Part shown: positions 1 to 23,852 of the stretch, one piece after another
Position numbering within the stretch: the stretch's first letter is position 1
How the letters are laid out: each line of letters starts with the position of its first letter
Virus record (IMG/VR): IMGVR_UViG_2585427740_000001
Reading direction: 5' to 3' (one strand)
Source of the DNA: a virus
Taxonomy: Duplodnaviria > Heunggongvirae > Uroviricota > Caudoviricetes
DNA length: 23,852 nucleotides
Notes under the pieces: model-generated
Told to the model about the DNA's origin: nothing
What the model saw: the letters and a program-made list of their open reading frames with translations, nothing else
Databases searched by the model: none
Position numbers and translations under genes: made by a program

Positions 1-1284
1 TTACTTCTTCGCCTCTGCAACCACTTTACTACCCACGCCGCGGTTATTGTATTCCCACATGCGGTTGTAGTTAGTGTCATTCAGATTGCGCTGTATTTCG
101 TCGTTATCATCTACGCTGCCGGTATTACCCGCAAACGGACGATTAGAGATCACCGCATCGGCCCACGGTTTAGCCGTGTTAAAACCTTCGTTGATGGCGC
201 TATCACGGATCACCACCTGACCGTTGGTATTGGCATCAACATCCAGCGAGCGGCCCAGTTGCGCCACACCATCACCGAAAGCATTGAAACGGCTGTTTAC
301 GGCGAGGAAACCGTAGTAAATGTTGGACAGCGTAGCCGGTGCAAACACATACGCTTCTTGCTGAGTACGTGAGTTCACCACGCGGAATTCGGTGTTATCG
401 AACACCACTGCGCCGCGACCAGAAACGATATCCACATCCCCTTCAATGTAGCTGTTGGTCACCAGCGTACGCGGCTGACGATTTGTTTCCAGACGGTTCT
501 GCACACCGCTGTTGGTGACAAAGAAGGTGTTCTGACGACCGAGAATGTTAACGTTGTTAATCTGTACCTGGTCACCATCAGTACGCAGTGCCACCGCCGG
601 ATGGTTACCTGCATCTACGCTATCGCCCAGCGTGTTTTCGATGGTCAGATTTTGCAGTTGCAGGCCATTGTTTTGTGACCAGAAGACCGCAGAGCAGAGA
701 ACACCGATACTGTCGCTGCGTTTGCTCTGGCAGCTATCGTACATATACCACGCTGGTTTACCTGGCATATATTTGCCGCGCGGGTTGACGTCGTGACGCC
801 AGTCGGCAGGGCTCATGCCACCATCAAGGGAAAGCCCAATCTTCACATCAATCGGTTTTTCACCTGTACCGTACAGAGTAATTCCACCCGGAGCGGCAGG
901 GACATATACCGTTCCCTGATACTCACCAGGCATCACGGCAATATACTGGCGCTTGTTGGTACGCTTGATAATTGCCGCATCTACCGCCGCCTGAATCGTG
1001 GTATGCGTTACACCTTGAGTGCCCGCCGGGCCGACAACAAAGTCAGGTTGCGCAGGCAGGGTAATCGGGGAAGGATTCCACGCTGCAGCACCTGGTGTCA
1101 GGGATGCAAAATAGTGTTGAGCATCGAAATTCTGCGCTTCTTTTGCCGACAGAATCGGGCGAGAAGAGGTACCAGGCGCGGTTTGATCAGAAGGACGTTG
1201 ATCGGGCGGGGTTGAGCTACAGGCGGTCAGCGTCACGCCAAAAGCCAATGCCAGCGCCAGACGGGAAACTGAAAATGTGTTCAC
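1..1284 (-). CDS. ybhC: YbhC-like outer-membrane lipoprotein (pectinesterase / acyl-CoA thioesterase family); chromosomal flank of the lambda attachment site
   Basis: 427-aa ORF complete in window (stop at 1-3). N-terminal signal peptide with lipobox LTAC. Sequence recalled as E. coli YbhC, which borders attB-lambda. Confidence 0.88.
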   Translation of the reverse strand: MNTFSVSRLALALAFGVTLTACSSTPPDQRPSDQTAPGTSSRPILSAKEAQNFDAQHYFASLTPGAAAWNPSPITLPAQPDFVVGPAGTQGVTHTTIQAAVDAAIIKRTNKRQYIAVMPGEYQGTVYVPAAPGGITLYGTGEKPIDVKIGLSLDGGMSPADWRHDVNPRGKYMPGKPAWYMYDSCQSKRSDSIGVLCSAVFWSQNNGLQLQNLTIENTLGDSVDAGNHPAVALRTDGDQVQINNVNILGRQNTFFVTNSGVQNRLETNRQPRTLVTNSYIEGDVDIVSGRGAVVFDNTEFRVVNSRTQQEAYVFAPATLSNIYYGFLAVNSRFNAFGDGVAQLGRSLDVDANTNGQVVIRDSAINEGFNTAKPWADAVISNRPFAGNTGSVDDNDEIQRNLNDTNYNRMWEYNNRGVGSKVVAEAKK

Positions 1285-1330
1285 AGGTTGCTCCGGGCTA
1301 TGAAATAGAAAAATGAATCCGTTGAAGCCT

Positions 1331-1418
1331 GCTTTTTTATACTAAGTTGGCATTATAAAAAAGCATTGCTTATCAATTTGTTGCAACGAACAGGTCACTA
1401 TCAGTCAAAATAAAATCA
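1331..1418. other. attL: lambda-type attL: 15-bp common core GCTTTTTTATACTAA (1331-1345) followed by the P' arm with arm-type Int sites, running up to the int stop codon
   Basis: Exact lambda att core read directly in the sequence. The downstream AT-rich arm (GTTGGCATTATAAAAAAGCATTGCTTATCAATTTGTTGCAACGAACAGGTCACTATCAGTCAAAATAAAATCATTATTTG) matches the recalled attP P' arm. The bacterial side is contiguous with the ybhC 3' flank. Confidence 0.9.
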
Positions 1419-2489
1419 TTATTTGATTTCAATTTTGTCCCACTCCCTGCCTCTGTCATCACGATACTGTGATGCCATGGTGTCCGACTTATGCCCGAGA
1501 AGATGTTGAGCAAATTTATCGCTTATCTGCTTCTCATAGAGTCTTGCAGACAAACTGCGCAACTCGTGAAAGGTTGGCGGATCCCCTTCGAAGGAGAGAC
1601 CTGATGCTTTTCGTGCGCGCATAAAATACCTTGATACTGTGCCGGATGAAAGCGGTTCACGACGAGTAGATGCAATTATGGTTTCTCCGCCAAGAATCTT
1701 TTTGCATTTATCAAGTGTTTCCTTCATTGATATCCCGAGAGCATCAACATGCAATGTTGTTGGGATGGCAATTTTTACGCCTGTTTTGCTTTGCTCGACA
1801 TAAAGATATCCATCTACGATATCAGACCACTTCATTTCGCATAAATCACCAACTCGCTGCCCGGTAACAACAGCCAGTTCCATTGCAAGTCTAAGCCAAC
1901 ATGGTGATGATTCTGCTGCTTGATAAATTTTCAGGTATTCGTCAGCCGTAAGTCTTGATCTCCTTACCTCTGATTTTGCAGCGCGAGTGGCTGCGACCGG
2001 GTTTGTTGTTATATGGCCTTCAGCCATAGCCTCTCGGAATGCATCGCTCAGTGTTGATCTGATTAACTTGGCTGATGCCGCCTTTCCCTCGTCTATGTAT
2101 CCATTGAGCATTGCCGCAATTTCTTTTGTGGTGATGTCTTCAAGTGGAGCATCAGGCAGACCCCTCCTTATTGCTTTAATTTTGCTCATGTAATTTATGA
2201 GTGTCTTCTGCTTGATTCCTCTGCTGGCCAGGATTTTTTCGTAGCGATCAAGCCATGAATGTAACGTAACGGAATTATCACTGTTGATTCTCGCTGTCAG
2301 AGGCTTGTGTTTGTGTCCTGAAAATAACTCAATGTTGGCCTGTATAGCTTCAGTGATTGCGATTCGCCTGTCTCGGCCTAATCCAAACTCTTTACCCGTC
2401 CTTGGGTCCCTGTAGCAGTAATATCCATTGTTTCTTATATAAAGGTTAGGGGGTAAATCCCGGCGCTCATGACTTCGCCTTCTTCCCAT
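1419..2489 (-). CDS. int: Phage lambda integrase (tyrosine recombinase)
   Basis: 356-aa ORF whose translation (MGRRRSHERRDLPPNLYIRNNGYY...) matches lambda Int as recalled. Sits adjacent to attL P' arm and overlaps xis. Confidence 0.97.
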   Translation of the reverse strand: MGRRRSHERRDLPPNLYIRNNGYYCYRDPRTGKEFGLGRDRRIAITEAIQANIELFSGHKHKPLTARINSDNSVTLHSWLDRYEKILASRGIKQKTLINYMSKIKAIRRGLPDAPLEDITTKEIAAMLNGYIDEGKAASAKLIRSTLSDAFREAMAEGHITTNPVAATRAAKSEVRRSRLTADEYLKIYQAAESSPCWLRLAMELAVVTGQRVGDLCEMKWSDIVDGYLYVEQSKTGVKIAIPTTLHVDALGISMKETLDKCKKILGGETIIASTRREPLSSGTVSRYFMRARKASGLSFEGDPPTFHELRSLSARLYEKQISDKFAQHLLGHKSDTMASQYRDDRGREWDKIEIK

Positions 2490-2685
2490 TTCTGATCCTC
2501 TTCAAAAGGCTACCTGTTACTGGTCGATTTAAGTCAACCTTTACCGCTGATTCGTGGAACAGATATTCTCTTCCATCCTTAACCGGAGGAGGGAATATCC
2601 TGCATTCGCGCACCCATCGACGAACTGTTTCAAGGCTTCTTGGGCGTCGCTGGCGAGCGTTCCACTCCTGAAGTGTCAAGTACAT
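2467..2685 (-). CDS. xis: Excisionase Xis
   Basis: 72-aa ORF (MYLTLQEWNARQRRPRSLETVRRWVRE...) matching lambda Xis as recalled. 23-nt overlap with int start, as in lambda. Confidence 0.95.
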   Translation of the reverse strand: MYLTLQEWNARQRRPRSLETVRRWVRECRIFPPPVKDGREYLFHESAVKVDLNRPVTGSLLKRIRNGKKAKS

Positions 2686-2724
2686 CGCAAAGTCTCCGCA
2701 ATTACACGCAAGAAAAAACCGCCA

Positions 2725-2892
2725 TCAGGCGGCTTGGTGTTCTTTCAGTTCTTCAATTCGAATATTGGTTATGTCTGCATGTGCTATCTGCGCCCATATC
2801 ATCCAGTGGTCATAGCAGTCATTGATGTTCTCTGCTTCGATAACTCTGTTGAATGGTTCTCCATTCCATTCACCTGTGACTCGGAAGTGCAT
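2725..2892 (-). CDS. Small hypothetical protein (55 aa) directly upstream of xis
   Basis: ATG at 2892 preceded by GGAG 8 nt upstream. Below the 60-aa ORF-track cutoff; found by hand translation (MHFRVTGEWNGEPFNRVIEAENINDCYDHWMIWAQIAHADITNIRIEELKEHQAA). Confidence 0.45.
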   Translation of the reverse strand: MHFRVTGEWNGEPFNRVIEAENINDCYDHWMIWAQIAHADITNIRIEELKEHQAA

Positions 2893-2974
2893 TTATCATC
2901 TCCATAAAACAAAACTCGCCGTAGCGAGTTCAGATATAATTTCCACCAAAGGCAGTAGTTGCTGATGCTAAGAA

Positions 2975-3403
2975 TTATTCAATATCTATTCCTGTAATAT
3001 CTTTTATCTTTTTCCTTGCAAAGCCTTTTGCTAGTGATTTTGAAACACTTATTAGTGTACTAATTCCCTCATCCTTAAAGTTTGTTTTTATAGTTTGCCA
3101 GACCTCCTTTTGACGCAAGTCAGCAATAAAATCATGCCCTCTTGCTGTCAACCTCAGTGGTACTTCGATCCAACTATATCCAACACCTTCCCCTAACTCG
3201 TTGGACATTATATGACCGAACCCAGGTTTTCCATCAACCCTGACTATTAATTCGTAGTCGCATAATAATCGCATATGGAAAATAAAATTTTGGTCATATC
3301 TATTAAAGCCATTATCCTCTAGTTCACTAAGCATCGTGTCAGGGCCATGAGTTTTTTCGAATGCGATAAGTAGATCTTTTAGATATTGCTGGTCTAATTT
3401 CAT
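2975..3403 (-). CDS. Hypothetical protein, 142 aa, AT-rich orphan gene in the xis-exo accessory region
   Basis: Clean ORF with GGAGG 7 nt upstream of ATG. Composition more AT-rich than the flanking int/xis. No family recognised. Confidence 0.7.
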   Translation of the reverse strand: MKLDQQYLKDLLIAFEKTHGPDTMLSELEDNGFNRYDQNFIFHMRLLCDYELIVRVDGKPGFGHIMSNELGEGVGYSWIEVPLRLTARGHDFIADLRQKEVWQTIKTNFKDEGISTLISVSKSLAKGFARKKIKDITGIDIE

Positions 3404-3431
3404 TGCCGCCTCCGTGACATGTCACAGAGAT

Positions 3432-3770
3432 TTATATCATTAATTTTGTTTCGTGCCAGCCTTTGGTCACCCAGCATTGTGAGTCACCATTACACGGGCA
3501 TGAATTAACAGGAACTCTCTCGCCGCACTTACCGCAACGTTTTCTGCTGATCGATTTTATACGCCAGCGCACACGTGCATCATCCTGGCGGCTCAGTAAC
3601 GCGATGTACTCACCAAACTCGTAAGGCGCATGCCTGAAGCGGCGCGTGGCTCAGTTACGATCCAGCATTTCAATTTCCTGAGCATCAAGTACAAGCTCCA
3701 GCTTACGCATACCGGATGATGCTTGCTTGGCTCTCTGATCGACTTTGCGCTCTGCTGATGATTTAGCCAT
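3432..3770 (-). pseudogene. Small ORF interrupted by an in-frame TGA: 39 codons (3651-3770), opal stop, then 71 further in-frame codons (Cys-rich, CxxC...CxC) ending at TAA 3432-3434
   Basis: Hand translation of the minus strand: MAKSSAERKVDQRAKQASSGMRKLELVLDAQEIEMLDRN*ATRRFRHAPYEFGEYIALLSRQDDARVRWRIKSISRKRCGKCGERVPVNSCPCNGDSQCWVTKGWHETKLMI. AGGA-type RBS before the ATG. Confidence 0.35.
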
Positions 3771-3965
3771 TCTGCTTTTCCTGCATTAGGAGAAAGACAA
3801 TCATGGCGGCGCGGATACTTCCGGTATCTTTTTACTCGATATTACCCTTCAATGGCACATACAAGAAGAGAGCCATCAACAGGAGTGAGTGAGGAATCGA
3901 CAACCAGCAACGCTTAATTATCTATAGTGTCGTATTTGCTTCATAAAATATGGCGAATAACACAA

Positions 3966-3999
3966 AGCCCGCAGCAGCTCATTGTGCGGGCTTTTCTTA
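3966..3999 (+). terminator. Stem-loop (AGCCCGCA / TGCGGGCT, 8-bp stem) followed by TTTCTTAT; candidate intrinsic terminator
   Basis: Inverted repeat 3966-3973 / 3984-3991 with T-rich tail, read directly. Lies between the 4064-4679 gene and the small ORFs at 3432-3770. Confidence 0.4.
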
Positions 4000-4063
4000 T
4001 ACATACTTCCTAGAGATAATTCTATGGAGGCATTAAATTAATACTGTCATTGGTAATATCATA

Positions 4064-4679
4064 TTATCTAAAAGTCTTTCCACTTTTAACGTCTAGGTAT
4101 ATTCTGTTCGACAACGTCATTCCTCCGCAATATGTGAAATAGATGTTTTTCCCCTTATTGCTTGATGCCATCCACCCTCCGATTTCCTTAAAGTCGCTTT
4201 CCGTGCAGACCCCTTCGTTTATTAACTTCCTAGCTGCCGAAGAAAACTCTTTTTTGTATATACGGTAGTCATCAGATCCTTTGATTAAAGTATCATCTCC
4301 GCTCGCATTTTCAGCAGGATCTGATGGCCTTTCACTGCTAAGATCACTAAGTTTAACCCATTCTGAAAACTTGCCATTGACGATTCCGTTTTTTCTTGTG
4401 CAGGATTTATTACCTTCTTTAATATATTCGCTTTCCCCTCCCACACATGAGGCTGAATATGGCTCAGTTATACGAACCCATTCACCTTTTTTTTTCTAGA
4501 AAATCTACGCCTTCCCTGAAAAATAGTTTCCCAGCCACTCCACATTTACTTGAAGGGCAGGTATGTCTTTCCGTTCGATCAACAACAACCCAAAGTCTTG
4601 ATTCATTTTTTGCCATTGCCGATGGTATTTGAGATGAGACAATTAACGTAAGCCCTAAAATTAGTATTGATTTTTTCAT
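4064..4679 (-). pseudogene. Secreted protein gene (about 205 aa if intact) split by a frameshift inside an A9 homopolymer tract
   Basis: Upstream ORF (4482-4679) starts with a signal peptide (MKKSILILGLTLIVSSQIPSAMA) and has a good RBS. It ends at TGA just after nine consecutive A (plus-strand T9 at 4487-4495). The downstream ORF (4064-4444) continues open in the other frame through the tract; removing one A fuses them. Confidence 0.65.
4487..4495. repeat. Homopolymer tract (T9 on plus strand, A9 in the coding strand) at the frameshift point of the 4064-4679 gene
   Basis: Counted directly in the sequence. Confidence 0.9.
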
Positions 4680-4977
4680 TGTAATTTCCTTTTACTTTTT
4701 ACAAAGCGTTTAATCATGGCTGATTATCTTTAAGCGTAGTAACAGCCTTGTGCGAAACATGTTACCAAATCGCCATTTCAGTGTATCCGCAGTTAGGCTG
4801 CCACTTCAAGGATTCCTAATTACATGGTACGTAAGCGTAAAATCCCGTTGGTTGTCGGGTAATAACTCTGATCAAATCTCCCTTGTCTTTTGCTCTTACG
4901 TATGCAGCTCTTGTGTATTCAACCCAGGCCTCCAGTTCAGCAATACGCTTACTTCCATCCGAGATAACACCTTCTAC

Positions 4978-5229
4978 TCACGCTGCTCGTTGAGTTTTGA
5001 TTTTTGCTGTCTCCAGCTCAACACGCAGTTTCCTCACCGTTAGCGCAATATCCTCGTTCTCCTGGTCGCGGCGTTTGATGTACTGCTGGTTTCTTTCCCG
5101 TTCATCCAGCAGTGTCAGCACAATCGATGGTGTTACCAGCTCATGGAAAAGGTCCGCGTCAAATCCCCAGTTGTCATGCATTGCCTGCTCTGCCGCTTCA
5201 CGCAGTGCCTGAGAGTGAATTACGCTCAC
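4978..5229 (-). CDS. Hypothetical coiled-coil protein (83 aa to the first stop); the frame continues for 53 more codons after an in-frame TGA (to TAG at 4816-4818)
   Basis: GTG start overlaps the stop of the upstream TraR-like gene (GTGA overlap). Downstream region 4816-4977 is open in the same frame but has no start codon of its own. Confidence 0.5.
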   Translation of the reverse strand: MSVIHSQALREAAEQAMHDNWGFDADLFHELVTPSIVLTLLDERERNQQYIKRRDQENEDIALTVRKLRVELETAKIKTQRAA

Positions 5230-5447
5230 TTCGAACCTCTCTGTTTACTGATAAGTTCCAGATCCTCCTGGCAACTTGCACAAGTCCGACAACCCTGAAC
5301 GGCCAGGCGTCTTCGTTCATCTATCGGATCGCCACACTCACAACAATGAGTGGCAGATATAGCCTGGTGGTTCAGGCGGCGCATTTTTATTGCTGTGTTG
5401 CGCTGTAATTCTTCAATTTCTGATGCTGAATCAATGATGTCTGCCAT
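5226..5447 (-). CDS. TraR/DksA-family C4 zinc-finger protein (phage-encoded RNA polymerase-binding regulator family)
   Basis: 73-aa ORF with CxxC...CxxC spacing (CCECGDPID...CRTCASC) typical of the TraR/DksA C4 zinc finger. Confidence 0.8.
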   Translation of the reverse strand: MADIIDSASEIEELQRNTAIKMRRLNHQAISATHCCECGDPIDERRRLAVQGCRTCASCQEDLELISKQRGSK

Positions 5448-5545
5448 CTTTCATTAATCCCTGAATTGTTGGTTAATACGCTTGAGGGTGAATGCGAATA
5501 ATAAAAAAGGAGCCTGTAGCTCCCTGATGATTTTGCTTTTCATGT

Positions 5546-5761
5546 TCACCGTTCCTTAAAAACGCCGTTTAACATGCCGATTGCTAGACTTAAATGAGTC
5601 GGTGTGAATCCCATCAGCGTTACCGTTTCGCGGTGCTTCTTCAGTACGCTACGGCAAATGTCATCGACGTTTTTATCCGGAAACTGCTGTCTGGCTTTTT
5701 TGATTTCAGAATTAGCCTGACGGGCAATGCTGCGAAGGGCGTTTTCCTGCTGAGGTGTCAC
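5546..5761 (-). CDS. Hypothetical small protein (71 aa from GTG 5761; alternatively 93 aa from ATG 5827)
   Basis: ORF-track ORF 5546-5827. The GTG at 5761 overlaps the TGA of the upstream 27-aa peptide ORF (GTGA), suggesting coupling. The N-terminal 22 residues of the longer form look like out-of-frame translation of the peptide gene. Confidence 0.5.
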   Translation of the reverse strand: MTPQQENALRSIARQANSEIKKARQQFPDKNVDDICRSVLKKHRETVTLMGFTPTHLSLAIGMLNGVFKER

Positions 5762-5841
5762 TGAACAAGCCCCATGTCGGCAAGCATAAGCACACAGAAT
5801 ATGAAGCCCGCTGCCAGAAAAATGCATTCAGTGGTTGTCAT
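5758..5841 (-). CDS. Candidate 27-aa hydrophobic (single transmembrane) peptide MTTTECIFLAAGFIFCVLMLADMGLVQ
   Basis: ATG overlaps the TGA stop of the upstream 63-aa ORF (ATGA). Hydrophobic core of about 17 residues. Found by hand translation; below ORF-track cutoff. Confidence 0.35.
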   Translation of the reverse strand: MTTTECIFLAAGFIFCVLMLADMGLVQ

Positions 5842-6029
5842 ACCTGGTCTCTCTCATCTGCTTCTGCTTTCGCCACCATCATTTCCAGTTTTTGTGAAAG
5901 GGATGTGGCTAACGTATGAAATTCTTCGTCTGTTTCTACTGGTATTGGCACAAACCTGATTCCAATTTGAGCAAGGCTATGTGCCATCTCGATACTCGTT
6001 CTTAACTCAACAGGAGATGCTTTGTGCAT
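5838..6029 (-). CDS. Hypothetical protein, 63 aa, immediately downstream of exo in the leftward operon
   Basis: ORF with GAGG 6-8 nt upstream of ATG; same strand and spacing as the early-left operon genes. Confidence 0.55.
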   Translation of the reverse strand: MHKASPVELRTSIEMAHSLAQIGIRFVPIPVETDEEFHTLATSLSQKLEMMVAKAEADERDQV

Positions 6030-6180
6030 ACAGCCCCTCGTTTATTATTTATCTCCTCAGCCAGCCGCTGTGCTTTCAGTGGATTTCGGATAACAGAAAG
6101 GCCGGGAAATACCCAGCCTCGCTTTGTAACGGAGTAGACGAAAGTGATTGCGCCTACCCGGATATTATCGTGAGGATGCG

Positions 6181-6861
6181 TCATCGCCATTGCTCCCCAA
6201 ATACAAAACCAATTTCAGCCAGTGCCTCGTCCATTTTTTCGATGAACACCGGCACCATCTCGTCAAAACTCGCCATGTACTTTTCATCCCGCTCAACCAC
6301 GACATAATGCAGTCCTTCACGCTTCATACGCGGGTCATAGTTGGCAAAGTACCAGGCATCTTTTCGTGTCACCCACATGCTGTACTGCACCTGGGCCATG
6401 TAAGCCGACTTTATGGCCTCGAAACCACCGAGCCGGAACTTCATGAAATCCCGGGAGGTAAACGGGCATTTCAGCTCAAGGCCATTGCCGTCACTGCATA
6501 AACCATCGGGAGAGCAGGCGGTGCGCATACTTTCGTCGCGATAGATGATCGGGGATTCAGTAACATTCACGCCGGAAGTGAATTCAAACAGGGTTCTGGC
6601 GTCGTTCTCGTACTGTTTTCCCCATGCCAGCGCCTTAGCATTAACTTCCGGAGCCACACCGGTGCAAACCTCAGCCAGCAGGGTGTGGAAGTAGGACATT
6701 TTCATGTCAGGCCACTTCTTTCCTGAGCGGGGCTTGGCTATCACGTTGTGAACTTCTGAAGCGGTGATGACGCCGAGCCGTAATTTGTGCCATGCATCAT
6801 CCCCCTGTTCGACAGCTCTCACGTCGATCCCGGTACGCTGCAGGATAATGTCCGGTGTCAT
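6181..6861 (-). CDS. exo: Lambda exonuclease (Red-alpha)
   Basis: 226-aa translation ([30 protein letters not shown]...) matches lambda Exo as recalled. Confidence 0.97.
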
Positions 6862-7306
6862 GCTGCCACCTTCTGCTCAGTGGCTTTCTGTTTCAGGAAT
6901 CCAAGAGCTTTCACTGCTTCGGCCTGTGTCAGTTCTGACGATGCGCGAATGTCGCGGCGAAATATCTGGGAACAGAGCGGCAATAAGTCGTCATCCCATG
7001 TTTTGTCCAGGGCAATCAGCAGAGTGTTAATCTCCTGCATGGTTTCATCGTTAACCGGAGTAATGTCGCGTTCCGGCTGACGTTCTGCGGTGTATGCGGT
7101 ATTTTCGACAATGCGCTCGGCTTCATCCTTGTCATAGATACCAGCAAATCCGAAGGCCAGACGGGCACACTGAATCATGGCTTTATGCCGTAACATCCGT
7201 TTGGGATGCGACTGCCACGGCCCCGTAATTTCTCTGCCTTCGCGGGTTTTGAATGGTTCGCGGCGGCATTCATCCATCCATTCGGTAACGCAGATCGGAT
7301 GATTAC
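6858..7306 (-). pseudogene. bet: bet (Red-beta), 5'-truncated: only the C-terminal ~145 codons remain
   Basis: Translation from ...NHPICVTEWMDECRREPFKTREGREITGPWQSHPKRMLRH... to the C-terminus matches lambda Bet as recalled. The N-terminal ~115 codons are absent and the frame runs into ren-derived sequence on the opposite strand. Confidence 0.88.
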
Positions 7307-7426
7307 CGGTTCGCTACCAGGGAAGAACGGGAAGGAAAGGTGAGCACGAATCTGATTTTCAAGGAGTGTCGCCAGAGTGCCGCGATGAAGCGGGTGTTGG
7401 CATTTTATCGCGGCAATTTTCAATAG
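7304..7426 (+). pseudogene. ren: ren 3' fragment (last ~40 codons: YRFATREEREGKVSTNLIFKECRQSAAMKRVLAFYRGNFQ*)
   Basis: Plus-strand frame matches the recalled C-terminus of lambda Ren (...YYRFATREEREGKMSTNLVFKECRQSAAMKRVLAVYGVKR). It begins abruptly at the bet breakpoint. Confidence 0.7.
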
Positions 7427-7463
7427 ACTATGTACATAAAAATATCATTTTTTTAATACATGT

Positions 7464-7655
7464 CTAATTATTGGACGAAATTGGTTTTTGCTTTGGTTTA
7501 GTTAGCCTAGCAATCAAGCCAGAGGCAATAATGATGATCCAAGCAATTTGATGCAATGCTACTCCAATATAAGAACCTTTATAGATAATAAAGGCATAGA
7601 TCGCTAGAAACGAAATAAATATCCATAACGAAAGTTGATAAATTTTGGCGCGCAT
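7464..7655 (-). CDS. Possible small two-helix membrane protein (63 aa) in AT-rich insert
   Basis: ORF with two hydrophobic stretches; no convincing RBS; AT-rich DNA can yield spurious ORFs. Confidence 0.3.
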   Translation of the reverse strand: MRAKIYQLSLWIFISFLAIYAFIIYKGSYIGVALHQIAWIIIIASGLIARLTKPKQKPISSNN

Positions 7656-7911
7656 ATTTAATCCAATCAATCAGAAAGACGAGTAATCATAGAGGTACTA
7701 TCACCCGGGTAACTATTGCTATTATGAACGGATAGGATAGAGGCTTCAATAACATATGCATCAAGTATGATGGAATATGTAGGTGAAAATGACTTGTGTC
7801 AAATTTGTGGAAATGAGTACCATGTTTCTCTGAAATTGATGTCGTTAATGGCTAGTGATAGTGAACTTTTTTACTTTATAATTCCTTTGGTTATAACAAT
7901 AAGGTAAATTT

Positions 7912-8472
7912 ATGAAGAAGATAATATTATTAGCCATGATTATTGGTTCTTTAACAGGTTGCGCTAGTGTGCCACCATTGAATTTTTCAACACCTAACGT
8001 GGGAGTTAGCCAGAAAAAAATAGATGCTGAAATTAAGTCATTAACGGTATCACTTGCTCGTCCAGATGAGCAGAAAGGGGATATCACTGCTGGTATGGAG
8101 GCTATAACTCCAATTTGGCGTGAATCTTTGCAGGAAGCACTCGACCGAATGACTATTTTTCGTGATAGTTCACCAAATACGGTTAGCTTAAATGTTAAAG
8201 TGTTGGCTCTTGACGTTCCTGCTTTTGGTGTTTCAATGACAACTAAAGCAATTGCAAGGTATGAAATAATCAACCGTGCGAATGGTGATATTATATATAC
8301 GCAGGATATTGAGTCTACCGGTACTGTTCCAGCCAGTTACGCATTCTACGGTATTGTTCGAGCACGCGAATCTGTTAATCGCGCGGTGCAAAACAACATA
8401 ACGCAGTTCTTGCAAGCATTAGAAAGTGTTGATCTTTCTCGTCCAATGTTTCCTGTTAGGGTAGCTAAATGA
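7912..8472 (+). CDS. Lipoprotein, 186 aa (signal peptide with lipobox LTGC); function unknown
   Basis: MKKIILLAMIIGSLTGCAS... lipobox; AAGG RBS about 9 nt upstream. Stop overlaps the start of the next gene (ATGA). Confidence 0.8.
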   Translation: MKKIILLAMIIGSLTGCASVPPLNFSTPNVGVSQKKIDAEIKSLTVSLARPDEQKGDITAGMEAITPIWRESLQEALDRMTIFRDSSPNTVSLNVKVLALDVPAFGVSMTTKAIARYEIINRANGDIIYTQDIESTGTVPASYAFYGIVRARESVNRAVQNNITQFLQALESVDLSRPMFPVRVAK

Positions 8473-8921
8473 AGCGATTATTCGTAATTGCTCCACTCTT
8501 AGTGTTGGTTGGATGCGCACAAAATATATCGCCAAATAGTTATTCTGTTGGCTCTGTGGGCATGGTTAATCGAACTATCGCTGGTACAGTTATTAGTGCT
8601 AGGGGGGTTGATATCAGTGGGACTTCCGCGTTAGGCGGGACTGCTGGGGCTGCCGTGGGGGCAACCGCTGGTTCTGCGCTTGGTGGGGGAGTTCGTTCTA
8701 ATATCGTTGGTGCCGTTGGTGGTGCAGTCATTGGTGGTATTGCCGGGGCAGCAATCGAATCTTCAGCAACAAAACAAACAGGCATGGAATATGTTGTCGA
8801 AACTGAGAATGGGAATTTAATGACCATTGTTCAAGGCAAAGATCCGTTATTTACTCAAGGAAGTAAGGTCCTTGTTTTATACGGAAACCCTTCTCGCATA
8901 ATAACAGACCCGCGTCACTAA
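8469..8921 (+). CDS. SlyB/Pcp-like outer-membrane lipoprotein with glycine-zipper segment, 150 aa
   Basis: Lipobox LVGCAQ. Long Gly/Ala-rich zipper (GGTAGAAVGATAGSALGGGVRSNIVGAVGGAVIGGIAGAAIE) and a C-terminal region resembling SlyB as recalled. Translationally coupled to the upstream lipoprotein. Confidence 0.8.
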   Translation: MKRLFVIAPLLVLVGCAQNISPNSYSVGSVGMVNRTIAGTVISARGVDISGTSALGGTAGAAVGATAGSALGGGVRSNIVGAVGGAVIGGIAGAAIESSATKQTGMEYVVETENGNLMTIVQGKDPLFTQGSKVLVLYGNPSRIITDPRH

Positions 8922-9111
8922 CATACCTTTTGATTTTGTAAAATCAATTCGTAATAATAAAGTCATCGGAGCTTGAACAACTCCGGTGACTTCTGCGCTA
9001 AACGGGGACGTTTATGCGCACATACAATCCAAACTCTCTTCTCCCTTCACAGATGCAGAAATGCACCTGCGATTTTTTGCATCCAGCGTCTGACCTCTGC
9101 GGAGGTGAAGC

Positions 9112-9567
9112 GTGAACCTACCACAAGATGGCATCAAACTGCATCGCGGTAACTTCACCGCTATCGGCCAGCAGATCCAGCCTTATCTGGAGGACGGAAA
9201 ATGCTTTCGCATGGTGCTTAAACCGTGGCGTGAGAAACGCAGTCTTTCCCAGAATGCACTCAGCCACATGTGGTACAGCGAAATCAGTGAATACCTCATC
9301 AGCAGGGGGAAATCGTTCGCTACCGCAGCATGGGTAAAAGATGCTCTCAAACACACATACCTCGGTTATGAAACCAAGGACCTGGTTGATGTCGTAACCG
9401 GCGAAATCACTACTATCCAGTCGTTACGCCATACCTCCGATCTTGATACCGGAGAGATGTATATCTTCCTGTGTAAGGTTGAAGCCTGGGCGGTGAATAT
9501 TGGCTGCCACCTGACTATTCCGCAGAGCTGCGAGTTCCAGCAGCTCCGCGACAAACAGGAGGCGTAA
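9112..9567 (+). CDS. ybcN: NinB/YbcN-family DNA-binding protein
   Basis: 151-aa ORF from GTG with GGAGGTGA RBS. Translation matches DLP12 YbcN as recalled; sits in the NinB position of the nin region. Confidence 0.85.
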
Positions 9568-9737
9568 TGGCTACACCGCTTATTCGTGTCATGAACGGAC
9601 ACATCTACAGAGTACCAAATCGTCGTAAGCGTAAACCGGAGCTGAAGCCTTCCGAAATACCAACACTGCTCGGATATACCGCCAGCCTGGTTGATAAAAA
9701 ATGGTTGCGACTGGCAGCAAGGAGGAGTCATGGCTGA
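9567..9737 (+). CDS. ninE: NinE-family protein (56 aa)
   Basis: Hand translation [59 protein letters not shown] overlaps the ybcN stop (TAATG). Confidence 0.7.
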   Translation: MATPLIRVMNGHIYRVPNRRKRKPELKPSEIPTLLGYTASLVDKKWLRLAARRSHG

Positions 9738-10020
9738 TTTGAGAAAAGCAGCGCGTGGTCGGGAATGCCAGGTAAGAATCCCTGGCGTATGTAATGGCAA
9801 CCCTGAAACGTCTGTACTGGCACATATCCGGCTGACTGGATTGTGCGGCACCGGTACGAAACCGCCAGACCTGATTGCCACCATTGCATGTTCTGCCTGC
9901 CACGACGAAATCGACCGCCGCACACATTTTGTCGATGCTGCATATGCAAAAGAATGCGCGCTGGAAGGTATGGCGAGAACACAGGTTATCTGGCTGAAAG
10001 AGGGGGTTATTAAGGCGTGA
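9730..10020 (+). CDS. ybcO: YbcO-family protein (DUF1364, putative nuclease), 96 aa
   Basis: ORF-track ORF 9691-10020; likely start [14 protein letters not shown]... at ATG 9730 with AGGAGG upstream. Cys/His-rich motif. Matches DLP12 YbcO as recalled. Confidence 0.8.
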
Positions 10021-10379
10021 ATACCTACAGCATCACATTACCCTGGCCTCCGAGCAATAATCGCTATTACCGCCATAATCGCGGGCGCACACACATCAGC
10101 GCAGAAGGGCAGGCATACCGCGATAACGTCACCCGAATCATTAAAAACGCAATGCTGGATATCGGCCTGGCTATGCCAGTGAAAATCCGTATTGAGTGCC
10201 ACATGCCGGATCGCCGTCGCCGTGACCTGGATAATCTGCAAAAAGCCGCTTTTGACGCACTCACCAAAGCAGGTTTCTGGCTGGATGATGCTCAGGTCGT
10301 TGATTACCGCGTTGTGAAGATGCCTGTTACCAAAGGTGGGAGGCTGGAACTGACCATCACCGAAATGGGGAATGAATGA
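10017..10379 (+). CDS. rusA: RusA Holliday-junction resolvase
   Basis: 120-aa translation ([26 protein letters not shown]...) matches RusA as recalled. Confidence 0.95.
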
Positions 10380-10516
10380 TGTTTGAGTTTAATATGGCAG
10401 AACTTCTTCGCCACCGCTGGATGCGCCTGCGCTTATATCGTTTCCCCAGTTCTGTTTTGACCGATTACCGAATACTGAGGAATTACGCCAAAACCCTGAC
10501 AGGAGCAGGAGTATGA
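10376..10516 (+). CDS. ylcG: YlcG-family small protein (46 aa)
   Basis: Hand translation [49 protein letters not shown] overlaps the rusA stop. Confidence 0.6.
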
Positions 10517-10601
10517 AGTCAGAGATAACAATCAACTAATACTGTTTTATTGATTTTTGCTTGTAATTGGCGTTCTGGTCTGATTTTTGTGGAGTAAGTT
10601 G

Positions 10602-10985
10602 ATGCGTGATATTCAGATGGTTCTTGAGCGTTGGGGAGCGTGGGCGGCTAATAATCATGAAGATGTGACCTGGTCGTCCATTGCCGCCGGTTTTAAGGGA
10701 TTAATTACTTCAAAAGTAAAATCTCGCCCGCAATGTTGTGACGATGACGCGATGATCATTTGCGGGTGCATGGCCCGTCTGAAAAAGAACAACAGCGATT
10801 TGCACGATTTATTAGTAGATTATTATGTAGTCGGTATGACATTCATGTCACTGGCAGGTAAGCATTGCTGCTCTGATGGTTATATCGGGAAAAGGTTACA
10901 GAAGGCTGAGGGTATAATTGAAGGGATGTTAATGGCATTAGATATCCGGTTAGAGATGGATATCGTTGTTAATAACTCTAATTAA
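10602..10985 (+). CDS. Q: Late-gene antiterminator Q (QuuD-like, phage 82/21 type)
   Basis: 127 aa from ATG 10602 with GGAG RBS ([24 protein letters not shown]...). Matches DLP12 QuuD as recalled. Confidence 0.9.
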
Positions 10986-11102
10986 TATGCCAATTGTTTA
11001 CTAAAAATTATTAAAAATGGGGCGTTGAGACGCCCCCAAAAATAAAGGGTAATATATAACAGAAGGTTTATATAGTTAGAAGCAAGGTTGTGCTCCTAAA
11101 GG

Positions 11103-11165
11103 AAGTGGCTTGAGGGAGCCACTTATATGTTGGGGAGGCAAAGCCTCCCGCAACATATCTTTTAG
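11103..11165 (+). terminator. Two tandem stem-loops; the second (11125-11158, ~15-bp stem) is followed by CTTTTAG; candidate tR' of the late operon
   Basis: Inverted repeats AAGTGGCT/AGCCACTT and ATATGTTGGGGAGGC/GCCTCCCGCAACATAT read directly. Lies about 140 nt downstream of Q and just past the 3' end of the convergent porin gene. Confidence 0.5.
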
Positions 11166-11173
11166 TAATCAAA

Positions 11174-12256
11174 TTAGAACTGGTAAACCATACCTACAGC
11201 AACGATATCATCGGTAGCAACGCCAGATGCTTTCGTGAAATCGCTCTTATCAATCAGGTTGATTTTGTAATCAACAAAAGTGGACATATTTTTGTTGAAG
11301 TAATAGGTTGCACCTACATCAATATATTCAACCAGGTCCTGATCACCCCACGCACCCAAGTCTTTTCCTTTAGATTGCAGGTAAGCAACGGACGGACGCA
11401 GACCGAAGTCGAACTGATATTGTGCAACTACTTCGAAGTTTTGTGCTTTGTTGGCAATATGGTTATTACCAAAAACAGTCATGTTCTGGGTTTCAGAATA
11501 GGTGGTAGCCAGATAGATGTTGTTCGCATCATATTTCAGACCAGCTGCCCATACTTCAGCATTTTGACCAGATGCATTCAGGCTGTTGTTACCGTAGATA
11601 ACCTGATTATTAGTGCGGTCAGATTTAGCATAGGTTGCACCTACACCGAATCCTTCATACTCATAAGTAGTGGAGAAACCGAAACCATCACCATTAGCTT
11701 CAGTTACGTCAGTGCGGTCATTTTTACCCTGATACTGAGCAGCAAAGTTCAGACCATCAACCAGACCAAAGAAGTCATTGTTACGATAAGTTGCAACACC
11801 TGTGGTGCGACCAGTCATGAATACATCTGTTTGGGTCCAGGTATCGCCACCGAATTCTGGCAGAACGTCGGTCCATGCACCAATATCGTATGCTACACCG
11901 TAGTTACGGCCATAATCGATGGAGCCGTAGTCACCGAATTTCAGGCCAGCGAAGGCAAGACGGGTTTTATCTTTGGAGGAACCTTGAGATTCAGCGCGGT
12001 TGCCTTTGAATTCATATTCCCACTGACCGAAACCAGTCAGTTGATCGTTGATTTGGGTTTCACCTTTGAAGCCAAGACGGGCATAAGTAGTATCACCATC
12101 ATCTGCATCATTAGAGGAGAAGTAGTGCTTAGCATTAACTTTCCCGTACAGATCCAGCTTGTTACTGTCTTTATTATAAATTTCAGCTGCCTGAGCAGAC
12201 ATCGCCATCAGTACTGATGCAGCTACAGCAGAAATTGCCACTGTTAATTTTTTCAT
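11174..12256 (-). CDS. nmpC: General porin of the OmpC/OmpF/NmpC(Lc) family
   Basis: 360 aa from [23 protein letters not shown] (signal peptide) to the C-terminal ...VGMVYQF. Resembles NmpC/Lc as recalled. The ORF-track ORF extends 20 codons further upstream, judged spurious. Confidence 0.92.
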
Positions 12257-12682
12257 CGTGAGCCCTTTTTTTGAACTATTATTAAAAAATGATGTCACTG
12301 CGCGATAAATATTCATCTAATCAATGTGATTATTTCAAGATGTAAGTTTTGGTTTCTCATTTGATTTGTGAAGTAGATCTCTATTTTTATCTGAACTTTT
12401 TCTATCGAATCCTATTCATGGCTCTTGGCTGAATAAAAATAAATCTATTAGCCAATTTATATTAATGGCTGTTATTTATAAGTGCTCTATAATTTGAAGA
12501 TTCAATTTAAACCAGCTAAAAATAACGCTGGAAATTATTTGTTGGTTATTTGTTGAGATTTGCTTATGTATTTGTAGTGGTGTTTTCAATACTCGGTAGC
12601 ATTCTCGCAAATATCATTTAGTGGTTTACGTACGTAAAAAATTGGTTATGCTGTTAAGAGTGGTTACTTCGTCACACAGCTT

Positions 12683-12716
12683 AAACCCGCCGTCGAGCGG
12701 GTTTTTCCATTTTTTG
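12683..12716 (+). terminator. Intrinsic terminator-like hairpin (AAACCCGC-CGTCGA-GCGGGTTT) followed by TTCCATTTTTT
   Basis: Perfect 8-bp GC-rich stem and T-tract read directly. Lies in the AT-rich region between the porin start and S. Confidence 0.5.
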
Positions 12717-12843
12717 AGTCTCGATATTAGCTGATAACCCAATACCTGAGTTATTCACTGACTCCGAGTCTGTTACGTTTCTGCTTTTTTGCGATACGTT
12801 GTATTCCCTCAATTTACACCCGCTTTGTCTGCGAGGTGGGGTT

Positions 12844-13059
12844 ATGAAATCCATGGATAAGTTAACAACGGGTGTCGCCTATGGCACCTCAGCAGGTAGT
12901 GCCGGTTACTGGTTTTTACAGCTGCTCGATAAAGTCACGCCCTCACAGTGGGCAGCAATAGGTGTGCTGGGTAGCCTGGTATTTGGCCTGCTGACGTACC
13001 TGACAAACCTTTATTTCAAGATTAAAGAAGATAAGCGCAAGGCTGCGAGAGGTGAATAA
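12844..13059 (+). CDS. S: Class II holin (phage 21 S-type pinholin) with dual-start motif MKSMDK
   Basis: Translation [71 protein letters not shown] resembles S21 as recalled. Two Met codons three codons apart; two TM segments. Confidence 0.9.
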
Positions 13060-13556
13060 TGCCTCCATCATTACGAAAAGCCGTTGCTGCTGCTATTGGT
13101 GGCGGAGCAATTGCTATAGCATCAGTGTTAATTACTGGCCCAAGTGGTAACGATGGTCTGGAAGGTGTCAGCTACGTACCATACAAAGATATCGTTGGCG
13201 TATGGACTGTATGTCACGGACACACCGGAAAAGACATCATGCTCGGTAAAACGTATACCAAAGCAGAATGCAAAGCACTCTTGAATAAAGACCTTGCCAC
13301 TGTCGCCAGACAAATTAACCCGTACATCAAAGTCGATATACCGGAAACAACGCGCGGCGCTCTTTACTCATTCGTTTACAACGTGGGTGCTGGCAATTTC
13401 AGAACATCGACGCTTCTTCGCAAAATAAACCAGGGCGATATCAAAGGCGCATGTGATCAGCTACGTCGCTGGACATATGCTGGCGGTAAGCAATGGAAAG
13501 GTCTCATGACTCGTCGTGAGATTGAGCGTGAAATCTGTTTGTGGGGTCAGCAATGA
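13059..13556 (+). CDS. R: SAR endolysin (T4-lysozyme-like muramidase with N-terminal signal-anchor-release domain)
   Basis: 165 aa with a Gly/Ala-rich weakly hydrophobic N-terminus ([20 protein letters not shown]) followed by a lysozyme-like core. Start overlaps the holin stop. Confidence 0.92.
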
Positions 13557-14014
13557 ACAGAGTAACCGCGATTATCTCCGCTCTGGTTATCTGCATCATC
13601 GTCTACCTGTCATGGGCTGTTAATCATTACCGTGATAACGCCATTACCTACAAAGCCCAGCGCGACAAAAATGCCAGAGAACTGAAGCTGGCGAACGCGG
13701 CAATTACTGACATGCAGATGCGTCAGCGTGATGTTGCTGCGCTCGATGCAAAATACACGAAGGAGTTAGCTGATGCGAAAGCTGAAAATGATGCTCTGCG
13801 TGATGATGTTGCCGCTGGTCGTCGTCGGTTGCACATCAAAGCAGTCTGTCAGTCAGTGCGTGAAGCCACCACCGCCTCCGGCGTGGATAATGCAGCCTCC
13901 CCCCGACTGGCAGACACCGCTGAACGGGATTATTTCACCCTCAGAGAGAGGCTGATCACTATGCAAAAACAACTGGAAGGAACCCAGAAGTATATTAATG
14001 AGCAGTGCAGATAG
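13553..14014 (+). CDS. Rz: Rz inner-membrane spanin subunit
   Basis: 153 aa, N-terminal TM then coiled coil. ATG overlaps the R stop (ATGA). Confidence 0.85.
13773..13955 (+). CDS. Rz1: Rz1 outer-membrane lipoprotein spanin subunit, embedded in the +1 frame of Rz
   Basis: 60 aa with lipobox VVGCTS and proline-rich segment (PPPPPAW...PPPDW). AGGAG RBS 8 nt upstream. Lies entirely inside Rz. Confidence 0.8.
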
Positions 14015-14045
14015 AGTTGCCCATATCGATGGGCAACTCATGCAA

Positions 14046-14339
14046 TTATTGTGAGCAATACACACGCGCTTCCAGCGGAGTATAAATGCCTAAAGTAATA
14101 AAACCGAGCAATCCATTTACGAATGTTTGCTGGGTTTCTGTTTTAACAACATTTTCTGCGCCGCCACAAATTTTGGCTGCATCGACAGTTTTCTTCTGCC
14201 CAATTCCAGAAACGAAGAAATGATGGGTGATGGTTTCCTTTGGTGCTACTGCTGCCGGTTTGTTTTGAACAGTAAACGTCTGTTGAGCACATCCTGTAAT
14301 AAGCAGGGCCAGCGCAGTAGCGAGTAGCATTTTTTTCAT
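14046..14339 (-). CDS. bor: Bor lipoprotein (serum-resistance-associated)
   Basis: 97-aa translation MKKMLLATALALLITGCAQQTFTVQNKPAAVAPKETITHHFFVSGIGQKK... matches lambda Bor as recalled. Confidence 0.92.
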   Translation of the reverse strand: MKKMLLATALALLITGCAQQTFTVQNKPAAVAPKETITHHFFVSGIGQKKTVDAAKICGGAENVVKTETQQTFVNGLLGFITLGIYTPLEARVYCSQ

Positions 14340-14629
14340 GGTGTTATTCCCGATGCTTTTTGAAGTTCGCAGAATCGTATGTGTAGAAAATTAAACAAAC
14401 CCTAAACAATGAGTTGAAATTTCATATTGTTAATATTTATTAATGTATGTCAGGTGCGATGAATCGTCATTGTATTCCCGGATTAACTATGTCCACAGCC
14501 CTGACGGGGAACTTCTCTGCGGGAGTGTCCGGGAATAATTAAAAACGATGCACACAGGGTTTAGCGCGTACACGTATTGCATTATGCCAACGCCCCGGTG
14601 CTGACACGGAAGAAACCGGACGTTATGAT

Positions 14630-15040
14630 TTAGCGTGGAAAGATTTGTGTAGTGTTCTGAATGCTCTCAGTAAATAGTAATGAATTATCAAAGGTATAGT
14701 AATATCTTTTATGTTCATGGATATTTGTAACCCATCGGAAAACTCCTGCTTTAGCAAGATTTTCCCTGTATTGCTGAAATGTGATTTCTCTTGATTTCAA
14801 CCTATCATAGGACGTTTCTATAAGATGCGTGTTTCTTGAGAATTTAACATTTACAACCTTTTTAAGTCCTTTTATTAACACGGTGTTATCGTTTTCTAAC
14901 ACGATGTGAATATTATCTGTGGCTAGATAGTAAATATAATGTGAGACGTTGTGACGTTTTAGTTCAGAATAAAACAATTCACAGTTTAAATCTTTTCGCA
15001 CTTGATCGAATATTTCTTTAAAAATGGCAACCTGAGCCAT
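14630..15040 (-). CDS. ybcV: YbcV-family protein (DUF1398)
   Basis: 136 aa from [24 protein letters not shown]... matching DLP12 YbcV as recalled. The ORF-track ORF extends to 15163; the upstream 41 codons are judged non-coding. Confidence 0.8.
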
Positions 15041-15325
15041 TGGTAAAACCTTCCATGTGATACGAGGGCGCGTAGTTTGCATTATCGTTTTTATCGTTTC
15101 AATCTGGTCTGACCTCTTTGTGTTTTGTTGATGATTTATGTCAAATATTAGGAATGTTTTCACTTAATAGTATTGGTTGCGTAACAAAGTGCGGTCCTGC
15201 TGGCATTCTGGAGGGAAATACAACCGACAGATGTATGTAAGGCCAACGTGCTCAAATCTTCATACAGAAAGATTTGAAGTAATATTTTAACCGCTAGATG
15301 AAGAGCAAGCGCATGGAGCGACAAA

Positions 15326-15532
15326 ATGAATAAAGAACAATCTGCTGATGATCCCTCCGTGGATCTGATTCGTGTAAAAAATATGCTTAATAGCACCATT
15401 TCTATGAGTTACCCTGATGTTGTAATTGCATGTATAGAACATAAGGTGTCTCTGGAAGCATTCAGAGCAATTGAGGCAGCGTTGGTGAAGCACGATAATA
15501 ATATGAAGGATTATTCCCTGGTGGTTGACTGA
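15326..15532 (+). CDS. ybcW: YbcW-family small protein (68 aa)
   Basis: Translation [40 protein letters not shown]... matches YbcW as recalled. Confidence 0.75.
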
Positions 15533-15696
15533 TCACCATAACTGCTAATCATTCAAACTATTTAGCCTGTGACAGAGCCAACACGCAGTCTGTCACTGTC
15601 AGGAAAGTGGTAAAACTGCAACTCAATTACTGCAATGCCCTCGTAATTAAGTGAATTTACAATATCGTCCTGTTCGGAGGGAAGAACGCGGGATGT

Positions 15697-15891
15697 TCAT
15701 TCTTCATCACTTTTAATTGATGTATATGCTCTCTTTTCTGACGTTAGTCTCCGACGGCAGGCTTCAATGACCCAGGCTGAGAAATTCCCGGACCCTTTTT
15801 GCTCAAGAGCGATGTTAATTTGTTCAATCATTTGGTTAGGAAAGCGGATGTTGCGGGTTGTTGTTCTGCGGGTTCTGTTCTTCGTTGACAT
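15697..15891 (-). CDS. ylcI: YlcI-family protein (DUF3950), 64 aa
   Basis: Translation MSTKNRTRRTTTRNIRFPNQMIEQINIALEQKGSGNFSAWVIEACRRRL... matches YlcI as recalled. Confidence 0.75.
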   Translation of the reverse strand: MSTKNRTRRTTTRNIRFPNQMIEQINIALEQKGSGNFSAWVIEACRRRLTSEKRAYTSIKSDEE

Positions 15892-16059
15892 GAGGTTGCC
15901 CCGTATTCAGTGTCGCTGATTTGTATTGTCTGAAGTTGTTTTTACGTTAAGTTGATGCAGATCAATTAATACGATACCTGCGTCATAATTGATTATTTGA
16001 CGTGGTTTGATGGCGTAGATGCACGTTGTGACATGTAGATGATAATTATTATCATTTTT

Positions 16060-16279
16060 CGGGTCCTTTCCGGCGATCCGACAGGTTACGGGGCGGCGAC
16101 CTCGCGGGTTTTCGCTATTTATGAAAATTTTCCGGTTTAAGGCGTTTCCGTTCTTCTTCGTCATAACTTAATGTTTTTATTTAAAATACCCTCTGAAAAG
16201 AAAGGAAGCGACAGGTGCTGAAAGCGAGCTTTTTGGCCTCTGTCGTTTCCTTTCTCTGTTTTTGTCCGTGGAATGAACA
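16060..16279. other. cos: cos site: cosN with 12-nt cohesive end GGGCGGCGACCT at 16091-16102, followed by cosB (terminase small-subunit binding region) up to the nu1 start
   Basis: Sequence ...CGACAGGTTACG GGGCGGCGACCT CGCGGGTTTTCGCTATTTATGAAAATTTTCCGGTTTAAGGCG... matches the recalled lambda genome ends joined at cos. Confidence 0.88.
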
Positions 16280-16795
16280 ATGGAAGTCAACAAAAAGCAG
16301 CTGGCTGACATTTTCGGTGCGAGTATCCGTACCATTCAGAACTGGCAGGAACAGGGAATGCCCGTTCTGCGAGGCGGTGGCAAGGGTAATGAGGTGCTTT
16401 ATGACTCTGCCGCCGTCATAAAATGGTATGCCGAAAGGGATGCTGAAATTGAGAACGAAAAGCTGCGCCGGGAGGTTGAAGAACTGCGGCAGGCCAGCGA
16501 GGCAGATCTCCAGCCAGGGACTATTGAGTACGAACGCCATCGACTTACGCGTGCGCAGGCCGACGCACAGGAACTGAAGAATGCCAGAGACTCCGCTGAA
16601 GTGGTGGAAACCGCATTCTGTACTTTCGTGTTGTCGCGGATCGCAGGTGAAATTGCCAGTATTCTCGACGGGATCCCCCTGTCGGTGCAGCGGCGTTTTC
16701 CGGAACTGGAAAACCGACATGTTGATTTCCTGAAACGGGATATCATCAAAGCCATGAACAAAGCAGCCGCGCTGGATGAACTGATACCGTTATGA
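16280..16795 (+). CDS. nu1: Terminase small subunit Nu1, C-terminally altered (171 aa; the last ~10 residues of lambda Nu1 are replaced by a single L and a stop)
   Basis: Translation MEVNKKQLADIFGASIRTIQNWQEQGMPVLRGGGKGNEVLYDSAAVIKWYAERD... matches lambda Nu1 through ...AALDELIP, then diverges at about 16789. Confidence 0.9.
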   Translation: MEVNKKQLADIFGASIRTIQNWQEQGMPVLRGGGKGNEVLYDSAAVIKWYAERDAEIENEKLRREVEELRQASEADLQPGTIEYERHRLTRAQADAQELKNARDSAEVVETAFCTFVLSRIAGEIASILDGIPLSVQRRFPELENRHVDFLKRDIIKAMNKAAALDELIPL

Positions 16796-16817
16796 GTTTA
16801 CGGATACGCTGGGGCTG

Positions 16818-17222
16818 GTGACGTCATTCAGCTATGCAGGAGACAAGAATCGCCAGCTGACCCATTACAGCGATACCCGCTGGCATGAAGATTCCGTTCG
16901 TAACCGCTGGTTCAGCGTAATGGCGGGGCCGTCTGTGCGCGTGAATGAATGGTTCAGCGCGTATGCGATGGCGGGTGTGGCTTACAGCCGTGTGTCGACT
17001 TTCTCCGGGGATTATCTCCGCGTAACTGACAACAAGGGGAAAACGCACGACGTGCTGACCGGAAGTGATGACGGTCGCCACAGCAACACGTCTCTGGCGT
17101 GGGGAGCTGGCGTGCAGTTTAACCCGACCGAATCCGTGGCCATTGATATTGCTTATGAAGGCTCCGGCAGTGGCGACTGGCGCACTGACGGTTTCATCGT
17201 GGGTGTCGGTTATAAGTTCTGA
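16818..17222 (+). pseudogene. lom: lom (Ail/Lom/PagC-family outer-membrane protein), 3' fragment lacking signal peptide and proper start
   Basis: C-terminal ...SVMAGP...AYAMAGVA...IAYEGSGSGDWRTDGFIVGVGYKF matches the lambda Lom C-terminus as recalled. Upstream sequence is nu1; no ATG or signal peptide. Confidence 0.85.
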
Positions 17223-17250
17223 TTAGCCAGGTAACACAGTGTTATGACAG

Positions 17251-17276
17251 CCCGCCGGTTCAGGCGGGCTTTTTTG
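17251..17276 (+). terminator. Rho-independent terminator (GCCCGCC-GGTTCAG-GCGGGC followed by TTTTTT)
   Basis: Perfect GC-rich hairpin plus T6, read directly. Immediately downstream of the lom fragment. Confidence 0.85.
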
Positions 17277-17286
17277 TGGGGTGAAT

Positions 17287-20250
17287 ATGGCAGTAAAGAT
17301 TTCAGGTGTACTGAAAGACGGCACAGGAAAACCGGTACAGAACTGCACAATCCAGCTGAAAGCAAAACGTAACAGCACCGCGGTGGTGGTGAACACGCTG
17401 GCCTCAGAAAATCCGGATGAAGCCGGGCGTTACAGCATGGACGTTGAGTACGGTCAGTACAGCGTTATTCTGTTGGTGGAAGGATTCCCGCCGTCACATG
17501 CCGGGACCATCACCGTGTATGAAGATTCCCGACCCGGTACGCTGAATGATTTTCTCGGTGCCATGACGGAGGATGATGCCCGTCCGGAGGCTCTGCGCCG
17601 TTTTGAACTGATGGTGGAAGAGGTGGCGCGTAACGCGTCCGCAGTGGCACAGAACACGGCAGCCGCGAAGAAGTCAGCCAGTGATGCCAGCACATCTGCC
17701 AGTGAGGCGGCAACTCATACAACCGATGCTGCAGGCTCAGCTCGTGCCGCCAGCACGTCAGCCGGACAGGCTGCATCATCTGCTCAGTCAGCATCTTCCA
17801 GCGCAGGAACGGCATCAACAAAGGCCAGTGAAGCATCGAAAAGTGCTGCTGCTGCAGAGTCCTCAAAAAGCGCGGCAGCTACCAGTGCCGCTGCGGCGAA
17901 AACGTCAGAAACGAATGCGGCAGCGTCACAACAATCAGCAGCCACTTCTGCATCCGCCGCGACCACGAAGGCGTCAGAAGCTGCCACCTCAGCCCGGGAT
18001 GCGGCGGCCTCAAAAGAGGCGGCAAAATCATCAGAAACGAGCGCAGCCTCGAGCGCCAGTAGTGCAGCCTCCTCGGCAACAGCGGCAGGAAATTCCGCGA
18101 AGGCGGCAAAAACGTCCGAGACGAACGCTAAGTCTTCTGAGACGGCAGCAGCACAGAGTGCCTCCGCAGCAGCAGACTCAAAAACAGCGGCTGCCTCATC
18201 TGCCAGCGCCGCGTCAACAAATGCCGGGCAGGCCTCAGCCAGTGCCACCGCTGCCGGAAAGTCGGCAGAAAGCGCCGCATCATCCGCTTCAACAGCCACA
18301 ACGAAGGCTGGCGAAGCCACTGAACAGGCCACGGCAGCAGCGAGGTCAGCTTCCGCAGCGAAGACATCCGAAACGAACGCGAAAGCGTCGGAAACCAGCG
18401 CAGAATCCTCAAAAACGGCTGCCGCATCGTCAGCCAGTTCGGCGGCGTCATCGGCATCATCGGCGTCTGCTTCAAAAGATGAGGCGACCAGACAGGCGTC
18501 AGCAGCGAAGGGCAGCGCCACGACGGCATCCACGAAGGCGACAGAGGCAGCTGGCAGTGCGACGGCGGCAGCTCAGAGCAAAAGTACGGCGGAATCCGCG
18601 GCAACGCGCGCCGAGACAGCAGCAAAACGGGCAGAGGATATTGCATCCGCCGTGGCGCTTGAGGATGCGAGCACGACGAAAAAGGGGATAGTACAGCTCA
18701 GCAGTGCGACTAACAGCACTTCCGAGTCACTGGCGGCAACGCCAAAAGCCGTTAAGGCCGCGTATGAGCTGGCTAACGGGAAATACACCGCACAGGATGC
18801 AACGACAGCACAGAAAGGGATAGTTCAGCTTAGCAACGCGACCAACAGCACATCTGAAATGCTGGCGGCAACGCCAAAGTCGGTAAAGGCAGCCTATGAC
18901 CTTGCTAACGGGAAATATACTGCTCAGGACGCTACGACAGCACAAAAAGGAATTGTCCAGCTCAGTAGTGCAACCAACAGCGCATCTGAAACGCTTGCCG
19001 CGACACCGAAAGCAGTGAAAGCAGCTAATGATAATGCGAATGGTCGGGTACCTTCTGCCCGTAAGGTGAATGGTAAGGCGCTTTCAGCGGATATAACACT
19101 GACGCCGAAAGATATTGGTACGCTTAACTCAACAACAATGTCATTCAGCGGTGGTGCTGGTTGGTTCAAATTAGCAACGGTAACCATGCCACAGGCGAGT
19201 TCTGTTGTTTCAATTACGTTGATTGGTGGCGCGGGATTTAACGTGGGGTCACCTCAACAGGCAGGTATATCTGAACTTGTTTTGCGTGCAGGTAATGGTA
19301 ATCCGAAGGGGATTACTGGTGCTTTATGGCAGCGCACATCGACAGGGTTTACAAATTTTGCCTGGGTCAATACATCTGGTGATACTTACGATATTTACGT
19401 TGCAATCGGAAATTATGCGACTGGTGTAAATATTCAATGGGATTATACCAGTAATGCCAGCGTGACGATTCATACGTCACCAGCATATTCTGCTAATAAG
19501 CCGGAAGGGTTAACGGACGGTACAGTTTATTCACTCTATACGCCATCAGAGCAGTTTTATCCGCCTGGCGCACCAATCCCGTGGCCATCAGATACCGTTC
19601 CGTCTGGCTATGCCCTGATGCAGGGGCAGACTTTTGACAAATCTGCATACCCGAAACTTGCAGCCGCTTATCCGTCAGCCGTGATCCCTGATATGCGTGG
19701 CTGGACGATTAAGGGCAACCCCGCCAGTGGTCGTGCCGTATTGTCTCAGGAACAGGACGGCATTAAATCGCACACCCACAGCGCCAGCGCATCCAGTACG
19801 GATTTGGGGACGAAAAACACATCGTCGTTTGATTACGGAACCAAATCCACGAATAACACCGGGGCGCATACCCATAGTATTAGCGGGACTGCAAATAGTG
19901 CCGGTGCGCACCAACACAAGAGTTCCGGTGCATTTGGTGGCACGAACACGAGCATTTTCCCTAATGGTTATACCGCGATTTCAAATCTAAGCGCGGGGAT
20001 TATGAGCACAACAAGCGGTAGTGGCCAGACTCGTAATGCAGGGAAGACATCATCAGATGGTGCTCATACCCACTCGCTGTCCGGCACTGCTGCAAGCGCA
20101 GGCGCACATGCACATACTGTCGGTATTGGTGCTCATACGCACTCCGTTGCGATTGGCTCACACGGACACACCATCACCGTTAACGCTGCTGGTAACGCGG
20201 AAAACACCGTCAAAAACATCGCATTTAACTATATTGTGAGGCTTGCATAA
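17287..20250 (+). CDS. stf: Side tail fibre protein Stf (about 987 aa from ATG 17287), with long Ala/Ser/Thr-rich low-complexity region, three ~43-aa tandem repeats and a His-rich C-terminal domain
   Basis: N-terminus [30 protein letters not shown]... and C-terminus ...[11 protein letters not shown] match lambda Stf as recalled. ORF-track ORF begins 2 codons upstream at GTG. Confidence 0.92.
18673..19050 (+). repeat. Three tandem ~129-132-nt repeats inside stf (unit encodes [19 protein letters not shown](S/M)[12 protein letters not shown](E/D)[11 protein letters not shown])
   Basis: Repeated peptide and nucleotide blocks starting near 18673, 18802 and 18934, read directly. Confidence 0.8.
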
Positions 20251-20831
20251 TGGCATTCAGAATGAGTGAACAACCACGGACCATAAAAATTTATAATCTG
20301 CTGGCCGGAACTAATGAATTTATTGGTGAAGGTGATGCATATATTCCGCCTCATACAGGTCTGCCAGCAAACAGTACCGATATTGCACCGCCAGATATTC
20401 CGGCTGGCTTCGTGGCTGTTTTCAACAGTGATGAGTCATCGTGGCATCTTGTTGAAGACCATCGGGGTAAAACAGTTTATGACGTGGCATCAGGGGACGC
20501 GTTATTTATTTCTGAACTCGGCTCATTACCGGAAAATGTTACCTGGTTATCCCCGGAAGGGGAGTTTCAGAAGTGGAACGGCACAGCCTGGGTGAAGGAT
20601 ACGGAAGCAGAAAAACTGTTCCGGATCCGGGAGGTGGAAGAAACAAAAAACAGCCTGATGCAGGTAGCCAGTGAGCATATAGCGCCGCTTCAGGATGCTG
20701 TGGATCTGGAGATCGCAACGGAGGAAGAAACCTTGTTGCTGGAAGCCTGGAAAAAGTATCGGGTATTGCTGAACCGTGTTGATACGTCAACTGCACAGGA
20801 TATTGAATGGCCAGTAGCACCTATAGGGTAA
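20250..20831 (+). CDS. tfa: Tail fibre assembly chaperone Tfa
   Basis: 193-aa translation [51 protein letters not shown]... matches lambda Tfa as recalled. ATG overlaps the stf stop. Confidence 0.95.
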
Positions 20832-21689
20832 ATTCGTAATGATTACCTAAATACGTTATTCTTTTGTTCAAAAAGTGATTTTGCTATAGATAGGGAGTAT
20901 GTTCTTGGATTAAGAATAAAAATCGCCATGAAAGAGCTTCATGGCGAGTACATAAACGTACAAAATGTGATGAAAGTAGAGTGGCGTAAGCCACTATATT
21001 AAGATGTGACAATAGCGAAGAAAAGTAAATAACATTTTATGGACGTTTAATTGTTAATTATAAAAACTAGAGTGCCCGATATTGTTTACCTTGCTTTAAA
21101 ATAATGTACTCAAACCAAATTTTTGAGCTAAAAGCTCAAATAATATAAATGCAATAATAATGTTTAATAAGACAATTAGCTTGCTTTGTATTTTCATTTC
21201 GGAATACTGTTAAGTAACTTTGATGACCCTAACAATAGATCGGAATTTTCTTAGAGTCAATGGTCACTGTTTTTGCTTGCAAAGCAAATGTTTTGGTGGT
21301 TATAAGTTGTCTTAATATAGTCACGCATGCAACTTGTTCCATGCGGAGATTAAAGATTGGAATATAACGCTAAGATGGAATTAAATTACATTTGCAATAA
21401 TCAATTTATTATTACTCAATAATTACCGATATTATTATTGTAAATTAATCATTAGAGTGCAAAAAGAAATGTAACGGCAAAATAAGAGGACGATAGCTGA
21501 GAAAAAAGCGTGCTTTCCCAATCTGGGGCAAATCACGTCTGAATGACACCTGAAAACAGGTGGTAGCCTCAAGAAGGCTTGGAATATTCTTCTTTAATGT
21601 TATGTAATTCATTGATTTTTCGTGTACGATTTAAAGACATTTATTCCAAGAAAAATTTTTAACTCTTTGATTTTTCGACTCTGTATCAT

Positions 21690-21751
21690 CGGTCTCGAAA
21701 ACCGGAGTAGGGGCAACTCTACCGGGGGTTCAAATCCCCCTCTCTCCGCCA
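21690..21751 (+). other. 3' fragment (~62 nt) of tRNA-Ser(CGA): anticodon stem-loop, variable arm, T-arm and acceptor 3' end with CCA; 5' half absent
   Basis: CGGTCTCGAAAACCGGAGTAGGGGCAACTCTACCGGGGGTTCAAATCCCCCTCTCTCCGCCA matches the recalled 3' portion of E. coli serU-type tRNA-Ser. The preceding sequence cannot form the acceptor/D arms. Confidence 0.75.
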
Positions 21752-22335
21752 CTTTATCAATGACTTATCTCCCGACTTCCCGCCTTGCTTTTCCTAAACA
21801 GAACAATCGTAGAATATTCTTGAAGGGTTAGATCGTCACTGTTTTCTGTTCGATACTGTGACATTCAGCACTTGATTCGCTATGGATCTGACAGGAAGGT
21901 TTTGAGCGAAAATTTGCAGTTATTCAGTCGTTTTCTTATCGGTCACCATTATTCTTTTAGACATTGATCCTACAAAGCTGCCGCAAAGTTGGTGGTGGGA
22001 ACTGAAGTTGCGTAGAGAAGGGGTCAATACCCGGAGGCAAACATGGGCTGGCAAAAGTGTAGCGGTATTAGGCGCAGCTATTTAGCCTAGTTATGTTTTA
22101 TGAAAACTTGATATCATATAAGTGTCTTACTTATTGGCTGTAAATAAGTTTTTCCTAAGGAATTGTTTCTTGAGTATCATTTGTAACTGTAACGGAATTT
22201 ATAATCCTTTGCTTTATTGTTACGGTATTTTTTATCACACCCTATTTTTTATGTGGTTTTTTATACTGAAGTTTGGCAAAGTGAACTTTATATGCATATA
22301 CTTCATCCTGGTTTCAGTTAAGTTGGGTGGATGAT

Positions 22336-23079
22336 ATGGCAACTACATGTTCAGTTATATTGATTTTGGAGTCCTTTGATGTTTATTTCGGAAAAGAGAG
22401 TGTGTTTCTGGAGAGAGGTTCATCTGTACTTGTCGACTCTAGCTCTAGAGATTTTTTCCTGACATATCCTGAAAGAGTGATAGTGGCGGATTTTGGCGCT
22501 GAGTTTATTAGTCGCTATTTGAAAGCTAATAACTTAAGGGATATTTCTGATTGTAGGGAATATCCATCTTATTTAAAAATAAACTTTGCTGACTTCAGTT
22601 TAATTAAAGGATTAATTAGTTGGGCTAATCACTGTGCTGAATACATAGAAATTTTTGATGAGTCTATTGCTTTTACATGTCTCTCTGCATTTTCTTCTGA
22701 AAAACAATTTGGAGTATTTCTGTTTGAATGTTTGAAAAGCACAGGGGCTAAAGTTAAAACGATTATTCATACGGATTTATCTGCACCATGGCGTCTTAAG
22801 GATATATCATCAAGATTATATCTCAGCGAAAGTTTACTAAAGAGGAAATTGAAAGAAGAGGGGGTATCATTCAGTAAGATCATACTTGATGAGAGGATGC
22901 AAATGGCTGAATATTTACTCAGCACTCGTTGTTATCCTATTAGTAAAGTAGCTAAGGTCTGTGGTTATGCCAGTGTCTCATACTTTACTTATGTATTTAG
23001 ACGTTATTTTGGTGTTTCTCCAAGTCAATACTCTCAGAGCAGTTCAGAAAGTAAAATTCTTACTCACCAGGGAATCTGA
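22336..23079 (+). CDS. AraC/XylS-family transcriptional regulator (AppY/EnvY-like), about 247 aa
   Basis: C-terminal AraC-type HTH signature (...WRLKDISSRLYLSESLLKRKLKEEGVSFSKIILDERMQMAEYLL...KVCGYASVSYFTYVFRRYFGVSPSQY). Low-GC gene; in-frame GTG 3 codons upstream is the ORF-track start. Confidence 0.85.
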   Translation: MATTCSVILILESFDVYFGKESVFLERGSSVLVDSSSRDFFLTYPERVIVADFGAEFISRYLKANNLRDISDCREYPSYLKINFADFSLIKGLISWANHCAEYIEIFDESIAFTCLSAFSSEKQFGVFLFECLKSTGAKVKTIIHTDLSAPWRLKDISSRLYLSESLLKRKLKEEGVSFSKIILDERMQMAEYLLSTRCYPISKVAKVCGYASVSYFTYVFRRYFGVSPSQYSQSSSESKILTHQGI

Positions 23080-23590
23080 TCATTGTTCTTGCCCCCTTAT
23101 TTCCAGACAGGGGGTGTATCTTAAGTTAACGTTACCCGCTGACGTCGATATTCTCGCGGAGAGCGATAACCCAACGCACTGTGCGGATGGTTTTCATTGT
23201 AATGTTCGATCGCCACTGCAAGATTATGCAATGCCGTTCTTACATTCGGTTTCGGCATGAACGCGATGTAGTCTTCCTTCATCGTTTTCACGAACCTTTC
23301 TGCCATTCCATTACTCTGAGGACTGCTGATTGCCGTTGTGCAGGGCTCCAGATTCAACTCTCTGGCGAACTGCCATGTTTCATGCGCTCTATACGCTGAA
23401 CCGTTATCTGTCAGCCACTGGATGGACTGTTCCGGTACTTTATCGCCAAAGCGTTTTTCTATCGCTCCTAACATGACATCCTGCACTGTCGCTTTATCGT
23501 AACCTCCCGTGCTTGCGGCCCAGTCTATGGCTTCACGATCGCAACAGTCCAGGGCGAACGTAACACGCAGTTTTGAATCGCCACGGGTTT
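23077..23590 (-). mobile_element. IS2-like (IS3 family) element fragment: terminal region plus 3' part of the transposase orfB
   Basis: Terminal sequence TTGCCCCCTTATTTCCAGACA resembles the recalled IS2 end. The orfB C-terminal translation matches IS2 InsD as recalled (...TVQDVMLGA...WLTDNGS.Y...[12 protein letters not shown]). Confidence 0.7.
23121..23585 (-). pseudogene. IS2-like transposase orfB, C-terminal ~155 codons only (5' part removed)
   Basis: ORF-track ORF 23121-23486 continues open upstream to a TAA at about 23586 (…[34 protein letters not shown]…). No orfA or N-terminal orfB upstream on this strand. Confidence 0.75.
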
Positions 23591-23630
23591 AACAGACACC
23601 TCAGAGTCATTTAAGATGGCTTAAAGAGAG

Positions 23631-23852
23631 GTGCCCATGAGCGGTAAGCGTTATCCCGAAGAGTTTAAAACTGAAGCAGTCAAACAGGTTGTTGATCGCG
23701 GTTATTCTGTTGCCAGCGTTGCAACACGTCTCGATATCACCACCCACAGCCTTTATGCCTGGATAAAGAAGTACGGTCCGGATTACTCCACTTTTTCATC
23801 AAGCCAATCCGCCCACCACTGCATCATTTCTCTGCGCTTATCGAGATACTGA
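23631..23852 (+). CDS. IS3-family transposase OrfA-like HTH protein (N-terminal part typical; C-terminus atypical, possibly disrupted)
   Basis: MSGKRYPEEFKTEAVKQVVDRGYSVASVATRLDITTHSLYAWIKKYGPD resembles IS3-family OrfA HTH domains. RBS AGAGAGGTGCCC-ATG. Opposite orientation to the IS2-like orfB fragment. Confidence 0.6.
   Translation: MPMSGKRYPEEFKTEAVKQVVDRGYSVASVATRLDITTHSLYAWIKKYGPDYSTFSSSQSAHHCIISLRLSRY

Follow-up and report, generated by a model that had tools for sequence, protein, structure and literature searches.

The analyzed window, a 23,852-nucleotide stretch of viral DNA, contains a complete lambda-type cos site at positions 16061–16279, in which cosQ, cosN, I2, and the R3-I1-R2-R1 array are located directly upstream of a truncated Nu1 gene. 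We consider it highly probable that this is the native cos of a lambda-family temperate phage, left over passively in a deletion remnant of the IAI1 prophage type, still competent as judged from its sequence but of limited consequence, and that the remnant is not self-mobilizing.

Comparison of the window with the genome of E. coli PEC1009 revealed 99.97% identity (6 mismatches and 1 gap). According to the PGAP annotation of PEC1009 and the Pfam and PHROGs assignments, the lambdoid remnant sits between ybhC and ybhB/bioA, which is the lambda attachment site. The attL core GCTTTTTTATACTAA was detected at the left end of the element, adjoining ybhC (1331–1345, + strand), as a single exact match (chance expectation, 0), and an attR-like core ACTTTTTTATACTAA was found in PEC1009 approximately 225 bp past the end of the window. 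The element measures ~22.8 kb from attL to attR, with 14.8 kb between attL and cosN and 8.0 kb between cosN and attR. The lambda-type integrase (356 aa) and the excisionase, encoded at 1419–2685 on the minus strand, are both apparently intact; they were assigned by PGAP and by the Pfam Phage_integrase and lambda Int arm-binding domains. The cosQ side of cos contains a cargo and lysis block (11174–14339; Pfam, PGAP) that comprises the porin gene (11174–12256, minus strand; Pfam Porin_1), essD/rrrD/rzpD, and bor (14046–14339, minus strand; Pfam Lambda_Bor).

The complete prophage of strain IAI1, which is apparently the parental type, is colinear with the window and 93–99% identical to it outside two deletions. 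The two share the site between ybhC and bioA, the G118 allele of the R2 repeat, and an AraC-family gene with IS fragments at the right end; however, the immunity and replication genes and the entire block from Nu1 to J are still present in IAI1, whereas the window lacks 6.7 kb between bet and ren and 18.5 kb between Nu1 and lom. Both junctions were located using blastn. At the first one (7293–7304), a bet/recT fragment is fused to a ren fragment, IAI1 position 814551 now adjoining 821203 and the two alignments overlapping by 12 bp; the lost segment contained gam, kil, the immunity region, the O-like and P genes, and ori, and PGAP reported both RecT and Ren as partial at the PEC1009 locus. At the second one (16784–16789), codon 170 of Nu1 runs into the interior of lom, the two meeting at 6 bp of microhomology (ATACCG; IAI1 830005 to 848535), and approximately 18.5 kb was removed, from A through J together with the 5′ part of lom. 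To the right of this junction, on the + strand, the lom fragment (residues 55–199; 16785–17222; Pfam Ail_Lom and tblastn) is followed by the side tail fiber gene stf (17287–20250; Pfam phage_tail_N/Phage_fiber_2/Collar and PGAP) and the tail fiber assembly gene tfa (20250–20831; Pfam Caudo_TAP and PGAP). The features expected of a DLP12/Qin-like cryptic prophage were found, namely att flanks with an integrase, the loss of essential genes (TerL, portal, capsid, tail shaft, repressor, O, and P), and a cos with an adjacent noh gene. The element is an IAI1-type lambda-like prophage that deletions have reduced to ~22.8 kb, inserted between ybhC and bioA.

The truncated Nu1 gene, named nohD by PGAP (16280–16795, + strand), was recognized by Pfam (Phage_Nu1, E = 7.5e-101) and by comparison of translations. 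Its product corresponds to residues 1–170 of the 181 residues of lambda gpNu1, with L132I as the only substitution, followed by Leu and a stop, and the last 11 residues are gone. The retained part is 99% identical to lambda gpNu1 and includes the whole winged-helix DNA-binding domain, while the missing residues presumably belong to the C-terminal region that interacts with gpA. A tblastn search of the window with 20 morphogenesis proteins of IAI1 produced matches solely for Nu1 (residues 1–170) and Lom (residues 55–199); no TerL, portal, capsid, or tail-shaft gene was found in the window, in agreement with how PGAP annotated PEC1009 at this locus (99.97% identity). These results bear out the preliminary description, which had stated that Nu1 was almost full length, that the large terminase subunit and capsid genes were absent, and that nothing in the window could cut or package at cos. 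A replication or packaging gene hidden among the hypothetical ORFs was also considered and rejected, as PHROGs and Pfam revealed none in this set. The PHROG label “head protein” on a ybcV-like ORF is only an inherited name, carried over from the old GeneMark designation of the lambda ORF lambdap78.

The subsites of cos were located by base-by-base alignment with the circularized lambda ends (NC_001416), Turner, PhiR68_2, the IAI1 prophage, and DLP12 of K-12, using the definitions of the Feiss laboratory (PMC4856287, PMC9026076). The 12-nt cohesive-end sequence GGGCGGCGACCT has a single exact occurrence in the window, at 16091–16102 on the + strand. Since the surrounding 890 bp (15900–16789) are 98.5–99.6% identical to lambda and isolated lambda-like phages, a chance match of the 12-mer was excluded. 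It lies within the nicking site cosN (~16086–16107, + strand), a partly symmetric segment of ~22 bp that is identical in lambda, Turner, PhiR68_2, IAI1, and DLP12, and its flanks match lambda 48498–17. The heptamer GGGTCCT of cosQ, the packaging-termination subsite (PMC4856287), is present ~30 bp upstream of the nick (16061–16067, + strand) and is identical to lambda 48473–48479 in the alignment. On the other side of cosN, the bent spacer I2, which is defined as lambda bp 18–50 and required for initiation (PMC4856287), occupies 16108–16140 on the + strand and is identical to that of lambda.

The adjoining cosB (16140–16255, + strand) begins with R3 (16140–16155, + strand; bp 50–65 according to PMC9026076), which is followed by the IHF site I1 on the + strand between R3 and R2; both are identical to their lambda counterparts. 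The inverted R2 (16199–16214) has a G at 16208, corresponding to A118G relative to lambda, and R1 (16240–16255, + strand) is again identical to lambda; R2 and R1 are 16-mers as defined in PMC9026076. All three R sequences are therefore present in the order R3-I1-R2-R1, with R2 inverted and the lambda I2 spacing from cosN, and a de novo repeat search independently returned the R3/R1 direct repeat and the inverted R2. The ATG of Nu1 (16280) is located 24 bp past R1, so the small terminase gene is immediately 3′ of cos. Every property of a lambda-type cos that a sequence can reveal was found in the window cos. The cohesive-end sequence and flanking cosB noted in the preliminary description were recovered as an exact copy of the former and a lambda alignment of every subsite of the latter. 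Its term “intact” applies to the completeness of all subsites, but R2 does carry one transition, which is itself a natural allele of intact-looking prophages.

The window cos has the same subsites as lambda cos, in the same order and with the same spacing, and only three differences were observed in the ~220 bp between cosQ and the start of Nu1: T48486C, delG138, and A118G. The first two also occur in Turner, PhiR68_2, IAI1, and K-12 DLP12 and are ordinary natural variants; delG138 shortens the R2-R1 spacer by 1 bp relative to lambda, as it does in the isolated phages Turner and PhiR68_2. The third, at window position 16208, turns the conserved CGTTTCC core of R2 into CGCTTCC; the affected base corresponds to R3 bp 55. 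G118 was found in none of the 34 phage-isolate records containing this R2-region 47-mer, while it was present in 154 of the 967 matching complete E. coli genome records, a set ascertained on the presence of cos. A scan of IMG/VR for the exact patterns detected G118 in 28 contigs and A118 in at least 120. Among the 17 G118 loci of IMG/VR that were informative, i.e., had enough downstream DNA, 10 had uninterrupted Nu1 (181 aa), TerL (641 aa), and portal genes. The allele is also carried by the IAI1 prophage, which is annotated with all lambda genes from Nu1 through J and with immunity and replication genes, and by HS30-1, where an intact TerL adjoins the G118 cos. The view of A118G as decay private to the remnant was rejected on account of these E. 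coli records, prophages, and viral contigs. Because G118 stands beside intact Nu1, TerL, and portal genes elsewhere, it seems to be a lineage allele, not a product of decay, and provides no argument for a dead site. The preliminary description had listed a point mutation in an R-site repeat as a reason to abandon its proposal; formally, A118G in R2 is such a mutation, but this reason loses its weight given the company in which the allele occurs.

The consequences of a competent cos depend on the direction of packaging and on a second site. During lambda packaging, TerS binds cosB, TerL nicks cosN, and the terminase stays on the cosB end as Complex I. This end is fed into the prohead, the other one, with cosQ, is set free and accessible to nucleases, and termination requires a downstream cosQ and cosN (PMC4856287). 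In window coordinates, the packaging direction is +, through Nu1′, lom′, stf, tfa, the AraC-family gene, attR, ybhB, and bioA. If packaging began at the window cos, the DNA entering the capsid first would be 16785–20831 (+ strand), with the lom fragment, stf, and tfa. The porin and bor genes are on the cosQ side, opposite to the packaging direction; as that side is left out, they would not be carried from this cos. To make the terminal cut, a cos-type terminase depends on a second cos, and tails do not attach when the DNA stays uncut (PMC6687093); lambda has been described as incapable of generalized or lateral transduction (PMC8575938). In PEC1009, no second cosN with up to one mismatch was detected in the 59 kb upstream, and no second cos in the 66 kb downstream. 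The sole match in the latter segment was a 12-mer with one mismatch inside ybiT, ~56.8 kb downstream, which lacks a cosQ and was judged to be a chance occurrence.

The element also lacks the means to multiply. As shown by blastn against IAI1, O, P, and ori have been deleted from it, and therefore no concatemers would arise from the element. Excised by the Int and Xis of a helper, it would be a non-replicating circle of ~22.8 kb with a single cos. Lambda packages cos-to-cos lengths of ~38–51 kb, and its lower packaging limit is ~78% of the genome length; the ~22.8-kb element is under this minimum. The same features separate it from known mobilizable elements. Lambda dgal is defective and devoid of morphogenesis genes, keeps cos, and enters helper capsids to give HFT lysates; it has retained O, P, and ori and replicates when induced, so that concatemers containing cos arise with the aid of a helper in phages of this dgal/dbio type, and its cos-to-cos interval is nearly of genome length. 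The remnant likewise lacks morphogenesis genes and has a cos, yet the bet-to-ren deletion has removed ori, O, and P, its length is only ~22.8 kb, and there is no second cos within the 59 and 66 kb searched on either side. In contrast to the cos of lambda itself, the window copy is single and resides in a chromosome without the A gene, proheads, or a replicon.

Cos-type PICIs such as EcCICFT073, which hijack lambda or phi80 packaging, are similar to the window element in being chromosomal and free of capsid genes and in having a cosQ and cosN that resemble those of lambda-like helpers (PMC6739421, PMC9026076). However, PICIs possess a replication module, a cosB that differs from that of the helper, and Rpp, which redirects the helper TerS, whereas the window has a helper-type cosB and a truncated ordinary Nu1. 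No replication module was found by PGAP, Pfam, and PHROGs on the ORFs examined, and neither a distinct cosB nor Rpp was present. Identity with a PICI or another satellite was rejected on the basis of the lambda-type cosB and the absence of Rpp and a replicon, and the element is not a self-mobilizing satellite.

The window resembles the DLP12 prophage of K-12, in which ybcN, ninE, ybcO, rusA, ylcG, quuD, a porin gene, essD, rrrD, rzpD, bor, ybcV, ybcW, ylcI, cos, a Nu1 homolog, a big deletion, and tail-fiber genes follow one another in the same order. The cosQ and cosN of the two are identical, and the ylcI-cos-nohD layout is shared. However, the window element occupies the lambda attachment site with a lambda-type Int, whereas DLP12 is inserted at its own site. 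DLP12 has a full-length Nu1 and is broken inside A (the aaaD pseudogene), which is joined to the tail-fiber assembly gene, while in the window the break is at Nu1 codon 170 and leads into lom. The cosB of DLP12 carries C53T in R3, and that of the window, with A118G in R2, is closer to lambda. In addition, the porin gene nmpC of DLP12 in K-12 contains IS5, whereas the window porin is uninterrupted. The cos-nohA region of Qin, also in E. coli K-12, is analogous to the cos-nohD region of DLP12.

The similarity to DLP12 points to a route other than packaging. De Paepe et al. grew lambda on a strain with a marked DLP12, with which lambda shares homology covering R/Rz, cos, nu1, and A (PMC3945230). 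Junctions adjoining cos accounted for 10 of the 19 sequenced, which the authors explained by terminase cutting both strands at the cos of lambda, and possibly also at that of DLP12, thereby stimulating recombination on the left (R/Rz) side, the right side being protected by terminase; hybrids with R, Rz, or nu1 of DLP12 were viable (PMC3945230). The cos region of the window has a DLP12-like geometry, and its identity to lambda is even higher. By analogy, recombination at a terminase-cut cos would be the most likely entry route of the bor, lysis, and porin DNA into a helper. A tandem lysogen offers another route. The distance between cos and attP in lambda is ~27.7 kb. If a lambda helper were integrated at the attL of the remnant, the interval from the helper cos to the remnant cos would be ~27.7 + 14.8 = 42.5 kb, which could be packaged and would include porin and bor; such a tandem lysogen would use the cosQ and cosN of the remnant only as a terminator. 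Integration of the helper at attR would give ~28.8 kb, which is too short to package.

In our proposed explanation, two illegitimate deletions, bet to ren and Nu1 to lom, eliminated immunity, replication, and every gene for the head and the tail shaft. By chance, the endpoint of the second one fell 700 bp to the right of cosN, so that cos and most of Nu1 survived. In a cell with a superinfecting or co-resident phage of lambda specificity, the gpNu1 of that phage should, given the identity of the sites, bind cosB, cosN should be nicked, and Complex I should then form on the Nu1 side. Translocation in situ would proceed rightwards through lom′, stf, tfa, attR, and bioA; with no downstream cos, the DNA would never be cut off and only tail-less dead-end heads would result. 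The freed cosQ-side end, with ylcI, ybcV, bor, the lysis genes, and the porin gene, could act as a recombinogenic double-strand end and be copied into the helper via the flanking lambda homology. The window cos would be at best an initiation or termination site for the terminase of another phage.

The distribution of the remnant was explored in 5426 complete genomes, with the lineage defined by the bet′/ren′ junction. This lineage was found in ~18 of them, always at the same chromosomal site. The Nu1/lom junction of the window type occurs in 2 genomes; a second state, without window positions 16641–17530, was found in 14, and a third, without 16327–17210, in 2. All 18 lineage genomes, and hence all three deletion variants, keep cosQ, cosN, and cosB, and the left deletion endpoints are all inside Nu1, of which 47 nt are left in the NCTC9040-type variant and 120 codons in the BR1220 type. 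The remnant is clonal, rare, and still decaying, and such a pattern is at odds with spread by transduction. Other prophages with G118 have decayed independently with cos kept: TerL is frameshifted in 55989 and O104:H4, and in E24377A and APEC O78 it is truncated and fused to tail genes. Further decay variants were found among the viral contigs with G118. Many deletions elsewhere also stop just to the right of cos, those sampled having been ascertained on cos.

A dead cos, in which A118G and the 1-bp shorter R2-R1 spacer abolish terminase binding and leave a sequence fossil, is an unlikely alternative to the passive but competent leftover. The substitution does affect the CGTTTCC core, at the equivalent of R3 bp 55, the first base of the TerS contact region defined by NMR (PMC9026076), and the 34 isolated phages lack G118. 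However, the critical R positions that have been named are the equivalents of bp 56, 58, and 59 (PMC4669245), when a conserved R base pair undergoes a transition, the damage is greatest in R3 and smaller in R2 or R1 (PMC9026076), and termination at the window cos would need no cosB at all (PMC4856287). R3, I1, I2, cosN, and cosQ are unchanged, the shorter spacer occurs in Turner and PhiR68_2, 10 of the 17 informative contigs combine G118 with Nu1, TerL, and portal genes that are all uninterrupted, and IAI1 and HS30-1 combine it with an intact TerL. Identity to lambda and the occurrence of the allele next to intact packaging genes suggest that the site is competent, and a terminase of lambda specificity should recognize it, as the preliminary description had assumed. 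Its further proposal was that a helper packaging at this cos could transduce the porin, bor, and lipoprotein genes at high frequency. The complete cos of lambda specificity, the intact-looking Int and Xis, and the attL, with which a helper could in principle excise the element, speak for it, and lambda transfers a plasmid replicon bearing a cloned lambda cos (PMC6739421). Nevertheless, the transduction of cos plasmids depends on their replicon, which the remnant does not have. The cargo lies on the unpackaged cosQ side; no second cos, which cos terminases need, is present within 59 kb upstream or 66 kb downstream; with O, P, and ori deleted and no replication initiator found, concatemers would not form; ~22.8 kb is below the lower lambda limit of ~78% of the genome length; and ~18 of 5426 genomes at one chromosomal site is not the distribution expected of an often-transduced element. 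Helper mobilization of the cargo is therefore highly unlikely. Of the initial interpretation, the competent cos, the absence of cutting and packaging genes, and the expected recognition by a helper stand, whereas the packaging of the cargo from this cos does not.

Two further readings attribute the retention of cos to selection. According to one of them, cos, with or without the DNA-binding fragment of Nu1, would be a decoy that hinders superinfecting lambda-like phages by terminase titration or by abortive cutting of the chromosome. The three deletion variants that all keep cos with left endpoints inside Nu1 are consistent with this, as is Nu1 1–170 with its whole winged-helix domain and without the extreme C-terminus; the Rpp proteins of PICIs, which resemble TerS DNA-binding domains, can block helper packaging (PMC6739421). 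However, the reduction of Nu1 to 47 nt (NCTC9040 type) and 120 codons (BR1220 type) argues that the protein is not conserved, a single chromosomal cos would be a negligible sink compared with hundreds of replicating phage genomes, and three events are too few to infer selection, the wider survey being ascertained on the presence of cos. We regard a decoy as extremely unlikely. The other reading regards cos as a gene-donation hotspot: incoming lambda-like phages would preferentially sample remnants with a competent cos, the terminase of a helper would cut it, the bor, lysis, and porin side would recombine into the helper and so spread the moron cargo, and remnants bearing cos would persist or spread better. 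The ends of all three lineage deletion variants just inside Nu1, with cos kept, would be a first hint of this reading, and the common endpoints together with the retained cos could hint at selection, with at most three independent events. Such non-accidental retention seems improbable to a high degree. Given no more than three independent events and a wider set ascertained on cos, the retention of cos at the deletion edges was treated as coincidence, and selection for it as a donation hotspot was accorded a similarly small chance.

The passive, competent leftover thus remains our preferred reading, and the window cos is an already known kind of object: it is 98–99% identical to lambda cos, is in a DLP12-like state, and occurs in genomes already in RefSeq. 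Its significance beyond bookkeeping is little, as it adds one more case of defective lambdoid prophages, which commonly keep a usable cos beside a Nu1 remnant. For the annotation of such elements, the lesson is that the DNA mobilizable from a retained cos is determined by the direction of packaging and by the two-cos rule, and here the direction leads away from the cargo. Retained cos sites count mainly as recombination entry points by which active phages acquire genes of the prophage, here an intact porin gene, bor, and lysis genes, and not as handles for packaging the remnant.

The deletion that joins a bet/recT fragment head-to-head with a ren fragment (window 7293-7304) takes out the entire immunity and replication region, and the two blastn alignments that meet here, against the complete lambda-like prophage of strain IAI1, share 12 bp. 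Among 5426 complete E. coli genomes, approximately 18 belong to the clonal lineage marked by this junction. Comparison with the sister genomes revealed further deletions. In the BR1220 type (n = 14), 890 bp are missing between window positions 16640 and 17531 (10640-10641 of the corresponding locus, L010), and in the NCTC9040 type (n = 2) the deletion spans 884 bp between positions 16326 and 17211 (10325-10327 of locus L011); the window type itself is represented by two genomes. Both deletions begin within the truncated Nu1 gene and end in lom', the joined lom interior, or in the 5' part of stf, with microhomology of only 2-3 bp at the junctions. They are nearly equal in size and mutually offset by approximately 315 bp; thus, two independent Nu1-to-lom'/stf deletions are alike in both size and place.

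The late region carries a prophage-borne porin gene annotated as ompC/nmpC-like (11174-12256, minus strand), which is flanked by the Q antiterminator gene on one side and the lysis cassette on the other and is therefore a typical late-region moron. It is an uninterrupted ORF, whereas the copy in the K-12 prophage DLP12, nmpC, is split by IS5. The ybcV-like DUF1398 ORF (14630-15163, minus strand) matched PHROG_413, labeled "head and packaging: head protein." The label goes back to the lambda orf lambdap78, which carries the GeneMark-predicted name "head protein" in NC_001416, and is not to be taken as evidence of a capsid gene. At the right end, between tfa and attR (20832-23852), approximately 1.5 kb without an annotated gene is followed by an AraC-family regulator (22327-23079), accompanied by IS integrase/transposase fragments. 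The complete IAI1 prophage contains the same block, which was therefore carried as cargo by the right end of the parental phage. It recalls appY, which occupies the corresponding end of DLP12.

A 12-mer differing from the cohesive-end sequence at one position, CGGCGGCGACCT, was detected inside ybiT in the near-identical genome PEC1009 (approximately 3054009-3054020; 9010-9021 of L007, the part of that record downstream of cos), in the same orientation as cos and approximately 56.8 kb downstream of it. We judged this second cos candidate to be a chance match, because no cosQ/cosB context was found around it, it lies beyond the headful limit, and the chance expectation is 0.22 per 44 kb.

The window's truncation of Nu1 to residues 1-170, with TerL absent, was also present in two IMG/VR contigs originating from isolate genomes, 2703718828_000008 (L032) and 2585427733_000001 (L040). 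Thus, prophage predictors call the remnant "viral" although all structural genes are absent. In the lambda-like prophage occupying the same site in E. coli 55989 (L014) and O104:H4 2011C-3493 (L016), the large terminase gene is frameshifted beside an otherwise complete arrangement of cos, Nu1, W, and portal; therefore, this att-lambda prophage may represent another helper-dependent state.

Follow-up and report, generated by a model that had tools for sequence, protein, structure and literature searches.

The window analysed here, by which we mean the whole 23,852-nt stretch of the Caudoviricetes record IMGVR_UViG_2585427740_000001, contains a lambda-like prophage whose gene order runs attL, int, xis; exo and a truncated bet; a truncated ren; a DLP12-like nin region, quuD and a porin gene; essD-rrrD-rzpD, bor, ybcV, ybcW and ylcI; nohD (a truncated nu1), the 3' part of lom ('lom), stf and tfa; and then foreign DNA. 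Placed on the lambda map this order reads att-int-xis, exo-bet', 'ren, Rz-bor-cos-nu1(1-700) and lom(3')-stf-tfa, with window positions 13553-16090 corresponding to lambda 45966-48502. At 99.97% identity the window matches the E. coli PEC1009 chromosome (wild bird, Pakistan), and that of EC416 (pig, Japan) is nearly identical to it. In both finished genomes (loci L001 and L003) the element is flanked by ybhC on one side and by ybhB-bioA on the other, which is the lambda attachment site. EC416 carries an extra IS2 downstream of tfa (L001 23570-24798), and its prophage is otherwise the same as that of PEC1009. Feature coordinates are given in Table 1.

Table 1. Features of the cryptic prophage, in window coordinates.
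Feature	Position	Strand	Remarks
attL core GCTTTTTTATACTAA	1331-1345	+	adjoins ybhC; int and xis next; matches lambda 27724 onward
Second deletion junction, bet'/'ren	7293-7310		lambda 32476 joined to ~40445; microhomology ATTAC
cos region	16000-16279	+	cosN nick position 16090/16091; cosB upstream of nu1
nu1' ORF (nohD in PGAP)	16280-16795	+	171 codons/aa
Deletion junction, nu1'/'lom	16784-16789		ATACCG in both parents, single copy retained
Local hotspot sequence in nu1			GATACCGGGG
'lom pseudogene, Ail/Lom barrel protein	16785-17222	+	C-terminal 145 codons; from Pfam, alignment and PGAP
Terminator-like hairpin and T run	17249-17280	+	3' of lom, position as in lambda
stf, side tail fibre gene	17287-20250	+	987 aa, open; N-terminal domain, fibre repeats, collar domain
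tfa, tail fibre assembly gene	20250-20831	+	193 aa, open; Pfam domain match

The nu1-derived ORF encodes residues 1-170 of lambda Nu1 with one Leu-to-Ile substitution and then reads Leu and TGA, in agreement with a preliminary description of this DNA, which had Nu1 follow lambda to about codon 170 before a Leu-stop. Lambda 1-700 corresponds to window 16091-16789 at 99.3% nucleotide identity, and the similarity ends at window 16789, which is lambda nt 700 in codon 170. The product covers the Phage_Nu1 profile (PF07471) over all of its positions (1-164 of 164; E = 7.5e-101, 335 bits compared with a curated Pfam cut-off of 30), and the part replaced by Leu-stop is the last 11 residues of Nu1 (171-181), which lie beyond the profile. 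The C-terminal region of Nu1 is the binding region for the large terminase subunit, gpA. With this region truncated and no A gene in the window, the predicted product does not qualify as a functional small subunit of the lambda terminase; without the 11 residues and a gene for gpA the element cannot form terminase, an argument that draws in part on established terminase biology.

The second remnant, 'lom, matches positions 55-199 of the 199-position Ail_Lom profile (PF06316, E = 1.2e-87), begins at codon 55 of the 199-aa Lom of phage Turner, equivalent to codon 62 of 206 in lambda Lom, and differs from Turner Lom at 3 of its 145 residues, with neither stops nor frameshifts. It does not amount to a complete Ail/Lom barrel protein, since a start codon at the homology boundary, the signal peptide and the first strands are all missing; it also has no promoter of its own, and PGAP labels it in the two finished genomes as Ail/Lom "missing N-terminus". 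The preliminary description had correctly seen that the fragment is without start and signal peptide, which is borne out by the profile positions present. It had also let the Lom-type sequence begin at 16818 with about 130 residues, and this needs correction, since 16818 is merely the first in-frame GTG within 'lom and both Pfam and the alignment start at 16785. The break was likewise said to lie in the middle of lom and is found roughly at its first third.

A three-way alignment of the join reads ...GAACTGATACCG|GGGTTG in nu1, ...GTGAAATACCG|TTATGAG in lom of the Turner type and ...GAACTGATACCGTTATGAG in the window. The parental copies of ATACCG lie in nu1 codons 168-170 (lambda 695-700) and in lom codons 54-56 of the Turner-type allele; with lambda's own lom allele the junction homology shrinks to TACCG. 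A short identical sequence at both parental breakpoints, kept as one copy in the product, is the pattern of a microhomology-mediated deletion, and a 6-bp match by itself is no proof of the joining mechanism. The reading frames of nu1 and lom differ, and therefore of the nu1'-'lom fusion announced earlier the DNA junction stands, while a fusion protein does not exist. In the alignment, phage sequence lies on both sides of the join and no IS, att core or other foreign DNA is present at it; the IS end expected at a junction made by IS-mediated adjacent deletion is absent here and from every junction type of the hotspot described below.

Both flanks of the junction are colinear with lambda and with phage Turner. 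In lambda coordinates nu1 extends to nt 700 and lom resumes after nt 19152, so that the lost interval is lambda 701-19152, or 18,452 bp (18,435 bp in Turner coordinates). The missing genes are A, W, B, C, D, E, FI, FII, Z, U, V, G, T, H, M, L, K, I, J and the 5' end of lom, and alignment to lambda returned no match to lambda 701-19457 (A to J) anywhere in the window, in keeping with the earlier proposal that one deletion removed terminase A, portal, capsid, tail shaft and J. We therefore favor a single illegitimate, microhomology-mediated deletion of about 18.4 kb in a prophage at att-lambda, to which we assign a probability of roughly 0.85. According to this reading, a lambda-like prophage would have inserted at att-lambda, between ybhC and ybhB/bioA, and ATACCG in nu1 would then have been joined to ATACCG in lom by RecA-independent microhomology-mediated deletion, taking out about 18.4 kb and leaving cos, Nu1 minus its last 11 residues, a promoterless 'lom and a full-length stf-tfa. 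The parent is reconstructed from lambda and Turner, an undeleted sibling of the same prophage not having been recovered. As an event this is ordinary prophage decay of a known kind.

The junction could instead be a false join made during assembly, with the head and tail genes actually present, and the preliminary description had named a misassembly as what would overturn it. We consider the chance of this negligible, because the 601-bp region around the junction is present at 100% identity in the complete genomes of EC416 and PEC1009, two independently sequenced chromosomes from different countries and hosts, in the ybhC...ybhB context; because an assembler would not be led astray by a repeat of a mere 6 bp; and because the truncated 171-aa Nu1 is found, exact, on 81 public contigs. 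Nothing in favor of a false join was found. The exact nu1/lom junction occurs in 2 of 5,426 complete genomes, which together with the 81 contigs fits a single event inherited in one lineage.

Another reading is that the two halves, int...nu1 and lom-stf-tfa, come from different prophages and were brought together by a chromosomal deletion or inversion. E. coli strains do carry several lambdoid prophages, the 601-bp query matches at 2 and 4 places in the two finished genomes, and identity to Turner is lower on the lom side (97%) than on the nu1 side (99%), but a single lambdoid phage normally shows mosaic differences this large. The element, moreover, runs from ybhC to ybhB/bioA, its gene order and orientation are those of one lambda prophage (gal side-int...J side-bio), and chromosomal genes do not separate the two halves; we regard a chimeric origin as very improbable.

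The deletion would seem to be recent, because 'lom is free of stops and frameshifts and so close to Turner Lom, and because the 987 codons of stf have stayed open despite long Ala/Ser-rich repeats; the sole basis of this argument is the absence of decay. The stf product aligns over residues 1-987 with side tail fibre genes of functional phages, e.g. mEp332, ev099 and Turner. The fibre genes had been called intact, a description that holds for an open, full-length stf and tfa, and intact here means no more than that; their persistence may reflect too little time for decay. Within the tfa coding sequence there is also a full-length match to Rfam IS009 (20593-20791, + strand; 218 bits compared with a gathering score of 117).

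The junction in nu1 is one of two in this element. The bet'/'ren join, at about 7305-7310, deletes the immunity and replication region in its entirety, with the loss of gam, kil, cIII, N, rexAB, cI, cro, cII, O and P, and lambda 32477-40439 (gam to P) has no match in the window. Its right-hand parent site, TATTAC|CGGTT, resembles the hotspot sequence of nu1. No second att core (attR) was found between window position 1331 and ybhB (L003 was searched to ybhB), so that Int and Xis cannot excise the element. The cos region differs from that of the functional phage Turner by two substitutions in 16000-16279. Having an att site, int and xis at one end and genes in prophage order, with the lytic functions lost, the element is a cryptic lambdoid prophage; because of the A-J deletion, the bet'/'ren deletion and the absence of an attR core it is unable to repress, replicate, excise or build particles, and is fixed in place.

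The DNA beyond tfa is of a different character. ARAGORN reports no tRNA in the window, and a fragment of about 62 nt resembling the 3' half of a tRNA-Ser(CGA) of the serU type, ending in CCGCCA, lies at about 21690-21751 (+ strand) in AT-rich foreign DNA between tfa and a gene for an AraC-family regulator (22327-23079). This fragment is probably the att remnant of another integrative element. Remnants of the IS3 family occupy 23121-23852.

Several known cryptic prophages resemble the one described here. K-12 Qin (nohA-truncated stfQ) is like the window in retaining cos, a lambda-type nu1 and the distal fibre genes while lacking all head and tail-shaft genes. Its left break at lambda 719 lies 19 nt from that of the window, the junction shares TA, and the nu1-derived ORF, nohA, runs into foreign sequence to give 189 aa; the Qin prophage differs in that its right end is inside stf, lom is lost, the integration site is ydfJ and the junction is old and widespread. 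DLP12 (nohD-aaaD-tfaD) has a nearly identical Q-lysis-bor-cos-nu1 block, for which PGAP uses the DLP12 gene names. In the DLP12 of K-12 the morphogenesis genes are presumably deleted in such a way that nu1 is complete and a 5' piece of A is left, and in E92, with a junction of the DLP12 kind, nu1 and 88 codons of A are kept and the break at lambda 956 joins lom codon 17. The closest events in kind are those in TUM9812 and E24377A, both with the left end at lambda 697. TUM9812 has its prophage at att-lambda, with a left end 3 nt from that of the window, but there nu1 is joined through 2 bp of microhomology to the 3' end of J, lom is intact and the backbone is another one; in E24377A nu1 is joined to lom codon 127 (lambda numbering) with 0 bp of microhomology, again on another prophage backbone. 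The junctions share with short-homology illegitimate recombination as described in E. coli and lambda the few shared bases, the single copy kept and the absence of an IS. To our knowledge the classical descriptions of that process include no preferred 4-nt endpoint in nu1, and none was found in a literature search either.

Three independent junctions ending at most 3 nt apart led us to survey IMG/VR for others. The shared site, lambda nt 697-700 (window 16786-16789), falls in nu1 codons 169-170 and reads GATA|CC|G; the start codon of A, at 711, follows some 11-14 nt downstream. An exhaustive scan of IMG/VR, in which the nu1 18-mer with its last base at lambda 697 had to precede a base other than C, recovered 15 loci, with 11 deletion junctions of at least 8 kinds. 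For a like-for-like comparison within IMG/VR we used an 18-mer, six free positions and then any base but the reference base. This design recovered 19 loci for lambda 697-703, compared with 0, 1 and 0 for control windows at 535-541, 661-667 and 901-907, the lone control hit being a 1-nt indel at a contig end and not a junction. The control anchor 18-mers are about equally conserved (98-113 copies compared with 111 in the locus sample). The adjacent stretch 704-730 gave no loci, a known junction at 720 escaping that scan by chance.

The survey, based on one collection (IMG/VR) and four finished genomes (hotspot loci L006, L007, L009-L021, L034, L107 and L184-L190), yields 15-16 distinct junctions, as two of the 16 sequences possibly represent one event in diverged alleles. 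Their left ends are at 697 (nine), 698 (one), 699 (five) and 700 (one, the window); outside these 16 are the K-12 Qin junction at 719 and the one at 720. The right ends, in contrast to left ends confined to 4 nt, cover about 20 kb: A 514 and 594; Z 46; J 102, 214, 330, 602, 823 and 1017; lom 62 and 127; stf 50; and the stf/tfa region. Microhomology ranges from 0 to 6 bp with a mean of about 3 (TA, ATA, GATA, TAC, TACC or ATACCG), and all junctions but one include the TA at 696-697. The right-hand partners share with the nu1 site only TA, TACC or similar short matches and no longer motif, and a comparison with att and gix/hix-type sites, as would be used by Int at a secondary site or by a Din-type invertase, led to no recognised recombinase site in them. 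The left end would thus appear to be non-random, with lambda 697-700 as a preferred deletion start, and a local DNA lesion or stall probably precedes joining to a downstream microhomology containing TA(CC).

Another view is provided by a sample anchored 20-45 nt before the hotspot and not selected for breaks. About 25 of its 114 loci break within 5 kb, at scattered positions, and 3 of about 24 breakpoints within 5 kb hit the 4-nt site, where we would expect about 0.02 (Poisson p ~1e-6, our own estimate). Deletions also begin within nu1 (lambda 261, 427, 583 and 623) and within A (880-2500). In metagenome_contigs and genome_contigs the control scans gave only chance 18-mer matches from unrelated taxa, and the evidence for the hotspot comes from IMG/VR and the finished genomes. 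A literature search for a described nu1 deletion hotspot returned nothing specific, which is weak evidence of novelty.

Two further, smaller clusters of independent deletion ends were seen at lambda 2244-2271 in gene A (GGTACGGATACCGCG) and 3467-3469 in gene B (GGGTATCCTGG), in loci L049, L059, L107, L132 and L180, the last of which holds a lambda 2267-3467 segment bounded by both clusters. In nine loci (e.g. L033, L046, L081) a variant allele of gene A departs from lambda right after nt 731, and a mosaic module boundary is therefore located about 30 nt to the right of the deletion hotspot.

A number of candidate causes were tried and rejected. A hairpin or cruciform is not indicated, as inverted repeats spanning 690-710 are absent and the DNA fold gave a z-score of 0.49. 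GATACC is not a sufficient motif, since its copies at 1905, 3307, 3498 and 5204 show no events at comparable coverage. Across IMG/VR, no IS insertion was found at 697-703. Restriction at CCNGG does not hold as a general explanation, with 3 of 17 sites in lambda 1-3600 near breakpoints (425, 2354 and 3469) and right ends not at such sites. Simple selection for keeping nu1 is contradicted by the deletions that start inside the gene. What looked like a hotspot of right ends at lambda 11712 proved to be a diverged stretch of gene H and not a set of deletions.

A refinement of the microhomology-mediated deletion, and no replacement for it, would be a targeted break: a sequence-specific nick, cut or stall at nu1 GATA|CC|G whose end is joined to any downstream TA(CC) microhomology. 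Candidate agents are terminase nicking with relaxed specificity at a cosN-like TAC(C)G|GGG, a cut of the ↓CCNGG or CC↓SGG type at CCGGG, or insertion and later excision of a mobile element. The narrow left and wide right distributions of ends and the empty interval 701-730 (leaving aside the junctions at 719 and 720) are what such a break would produce, and further endpoint clusters exist in genes A and B. The cosN sequence TTACG|GGGCGG seems to resemble the hotspot ATACCG|GGGTTG. We take it that at the CCGGG of 698-702 enzymes of the ↓CCNGG type cut after 697 and those of the CC↓SGG type after 699, and these predicted cuts coincide with the two main classes of left ends. Against this, most CCNGG sites in lambda 1-3600 have no breakpoint nearby and right ends avoid CCNGG, neither an IS nor another insert is present at 697-703 in IMG/VR, no structure is predicted at the site, and terminase action at +700 is argued from sequence resemblance. 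We therefore treat a targeted break as a possibility with the odds against it.

The clustering could alternatively reflect selection, in that deletions keeping Nu1 1-169 and losing the ribosome-binding site and start codon of A are favored: a tail-less Nu1 would bind cosB and multimerise without recruiting gpA, thereby poisoning the terminase of superinfecting lambdoid phages. Codon 169 ends at position 697, and the GGGG at 700-703 lies just upstream of the A start. Every junction type with a locatable nu1 start has an open nu1-derived ORF with a short random tail, the large subunit is bound by the Nu1 C-terminal region, and interference with the small terminase subunit is a known anti-phage strategy, that of the PICI Rpp proteins, which target lambda TerS. 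The distribution of deletions, on the other hand, shows no cliff, as those that start elsewhere in nu1 and in A also persist; ends at about 650-696 should be tolerated, yet the control window 661-667 is empty; and expression would require late transcription, but pR, N and cI are lost from the prophage. Selection of this kind appears improbable to us. The broader proposition, that nu1 contains a 4-bp fragile or targeted site at which morphogenesis genes are recurrently lost in a directed manner, either because a sequence-specific lesion has gone unrecognised or because a tail-less Nu1 is selected for, with the window as one of at least 15 events, we hold to be speculative and on the whole unlikely.

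At the level of one locus, the deletion shows how a dead lambda-like prophage became fixed in one E. coli lineage. It retains cos, genes for lysis, bor, a porin and a side tail fibre cassette of full length that could be picked up by infecting phages, and a role of the retained genes as a reservoir for infecting lambdoid phages via homologous recombination is plausible, because experiments have shown that lambda exchanges homologous DNA with cryptic prophages in their stf-tfa or cos-nu1 regions. The part that merits follow-up is the hotspot, a recurrent and sharply defined deletion start in lambda-type nu1. Since many independent deletions begin within the same 4 nt, the degradation of prophages in E. 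coli is partly predictable at the level of single nucleotides, and a fragile or targeted site, if real, would represent a recurrent, directed route of prophage domestication as opposed to random decay.

Follow-up and report, generated by a model that had tools for sequence, protein, structure and literature searches.

The stf gene analysed here contains about a kilobase of Ala/Ser/Thr-rich sequence followed by three tandem repeats, which raises the question whether this is low-complexity, recombination-prone DNA or whether it encodes a defined part of a tail fibre. The gene lies in the window, i.e., the whole stretch of 23,852 nucleotides that was analysed, and it belongs to a defective lambdoid prophage at att-lambda that is devoid of any head or tail genes, so that this stf copy has no virion of its own on which to form a fibre. 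The encoded protein is 100% identical to WP_000279081.1 from E. coli EC416. RefSeq places its start at 17287 (987 aa), and the longest open reading frame begins with a GTG at 17281 (989 aa), from which residues are numbered throughout. The gene is a member of the lambda Stf-type side tail fibre (PF08400) family, and the gene order lom–stf–tfa is present with an Ail/Lom fragment upstream and a Caudo_TAP protein downstream; a tRNA scan of the whole window found none. The parts of the gene and its downstream neighbour are as follows:

17287–20250, plus strand: stf, side tail fibre gene (open reading frame list; Pfam PF08400, three times PF03406, and PF07484)
17287–17568, plus strand: N-terminal collar domain, aa 3–96, for tail attachment of the fibre (Pfam PF08400, E 4.5e-71; lambda Stf N domain 9e7m)
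17587–18657, plus strand: shaft of 51 uninterrupted heptads, aa 103–459 (autocorrelation, heptad stack, positional entropy, AF2)
18670–18801, plus strand: PF03406 (Phage_fiber_2) unit 1, aa 464–507, 27-aa core and 17-aa linker (Pfam; local HMM, 96.5 bits)
18802–18933, plus strand: PF03406 unit 2, aa 508–551 (Pfam, local HMM; 91% amino acid and 80% DNA identity with unit 1)
18934–19065, plus strand: PF03406 unit 3, aa 552–595, core conserved, tail of the unit running into the distal arm (Pfam, local HMM)
19516–20247, plus strand: C-terminal receptor-binding tip, aa 746–989, with HxH repeats (PDB 2xgf, E 3e-81; Pfam Collar, Phage_fiber)
20250–20831, plus strand: tfa, tail fibre assembly chaperone (Pfam PF02413, Caudo_TAP, E 7.7e-43)

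The collar domain scores 237.6 bits for PF08400 (phage_tail_N; cut-off 26.6), and it matches the solved N domain of lambda Stf (9e7m, chain residues 1–94) with an E-value of 7e-51. Following this domain, the fraction of Ala, Ser and Thr stays at 0.70–0.83 in all windows of 30 aa between aa 121 and ~436 (nt ~17640–18590). The preliminary description was right in reporting about 1 kb rich in these residues from 17640 onward, but its plain reading as low complexity gives way to a strict heptad periodicity and, with it, to a coiled coil. The shaft follows the heptad pattern x-S-A-x-x-A-x in 51 uninterrupted repeats, its register being unbroken across 357 aa. Autocorrelation yields an identity of 0.44 at lag 7 compared with 0.23 in shuffles (z = 10.9); each multiple of seven up to 119 has z >= 6.8, and all other lags stay at <= 1.8. 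When the heptads are stacked, Ala occupies position d in 46 of 47 and position a in 32 of 47, and Ser is found at g in 36 of 47. Both shaft ends carry hydrophobic caps, L/F/V/V at the start and A/V at the end, and large hydrophobic residues are nearly absent inside the tract. Entropy among 100 unique relatives amounts to 0.13–0.24 for heptad positions b, c, e and f, but drops to 0.034 for a, 0.024 for d and 0.029 for g; the latter three are 5–8 times less variable than the others (permutation p < 1e-4). A motif AKTSETNA had been counted at least four times, a number that does not hold for the exact KTSETNA, present three times (aa 207, 277 and 361); with variants, the relaxed K[TSA]SET[NSA]A occurs six times (aa 207, 249, 277, 284, 361 and 368). 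Since three copies of an exact 7-mer were reached by 6% of composition shuffles, its recurrence was dropped as evidence and the periodicity test was used instead; AKTSETNA is just one common version of the heptad. AF2, run on the single sequence as a monomer, predicts helix over aa 101–391 and 396–464 (mean pLDDT 58.7, mostly 55–87 in the helices) and falls below a pLDDT of 50 over the PF03406 units.

These data bear on whether the kilobase might be an intrinsically disordered spacer without defined structure. Its extreme composition, the scarcity of large hydrophobic residues inside the tract and the moderate AF2 confidence would fit such a spacer, but the unbroken register over 51 repeats, the conservation of a, d and g and the restriction of length changes to multiples of seven (see below) argue against it, as do the helical and trimeric state established by experiment for homologous PCoil segments and cryo-EM/ET of lambda Stf, so that a disordered spacer is hardly credible. 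The Ala/Ser/Thr-rich stretch very probably makes up the shaft, an alpha-helical coiled coil, of a lambda-type side tail fibre; the repeats behind it are three copies of a catalogued tail-fibre module. At 0.148 nm per residue, the shaft would measure ~53 nm, i.e., roughly 50 nm.

We propose that the Ala/Ser/Thr-rich region and the repeats together would form the rod of the fibre. Residues 103–459, which a short linker separates from the collar domain, would assemble into a parallel trimeric alpha-helical coiled coil with an "alanine-zipper" core, in which Ala occupies a and d and Ser occupies g. The rod would end in three PF03406 modules, whose 27-aa conserved cores are connected by 17-aa linkers and which would join the shaft to a hinge and a distal arm; this arm would bear the T4 gp37-like receptor-binding tip, folded with help from Tfa. 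The tip belongs to the same fibre and lies beyond the coordinates of the Ala/Ser/Thr-rich stretch and the repeats. E. coli Lpp is an alanine-zipper parallel trimeric coiled coil of 56 residues with core positions that are largely alanine; compared with the 357 residues of the Stf shaft it is an analogy only, without sequence relationship.

Such an architecture is already described for Ur-lambda gpStf and for PCoil prophage fibres and is ordinary phage biology, and our current understanding of tail fibres is unchanged by this analysis. The Ur-lambda side tail fibre gpStf is reportedly the subject of work by Hendrix and Duda from 1992. Its sequence was taken for comparison from KT232076 (gpStf, 774 aa); a 774-aa hit (P0156) considered as lambda Stf proved not to be that protein. 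Ur-lambda gpStf consists of StfN (1–91), a linker (92–101), a proximal coiled coil (102–393) and a hinge (394–422), and trimers of lambda Stf are attached to the tail where gpV meets gpM (Yu et al. 2025, PMC12617516). Both proteins share a near-identical collar domain, an Ala/Ser/Thr heptad shaft that aligns without gaps save for one block, a PF03406 core at the shaft end, a gp37-like C-terminal tip, and the neighbouring genes tfa downstream and lom upstream. They differ in that Ur-lambda gpStf has 36 heptads compared with 51 here (105 aa exactly; the present shaft would be ~16 nm longer), one PF03406 unit compared with three, and a distal arm of another kind linking the units with the tip; at the DNA level, the megablast match with lambda stf has 86.5% identity and extends across just 35% of the gene. 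Phages mEp332 and ev099 are examples with 51 heptads, showing 95% identity across the shaft. PCoil, an Ala/Ser-rich segment that follows PF08400, was shown by CD and SEC-MALLS to be a trimeric helical coiled coil, with length differences in multiples of seven (Ghosh et al. 2012, PMC3368898). The EHEC PfN-PCoil fibres EPclA-D of that study resemble Stf in these length steps and, in some architectures, in the possession of PF03406 units, whereas their PCoil comprises 88–116 aa compared with the 357-aa shaft; no gp37-like arm follows in them, its place being taken by collagen triple helices plus a PfC domain.

The repeats behind the shaft were recovered by TRF (18680–19025, period 132, 2.6 copies), by a repeat search (copies at 18662, 18794 and 18926) and by Pfam, in which PF03406 matches three stretches with 172.3 bits against a gathering cut-off of 22. 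Three tandem units at about 18673, 18802 and 18934 had been described with a length of 43 aa; the units are real, but their length is 44 aa (132 nt), and in Pfam phase they start at 18670, 18802 and 18934. The near-identity ascribed to them applies to units 1 and 2 in protein (91%) and neither to their DNA (80%), in which 18 of 22 codon differences are synonymous, nor to unit 3, which shares with units 1 and 2 just the first ~27 aa, the core. Core and junction of unit 3 align to residues 100–155 of Mu gpS (5yvq, E 3e-9).

Unit numbers in relatives were counted with a local repeat HMM run with --max and sequences were checked by eye, since default settings miss single-unit proteins. Complete Stf proteins sharing the N-domain and the shaft contain one unit in 31, two in 26 and three in 6 cases; protein clusters contain 2–4 units, and close relatives with the same distal arm 1–4. 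One and the same downstream arm was found with one, two and three units, and each of three arm types occurs with 1–3 units. Shaft length changes are of a different kind: one heptad is added in strain B2 and 15 heptads are missing in strain 1506 and Ur-lambda, and other steps across the family are also multiples of seven residues (+7, -105, -112, -224 etc.). Altogether 30 of 41 family representatives (14% expected by chance) and 9 of 17 distinct lengths are in heptad phase; the remaining 11 of 41 representatives deviate mostly by -1, and out-of-phase steps of +4 and +1 are rare. Length variants are thus nearly confined to multiples of seven residues, as in PCoil-type coiled coils. The suggestion that fibre length could vary between isolates is borne out by unit numbers of 1–4 and by these heptad steps; the comparison of copy number across relatives proposed as a check confirmed variation for the units, with shaft length being constant in ~98% of close relatives.

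This variation among relatives, together with one lineage (L002, L035 and L039) in which two units are 94–95% identical in DNA with identical runs of 60–86 nt, could be taken to indicate a contingency locus at which frequent slippage or intragenic recombination alters fibre length within a strain. The near-identical units in this lineage point to a recent duplication. In the present allele, however, DNA identity between units is 58–80% with a longest shared identical run of 17 nt, the differences between units 1 and 2 are mainly synonymous, and the shaft DNA contains no exact repeat of >= 12 nt and no more repeats than codon shuffles. Moreover, shaft length is the same in 191 of 193 close relatives and in 47 of 47 full-length matches sampled from E. 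coli genomes, with identities as low as 89%, and the deletion junction in strain 1506 shows a microhomology of only ~5–6 nt. The expectation that the repeats are recombination-prone is not supported, a contingency locus is highly unlikely, and the repeats of this allele are not slippage-prone, their DNA lacking a repeat of sufficient length.

Under the preferred reading as a coiled-coil rod, changes of shaft length would be tolerated almost only as whole heptads, and one step size recurs. A 105-aa block (15 heptads) is absent in different relatives at >= 4 positions, aa ~135–239, 202–306, 215–319 and 307–411 (the latter in lambda), and 112-aa blocks are absent at three further positions. Neither a DNA periodicity of 315 nt nor homology at the junctions was found that could account for the block size: a DNA super-repeat was rejected on in-register identity at lag 315 nt of <= 65% over 60 nt and on the short junction microhomology of 5–6 nt, and among the multiples of seven, lag 105 gives the lowest autocorrelation in the protein. 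Fifteen heptads correspond to about one supercoil turn. A supercoil-phase rule with multiples of five heptads in a C3 fibre was rejected as well, since steps of 7, 16, 29, 31, 32 and 46 heptads do not fit. Recurring absence of 105 aa at different sites without a DNA cause would suggest that certain fibre lengths are selected; we consider it doubtful that shaft length is selected for a few discrete classes beyond heptad quantisation. Another possibility is that shaft length is fitted to how far the collar lies from the cell surface.

The PF03406 core is common to otherwise unrelated fibres (lambda, Rac StfR, Mu S). StfR, encoded by the Rac prophage of E. coli K-12, and further proteins named "prophage tail fiber N-terminal domain-containing" share the N domain and have an equally long shaft with ~94% DNA identity, but possess one PF03406 unit and then another arm (LQKDQNGADIP...). 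Phage Mu gpS (PDB 5yvq, 8ju3) and other PF03406 carriers share the core KG(I/L)VQL(S/T)SAT(N/D)S.SETLAAT.KAVK; Mu gpS, which has the core just once, lacks a heptad shaft and is placed in a myovirus context of baseplate attachment. Homology of E. coli sequences to a junction probe breaks off at probe positions 186–208, where core 1 has its 3' end, and at 341–347, in the linker after core 2. Since homology between alternative arms ends there, we infer that the core may act as a recombination joint for the exchange of distal arms, at which unit number would also change via unequal exchange or duplication. The distal end has a different relative: aa 746–989 align across the whole crystallised tip of the T4 long tail fibre protein gp37 (PDB 2xgf), including the HxH iron-binding motifs, a likeness confined to the C-terminal quarter of Stf, while the proximal parts of the T4 fibre are unrelated.

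The shaft region also contains long reading frames other than that of stf:

17681–18691, plus strand: spurious open reading frame of 336 aa, shaft region, +1 frame (open reading frame list, codon shuffles)
17784–18533, minus strand: spurious antisense open reading frame of 249 aa, counterpart of lambda orf206b (open reading frame list, codon shuffles)
18128–18646, minus strand: long out-of-frame open reading frame of 172 aa (open reading frame list)

Their lengths and the analogous orf206b listed in the old annotation of the lambda GenBank record might suggest that one of them is a real overlapping gene. Against this, codon-shuffled segments give equally long open stretches: in the frame of the 336-aa reading frame the mean is 232 codons and the observed length is reached in 11%, and for the 249-aa antisense frame the mean is 244 codons and the observed length is reached in 41%. 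T accounts for just 12% of the sense strand of the shaft and for 2.5% of second codon positions, a composition that makes stop codons rare. The chance of an overlapping gene is practically negligible, and the frames, noted earlier as spurious, exist as compositional artefacts.

For annotation this means that the "low-complexity" kilobase of lambdoid stf genes is to be read as a coiled-coil shaft, and long reading frames in its other frames, including lambda's historical orf206b, as artefacts of T-poor sequence. Stf chimeras are used in lambda-derived delivery particles (Brödel et al. 2024, PMC11338833). For their engineering it is relevant that natural shaft lengths change almost only by heptads and that the PF03406 core, with 1–4 units, probably serves as a natural joint. 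Finally, the stf region is multi-copy in E. coli, where the median genome carries it at 3 places and the maximum is 17, and this may lie behind many of the "partial" Stf entries in databases.

The window begins in ybhC and continues into a defective DLP12-like lambdoid prophage, which is integrated at att-lambda, between ybhC and ybhB/bioA, despite its DLP12-like gene set (window 1-2700 and 22300-23852). It is collinear with Escherichia coli EC416 except for an IS2 in EC416 at the position of window ~21970. The gene order in the prophage is int, xis, recombination genes, ninE-rusA-quuD, an OmpC-family porin, essD-rrrD-rzpD, bor, nohD, lom, stf and tfa, and no head or tail genes lie between Nu1 and lom. 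Although the head and tail block (A to J) is deleted, the ORFs of stf and tfa downstream of it are intact. The features referred to here are:

~11173-12255, minus strand: OmpC-family porin gene
16280-17222: nohD (Nu1 homologue, 171 aa) continuing directly into a lom that lacks its first ~65 codons
17281-20250, plus strand: stf ORF, 989 aa (RefSeq start 17287)
22327-23079: AraC-family regulator, present with IS3-family fragments at the right prophage end

The side tail fibre protein Stf shares 100% identity with WP_000279081.1 from E. coli EC416. Its N domain (PF08400) matches the solved lambda collar (9e7m) and its last 244 aa (window 19516-20247) match the receptor-binding tip of T4 gp37 (2xgf, E 3e-81). 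A gp37-type tip binds OmpC in T4 and lambda; here, a gene of the OmpC porin family is carried by the same prophage.

The kilobase described initially as low-complexity sequence is very probably a coiled coil. The preliminary description was right about its composition, as Ala, Ser and Thr account for 70-83% of every 30-aa window from aa 121 to ~436. In the autocorrelation of residues 115-455, identity at lag 7 is 0.44 compared with 0.23 in shuffles (z = 10.9), and z reaches at least 6.8 at all multiples of seven up to 119, with other lags at 1.8 or below. Stacked in sevens, the sequence follows the pattern x-S-A-x-x-A-x, in which Ala occupies one core position in 46 of 47 heptad rows and the other in 32, and Ser the position before in 36. 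The register is unbroken over aa 103-459 (357 aa, 51 heptads), and ordinary hydrophobic core residues cap both ends (L105/F108/V112/V115 and A455/V458). Mean column entropy over 100 unique close relatives of the same length is 0.034 at a, 0.024 at d and 0.029 at g, with values of 0.13-0.24 for b, c, e and f (permutation p < 1e-4), and an AF2 monomer model predicts helix over aa 101-391 and 396-464 with moderate confidence. The AKTSETNA motif, said to recur at least four times, is thus a common form of the heptad, which is clearer in a more regular relative; exact KTSETNA is found only three times (aa 207, 277 and 361), and the count of four is exceeded by the relaxed form K[TSA]SET[NSA]A (n = 6).

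This tract would constitute the proximal rod of the side tail fibre, as a trimeric coiled coil of the alanine-zipper type with an estimated length of ~53 nm versus ~37 nm in lambda (0.148 nm per residue), and three PF03406 modules would then connect it to a hinge and the gp37-like receptor-binding arm. The Ur-lambda fibre has been built from cryo-EM, cryo-ET and AlphaFold3; each side fibre is a trimer, with StfN at 1-91, a linker at 92-101, the proximal coiled coil at 102-393, a hinge at 394-422, followed by the distal part (Yu et al. 2025, PMC12617516). In prophage fibres that carry this N domain, differences in length were noted to be multiples of seven (Ghosh et al. 2012, PMC3368898). Databases and papers already cover the gene, its domains, the coiled-coil character of the Ala/Ser tract and the multiple-of-seven rule.

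The length polymorphism that had been predicted does exist, both in the shaft and in the number of units. The first unit lies at the same distance from the N-domain anchor in 191 of 193 close relatives, and the 47 full-length E. coli matches to nt 17560-18700 that were sampled are all equal in span, down to 88.8% identity. The rare variants comprise a duplicated SSASSAA heptad (+7 aa; strain B2 and two others), a loss of 105 aa (strain 1506), and single occurrences of +4 aa and +1 aa; the Ur-lambda shaft is likewise shorter by exactly 105 aa. When the whole N-domain family is represented at 50% identity, the anchor-to-unit distance lies between 30 and 354 aa; its difference from the window value is a multiple of seven for 30 of 41 proteins and for 9 of 17 distinct lengths, where chance would give one in seven. 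In comparisons of window aa 135-411 with P0131, P0134, P0137, P0125, L082 and L084 (database proteins and loci), exactly 105 aa (15 heptads) are absent at no fewer than four different shaft positions across different relatives, and 112-aa blocks at three others, one junction connecting KSSETSA (aa 249) to KTSETNA (aa 361). No DNA feature setting the 105/112-aa block size was found. These sizes may recur because selection favours certain shaft lengths, or their recurrence could be a sampling effect.

Three tandem units follow the shaft, as detected by TRF (period 132, 2.6 copies), by a repeat search (three copies spaced 132 nt) and by three Pfam PF03406 matches; each measures 44 aa rather than the 43 aa first given, with a 27-aa core and a 17-aa linker, and the last core leads into the distal arm. 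They had been called near-identical, which applies to units 1 and 2 in protein (91%) but not in DNA (80%), and unit 3 resembles the others over its first ~27 aa only. Mu gpS (5yvq residues 112-150) and Ur-lambda Stf contain the same core in one copy.

Complete Stf proteins from 80 IMG/VR loci and the window, all with the same N domain and shaft, contain one unit (31 proteins), two (26), three (6) or none (1). Of the best 120 protein clusters, 117 have two units, one has three and two have four. Unit numbers of n and n+1 are both seen in each of three different arm types; proteins with the gp37-type arm have one unit (7 proteins), two (3) or three (6). A 641-nt probe spanning the three units matched over at least 80% of its length in 1224 of 5426 complete E. 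coli genomes, and sampled matches with the same arm are exactly 132 nt (H138) or 264 nt (H142, H143) shorter. In the lineage of the loci L002, L035 and L039, the duplication is recent, since units 1 and 2 share 94-95% of their DNA, compared with 80% in the window. Two relatives (database proteins P0005 and P0039) have four cores that form a pair of 100-aa super-repeats (58 + 42 aa), into which a APSSHTHPWNQITGVP segment is inserted. The closest database proteins (P0001-P0120) are mostly 'partial', stopping at contig ends, which may represent short-read assembly breaks in a multi-copy region; several are misannotated as 'short-chain fatty acid transporter, partial'.

Recombination-prone DNA repeats in this gene had been suggested as a cause of the variation, and this cause did not hold for the allele in the window. 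Exact repeats in the shaft DNA are all shorter than 12 nt (the median longest repeat in codon shuffles is 12 nt), the longest identical stretch between units is 17 nt, and units 1 and 2 differ at 22 codons, 18 of them synonymously. The window allele is not recombination-prone in cis. The deletion junction in strain 1506 has a microhomology of 5-6 nt. Stf-like sequence occupies a median of 3 places per E. coli genome, and up to 17; homology to alternative fibres stops at probe positions 186-208 (3' end of core 1) and 341-347 (linker after core 2), and that to S74-type fibres at nt 18128, a recurrent mosaic breakpoint within the coiled coil. The genome matches H112-H117 ('N-terminal domain and S74 family') share no more of the shaft probe than its first 569 nt, and all stop at aa ~283. 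From these multiple copies and recurrent endpoints we infer that the length variation is best explained by phages and prophages exchanging sequence in trans and by occasional duplications, with the heptad register acting as a filter.

The long spurious ORFs reported in other frames are present, and comparable open stretches arise in codon shuffles. T makes up 12% of the shaft segment and 2.5% at codon position 2, and the AT skew is 0.41-0.47. In the two frames holding the longest ORFs, shuffles give means of 232 and 244 codons, and 11% and 41% of them attain the lengths actually observed, 348 and 262 codons. The lambda GenBank record (J02459, L085) annotates orf206b (20147-20767, minus strand) inside orf-401, antisense to the part that encodes the shaft; this ORF and its window counterpart are one and the same kind of compositional artefact, the counterpart being the ORF at 17784-18533 (minus strand).

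Follow-up and report, generated by a model that had tools for sequence, protein, structure and literature searches.

The histidine-rich C-terminal region of the side tail fibre protein (Stf) encoded in the window, the term used here for the whole stretch of 23,852 nucleotides, is very probably the needle domain of a receptor-binding tip of the T4 gp37 and lambda Stf type. An HxH needle of this kind is an ordinary and long-established feature of a very common Escherichia coli prophage gene and is already known, the HxH iron sites of gp37-type tips having been structurally defined since 2010. Its value for annotation lies in the seven His pairs, which mark a conserved scaffold and bracket a variable tip (19918..20064) that should set the choice of receptor.

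Architecture of Stf and its HxH motifs

Stf is a full-length lambda-type side tail fibre protein. Its open reading frame (17281..20250, + strand) encodes 989 amino acids when begun at the GTG at 17281, and the near-identical RefSeq protein WP_000279081.1 begins at the ATG matching 17287 and has 987 amino acids; residue numbers given here for Stf follow the 989-residue frame from the GTG start. The gene, its domains and segments, and the chaperone gene that follows it are arranged as follows.

17287..20250, + strand: stf, side tail fibre gene, 987 amino acids from the RefSeq ATG (Pfam and 99.9% DNA identity)
17287..17688, + strand: N-terminal tail-attachment domain, PF08400 phage_tail_N (residues 3-136, E = 4.5e-71, full profile length)
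18680..19025, + strand: 132-nt tandem repeat in the shaft, 2.6 copies (Tandem Repeats Finder)
19567..19710, + strand: Collar domain, PF07484 (residues 763-810, E = 1.6e-11)
19771..19917, + strand: needle outward arm, bearing HxH motifs 1-3; identity 72% with T4 gp37
19918..20064, + strand: hypervariable distal tip, residues 880-928 (column entropy and segment identities)
20065..20247, + strand: needle return arm, bearing HxH motifs 4-7 and the conserved C-terminus ending in an 11-residue sequence; identity 77% with T4 and 92% with the lambda type
20250..20831, + strand: tfa, tail fibre assembly chaperone (PF02413, E = 7.7e-43; phrog_105, E = 9.9e-99)

In the cryo-EM structure of Ur-lambda, the Stf N-termini form part of a collar around the tail (PMC12617516). 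The shaft of the window protein contains three PF03406 Phage_fiber_2 repeats of 44 amino acids each (Pfam, E = 1.3e-51), and the 132-nt tandem repeat falls within the stretch that they occupy. The 14-residue repeat of PF03335 (Phage_fiber) gave a marginal match to Stf, scoring 20.2 bits where the curated gathering threshold is 20 (E = 5.6e-4); no stretch reaches this threshold alone, the best being the 14-residue segment 858-871 around the second HxH, and most database relatives carry a precomputed match to this family.

Translation of the stf frame and a regular-expression scan identified exactly seven HxH motifs, within 19771..20169 of the window:

Motif 1, H831/H833, nt 19771-19779, + strand, in a 10-residue peptide
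Motif 2, GAHTHSISG, H863/865, nt 19867-19875, + strand
Motif 3, GAHQHKSSG, H877/879, nt 19909-19917, + strand
Motif 4, GAHTHSLSG, H929/931, nt 20065-20073, + strand
Motif 5, GAHAHTVGI, H943/945, nt 20107-20115, + strand
Motif 6, GAHTHSVAI, H952/954, nt 20134-20142, + strand
Motif 7, GSHGHTITV, H961/963, nt 20161-20169, + strand

An earlier note on this DNA had reported repeated HxH motifs at 19760-20180; all seven lie inside that range, and every peptide that it quoted was found in the translation. The seven pairs account for 14 of the 17 His residues of the protein. When residues were shuffled, the mean number of HxH was 0.28 for the whole protein, 0.73 for the last 250 amino acids and 1.07 for the last 170, and seven were reached in none of 20,000 shuffles of Stf. 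The HxH pattern of Stf is far above chance expectation.

Homology to the T4 gp37 tip and the predicted metal-bound needle

A phmmer search of the PDB with the last 316 residues of Stf returned 2XGF, the receptor-binding tip of T4 gp37 (E = 6.3e-82), with query residues 73-316 matching residues 15-242 of the chain, from the collar to the last residue, over 244 residues at 66% identity; a profile search based on 35 relatives matched the same structure with E = 5.5e-106. By segment, the identity to T4 gp37 was 81% in the collar (residues 761-829), 72% in the outward arm and 77% in the return arm. In a four-way alignment of the window Stf, the Stf of mEp332, the lambda-type protein of HK630 and T4 gp37 (GenBank J02509), 14 of 14 His were invariant in all four proteins, and the T4 partners of the Stf residues, taken one-to-one, are H883/885, 915/917, 929/931, 966/968, 980/982, 989/991 and 998/1000. 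This T4 numbering agrees independently with PMC6957217, in which H929 and H931 are given as iron-binding residues. Successive HxH motifs are spaced 32, 14, 52, 14, 9 and 9 residues apart in Stf versus 32, 14, 37, 14, 9 and 9 in T4, and the last motif lies 29 residues from the C-terminus in both; since the spacings are equal except across the tip, both arms of the needle are in exact T4 register and the tip loop alone is different. The comparison with T4 gp37 and lambda-type distal domains, which had been proposed in the earlier note as a check, showed these domains to be homologous with all 14 His aligned.

The likeness to T4 gp37 is a homology of the whole tip, including the seven HxH motifs, the spacings of the arms, the collar and the 11-residue C-terminal sequence, and it extends to the presence of a chaperone gene directly downstream (gp38 in T4, tfa here). 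Between motifs 3 and 4 the two proteins differ: the distal tip comprises 34 amino acids in T4 and 49 in Stf and is 18% identical. T4 gp37 is a distal half-fibre, whereas the rest of Stf is of lambda type, with a PF08400 N-terminus and an Ala/Ser shaft, and T4 is a myovirus, whereas the stf gene belongs to a lambdoid prophage of siphovirus type. The homology between Stf and gp37 dates to 1989-1992 (Hendrix and Duda 1992; Montag 1989; both cited by PMC12617516), and lambda Stf has sequence and structure in common with the gp37 tip and binds OmpC (PMC12617516; PMC11338833). Lambda, in its Ur-lambda form, has in common with the window the lom-stf-tfa order, the family of the N-terminal domain, the collar and needle, and a near-identical tfa.

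A protein search yielded 2015 relatives at E <= 1e-5, and seven HxH motifs were present in 114 of the best 120 of these 2015 relatives. In an alignment of 122 sequences, composed of the same best 120 relatives together with T4 and the lambda type, the His columns are 99.2-100% His.

The needle of T4 gp37 is said, in the T4 structure paper by Bartual and colleagues of 2010, to be a six-stranded interwoven bundle to which each chain contributes two antiparallel strands. PMC6957217 describes seven coordinated iron atoms along this needle, and PMC11705849 reports that the seven irons of the T4 crystal structure are held by paired His in octahedral sites and that the motif is conserved in lambda. 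The H929 iron site is critical to the folding and structure of the T4 fibre, and the substitutions H929A and H931A in gp37 are each lethal, giving no plaques (PMC6957217). The earlier note had proposed a metal-stabilised trimeric tip as in T4 gp37, with a beta-helical needle; the metal-site part of this proposal is borne out by the homology, all seven motifs aligning with T4, and the term beta-helical has to give way to six interwoven strands. The metal to be expected in the Stf tip would be iron, as in T4, the relation to T4 being one of homology and not of analogy. We infer the formation of a trimer, the identity and occupancy of the metal, and the receptor of Stf from homology, and an inward geometry of the Stf His would follow from homology.

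By this homology, three Stf chains would leave the collar along a three-fold axis, build a small distal tip and return, so that six strands interweave into a rod. This rod would contain seven metal layers, in each of which the HxH motifs of the three chains present six inward imidazoles to one axial ion in octahedral coordination, most likely Fe2+ (iron in T4), and the seven ions would rivet the trimer together, fixing its register and stabilising it. A reversible first contact with the host receptor may be made by a surface that the 49 hypervariable residues between motifs 3 and 4 provide, and Tfa, whose synthesis would be translationally coupled to that of Stf, may chaperone the folding of the trimer. 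A single-chain AlphaFold2 model of the C-terminal 248 amino acids, computed with a 35-sequence alignment, had a mean pLDDT of 41.7 and a pTM of 0.17; this low monomer score, which makes the model uninformative, is ascribed to the domain being, as is presumed, an obligate interwoven and metal-bound trimer.

The T4 short tail fibre gp12 has a single axial HxH site that holds Zn2+. The same fold and structural role of the HxH motifs in Stf, but with a metal other than iron, either Zn2+ or a mixture set by availability, is quite improbable: sequence alone does not fix the metal, and the collar segment resembles the short-tail-fibre structures 9cuy/9mjn (E = 1.5e-07; profile 2.7e-10), but the likeness to these T4 gp12-type fibres concerns the collar domain only. 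They lack a seven-layer needle and have another distal domain. Among solved structures the closest to Stf is 2XGF, with needle arms 72-77% identical and identical ligand geometry, for which iron is reported at all seven sites (PMC6957217; PMC11705849). A published hypothesis, the 'Ferrojan horse', points to the HxH motifs in T4 and lambda and would make the fibre iron not purely structural but a bait that mimics siderophore-bound iron for a host uptake receptor (PMC11705849; bioRxiv 10.1101/674382 and others). Nothing in the window bears on this idea, and a siderophore-mimic role was rejected for Stf as very improbable, given that the ions would be buried on the trimer axis by homology to T4, that the H929 site is critical for folding whereas receptor contact maps to surface residues of the tip (PMC6957217), and that OmpC and LPS, and no siderophore transporters, are the receptors known for T4 gp37 and lambda Stf (PMC6957217, PMC12617516, PMC11338833). 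The possibility that the HxH motifs arose by accident of composition or low complexity and have no particular role would find some basis in the long low-complexity Ala/Ser stretches elsewhere in Stf, but its probability is negligible: the shuffles failed to produce seven HxH, all 14 His are invariant as far as T4 and at least 99.2% His in the 122 sequences, and chance or low complexity was rejected as the origin of the motifs on both grounds.

The variable tip and its relatives

In the alignment of 122 sequences, mean column entropy reached 1.89 bits between motifs 3 and 4 (residues 880-928), compared with 0.24 bits for the collar, 0.30 for the outward arm and 0.12 for the return arm. Stf and mEp332 are 100% identical over residues 880-928, where the identity of Stf is 27% with the lambda type and 18% with T4. 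Residues 880-928 correspond to the tip subdomain of T4, in which surface residues are required for binding to LPS and OmpC (PMC6957217), and are likely the receptor-contacting tip of Stf. Since this tip differs from that of T4 in length and sequence, a different receptor specificity is expected.

The lambda-type protein of HK630, with the 27% identical tip, has eight HxH motifs compared with seven in the window Stf. Its outward arm is longer by 10 amino acids (a second SFDYGTK unit) and its return arm by 9 amino acids, which include the eighth HxH; such matched insertions in the two arms are what a hairpin rod of stacked metal layers predicts. For the Stf of mEp332, a lambdoid phage known from E. 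coli K-12 (PMC3442831), identity to the window protein is 96% over the collar, 98% over the outward arm and 100% over both the tip and the return arm; at the DNA level, the tip and tfa are 96.0% identical in mEp332 and 97.1% in ev099. In both phages the proximal part of Stf differs, the DNA match beginning at query position 268 (window ~19567), and the mEp332 protein has 678 amino acids versus 987 for the window Stf with its three Phage_fiber_2 repeats. A search for literature on the mEp332 receptor found none, the sole paper mentioning mEp332 being on a qPCR method (PMC3442831).

A tblastn search of phage genomes found the domain in 616 records, including Tequatrovirus, lambdoid, P2-like and Felixounavirus phages. 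In many database relatives, the tip is fused to the N-terminus of a terminase, portal or ClpP protein, and these fusions look like deletion scars.

Prophage context and possible use of stf and tfa

The ATG of tfa shares one base with the TAA stop of stf (TAATG), and over the last HxH motifs and tfa the DNA is 93.5% identical to that of lambda. The T4 gp38 protein is replaceable by lambda Tfa (Montag 1989, as cited in PMC9659904). A search of the window for tRNA genes found none, and an Rfam scan of the window gave IS009, inside tfa, as its only match.

E. coli chromosomes such as that of EC416 carry DNA with 99.9% identity to stf-tfa of the window, annotated there as a prophage tail fibre, and a match spanning at least 80% of stf-tfa is present in 1305 of 5426 complete E. 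coli genomes. The EC416 locus is a DLP12-like defective prophage between ybhC and ybhB/bioA, an interval that we take to be the att-lambda region. Its genes run in the order int, xis, exo, truncated recT and ren, ybcN, ninE, rusA, quuD, a porin gene, essD/rrrD/rzpD, bor and nohD, the last of which abuts a 5'-truncated lom (Ail/Lom) directly upstream of stf; the order lom-stf-tfa, as at the end of a lambdoid late operon, is present in the window. The prophage annotation of this 99.9% identical locus contains none of the head and tail genes A to J, and several of the EC416 prophage genes are pseudogenes; stf and tfa are intact. While mEp332 and ev099 are complete phage genome records, the window holds a tail-less remnant. 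Both phages have the same AT-rich spacer after tfa as the window, and mEp332 also has an AraC-type regulator and a transposase annotated downstream. Because the tip, tfa and spacer are the same, the prophage remnant probably derives from an mEp332/ev099-like phage. As the prophage has no other virion genes, the fibre would be usable only if the gene recombined into another lambdoid phage or complemented one.

It is somewhat unlikely, in our estimate, that the gene encodes a genuine gp37-type needle which is an inert relic in the host genome, having no tail to carry the fibre and not yet having decayed. Such a relic would fit the junction of nohD and truncated lom in EC416, the missing head and tail genes and the pseudogenes, as well as the many relatives in which the tip is fused, as if by deletion, to terminase, portal or ClpP N-termini. 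It is less easily reconciled with a 987-codon frame and a tfa that are fully intact, with coupled stop and start, with the spread of stf-tfa through the 1305 E. coli genomes, and with the live phages mEp332 and ev099, in which the same tip and tfa occur (96-97% DNA identity), making recombinational reuse plausible. In any case, the relic reading concerns the use of the gene in the host and not the identity of the motifs, which is that of the gp37-type needle. Going further, the 49-residue tip may have an uncharacterised receptor specificity, and the intact cassette may persist as a source from which incoming lambdoid phages acquire it, recombining within the conserved arms, to switch their host range; we regard this as a tentative and, on balance, unlikely proposal. 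In lambda Stf chimeras made for DNA delivery or phage therapy, the receptor-binding part is swapped (PMC11338833), and the conserved arms are therefore plausible swap junctions.

A defective lambdoid prophage

The window (1..23852) is a defective DLP12-like lambdoid prophage at what we take to be the att-lambda region. It has lost every head and tail gene through deletion, as is seen especially at 16280..17222, where nohD immediately adjoins a truncated lom, while stf and tfa are still intact.

Features of the prophage
1..1284, ybhC
1419..2489, int
11174..12316, minus strand, OmpC/NmpC-like porin gene, annotated as ompC in EC416, an E. coli genome with near-identical stf-tfa DNA
16280..16795, nohD
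about 16785..17222, lom, 5'-truncated

The presence of a porin gene inside the prophage is of note because OmpC is the receptor for lambda-type Stf (PMC12617516, PMC11338833) as well as for T4 gp37 (PMC6957217), and superinfection could be affected by a prophage-encoded porin variant.

The AT-rich block downstream of tfa

The block that follows tfa (20832..23852) is AT-rich, with 30-40% GC, and includes a 1.5-kb stretch devoid of long ORFs. Within this stretch lies a tRNA-Ser-like fragment, at which no tRNA was called by ARAGORN.

Features of the AT-rich block
roughly 21690..21770, tRNA-Ser-like fragment of about 80 nt
22327..23079, AraC-family regulator (phrog_1450)
23121..23852, IS3-family transposase remnants

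Since the AT-rich spacer is common to phages mEp332, ev099, and PhiR70_1, the first of which also has the regulator and the transposase, the block looks like a phage-borne moron and not host DNA.

Shaft, needle length, and relatives of Stf

The Stf shaft contains a 132-nt tandem repeat (18680..19025; 2.6 copies, 78% matches), located inside a stretch of three Phage_fiber_2 repeats of 44 residues each, as detected by Pfam. The Ala/Ser-rich part of the shaft (17640..18660, about 60% GC) generates long ORFs in other frames (for example 17681..18691, plus strand, 336 aa) and on the opposite strand (for example 17784..18533, minus strand, 249 aa), all of them spurious rather than real genes.

In phage HK630 (L003), the lambda-type tip carries eight HxH layers, one more than the Stf of the window (19771..20169). 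The additional layer comes from the duplication of 10 residues (SFDYGTKTTG) in the outward arm, matched by an insertion of 9 residues (IGAHQHPVV) in the return arm. Whole metal layers seem to be the unit by which needle length varies.

Numerous close Stf-tip homologues are annotated as the large or small subunit of terminase, portal, ClpP protease, or Lom, or have Pfam domains of these at the N-terminus (for example P0006, P0032-P0036, P0038, P0069, P0076, and P0113 among the database relatives). These proteins look like in-frame fusions, in which deletions in decaying prophages joined head genes to the 3' end of stf.

The Rfam model of IS009 (RF02111), a candidate small-RNA family, matches over its full length on the plus strand at 20593..20791, entirely inside the tfa coding sequence; its 218 bits exceed the gathering score of 117.

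Follow-up and report, generated by a model that had tools for sequence, protein, structure and literature searches.

A probable YncL-like small gene and an apparent fossil serU attachment site in the AT-rich start of a lambda-like phage b region

The AT-rich interval that directly follows tfa in the window, by which we mean the whole 23,852-nt stretch of viral DNA analysed here, is probably the first 860 bp of a lambda-like b region, composed of a moron-type unit with a YncL-like gene, a linker and a fossil attR. We give this reading a probability of roughly 0.65. Within it, a 33-codon ORF is probably a real small gene with a YncL-like product, which the first-pass annotation overlooked because only ORFs of at least 60 aa were considered there.

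Results

Mosaic structure of the interval

Features of the interval and its surroundings (positions in the window):
17281-20250: stf, the side-tail-fibre gene
20250-20831: tfa, preceded by stf
20832-21689: the interval, directly after tfa
20832-21408, minus strand: module A, an accessory unit linked to tfa, running leftward and convergent with tfa; 30.3% G+C
21409-21494, no strand assigned: linker, b region of the ev099/mEp332 type
21495-21689, plus strand: module C, phage-side arm of a serU-integrating lambdoid prophage, with half of an old att site
21690-21751, plus strand: 3′ 62 nt of the tRNA-Ser(CGA) gene serU (tRNA positions 29-90), the att core
21752-22029, plus strand: 278 bp of E. coli chromosomal DNA from just downstream of serU

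The interval has a G+C content of 30.9%, compared with 47.8% for tfa and 54.7% for stf, and its largest internal ORF is 55 aa long (minus strand, 21612..21445), in agreement with the earlier description of an AT-rich stretch of about 860 bp without an ORF of 60 aa or more. A 69-aa GTG ORF starts at 21622 and extends past the interval across the tRNA fragment; no ORF of at least 60 aa lies fully within 20832-21689, and the RefSeq records inspected annotate no feature there. The 55-aa ORF, which is annotated in phage ev099, was rejected as a gene because it straddles the 21494/21495 junction of unrelated modules, and a 37-aa ORF (21342..21229) was rejected because its start codon is missing in other copies.

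A nucleotide search against prophages, as proposed in the first-pass annotation, returned b-region matches in free phages and, through BLAST of the window against related loci, resolved the module boundaries: the interval is a three-part mosaic. Module A follows tfa in four downstream contexts, namely the att-lambda b region, prophages at the Qin site (ydfJ) and two sitABCD lineages. Two of these contexts independently place the end of its homology at 21408, and another places it at 21376. The linker is present in loci L004, L005 and L006, and BLAST found it in neither the Qin-site context, the sit-adjacent contexts nor the serU prophage. Module C, which contains the AT-rich inverted repeats I1 and I6, is 97% identical to EC958 DNA lying between tail-fibre genes and a serU fragment, and the same holds for many other strains.

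Genomic setting and distribution

For prophages that occupy the lambda attachment site, one expects to find the b region at the bio-side end. The order in strain RM10410 is tfa, AT-rich stretch, AraC-family gene, IS3-family fragments and ybhB-bioA, and this locus is the bio-side end of such a prophage. Loci 100% identical to the interval adjoin ybhB-bioA, and among the matches listed the interval is 100% identical in 22 complete E. coli chromosomes. The free phages ev099 and mEp332 have tfa, the AT-rich stretch, the serU fragment, the AraC gene, the IS fragments and int in this order at ~99% identity; the whole layout also occurs, likewise at ~99% identity, in the free phage PhiR70_1, and in all three phages the order continues into int and xis. 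Because free phages carry the identical order at ~99% identity, the interval belongs to the b region of functional phages and is not debris. The earlier suggestion of a decayed b-region remnant was therefore right about the region and wrong about the decay. The module is carried by only 4 of 50,697 phage records, and 827 of 5426 complete E. coli genomes (15%) contain its 161-nt RNA-like part, at 95-100% identity.

Further to the right in the window lies an AraC-family regulator gene (22327-23079, plus strand, ~33% G+C), b-region cargo that is also present in free phages. IS3-family fragments at 23121-23852 end the b region before the attachment site; the minus strand carries a truncated integrase-core ORF, and a transposase orfA starts on the plus strand. 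IS1 has inserted in the region in at least two events. It stands in place of window positions 21580-22129 in strain E166 (L004 5750-6517), and in an IMG/VR contig (L062 12582-12979) IS1 insB directly borders the terminator described below on its 5′ side, with the RNA element and the small gene gone; this contig had been considered as alternative cargo with a common terminator and turned out to be an IS1 insertion. In the urine isolates Sx181 and BH100 (L009, L010), the sitABCD iron/manganese transporter operon lies directly after the tfa-linked module and is transcribed toward it. Phage ev099 (L063) has an nmpC/lc-type porin gene at 42428-43510 (minus strand), between Q and the lysis genes, an arrangement familiar from PA-2 and DLP12.

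A fossil serU attachment site

The 340 bp at 21690-22029 are 97.4% identical to the K-12 chromosome (L060 4530-4191), and the free phages ev099 and mEp332 carry this serU block too. ARAGORN detected no complete tRNA in the window. Extended leftward to include module C, the segment 21495-22029 matches the attR of EC958 at 97%, and from this order of parts it can be read as a fossil attR. Since the phages that host it integrate elsewhere with another integrase, the serU attR would be a relic of imprecise excision, and we infer that a serU-integrating ancestor excised imprecisely and later swapped its integration module. Attachment sites in tRNA genes are well known, as are imprecise-excision scars of the specialised-transduction type. 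An earlier proposal had the stretch as the end of a separate integrated island; the right quarter does come from a serU prophage arm, but the boundary belongs to a fossil attR and not to a current island.

A 33-codon ORF related to YncL

Features of the leftward unit in module A:
21096-21197, minus strand: 33-codon ORF including the stop codon, predicted to encode a YncL-like small membrane protein (MKIQSKLIVLLNIIIAFILFELLAQKFGLSTLF)
21232-21260, minus strand: predicted sigma-70-like promoter, TTGACT-17 nt-TATTGT (consensus scan, 9/12 matches)
20913-20947, minus strand: Rho-independent terminator, stem 20947..20923 followed by the U-tract TTTTTATTCT
20977-20998, minus strand: hairpin 1 (noted at first reading as AGTGGC-GTAA-GCCACT, here taken on the minus strand; repeat I9)
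20913-21036, minus strand: RNA-like element, a candidate 3′ UTR of the small gene and/or sRNA, based on a weak MicC alignment, its fold and its conservation

A small-ORF check, which the first-pass annotation had also put forward, recovered the 33-codon ORF at 21197..21096. Its product matches the NCBIfam profile NF000537 (YncL) over profile positions 1-28 of 30 (E = 1.3e-5), with a score of 25 bits that lies below the curated equivalog cut-off of 35 bits. BLASTP against K-12 YncL aligned 28 residues without gaps, 11 of them identical (39%) and 18 positive (64%), at E = 2e-7, and ten columns are invariant with YncL (M1, S5, L10, N12, A16, L19, F20, L22, F27 and G28). Neither Pfam nor PHROGs gave a match for the ORF. 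The phage ORF is a paralogue of YncL at most.

The most diverged copy, that of Sx181, is 77% identical over module A, and its ORF differs from that of the window at 18 nt, which cause just 5 residue changes. The differences fall 7, 1 and 10 times at codon positions 1, 2 and 3, respectively, and the stop codon is retained across a 5-nt indel. In a simulation with the number and type of changes held equal to those observed, 0.025% of 20,000 runs were as good (P = 0.00025). The small number of residue changes thus points to coding selection on the ORF, in a test that draws mainly on one diverged lineage (Sx181, L033) and on an ORF family of low diversity. The close variants of the ORF show 5 synonymous and 2 non-synonymous changes. 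Pattern and profile scans of IMG/VR recovered ~50 loci, all closely related, and two scans of species-representative genomes gave no further relatives. A tblastn search of the phage collection gave no match and also missed the known ev099 and mEp332 copies, for which low-complexity filtering is the probable cause. A Shine-Dalgarno sequence is absent before the ATG (CAGTATTCCGAAATG), whereas K-12 yncL has one. Searching the literature for the peptide string returned no match.

Promoter-like site and terminator

The promoter-like sequence TTGACT-17-TATTGT is located 35 nt upstream of the ORF. TTGACT is invariant and the −10 box reads TATTGT or TATCGT across all aligned copies. Matches to the promoter consensus are not enriched (5 found, against 6.1 expected in shuffles), and 21260..21232 may drive the small gene. 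Further upstream, 55-95 nt from the −35 box of the small gene, a second island of conservation at 21315-21355 has 38 of its 41 positions in common with the Sx181 copy that is 77% identical overall. It shows no coding potential, with start-codon loss or indels in other copies, and may serve as a site for a regulator or as a divergent plus-strand promoter (TTGGTG-17-TATAGT, 21293-21321).

Downstream, ~150 nt separate the stop codon of the ORF from the terminator. Its 10-nt arms (20923-20932 and 20938-20947) are 100% complementary around a 5-nt loop in the repeat search, and the terminator scan gives 11 pairs and a 3-nt loop. The scan detected two terminator-like sites in 1.7 kb, where shuffles gave 0.7 +/- 1.0. 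The stem is invariant across 14 variants, with an apical pair that is either G-U or A-U. This hairpin and hairpin 1 are the two that had been noticed at first reading, and both lie where they were placed. The T-rich minus-strand tail ascribed to the first is the U-tract listed above, and the hairpin has a terminator-like score; the second had been called perfect, and its 9-nt arms (20977-20985 and 20990-20998) are 89% complementary. Module A is built like a moron, with a promoter-like site ahead of a selected ORF and a structured tail that leads to a terminator.

A conserved structured element ahead of the terminator

When the 129 nt at 20908-21036 were folded and compared with shuffled sequences, z was −4.7 on the minus strand and −6.6 on the plus strand; the consensus fold of the RNA-like element has 20 pairs. 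The 5′ third of the element is variable and the 3′ two-thirds are conserved; no part of module A is better conserved than the 3′ half of the element. Positions 20930-21002, which cover hairpin 1, the terminator and the U-rich spacer ahead of it, have 93% identity to the copy whose overall identity is 77% (P = 2e-4), so that relative to Sx181 this non-coding 73-nt island (93%) is more conserved than the ORF (80%). The high identity of the island may reflect a recombined patch instead of selection. The element is non-coding on both strands because frameshifting indels and a T5/T6 tract break the frames. A plus-strand 24-aa ORF (20928..21002) and a minus-strand 42-aa ORF (21012..20884) were rejected as genes on these grounds, and the changes in both are mostly non-synonymous.

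Hairpin 1 carries one-sided changes, C>U in 3 sequences and A>G in one (L061), after which the bases are paired only as G-U and only in minus-strand RNA. These changes, like those in the apical pair of the terminator, preserve pairing through G-U and weakly favour a function as minus-strand RNA. No compensatory double changes occur in the element among the variants aligned. Its 3′ part may also act as a regulatory RNA.

An independent small RNA as an alternative

MicC and MicF are porin-regulating, Hfq-dependent sRNAs. The ~125-nt element (21036..20913) might likewise be an independent base-pairing sRNA of the Hfq type and of the MicC/MicF kind, with its own promoter, regulating a host mRNA such as that of a porin serving as phage receptor. 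We consider this alternative doubtful, and it would be compatible with the YncL-like unit if the RNA had a dual function. The Rfam model of MicC (RF00121) aligns end to end with the minus strand at 21036..20910, including the 5′ motif UGUUAU...UAUUGUCACAU and the terminator, but its score is 22.5 bits where the gathering threshold is 90 (E = 2.1 when 1.9 kb is searched and 0.29 when 271 nt are), and the MicC-like motif differs between copies. A covariance model built from 14 variants (R1, alignment A3) had as its best match in 40 kb of K-12 DNA a genuine sRNA, MicF, again end to end, yet at E = 1.5, and on the micC locus itself (L007) it gave no match at E <= 10. The −10-like sequences TATAAT and TAAAAT lie just upstream of the element (TACAAT and AAAAAT in the diverged copy), though a convincing −35 box was not found, and a U-rich spacer ahead of the terminator and its U-tract also suits an sRNA. 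Likewise, a conserved 3′ end combined with a differing 5′ part, as seen here, is found in PasA and PasA-2, whose 5′ 40 nt differ (PMC13192938).

Pairing analysis argues against this alternative. Between the 5′ region and the ompC leader the pairing energy is −15.9 kcal/mol, with a shuffle mean of −16.2, whereas the MicC control reaches −32.0 kcal/mol with the same leader, a value attained in 0/500 shuffles. Queries made of the conserved core and of the 5′ part found no target that beat shuffles among the start regions of ompC, ompN, K-12 yncL, stf, tfa and the araC-like gene or in the whole ev099 genome; one slightly better target site is antisense to the tRNA relic. With a score below the gathering threshold, no reciprocal match, ompC pairing at shuffle level and a varying motif, membership of MicC was rejected. 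The element was also set apart from svsR, which is located at the 3′ end of cI, and from PasB, since the window does not contain its probe sequence AATCCCGCAGTGATCGCGGAGCT. Rfam gave no matches to AgvB, AsxR, Esr41, STnc100 or DicF, and we found no MicC-like or tfa-linked prophage sRNAs in the literature. Of the earlier idea that the stretch hosts an sRNA there remains a conserved, structured and terminator-ended candidate; a match at the Rfam threshold and a target did not emerge. An Rfam match to IS009 (RF02111, 218 bits) at 20593-20791 on the plus strand lies wholly within the tfa coding sequence and is probably conserved tfa DNA, not an sRNA; IS009 is reported to be enriched around the prophage sRNA PasB (2026 preprint, PMC13192938).

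A combined proposal, in which the leftward transcript is a dual-function RNA that encodes a YncL-type peptide and carries a new Hfq- or ProQ-binding riboregulator in its conserved 3′ part, we regard as rather unlikely. It includes the suggestions that the 3′ part would be released or act in place, and that the variable 5′ portion would retarget it between phage lineages.

Inert DNA and toxin-antitoxin readings

It is improbable that the interval is inert, decaying b-region DNA in which the hairpins are terminators or chance and the small ORF is spurious. The DNA is AT-rich and has repeatedly received IS1, its right quarter is truly a non-functional scar, and no gene is annotated in the RefSeq records inspected. 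In a set of 15 billion predicted proteins, moreover, the exact peptide occurs on a single contig for each variant, which shows that the ORF is overlooked by annotation pipelines. Against inertness, the codon-position pattern and the simulation reject neutrality of the ORF, its similarity to the YncL small-protein family is significant, the 73-nt non-coding island is conserved above the ORF, and 95-100% identity is maintained in 15% of complete E. coli genomes, with further copies in plaque-forming phages.

Type I toxin-antitoxin pairs are frequent in prophages; known pairs include hok/sok, ralR/ralA and zorO/orzO. It is highly improbable that the small hydrophobic peptide is such a toxin with a nearby RNA as its antitoxin: the protein is a 33-aa single helix and its relative YncL depolarises the membrane and lowers viability (PMC12542507), but the RNA-like element pairs with the ORF 5′ UTR and start region worse than shuffles do and lacks complementarity to them, no direct repeat of at least 12 nt hints at a complementary divergent antitoxin, the 5′ UTR is just ~28 nt long where type I toxin mRNAs typically have a long structured leader, and YncL is not classed as a toxin of a toxin-antitoxin system.

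Discussion

Under the preferred reading of a moron-type YncL-like unit, a prophage at the gal-bio attachment site would carry the interval, and the promoter predicted at 21260..21232 would drive a leftward transcript of ~310 nt. This transcript would encode a 33-residue single-helix inner-membrane peptide (21197..21096), run on through ~150 nt of structured RNA and end at the terminator (20947..20913) that abuts the end of tfa. In the lysogen, production of the peptide would probably not depend on the late operon. Production of YncL partly dissipates the membrane potential, triggers the phage-shock response and reduces viability (PMC12542507), and by analogy the phage peptide would probably modulate membrane energisation, with partial loss of potential and phage-shock induction. 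Such a membrane effect could aid stress tolerance or hinder superinfecting phages. Since YncL depolarises the membrane and the phage copy lies beside receptor-binding fibre genes, the unit is a candidate for lysogenic conversion or superinfection interference.

If correct, this reading adds an unannotated small gene, in a module carried by ~15% of complete E. coli genomes and by plaque-forming lambdoid phages, and the non-coding island beside it is a candidate prophage sRNA. The apparent fossil serU attR suggests that functional phages can retain imprecisely excised host DNA and then switch integration site. Were the transcript a dual-function RNA, a unit for lysogenic conversion directed at the receptor or the envelope would be physically linked to the side-tail-fibre genes. 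Neither the YncL-like gene, the RNA island nor the fossil attR alters a general principle.

Comparison with known systems

The RNA-like element resembles MicC and MicF in its length of ~110-125 nt and in its layout, where an unstructured 5′ part leads into an internal hairpin and a U-rich spacer ahead of the terminator; its 5′ motif partially resembles that of MicC, and MicF is the best reciprocal match in 40 kb. It is unlike them in scores far below threshold, the lack of ompC complementarity, a different genomic context and an unconserved 5′ part. With prophage sRNAs (PasA-D, svsR, AgvB/AsxR, DicF) it shares an intergenic position near structural genes of lambdoid prophages and an end at a terminator. 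The order of phage arm, 3′ part of the tRNA and host flank is that of the attR of serU prophages such as EC958, but unlike an active serU attR it is now enclosed in a b region, and the phages concerned use another integrase to insert at the lambda site.

YncL (b4598) is a 31-aa stress-induced inner-membrane protein of E. coli K-12, similar to the predicted phage peptide in length and layout. In both, a short polar N-terminus that contains S5, with a basic residue next to it at position 6, precedes a single hydrophobic helix with a central Asn (LLN or LIN), and the C-terminus has a [KR]FG motif. K-12 yncL lies between patD and ortT, whereas the phage ORF lies between tfa and b-region cargo; there is no DNA-level similarity outside the coding part or in the flanks, and on its 3′ side the phage ORF, unlike YncL, has a long stretch of conserved and structured sequence behind it.

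Phage morons are self-contained promoter-gene-terminator insertions in the late and b regions of lambdoid phages; lambda lom and bor and HK97 gp15 are reportedly among the examples given by Juhala, Hendrix and colleagues. Module A likewise has its own terminator and promoter-like site, a G+C content of 30% against 48-55% in tfa and stf, a position between phage modules and an orientation against the late operon, and related phages differ in whether they have it, with varying neighbouring cargo. Classical moron proteins are much larger than its peptide. YncL-type small membrane proteins, phage morons and att-site relics are all kinds already known.

Follow-up and report, generated by a model that had tools for sequence, protein, structure and literature searches.

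Introduction

Duplications of tRNA 3' ends, which represent attR sites, are found at the boundaries of prophages and genomic islands; in E. coli K-12 these include the pseudo-tRNAs pauD (argU, DLP12), ptwF (thrW, CP4-6) and pawZ (argW, CPS-53). The specialised transducing phages lambda-bio and lambda-gal, in turn, belong to classical lambda genetics. Cargo genes at the ends of prophages are usually credited to imprecise excision; to our knowledge, a direct sequence trace of such an excision is rarely pointed out.

Regulators of the AraC family are among the cargo ('moron') genes carried at prophage ends; they include PatE (z0321, on OI-8) of E. coli O157:H7, PsrA/PsrB, and AppY of DLP12 (PMC10877973, PMC10057817). 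PatE is an activator of acid resistance and a repressor of the LEE (PMC10877973).

Here we describe an orphan 3' fragment of the tRNA gene serU lying inside a prophage, in a stretch of viral DNA of 23,852 nucleotides (IMG/VR record IMGVR_UViG_2585427740_000001; hereafter the window). The fragment and its flanks appear to form a fossil attachment site of another phage, situated directly ahead of a block of DNA that carries an AraC-family regulator. A limited literature search returned no description of a fossil serU junction upstream of an AraC gene.

The serU fragment

A reading made from the sequence alone had described the last ~62 nt of a serU-type tRNA-Ser(CGA), lacking a 5' half and lying between tfa and an AraC-family regulator. 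Alignment confirmed this description: positions 21690–21751 (+) correspond to positions 29–90 of K-12 serU, a tRNA-Ser with anticodon CGA, with 62/62 identities (CGGTCTCGAAAACCGGAGTAGGGGCAACTCTACCGGGGGTTCAAATCCCCCTCTCTCCGCCA), and the neighbouring genes are indeed tfa (20250–20831) and the AraC gene (22336–23079). The K-12 gene is 90 nt long and annotated as tRNA-Ser (2911–3000 in the compared K-12 stretch). The first base of the fragment is the second on the 5' side of the anticodon stem, and its last bases are CCA; in between come the anticodon loop with CGA, the long variable arm, the T arm and the 3' strand of the acceptor stem. The exact match ends at base 62 counted from CCA, the window base preceding it being unlike the tRNA, and of the 5' half of serU 0 of 28 nt are present at the fragment. 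A chance origin is excluded, since the exact match spans 62 nt.

The sequence-only reading had allowed for the fragment proving to be part of a complete tRNA on re-examination. No such tRNA was called: ARAGORN reported 0 tRNA genes in the whole window, and Rfam at gathering thresholds gave a single match, to the family IS009 within tfa, and none to a tRNA. A permissive Rfam scan of 21500–22100 likewise gave no tRNA match; it returned partial matches of T-arm type or to tRNA-like families, all below threshold. On these three scans a complete tRNA was rejected. A second copy of the repeat, or a nested element within the window, was rejected as well, because neither strand of the window contains a further 12-mer of serU.

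The resident prophage

The window, which E. coli PEC1009 matches at 100% identity, extends from ybhC (1–1284, minus strand) to just before ybhB, which is the classical att-lambda site. A lambda att core (GCTTTTTTATACTAA), recognised by sequence match and gene context, adjoins ybhC at 1331–1345 (+) and is the attL of the present prophage; the matching lambda attR core lies ~225 nt beyond the end of the window, before ybhB, and has 1 mismatch. The integrase (1419–2489, minus strand, 356 aa) is essentially lambda Int, matched over its full length (PDB 5j0n/1z1g, E ~1e-236), and is not serU-specific; the int region of the window is 99% identical to that of phage ev099. The resident element is a lambda-att prophage, and its own integration is unrelated to serU. 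The sequence-only reading had suggested looking for a P4-type integrase, and none is involved: the integrase natively found next to serU is that of a lambdoid prophage, and the one present here is lambda Int at att-lambda. Lambda Int being the sole integrase of the window, a P4-type or any serU-type integrase nearby was rejected.

The tail-fibre end of the prophage (16784–20831, +) consists of a lom remnant, stf (17281–20250) and tfa (20250–20831), a right-end module common to serU-resident lambdoid prophages and ev099. The Rfam match to IS009 mentioned above is full length (20593–20791, +; 218 bits, E 1e-53) and lies wholly within the tfa coding sequence; it probably reflects the use of prophage tfa genes to define a candidate sRNA family, and not an independent RNA gene. 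Other cargo comprises an OmpC/NmpC-like porin gene (11174–12316, minus strand) between Q and the lysis genes, bor (14046–14339, minus strand) and the truncated lom (16818–17222, +). The central window carries the gene set of DLP12: ybcN, ninE, ybcO, rusA, ylcG, quuD, essD, rrrD, rzpD, ybcV, ybcW, ylcI and nohD. In other strains the same att-lambda prophage is found in different states of deletion.

A displaced attR of a serU phage

Both flanks of the fragment can be traced to the serU locus. The segment on its left (20832–21689, +) is a non-coding, AT-rich stretch of 858 nt that corresponds to the P, or phage, arm of an attR. At least 80% of its length is present in 272 genomes and any part of it in 1429. 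Its last 195 nt (21495–21689) recur directly left of the serU repeat in serU-resident prophages, for example in ST131, and the partial matches, among those listed, span this same interval. The full 858-nt arm is located at ~2.0–2.1 Mb in strains such as APEC E12049.

The segment on the right (21752–22029, +) is a captured chromosomal flank, or B' side: 278 nt of the intergenic region from serU to yodB. It matches 5405 of the 5426 complete E. coli genomes, and where the flank occurs by itself the identity, among the matches listed, is 91.7–98.9%. In K-12 this sequence stands directly 3' of serU within the spacer preceding yodB, so that core and flank together align with K-12 over 340 nt at 97.4%. 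The K-12 match stops at 22029, where the window reads ...GGTCAATA up to the joint and CCCGGAGG beyond it. The base composition changes in steps (GC content: P arm 31%, core 61%, flank 41%, spacer beyond the flank 30%, AraC gene 35%), which is consistent with a patchwork origin. The annotated stretches of ST131 and APEC E12049 have no yodB between the serU flank and zinT; the gene is present in K-12 and MB15. The region downstream of serU is itself polymorphic near the point at which the captured flank ends.

A native counterpart of this arrangement is provided by APEC E12049, in which a prophage occupies serU. The order there is mtfA, serU, a tyrosine integrase gene, a DUF4224 gene, and, further on, J, lom, stf, tfa, the 858 nt, the 62-nt repeat, the host flank and zinT. 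Over 20045–22029 the right end of this prophage and the window are colinear at 97.0%, and a further part of the window, 16784–18746, matches at 91.7%. At the attL of APEC E12049 stands an intact serU whose variable arm is phage-derived and carries two compensatory changes (AGTGGGGGCAACTCCACC), whereas the attR repeat has retained the host allele (AGTAGGGGCAACTCTACC). From this split of alleles between the two ends, the crossover took place 5' of tRNA position 47, within the anticodon stem-loop region. The fragment in the window likewise carries the host allele, and thus represents a displaced, host-derived copy of serU. The attL gene itself (4420–4509 of the compared stretch) is a chimera, in which the 3' part supplied by the phage turns an A-T pair of the variable arm into G-C; the double change being compensatory, the cell uses a phage-edited and still paired tRNA-Ser(CGA).

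On these alignments, 20832–22029 is a complete attR, with P arm, core and B' flank all present, that belonged to a lambdoid phage integrating into serU and now lies far from that gene. The identity with the tRNA is exact from the anticodon arm through the 3' end (62/62); the phage arm on the 5' side is that of native serU lysogens (20045–21689 against the right end of the APEC E12049 prophage); and on the 3' side stand 278 nt of the native chromosomal spacer between serU and yodB. The fragment had been proposed to be the footprint of a tRNA-targeting integrase, a proposal that this colinearity of P arm, core and serU-downstream DNA with native lysogens bears out. The partner attL, with an intact tRNA and a cognate integrase, is absent from the other end of the element. 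The attR(serU) is therefore an orphan: the left end of the prophage is a lambda attL with lambda Int, there is no other 12-mer of serU, and neither an int gene of serU type nor a P' arm is found. When the P'–int–xis region of a serU prophage was used as the query in blastn and tblastx searches of the window and of ev099, no matches were returned.

The same junction in phage genomes

The junction is also present in sequenced phages. Genomes of ev099 (NC_049953), mEp332 (PV340541) and PhiR70_1 (PV340577) match 88–100% of 20250–23852 at 98.5–98.9% identity; ev099 and mEp332 match the whole of 20001–23852 (3.85 kb) at 98.5–98.8%. In these two lambda-like phages the block falls in the accessory b region (tfa, attR(serU), cargo, lambda attP, int); for ev099 the full order runs J, lom, stf, tfa, the fragment, the AraC gene, IS remnants, the lambda attP core, int and xis. 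Phage mEp332 has lambda immunity, and plaque formation has served as its assay (PMC3442831).

Starting at the att core, the window follows ev099 collinearly through int, xis, exo, the nin region, Q, the porin gene and the lysis genes to cos and the small terminase subunit; what comes next in the window is lom, followed by stf, tfa and the b region. The difference is explained by two deletions, one of ~7.2 kb corresponding to 32204–39379 of ev099 (immunity and replication) and one of ~18.5 kb corresponding to 689–19219 (head and tail). At the first joint (~7293–7310) remnants of recT and ren are fused, and N, cI, cro, O and P are lost; the second (16784–16789) connects the end region of nohD, the small-terminase gene, with the interior of lom, and the head and tail genes are lost. 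The window is thus a decayed phage of the ev099/mEp332 type that integrated at att-lambda, with the fossil attR already aboard when it lysogenised. Since the genomes of ev099 and mEp332 carry the same junction, the junction is older than the integration seen here.

These genomes have two features of a transducing-type phage. Bacterial DNA adjoins a hybrid att site inside all three phage genomes, and the P' arm, int and xis of the original phage are gone from the far side of that site in the window and in ev099. A donor chromosome in which the cargo adjoins the serU attachment site was not found in the searches described below.

The IS630 scar and the AraC cargo block

Immediately beyond the captured flank lies a 55-nt piece of an IS630-family element (22030–22084, +), recognised by sequence match and derived from near the 3' end of the IS. 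It corresponds to the last 34 nt of the transposase gene and 22 nt past the gene. An IS630 terminus was considered as the cause of the joint at 22029/22030 and rejected, the 55-nt piece being internal to the IS. Because it falls inside the IS, the joint is a scar of rearrangement or deletion.

An AT-rich spacer (22085–22335, +; 30% GC) separates this piece from the regulator. It holds one sigma-70-like site (22273–22302), which is a consensus match alone and amounts to no more than is expected by chance. The regulator gene itself (22336–23079, +) encodes an AraC-family protein of 247 aa with the Pfam domains HTH_AraC and HTH_18. It is followed by IS3-family remnants on both strands (23121–23783), namely an rve_3 integrase-core fragment (23121–23573, minus strand) and an HTH_Tnp_1 transposase N-terminal part (23637–23783, +). 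These end the cargo block ahead of the lambda attP/attR.

The same block behind a second serU phage arm

In E. coli O157:H7 F8492 the block occurs in a different setting. The match covers 21689–23557 at 99.3%, AraC gene included, and sits in a prophage remnant next to thrW, between a GIY-YIG gene and a P4-like element. It begins 1 base ahead of the 62-nt core, and the 40-mer across the breakpoint (22011–22050) is identical. The AraC gene of the O157:H7 thrW prophage is probably PatE, to judge by its location and one review. A chimeric query in which the GIY-YIG arm was followed by the core and the K-12 flank through yodB matched 7 genomes over at least 80% of its length. In strain MB15 an e14/SfV-like myovirus prophage at serU, with sheath, baseplate and pinE genes, has the GIY-YIG arm as its right end. 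By this comparison the left arm in O157:H7 is a genuine serU attR arm.

The captured copies in the window, ev099, mEp332 and O157:H7 differ from one another at 0–3 of 340 positions. Derived bases at alignment columns 314, 315 and 318 are present in all four of them, as compared with three native flanks. These shared bases, together with the identical breakpoint at 22029/22030, argue for a single origin of the block formed by the core, the 278-nt flank, the IS630 piece and the AraC gene. The block is now found joined to arms from two serU phages that are unrelated to each other, one lambda-like and the other a myovirus.

A related arrangement is seen in the thrW prophage remnant of AR_0369 (4560–4760 of the compared stretch). 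There the first 11–15 nt of the serU core (CGGTCTCGAAA) follow the GIY-YIG arm; unrelated cargo comes next, and the sequence rejoins that shared with O157:H7 further right. This remainder of the core may reflect either a cargo swap or later deletion with its breakpoint in the core, or ancestral microhomology.

Origin of the orphan attachment site

We consider it probable, at about 0.8, that the fragment represents a fossil attR core, left by a lambdoid phage that had inserted into serU by means of a tyrosine integrase, and that it is a relic of aberrant excision. An ancestral serU prophage would have excised aberrantly, in the manner of lambda-bio, taking with it the attR and adjacent host DNA; tfa, the P arm, the core and the B' flank would have been kept, and P', int and xis lost. 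An IS-associated deletion may then have joined the remaining 278 nt of host flank to the IS630 remnant and the AraC (PatE-like) gene. Recombination with a lambda-type phage could have brought in a new attP–int–xis module and so restored lysogeny, now at att-lambda. An ev099-like phage of this kind then integrated between ybhC and ybhB and lost its immunity and replication genes and its head and tail genes, as the window shows.

The donor side of this history was sought in two ways. With a chimeric query, an intact serU contiguous with the junction of flank and AraC block was found in 0 of 5426 complete E. coli genomes, in a search whose coverage of prophage-occupied serU loci was not exhaustive; on this count, a native serU locus bearing an AraC island without a prophage was rejected. 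The exact AraC protein was placed in its genomic setting in 10 sampled cases, all of them at att-lambda, so that this route likewise offered no donor at the serU locus. Owing to these two results (0/5426 junctions, 10/10 contexts), excision in a single step lacks an observed donor configuration, and at least one further rearrangement is needed because the joint of flank to cargo lies inside the IS630 remnant. The coupling of the block to a second arm also goes beyond one excision. It would be explained by one of three events: a second capture, homologous recombination over the 340 bp of identity, or Int-mediated recombination at the core.

The last of these events leads to the rather unlikely proposal that the orphan attR(serU) is a live landing pad, still a recombination site for serU integrases, at which other serU phages integrate or swap arms and thereby move the AraC block. 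The anticodon stem-loop and the P arm are complete; the same block, from the core through the 278 nt and the IS630 piece to the AraC gene, is joined exactly at the core to two different serU attR arms; and there is a precedent in Sp10, which integrated into the attR of Rac (PMC2669165). Against it, the window contains neither a hybrid P–core–P' site nor a tandem serU phage, the core is mutated in some copies, and the swap of arms could just as well be due to homologous recombination across the 340 bp of identity, or to two captures independent of each other. Similarly doubtful is the extension of this idea, in which the orphan attR(serU) would be a portable active site through which the serU integrases of unrelated phages exchange a cassette with a PatE-like regulator of acid resistance and virulence. 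If true, it would mean integrase-mediated shuffling of cassettes between phage families, here a lambda-like siphovirus and an e14/SfV-like myovirus, beyond homologous mosaicism.

It is far less probable still that the fragment is a scar formed in situ, where an island or phage targeting serU entered the prophage already at att-lambda and was later deleted, leaving one repeat. The IS remnants and the foreign, AT-rich AraC gene that adjoin the fragment would suit such an event; yet free phage genomes show the same arrangement, behind the fragment stand 278 nt of serU-locus chromosome, which an inserting element would not have brought, and the repeat is a single copy with no cognate integrase. 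The sequence-only reading had left open whether this part of the prophage was acquired from an element formerly at serU or had been interrupted by one. The former stands, and with it the mosaic boundary; the latter does not, given the single copy and the lack of a cognate integrase and a P' arm.

Single changes are seen in orphan copies elsewhere, in both strains and phages. A G-to-C change lies in the anticodon stem of the mEp332 copy, CT is replaced by TC in the anticodon loop of L023, an A-to-G change affects one strand of the variable arm in L019, and TT is replaced by GG in the T loop of strain E2. All four changes are uncompensated, which argues for neutral decay, with neither purifying selection nor tRNA function; neutrality is here suggested by a handful of variants. 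A scan for promoters and terminators around the fragment gave nothing beyond chance. That the fragment is a functional tRNA-like RNA or a regulatory element, for instance a 3' tRNA-like structure acting on expression of the downstream AraC gene, is the least credible of the explanations considered. Its T arm and acceptor 3' strand are intact and there are weak, sub-threshold Rfam matches to tRNA-like families, but no tRNA was called, the 5' strand of the acceptor stem is missing, the AraC start is ~585 nt downstream, and the substitutions in the T loop (TT to GG) and the anticodon stem (G to C) of other copies break the structure. The fragment does not act as a tRNA and most likely has no function of any kind, being neutral passenger DNA at the left edge of the cargo block.

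Comparison with known systems

The integration of Sp10 into the attR of Rac shows an attR serving as the substrate of an incoming integrase (PMC2669165); no such integration was seen at the site in the window. PatE, PsrA/PsrB and AppY resemble the present regulator in that an AraC-family gene, rich in AT, lies at the tail-fibre end of a lambdoid prophage. Reports on them concern the function of the regulator, whereas the feature described here is structural, a fossil serU junction upstream of the gene. The arrangement is found in sequenced phages and in many decayed att-lambda prophages. It leaves an explicit trace, consisting of an old attR and 278 nt of serU-side chromosome between the tail-fibre genes and the AraC-family regulator, and so gives a dated, testable history of how this regulator, probably PatE, became phage-borne. 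It is otherwise an ordinary relic with no evident present function. The regulator belongs to a family of known medical interest.

Like the tRNA 3' duplications of prophage and island boundaries, the fragment reproduces its target tRNA exactly from the anticodon arm to the 3' end, was made by a tyrosine integrase, and has a phage arm on one side and chromosome on the other. Unlike them, it lies away from the tRNA locus and from the boundary of its element, its attL and integrase are missing, and it travels in phage genomes, including that of the plaque-forming mEp332. For annotators, this means that a tRNA 3' fragment need not mark a current island boundary.

As in lambda-bio and lambda-gal, a hybrid att site is contiguous with bacterial DNA from the attachment site, and the phage's own int side is gone. 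The serU case differs from these in being natural and old, in having only 278 nt of host DNA left, in that a lambda attP–int–xis module restored integration, and in that its excision is inferred. It is a clear natural example in which a tRNA 3' duplication and a lambda-bio-type genome, both classical, are combined.

Follow-up and report, generated by a model that had tools for sequence, protein, structure and literature searches.

The AraC/XylS-type regulator gene at the distal end of the prophage analysed here is very probably an intact allele of patE, which codes for a prophage-borne activator of acid resistance and was originally reported from E. coli O157:H7 EDL933 (Z0321 of prophage CP-933H). 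The window (the whole stretch of DNA analysed, 23,852 nucleotides) is E. coli chromosome, and strain RM10410 is 100% identical to it. The reading frame runs on the plus strand from an ATG at 22336 to a TGA at 23077–23079 and codes for 247 aa; an in-frame GTG is present 9 nt upstream of the ATG, which is the start used in RefSeq. The protein is identical to WP_000246059.1 at 245 of 247 positions, the two differences being G131E and R235S (E131 and S235 in the window). WP_000246059.1 is the sole AraC-family regulator in the thrW prophage of the O157:H7 strains EDL933 and Sakai (ECs_0287, prophage Sp1) and of other O157 strains; for EDL933 the comparison was done on the newer record, plus Sakai. 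In O157 genomes a patE query matched a single place by blastn. The near-identity to WP_000246059.1 and the place of the latter in the EDL933 thrW prophage therefore argue strongly that the window gene is patE, and, as expected of orthologues, the likeness to PatE (Z0321) extends over the full length of the protein and the two genes have flanking DNA in common. Both the gene and its role in acid stress have already been published for the near-identical O157 gene. The features of the window that bear on the gene and its surroundings are compiled in Table 1.

Table 1. Position and supporting evidence of the features discussed in the text (window numbering).
Feature	Position	Strand	Evidence
Exact lambda att core (attL), GCTTTTTTATACTAA, 0 mismatches	1331..1345	+	Motif search
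3' part of tRNA-Ser (serU), anticodon stem to CCA	21690..21752	+	Read by eye; matches annotated tRNA-Ser genes
~280 bp of core chromosome normally just downstream of serU	21753..22029	+	Match to the serU–yodB interval
56-nt stub, right end of an IS630-family element	22030..22085		Match to L015
Lambdoid Q-to-lysis intergenic remnant	22092..22335	+	Homology to L005
Promoter-like site, TTGGCA-18-TATACT	22273..22302	+	10/12 consensus match, 34 nt upstream of the ATG
Very probable patE allele, AraC/XylS regulator WP_000246057.1	22336..23079	+	ORF, Pfam, RefSeq, 245/247 vs WP_000246059.1
Spacer TCAT between stop codon and IS terminus	23080..23083		Comparison of ISEc48 ends, Sakai record
ISEc48 remnant (491/1336 bp): terminal repeat and 3' part of transposase orfB	23084..23574	-	Independent copies, Pfam, RefSeq/Sakai
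Left-end fragment of a second IS3-family element, N-terminal part of orfA	23574..23792	+	Pfam, matches to IS3-family transposases
intS-like prophage integrase fragment, runs off the window end	23780..23852		90–96% matches inside annotated intS genes

Family assignment of the window protein

In line with membership in the AraC/XylS family, the protein has at its C-terminus a DNA-binding domain (~100 aa) that comprises two helix-turn-helix motifs. The Pfam model HTH_18 matched residues 158–234 (profile positions 2–79 of 80, E = 1.3e-15), HTH_AraC matched in two stretches (E = 1.3e-16), and the closest solved structure was the DNA-binding domain of GadX (3mkl, residues 138–238 aligned, E = 2e-23). 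The best NCBIfam model was that of YdeO (NF007407, residues 1–234), with a score of 148.8 bits as against an equivalog cut-off of 348. Identities to the chromosomal acid-resistance regulators YdeO, GadX and GadW were 33%, 27% and 33%, respectively; these proteins have the same reported target island as PatE (the acid-fitness island). The window protein differs from them in a shorter C-terminal tail and in being prophage-borne, the three others being encoded on the chromosome proper. A preliminary description of this DNA had called the gene a prophage AraC/XylS regulator in an appY-like position, which Pfam, RefSeq and synteny bear out, and had likened the product to AppY and EnvY. The latter comparison holds at the level of the family and fails as a statement of closer kinship: identity to AppY, alignable over the full length, was 29%, and identity to EnvY was 39% over the C-terminal half only.

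Published function of PatE and predicted activity of the window allele

Z0321 was described as a "putative regulator (prophage CP-933H)" in O-island 8 with 6-fold RpoS-dependent expression (PMC2907692). In a review (PMC10877973), z0321 is named patE and its product is stated to activate gadB, gadC, gadE and hdeAB, with its action on the hdeA promoter mapping between -132 and -45, and six LEE genes are stated to show lower expression with PatE. PatE, PsrB and AppY have been grouped as prophage AraC regulators that feed into acid resistance, and AppY has likewise been reported to activate acid-resistance genes (PMC10057817). The suggestion, made when the sequence was first described, that prophage AraC regulators can rewire acid-stress regulons is thus published for PatE itself (PMC10057817, PMC10877973). 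Overexpression of a gene designated a PatE homologue was reported to increase the acid survival of E. coli Nissle (preprint 10.1101/2025.08.01.668021).

By analogy with the O157 allele, which has other amino acids at positions 131 and 235, we infer the following activity. The gene would be transcribed from a promoter of its own just upstream of the coding sequence; its product would bind AT-rich promoter DNA through the two C-terminal helix-turn-helix motifs and turn on the glutamate-dependent acid-resistance island (gadE, gadBC, hdeAB), leading to better survival at low pH. The promoter-like site listed in Table 1 has identical hexamers and spacing at the equivalent place of an 82%-identical, IS-free locus (L005). 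It was taken as the candidate promoter of patE because of its match to the consensus and its conservation in L005. Just upstream of it, at 22255–22269, 13 of 15 positions agree with the lambda att core (GGTTTTTTATACTGA), which, with two mismatches allowed in AT-rich DNA, is probably due to chance. An Rfam search of 20500–23852 at a permissive E-value returned nothing on patE.

Sequence constraint and distribution of patE alleles

Comparison with the IS-free homologues gave dN/dS values of 0.17 (L005) and 0.33 (L004), which indicates purifying selection. Among the recent, IS-flanked alleles the ratio of nonsynonymous to synonymous differences was 2:0 against the O157 allele and 8:1 against a third allele, counts that are compatible with relaxed constraint and too small to decide. 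The window allele has a glutamate at position 131 (codon 22726–22728, FLFECL), where all nine other aligned subfamily members, O157 PatE included, have a glycine (FLFGCL). Residue 131 is located in the segment just before the DNA-binding domain, and the G131E exchange could alter PatE activity. At least 80% of the patE gene query was found in 654 of 5426 complete E. coli genomes (~12%), and the window and O157 alleles were each present on at least 1000 contigs.

Several variants of patE were encountered in the databases, among them P0001 and P0006 (307–308 aa) and P0002 and P0004 (306 aa). In some variants a frameshift near the 3' end makes the frame read about 60 residues into the ISEc48 stub, and in others a small deletion fuses an upstream open reading frame (22122–22334) to patE. 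P0006 was found on 16 contigs, one of them of 1.34 Mb.

It is improbable that the window allele is a decaying relic, left between IS stubs without a terminator, carrying G131E, no longer selected and of little use to the host. The exchange of a glycine found in all nine other subfamily members, the 8:1 and 2:0 counts among recent alleles, the loss of the native terminator (see below) and the partial and frameshifted copies in the databases would fit such decay, but the patE reading frame is intact in hundreds of complete genomes as well as on the at least 1000 contigs mentioned above. Moreover, flanking phage genes have been deleted and patE with its proximal promoter has been kept in every context, which suggests retention, and the near-identical O157 allele, whose IS junction is no different, has been described as expressed and active (PMC10877973, PMC2907692).

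A chimeric prophage at the lambda attachment site

In RM10410 the region lies between ybhC and ybhB/bioA, i.e. at the lambda attachment site. In addition to the attL core within the window, an attR copy with one mismatch was found next to ybhB, about 225 nt past the window end. The prophage is defective. Positions 8928–16789 (~8 kb) are 96–97% identical to DLP12 of K-12 and contain the DLP12-like genes ybcN, rusA, quuD, a porin gene, essD, rrrD, bor and nohD. The porin gene (window ~12377–13459; L001 10478–11560, minus strand) is annotated as an intact "porin OmpC"; its counterpart in K-12 DLP12, nmpC, is disrupted by an IS5. Positions 16784–22029 are colinear, at 94–97% identity, with the right arm of a lambdoid prophage that occupies serU in another strain (L024), in which the order is tail fibre, tfa, 859 nt of non-coding DNA, attR and the serU host flank. 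On the strength of this colinearity, the window prophage is a chimera: its body, at att-lambda, is DLP12-like, and its right arm is that of a serU-type prophage. Chromosomal DNA of the serU locus (280 bp of flank plus attR) is thus embedded in a prophage at another locus, att-lambda.

Two further observations concern the DNA around the tail-fibre-assembly gene (20250–20831). A full-length match to the Rfam family IS009 (RF02111; 218 bits, gathering score 117) falls inside this gene at 20593–20791 on the plus strand. The ~660 nt that follow it (20832–21494, 30% GC) have no annotated gene in any genome listed and are kept at 95–99% identity at prophage ends in many E. coli.

The patE gene is at the distal end of the prophage, after the tail-fibre-assembly gene. 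The preliminary description had placed it in the same relative position as appY in DLP12, which is correct given the 96–97% identity to DLP12 over 8928–16789, and in AT-rich DNA, which agrees with a GC content of 0.30–0.40 across 20800–23000 compared with ~0.47–0.53 on either side (patE DNA, ~34%). AppY of K-12 DLP12 resembles the window protein in being an AraC/XylS protein of ~248 aa encoded after tfa, in AT-rich DNA, at the distal end of the prophage. However, the two proteins are 29% identical, neither the genes nor their flanks are homologous at the DNA level, no IS adjoins appY, and the evolutionary origin is another one. Neither the high identity nor the tfaX-appY-ompT synteny expected of an AppY orthologue was found. 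Orthology with AppY was therefore rejected on account of the 29% identity and the missing DNA homology past tfa, and appY is a positional analogue only.

We regard it as very improbable that the gene is the AppY orthologue of this DLP12-like prophage and, unlike PatE, controls hya, cbdAB-appA and genes of anaerobic growth and phosphate starvation. The shared place after the tail-fibre-assembly gene, in a prophage so close to DLP12 over ~8 kb, and the full-length architecture common to both proteins speak for it, but the window protein is 99% identical to PatE as against 29% to AppY, nothing in 20832–23852 is homologous at the DNA level to the tfaX-appY-ompT end of DLP12, and the source of the right arm is a serU-type prophage rather than DLP12. 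In addition, AppY and PatE have both been reported as activators of acid-resistance genes (PMC10057817), and so their regulons may overlap functionally.

The patE stop codon is native and is followed by an ISEc48 terminus

The reading of the gene as an intact patE allele is in agreement with the 3' ends of its homologues. P0008 (79% identical, 247 aa), whose gene immediately precedes a holin gene in an IS-free setting (L004), has the same last codon and stop as the window gene (Ile-stop, ATC TGA): the aligned 3' ends read ...ACT CAC GAG GAA ATC TGA in L004 and ...ACT CAC CAG GGA ATC TGA in the window, and blastn homology between the two stops exactly at 23079. P0007 (84% identical, 244 aa), which is encoded between the Q antiterminator and holin/lysozyme/Rz genes of an IS-free lambdoid prophage (L005), ends three codons before the window protein. 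Relatives with 51–54% identity, among them P0011, P0013 and P0016 of E. coli, end 3–4 residues earlier, and none is longer than the window protein. The DNA-binding domain is complete by both the HTH_18 profile and the GadX alignment.

An IS end of the IS3 family does follow the gene, as had been noted from the sequence alone, but its supposed coincidence with the stop codon was not confirmed. The terminus in the window reads TGTTCTTGCC... and starts at 23084 (TG = 23084–23085). Among six independent ISEc48 ends with unrelated flanks, the common sequence starts only at TGTTCTTGCCCCC and begins TGTTCTTGCCCCCTTATTTCC, and each of three complete ISEc48 copies measures 1336 bp, starts with TG..., finishes with ...CA and has exact direct repeats flush with its ends. 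The same 4-nt gap is seen in the curated record of O157 Sakai, where ECs_0287 extends to 309844 and the feature "ISEc48 partial" starts at 309849. The TCAT/ISEc48 junction recurs in each of the three patE allele groups, one of which has TAA instead of TGA at the stop codon. Since independent copies place the IS terminus at 23084, the stop, 4 nt upstream of the IS, is the native one and the C-terminus is intact, as judged from these alignments. A truncated and possibly crippled protein, whose C-terminus was taken away and whose stop was supplied by the IS, as had been proposed, is hardly credible: only the 4-nt distance between stop codon and IS end and the existence of frameshifted variants that read on into the IS (P0001 and P0006) favour it, whereas the IS terminus is not at the TGA, the IS-free P0008 ends at the same residue with an identical ATC TGA, an outcome that the preliminary description had itself named as refuting truncation, the remaining homologues end earlier, never later, and the DNA-binding domain is matched to profile position 79 of 80 and, in the GadX alignment, to residue 238. 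Homologues longer than the window protein in IS-free surroundings and a stop codon supplied by the IS, as would mark an IS-truncated gene, were not found.

The element is assigned to ISEc48, a relative of IS2 within the IS3 family, and is not IS2 itself: the IS2 end reads TGGATTTGCCCCTATATTTCCAGACA, unlike the terminus in the window. Annotated ISEc48 copies match the terminal repeat (TGTTCTTGCCCCCTTATTTCCAGACA) and the 3' portion of orfB at 96–99% identity, and Pfam rve_3/rve was found on an open reading frame of the minus strand within the remnant (23121–23486). The 491 bp that remain contain the terminal repeat and the C-terminal rve_3/rve part of the transposase. These matches stop at 23574; the other end has been replaced by a fragment of another IS3-family element. 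The complete reference copies have target duplications of 5 or 15 bp. The copy in L006 (1507–2842) has a 5-bp repeat, GATAC, as expected for an IS2-like element, and the copies in the plasmid loci L008 (1505–2840) and L009 (1503–2838) have exact 15-bp repeats (ATTAAACTCCACATC and ATGTAATTCTCTAAT).

The second IS3-family element starts with TGAATCGCC at 23574 and is inserted into, or abuts, the ISEc48 remnant. HTH_Tnp_1 (Pfam) was found on an open reading frame at 23631–23852, and annotated IS3-family transposases match query positions 1–219. The fragment resembling intS with which the window ends is labelled in RefSeq as a partial hypothetical protein.

In both IS-free loci, L004 and L005, an intrinsic terminator (CCAGCA-loop-TGCTGG followed by a U-run) is located 60–80 nt past the stop. 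A terminator of this native type is absent downstream of patE in the window, where the terminator scan found no terminator-like site until 23363. The ISEc48 end was considered as a substitute terminator and rejected, as its CCCCC...GGGGG hairpin folds no better than shuffled sequences (z = +0.43). With the native terminator gone and no substitute provided by the IS, the insertion has, as far as can be told from these comparisons, changed the 3' untranslated region and cost the lysis genes, and not the protein.

Anatomy, origin and spread of the patE cassette

The gene is part of a cassette of 1.87 kb that consists of the serU fragment, the 280 bp of serU flank, the IS630 stub, patE and the ISEc48 stub. 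ARAGORN found no tRNA gene in the window, because the serU fragment at 21690–21752 is partial; the sub-threshold Rfam hits (a plastid 3'UTR family, tmRNA and sX4) all fell on this fragment and were discarded. The fragment is, to judge from its context in serU prophages, the fossil attR core of a serU-integrated prophage and forms the left edge of the cassette shared with O157. The DNA that follows (21753–22029) is 97% identical to the serU–yodB interval of K-12 and most E. coli, and 22030–22085 shows an 89% match to the end of an IS630-family transposase gene and its terminal repeat on a plasmid (L015). Homology to L005 begins at 22092, which corresponds to L005 position 7752 in the 3' end of the Q gene (which ends at 7760). 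A strong terminator-like hairpin of L005 (7813–7835) has no counterpart in the terminator scan of the window.

The segment 21689–23557 is 99.3% identical to prophage Sp1 of O157 Sakai over 1869 bp, the homology starting at 21689 and taking in the upstream region, the stop/IS junction and the ISEc48 stub. A third allele group, found in other strains at the thrW/paoD locus, matches 21690–23334 with 98.7% identity. In O157 (CP-933H/Sp1) as in the window, patE is the last gene of a defective lambdoid prophage. Apart from G131E and R235S, the O157 situation differs from that in the window in that the prophage there is integrated at thrW and here is a DLP12-like one at att-lambda (ybhC/ybhB), in that the arm left of the serU att core is of the pinE/GIY-YIG type in thrW prophages and here a serU-type tail-fibre arm, and in that the ISEc48 stub is cut at the equivalent of 23557 there and at 23574 here; in total, the right edge of the stub has three different cut points among the contexts of the cassette. 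The shared junctions and differing outer arms place the two IS insertions and the fusion to the serU flank before the spread of the cassette.

The gene order at the IS-free loci is Q, the AraC gene, holin, lysozyme and Rz in L005, and the AraC gene followed by holin in L004. Homologues of patE without IS thus sit exactly where the Q-lysis morons are found (the position of stx in Stx phages), downstream of Q and a terminator-like hairpin and upstream of holin; in the window, by comparison, both the Q side and the lysis side have been lost and patE has been relocated to the prophage end. The L005 prophage has further late-region cargo between its lysis cassette and its terminase genes, namely a TrkH-family gene and a ParB_N/TAGT gene pair (10992–14270).

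For the order and mechanism of the rearrangements we infer the following scenario. The patE gene would have started out in a lambdoid phage, as a moron flanked by the Q antiterminator and the lysis genes. Insertions of an IS630-family element just upstream of the gene and of ISEc48 4 nt past its stop would have followed, and subsequent deletions would have taken away the phage genes to either side together with the greater part of the two ISs. The outcome would be a 1-kb segment with the coding sequence and proximal promoter of patE and without the native terminator, which became joined to 280 bp of serU flank and is now at the far end of unrelated defective prophages, at att-lambda in the window and at thrW in O157. 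Candidate routes for the movement of the cassette are aberrant excision of serU prophages and inter-prophage recombination, which may also have acted together. One possible but doubtful reading is that the cassette is a fossil of aberrant excision of the lambda-bio type: the IS-trimmed patE may once have been located just downstream of serU, may have been picked up together with the host flank by serU-integrating lambdoid phages, and may have been spread by them to prophage ends at att-lambda and thrW. Among the matches listed, hits under annotated intact tRNA-Ser genes end at the flank, and patE was not seen at the serU locus.

Implications

The discovery value of the gene itself is small, as the role of PatE in acid resistance of enterohaemorrhagic E. 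coli is published and the suspected IS damage is absent. The G131E exchange at a glycine conserved in the subfamily is a cheap and testable handle on PatE function. The comparisons extend patE beyond O157 to avian-pathogenic and commensal strains, and in some genomes the gene resides in a DLP12-like prophage integrated at att-lambda. If the reading as a fossil of aberrant excision were true, an acid-resistance regulator would have been cargo of specialised transduction, selected while the phage genes around it decayed. The anatomy of patE, once placed between Q and the lysis genes, suggests how a regulatory moron can persist after the loss of its phage and pass from one prophage to another.

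Follow-up and report, generated by a model that had tools for sequence, protein, structure and literature searches.

A three-piece scar of two IS3-family stubs and an integrase remnant at the right end of a defective lambda-like prophage

Results

Three gene fragments are joined just inside the right end of the prophage

The stretch of DNA analysed here (the window; 23,852 nucleotides) holds a defective lambda-like prophage that occupies the lambda attachment site (attB, ybhC...ybhB-bioA). It opens with ybhC (1-1284, minus strand), followed by a lambda-type int gene (1419-2489), which encodes the functional integrase of this prophage, and then by xis. Relatives of the prophage variously lack immunity and replication genes or head and tail genes, and in the window the region of the small terminase subunit gene almost directly abuts lom and the tail-fibre genes. 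At the end of the phage b-region, immediately inside attR (the right prophage end), the final ~770 bases of the window join fragments of three broken genes to one another; we call this arrangement the scar. The b-region of lambda is dispensable, so insertions are tolerated there. In identical loci of complete genomes, the gene remnant at the end of the window extends for another 14 nt; next come the sib/tI hairpin, the P arm of attP, the core of attR (CTTTTTTATACTAACTTGAGCG) and finally ybhB-bioA. The features of the scar and its left neighbour, in order along the window, are these:

22336..23079, plus strand: AraC-family regulator gene (patE-like), the left neighbour of the scar
23084..23573, minus strand: IS-A, the 3' 490 bp of an ISEc48-like, IS2-related element of the IS3 family, with an intact right inverted repeat
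23121-23573, minus strand: orfB' of IS-A, the last 150 codons and the stop
23574..23784, plus strand: IS-B, the 5' 211 bp of a 1229-bp ISEhe3-like element of the IS3 family, with an intact left inverted repeat
23637-23783, plus strand: orfA' of IS-B, 49 of 92 codons from the ATG at 23637, comprising the helix-turn-helix part
23637..23852, plus strand: chimeric 71-codon ORF, 49 OrfA codons and 22 codons antisense to the integrase remnant
23780..23784, no strand: GGATT, a 5-bp microhomology between IS-B and the integrase flank
23783..23852, minus strand: 3' remnant of an IntS-type (Sf6/HK620/N7) tyrosine integrase gene, which runs to the window-equivalent position 23866

The matches of the scar pieces are all 97-100% identical, with E-values from 0 to 1e-105, and are not due to chance. 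PGAP annotates all three pieces as incomplete or as pseudogenes.

To the left of the scar, the AraC-family gene is an ORF with Pfam HTH_AraC and HTH_18 matches that ends in a TGA stop codon at 23077-23079, and PGAP calls a CDS at the same coordinates in the identical locus of strain RM10410. Its counterpart in O157:H7 is 99.7% identical at the nucleotide level and likewise carries an IS-A stub. We refer to the gene as 'patE-like' on the basis of the location of this counterpart in the O157:H7 prophage and of a review.

IS-A is the 3' stub of an ISEc48-like element

The terminal inverted repeat of IS-A (TGTTCTTGCCCCCTTATTTCCAGACAGG) starts at 23084, such that the end of the element lies 4 nt past the AraC stop codon. 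This terminus (TGTTCTTGCCCCC...) has the 5'-TG start of an intact end: the flanks of two other copies (L002 and L015) and of the window differ immediately outside it, and independent copies in other replicons diverge from one another exactly at TGTTCTTGCC. Inward from the terminus runs the 3' part of orfB, whose 150-residue product matches Pfam rve (profile positions 24-102 of 102) and rve_3; the DDE domain is thus present only as a fragment, with its N-terminal part missing. In the DDE enzymes of the IS3 family, the first catalytic aspartate lies upstream of the part of orfB retained in IS-A.

IS-A is 97.6-98% identical in nucleotides and 96.7% identical in amino acids to copies with the PGAP label 'IS3-like element ISEc48 family', and 99.2% identical in nucleotides to a plasmid-borne E. 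coli derivative of 688 bp with an internal deletion. This derivative (L003) was dropped as a guide to how ISEc48 continues beyond the stub, and the full-length copy at positions 1609-2944 of L015 (1336 bp, with the canonical orfA-frameshift-orfB layout) was taken as the reference. IS2 shares its subfamily architecture with IS-A and has a similar terminus (...TTGCCCC..ATTTCCAGACA...); however, at 69.9% amino acid and 70.5% nucleotide identity over the fragment (measured against PGAP-labelled IS2), IS-A is too divergent to be IS2, and ISEc48 is far closer. Judged by these labelled copies, IS-A is best described as ISEc48-like, while 'IS2-like' is fair but less precise.

Of ISEc48, IS-A shares the terminal inverted repeat and the 3' half of orfB. 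A complete ISEc48 measures about 1336 bp, whereas IS-A survives as 490 bp (about 37%), with a single inverted repeat and with orfB reduced to its C-terminal half. Homology stops at 23573/4, and orfA, the frameshift site, the left inverted repeat, the target duplication and the N-terminal part of orfB are absent; the window also holds no second copy of the IS-A terminus. An original prediction made from the sequence had described an IS2-like terminus and the last ~155 codons of orfB on the minus strand with no orfA. The terminus, the strand and the missing orfA are borne out by the inverted repeat at 23084 and the rve/rve_3 matches, but the codon count is 150, and position 23077, where the predicted range begins, belongs to the stop codon of the AraC-family gene.

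IS-B is the 5' stub of an ISEhe3-like element

IS-B begins at 23574, the first base of TGAATCGCCACGGGTTTAACAGACAC, with a left inverted repeat (TGAATCGCCACGGG...) that again has a 5'-TG start, and the flanks of the copies in L004 and L005 diverge exactly there. An RBS (AAAGAGAGGTGCCC) precedes the ATG of orfA' at 23637, and the product matches Pfam HTH_Tnp_1 (PF01527) over residues 3-47 with E=1.2e-14, in agreement with the plus-strand, IS3-family orfA with RBS and ATG that had been predicted. The stub (211 bp, of which 210 bp aligned) is 100% identical to many plasmid copies, and such identical copies are common on plasmids of Klebsiella, Enterobacter, Citrobacter and Pantoea. Published papers report ISEhe3 in these hosts too.

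A full-length copy of the element lies at positions 2501-3729 of L004. It measures 1229 bp, has TG...CA ends whose repeats pair at 13/13 positions at the tips, and is flanked by a 3-bp target duplication (GTC). Its 92-codon orfA encodes HTH_Tnp_1, the A7G slippery site lies at nucleotide 303, and orfB is read in the -1 frame. Over its whole length it is 88.7% identical in nucleotides to the copy annotated as ISEhe3 in Shigella phage SfIV, and we name IS-B 'ISEhe3-like' for its likeness to that annotated copy. The full-length element shares its IS3-family build with ISEhe3; in the window no more than its initial 211 bp remain. The homology breaks off at 23784 (nucleotide 211 of 1229), and the frameshift site, orfB and the right inverted repeat are absent from the window, as is any second copy of the IS-B terminus. 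Second copies of either terminus would have pointed to a composite transposon or to a target duplication. Both stubs lack a complete transposase and a second end, so IS-A cannot transpose on its own, and neither can IS-B.

The third piece is the 3' end of an IntS-type integrase gene

In identical loci the integrase remnant comprises the last 27 codons and the stop (27 of 386 codons; 84 bp of a 1158-bp gene), and the window holds the stop and the last 22 codons. In protein sequence (IYNHAQYLDKRREMMQWWADWLDEKVE*) it does not differ from the C-terminal end of the integrase of phage N7, and over 57 bp it agrees with the int gene of Sf6 at 100% identity; HK620, CUS-3, HK633 and other phages also match. 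The catalytic residues of tyrosine recombinases are R-K-H-R-H-Y; the remnant gives no Pfam match, and the full catalytic domain is absent. In this lineage the IS-B stub has taken the place of the DNA downstream of the stop codon. In phage 434, the same integrase remnant is found at the same spot, bordering the tI/sib terminator and attP on their left, but without IS-B; where the AraC cassette would be, 434 has NleC/NleH/NleB-type effector genes and an IS1414 fragment.

The reading frame of orfA' runs on into this third piece. The resulting chimeric ORF ends in a 22-codon tail (YSTFSSSQSAHHCIISLRLSRY*) that is the integrase remnant read on the wrong strand, and its TGA stop codon is formed by the last three bases of the window. 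What had been noted as an atypical C-terminus of OrfA therefore turns out to be a second breakpoint at 23780-23784, beyond which the opposite strand carries the last part of an integrase gene, a third fragment that had been overlooked.

One joint bears the mark of transposition and the other of a deletion

IS-A and IS-B meet at 23573|23574, with a 1-nt ambiguity (i.e., one T can be assigned to either element). At this point ISEc48 reads ...ACGCAGTTTTTCGCC, while the window reads ...ACGCAGTTT|TGAATCGCC. Internal orfB sequence of IS-A thus meets IS-B exactly at the terminal repeat of IS-B and not near 23590, the breakpoint first proposed, which is off by ~16 nt. Because an intact IS end fused to internal IS sequence is the signature of a transposase-made joint, we accept from the sequence that IS-B transposed into IS-A.

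The other end of IS-B has a different character. Exact homology to IS-B ends at 23784, and homology to N7 and 434 begins at 23780, so the two overlap in the five bases GGATT (as seen in alignments with L004 and with the phages N7 (L010), Sf6 (L009) and 434 (L008)). These five bases are exact in IS-B, and 4 of the 5 are found just past the integrase stop codon in N7 and 434, the nearest IS-free relatives. GGATT is probably the crossover point of the deletion that truncated IS-B; an illegitimate-recombination mechanism for this deletion fits the microhomology and is what we infer from it.

In a true nest of one IS within another, an intact inner terminus abuts the coding sequence of the outer element, and this is also the case in the scar. 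In such a nest, however, the outer element then resumes with a duplicated target. Here IS-A does not resume beyond IS-B and no duplicated target follows; the integrase remnant comes instead. Queries for the reciprocal IS-B/IS-A junction, made synthetically from the last 80 bp of IS-B, a 3-bp duplication and the continuation of ISEc48, found no place with at least 80% coverage in 5,426 complete E. coli genomes or in the 72,556 plasmids of PLSDB, and a gapped exact pattern for the junction gave no match in the GTDB species representative genomes. The scar therefore shows only half of what defines a nest, and no ancestor with the other half was found. The prediction of one IS inserted into another holds insofar as there are two IS3-family elements in opposite orientation with a transposase-made joint. 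It does not hold insofar as the outer IS was said to be interrupted by an orfA gene: no more than 211 bp of the inner element are present, the outer one never resumes and the reciprocal junction is absent.

The junctions appear to be inherited together

The full 853-nt stretch 23000-23852, which spans all three junctions, is shared at 99.9% identity or more by 185 complete genomes, whose sources are birds, pigs, humans and old NCTC strains. The IS-A/IS-B junction alone occurs in 184 of the 5,426 complete E. coli genomes. Because these counts match, the junctions would seem to travel together as one inherited set. The block from the AraC-family gene to the integrase remnant is also found in the phages PhiR70_1, mEp332 and ev099 (three genomes, four records) at 99.5-99.8% identity, placed between the tail-fibre genes and attP/int. 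Loci differ by 0-7 substitutions over 2.1 kb, too few to judge selection on orfA'.

The AraC-family gene, or this gene with its joint to IS-A, occurs in 654 genomes, including other types of prophage. We opened three of these other contexts: the O157:H7 prophage, whose tail-fibre module is invertible, and, elsewhere, two related prophages. In all three, homology to the window begins at a common left boundary (21689/21690) and stops inside IS-A at differing points, so that the inner truncation points of the stub are 23331 and 23557 in other prophages and 23573 in the window. Because the AraC/IS-A joint travels with the AraC cassette in the 654 genomes and in other prophage types, it is most likely the oldest event of the scar. 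The shared left boundary and the differing end points likewise suggest that this joint is the oldest and that the IS-A stub was trimmed independently in different lineages, with the joints to IS-B and to the integrase remnant specific to the lambda-att lineage.

A state that precedes the arrival of IS-B (i.e., the AraC-family gene followed by a longer IS-A) was found in none of the complete E. coli genomes. The query for it joined 400 bp of the AraC gene to the IS-A stub (490 bp) and to the 300 bp that follow in ISEc48, and no genome exceeded 75% coverage, the value that the scar itself gives. The 490-bp stub of the window is the longest AraC-adjacent ISEc48 stub found in complete genomes.

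Discussion

Starting from the observed identities, breakpoints, intact termini and distribution, we consider it very probable that the scar is a non-functional, three-piece fossil in a dispensable b-region, made in four steps. An ISEc48-like IS would first have inserted 4 nt downstream of the patE-like AraC gene. An ISEhe3-like IS would then have transposed into the orfB of this element, giving the exact joint 23573|23574, either by a simple insertion that was later trimmed or by an intramolecular transposition with loss of the remainder of IS-A. In a third step, a deletion at GGATT would have brought nucleotide 211 of IS-B up against a site just past the stop codon of an older integrase remnant near sib/attP, removing the rest of IS-B and whatever lay beyond. 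Since then, the scar would have been passed down in one piece together with the phage arm. The order of the second and third steps is, like the deletion mechanism and the absence of function, what we infer from the arrangement. Neither the reciprocal-junction search nor the search for the AraC gene with a longer IS-A returned an intact or less-decayed intermediate, and the event order and the route of insertion followed by deletion are for that reason not directly demonstrable. The microhomology also speaks against this account to some degree, being short (5 bp) and matching the nearest IS-free relatives at only 4 of its positions.

This end of the prophage had been taken as an insertion hotspot, which would make it a live site that draws repeated, independent IS insertions. 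Such a reading would accommodate the different IS debris that other phages carry in the same arm, for example the IS1414 fragment between effector genes in 434, and the AraC/IS-A stub that is cut at three different points among prophages; the established dispensability of the b-region and its tolerance of insertions would also suit it. However, the IS-A/IS-B junction and the 853-nt stretch are nearly equal in number (184 and 185) and the scar recurs in three phage genomes, which indicates that each junction most likely arose once. No full-length or recent IS lies at the scar in the window, and mere tolerance of insertions accounts for the pattern without any targeting. A hotspot is thus unlikely; the junction counts and phage records point to one old history in a dispensable region, and 'hotspot' is better replaced by a dispensable arm that tolerates debris. 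It is more improbable still, to the point of being negligible, that the scar is one known IS whose own genes are natively arranged in an unusual way. Nothing beyond the adjacency of two transposase fragments speaks for this, whereas the fragments match two elements whose full-length copies are separate, each with its own inverted repeats and a standard orfA-orfB layout, and they lie on opposite strands with their joint exactly at the terminus of one of them. An artefact of assembly or a chimera at the end of the window might be suspected from the position of the scar against the window edge, where the last triplet is the stop codon of the chimeric ORF, but many complete genomes, assembled independently of one another, carry the identical sequence straight on into sib, attR and ybhB, and this explanation can be given almost no weight.

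A retained function of the truncated OrfA would make the scar more than debris. OrfA-type proteins of the IS3 family bind the inverted repeats of their own element and modulate transposition, and the HTH-only OrfA' might be expressed as a small DNA-binding protein, for example as a trans-inhibitor of ISEhe3-like transposition or as a regulator. In keeping with this, the HTH_Tnp_1 region, the RBS and a native promoter-like site in the inverted repeat of IS-B (23589-23617) are intact, the ORF is open for 71 codons and the block is maintained in phage genome records. On the other hand, the leucine-zipper/multimerisation half of OrfA is gone, with 49 of 92 codons left, and the 22-residue tail is antisense read-through of another gene. 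Promoter and terminator counts in the scar were judged not to exceed those of shuffled sequence (two promoter-like sites against a mean of 1.0), PGAP calls the ORF a pseudogene, and recency explains the conservation. An Rfam scan of the scar gave no match. Expression of a functional OrfA' is therefore very unlikely, and the scar most likely does nothing.

With the same low probability, one part of the scar may have been put to use. The OrfA' stub (49 residues with a 22-residue foreign tail) could be a domesticated DNA-binding protein of lambdoid phages that damps ISEhe3-like transposition or binds repeat-like sites, or the ISEc48 stub could be a recombination handle of the AraC cassette. If the latter were true, such a handle would let the patE-like AraC cassette move between unrelated prophage backbones.

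The non-functional fossil that we favour consists of known kinds of parts (IS3-family stubs, an IntS-type remnant and lambda-type sib/att sites) that are already annotated publicly, and it contains no new element or mechanism. Lambdoid prophages routinely carry IS debris in their non-essential arm, and the scar matters very little in itself. It is nonetheless a precise lineage marker, in that its three unique junctions tag one lambda-att family of phages and prophages, and it shows where a portable cassette with the patE-like regulator ends on the right; this cassette is found, with differing truncation points, in at least three prophage contexts, including that of E. coli O157:H7.

An AraC-family cassette ends in the ISEc48-like stub

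A low-GC cassette (~29-43% GC) that carries an AraC-family regulator has the ISEc48-like stub as its right end.

21689-23573: low-GC cassette with AraC-family regulator
22336-23079: AraC-family gene within the cassette

This cassette is present in 654 of 5,426 complete E. coli genomes, where it occupies at least three distinct prophage contexts with an identical left boundary (21689/21690). Its right end is always the same ISEc48-like stub, trimmed at a position equivalent to 23331, 23557 or 23573. O157:H7 is among the carriers (identity 99.4-99.7%), and the location of the gene, at about 313 kb within a prophage of O157:H7, makes patE (z0321, OI-8), an acid-resistance activator, the candidate identity that we suggest for it. 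In O157:H7 SS52 the stub ends at the equivalent of 23557 (L012 5229 onward; joint GGGCGA|TTCATCTGG), and beyond it lie a different tyrosine recombinase and several genes that the annotation assigns to an 'ABC-three component system'; in O157:H7, another integrative or defence element thus adjoins the stub.

Relatives of the two IS3-family stubs

The nearest relative of the ISEc48-like stub is a 688-bp element on plasmid pRHB19-C13_2 (CP057646.1; L003 2001-2688), with 99.2% identity. A MITE-like derivative, this ISEc48-like element is internally deleted and retains its two terminal repeats; the plasmid record carries no annotation for it.

The second stub consists of the left end and orfA start of an ISEhe3-like element. 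K-12-derived genomes hold a fragment of the same left end and orfA start, 97.2% identical and adjoining yagB; a further cryptic prophage region therefore also holds a stub from this IS family. The copy on K. pneumoniae plasmid pCR14_4 (L005 2501-2814) has only its first 315 bp in common with the stub, after which it departs into a different IS3-family transposase body, which suggests a hybrid IS made by recombination in orfA.

A deleted, mosaic prophage with an integrase remnant

The prophage that carries these stubs is heavily deleted and mosaic. Its small terminase (nohD-like) region passes almost straight into lom and the side-tail-fibre genes (~16784-16789), with no head or tail-shaft genes. 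Deletions differ in the related prophages of E. coli APEC O78 and RM10410, and the left arm of the APEC O78 prophage contains IS2. bor is among the genes of the window prophage, and IS009, the sole Rfam family at or above its gathering score in a scan of the window, matches within the tail-fibre assembly gene (20250-20831).

11174-12316, minus strand: ompC/nmpC-like porin gene
20593-20791, plus strand: full-length match to IS009 (RF02111), 218 bits
23783-23852: integrase remnant (phage 434 counterpart, L008 5001-5087)

In 434-type lambda-att phages, an 84-bp remnant of the 3' end of an Sf6/HK620/N7-type integrase gene lies directly left of the sib/tI hairpin, and phage 434 also keeps N7-like sequence downstream of the integrase stop codon. 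The remnant has the look of a relic left at the moron/int boundary when P22-like and lambda-like phages exchanged modules there.
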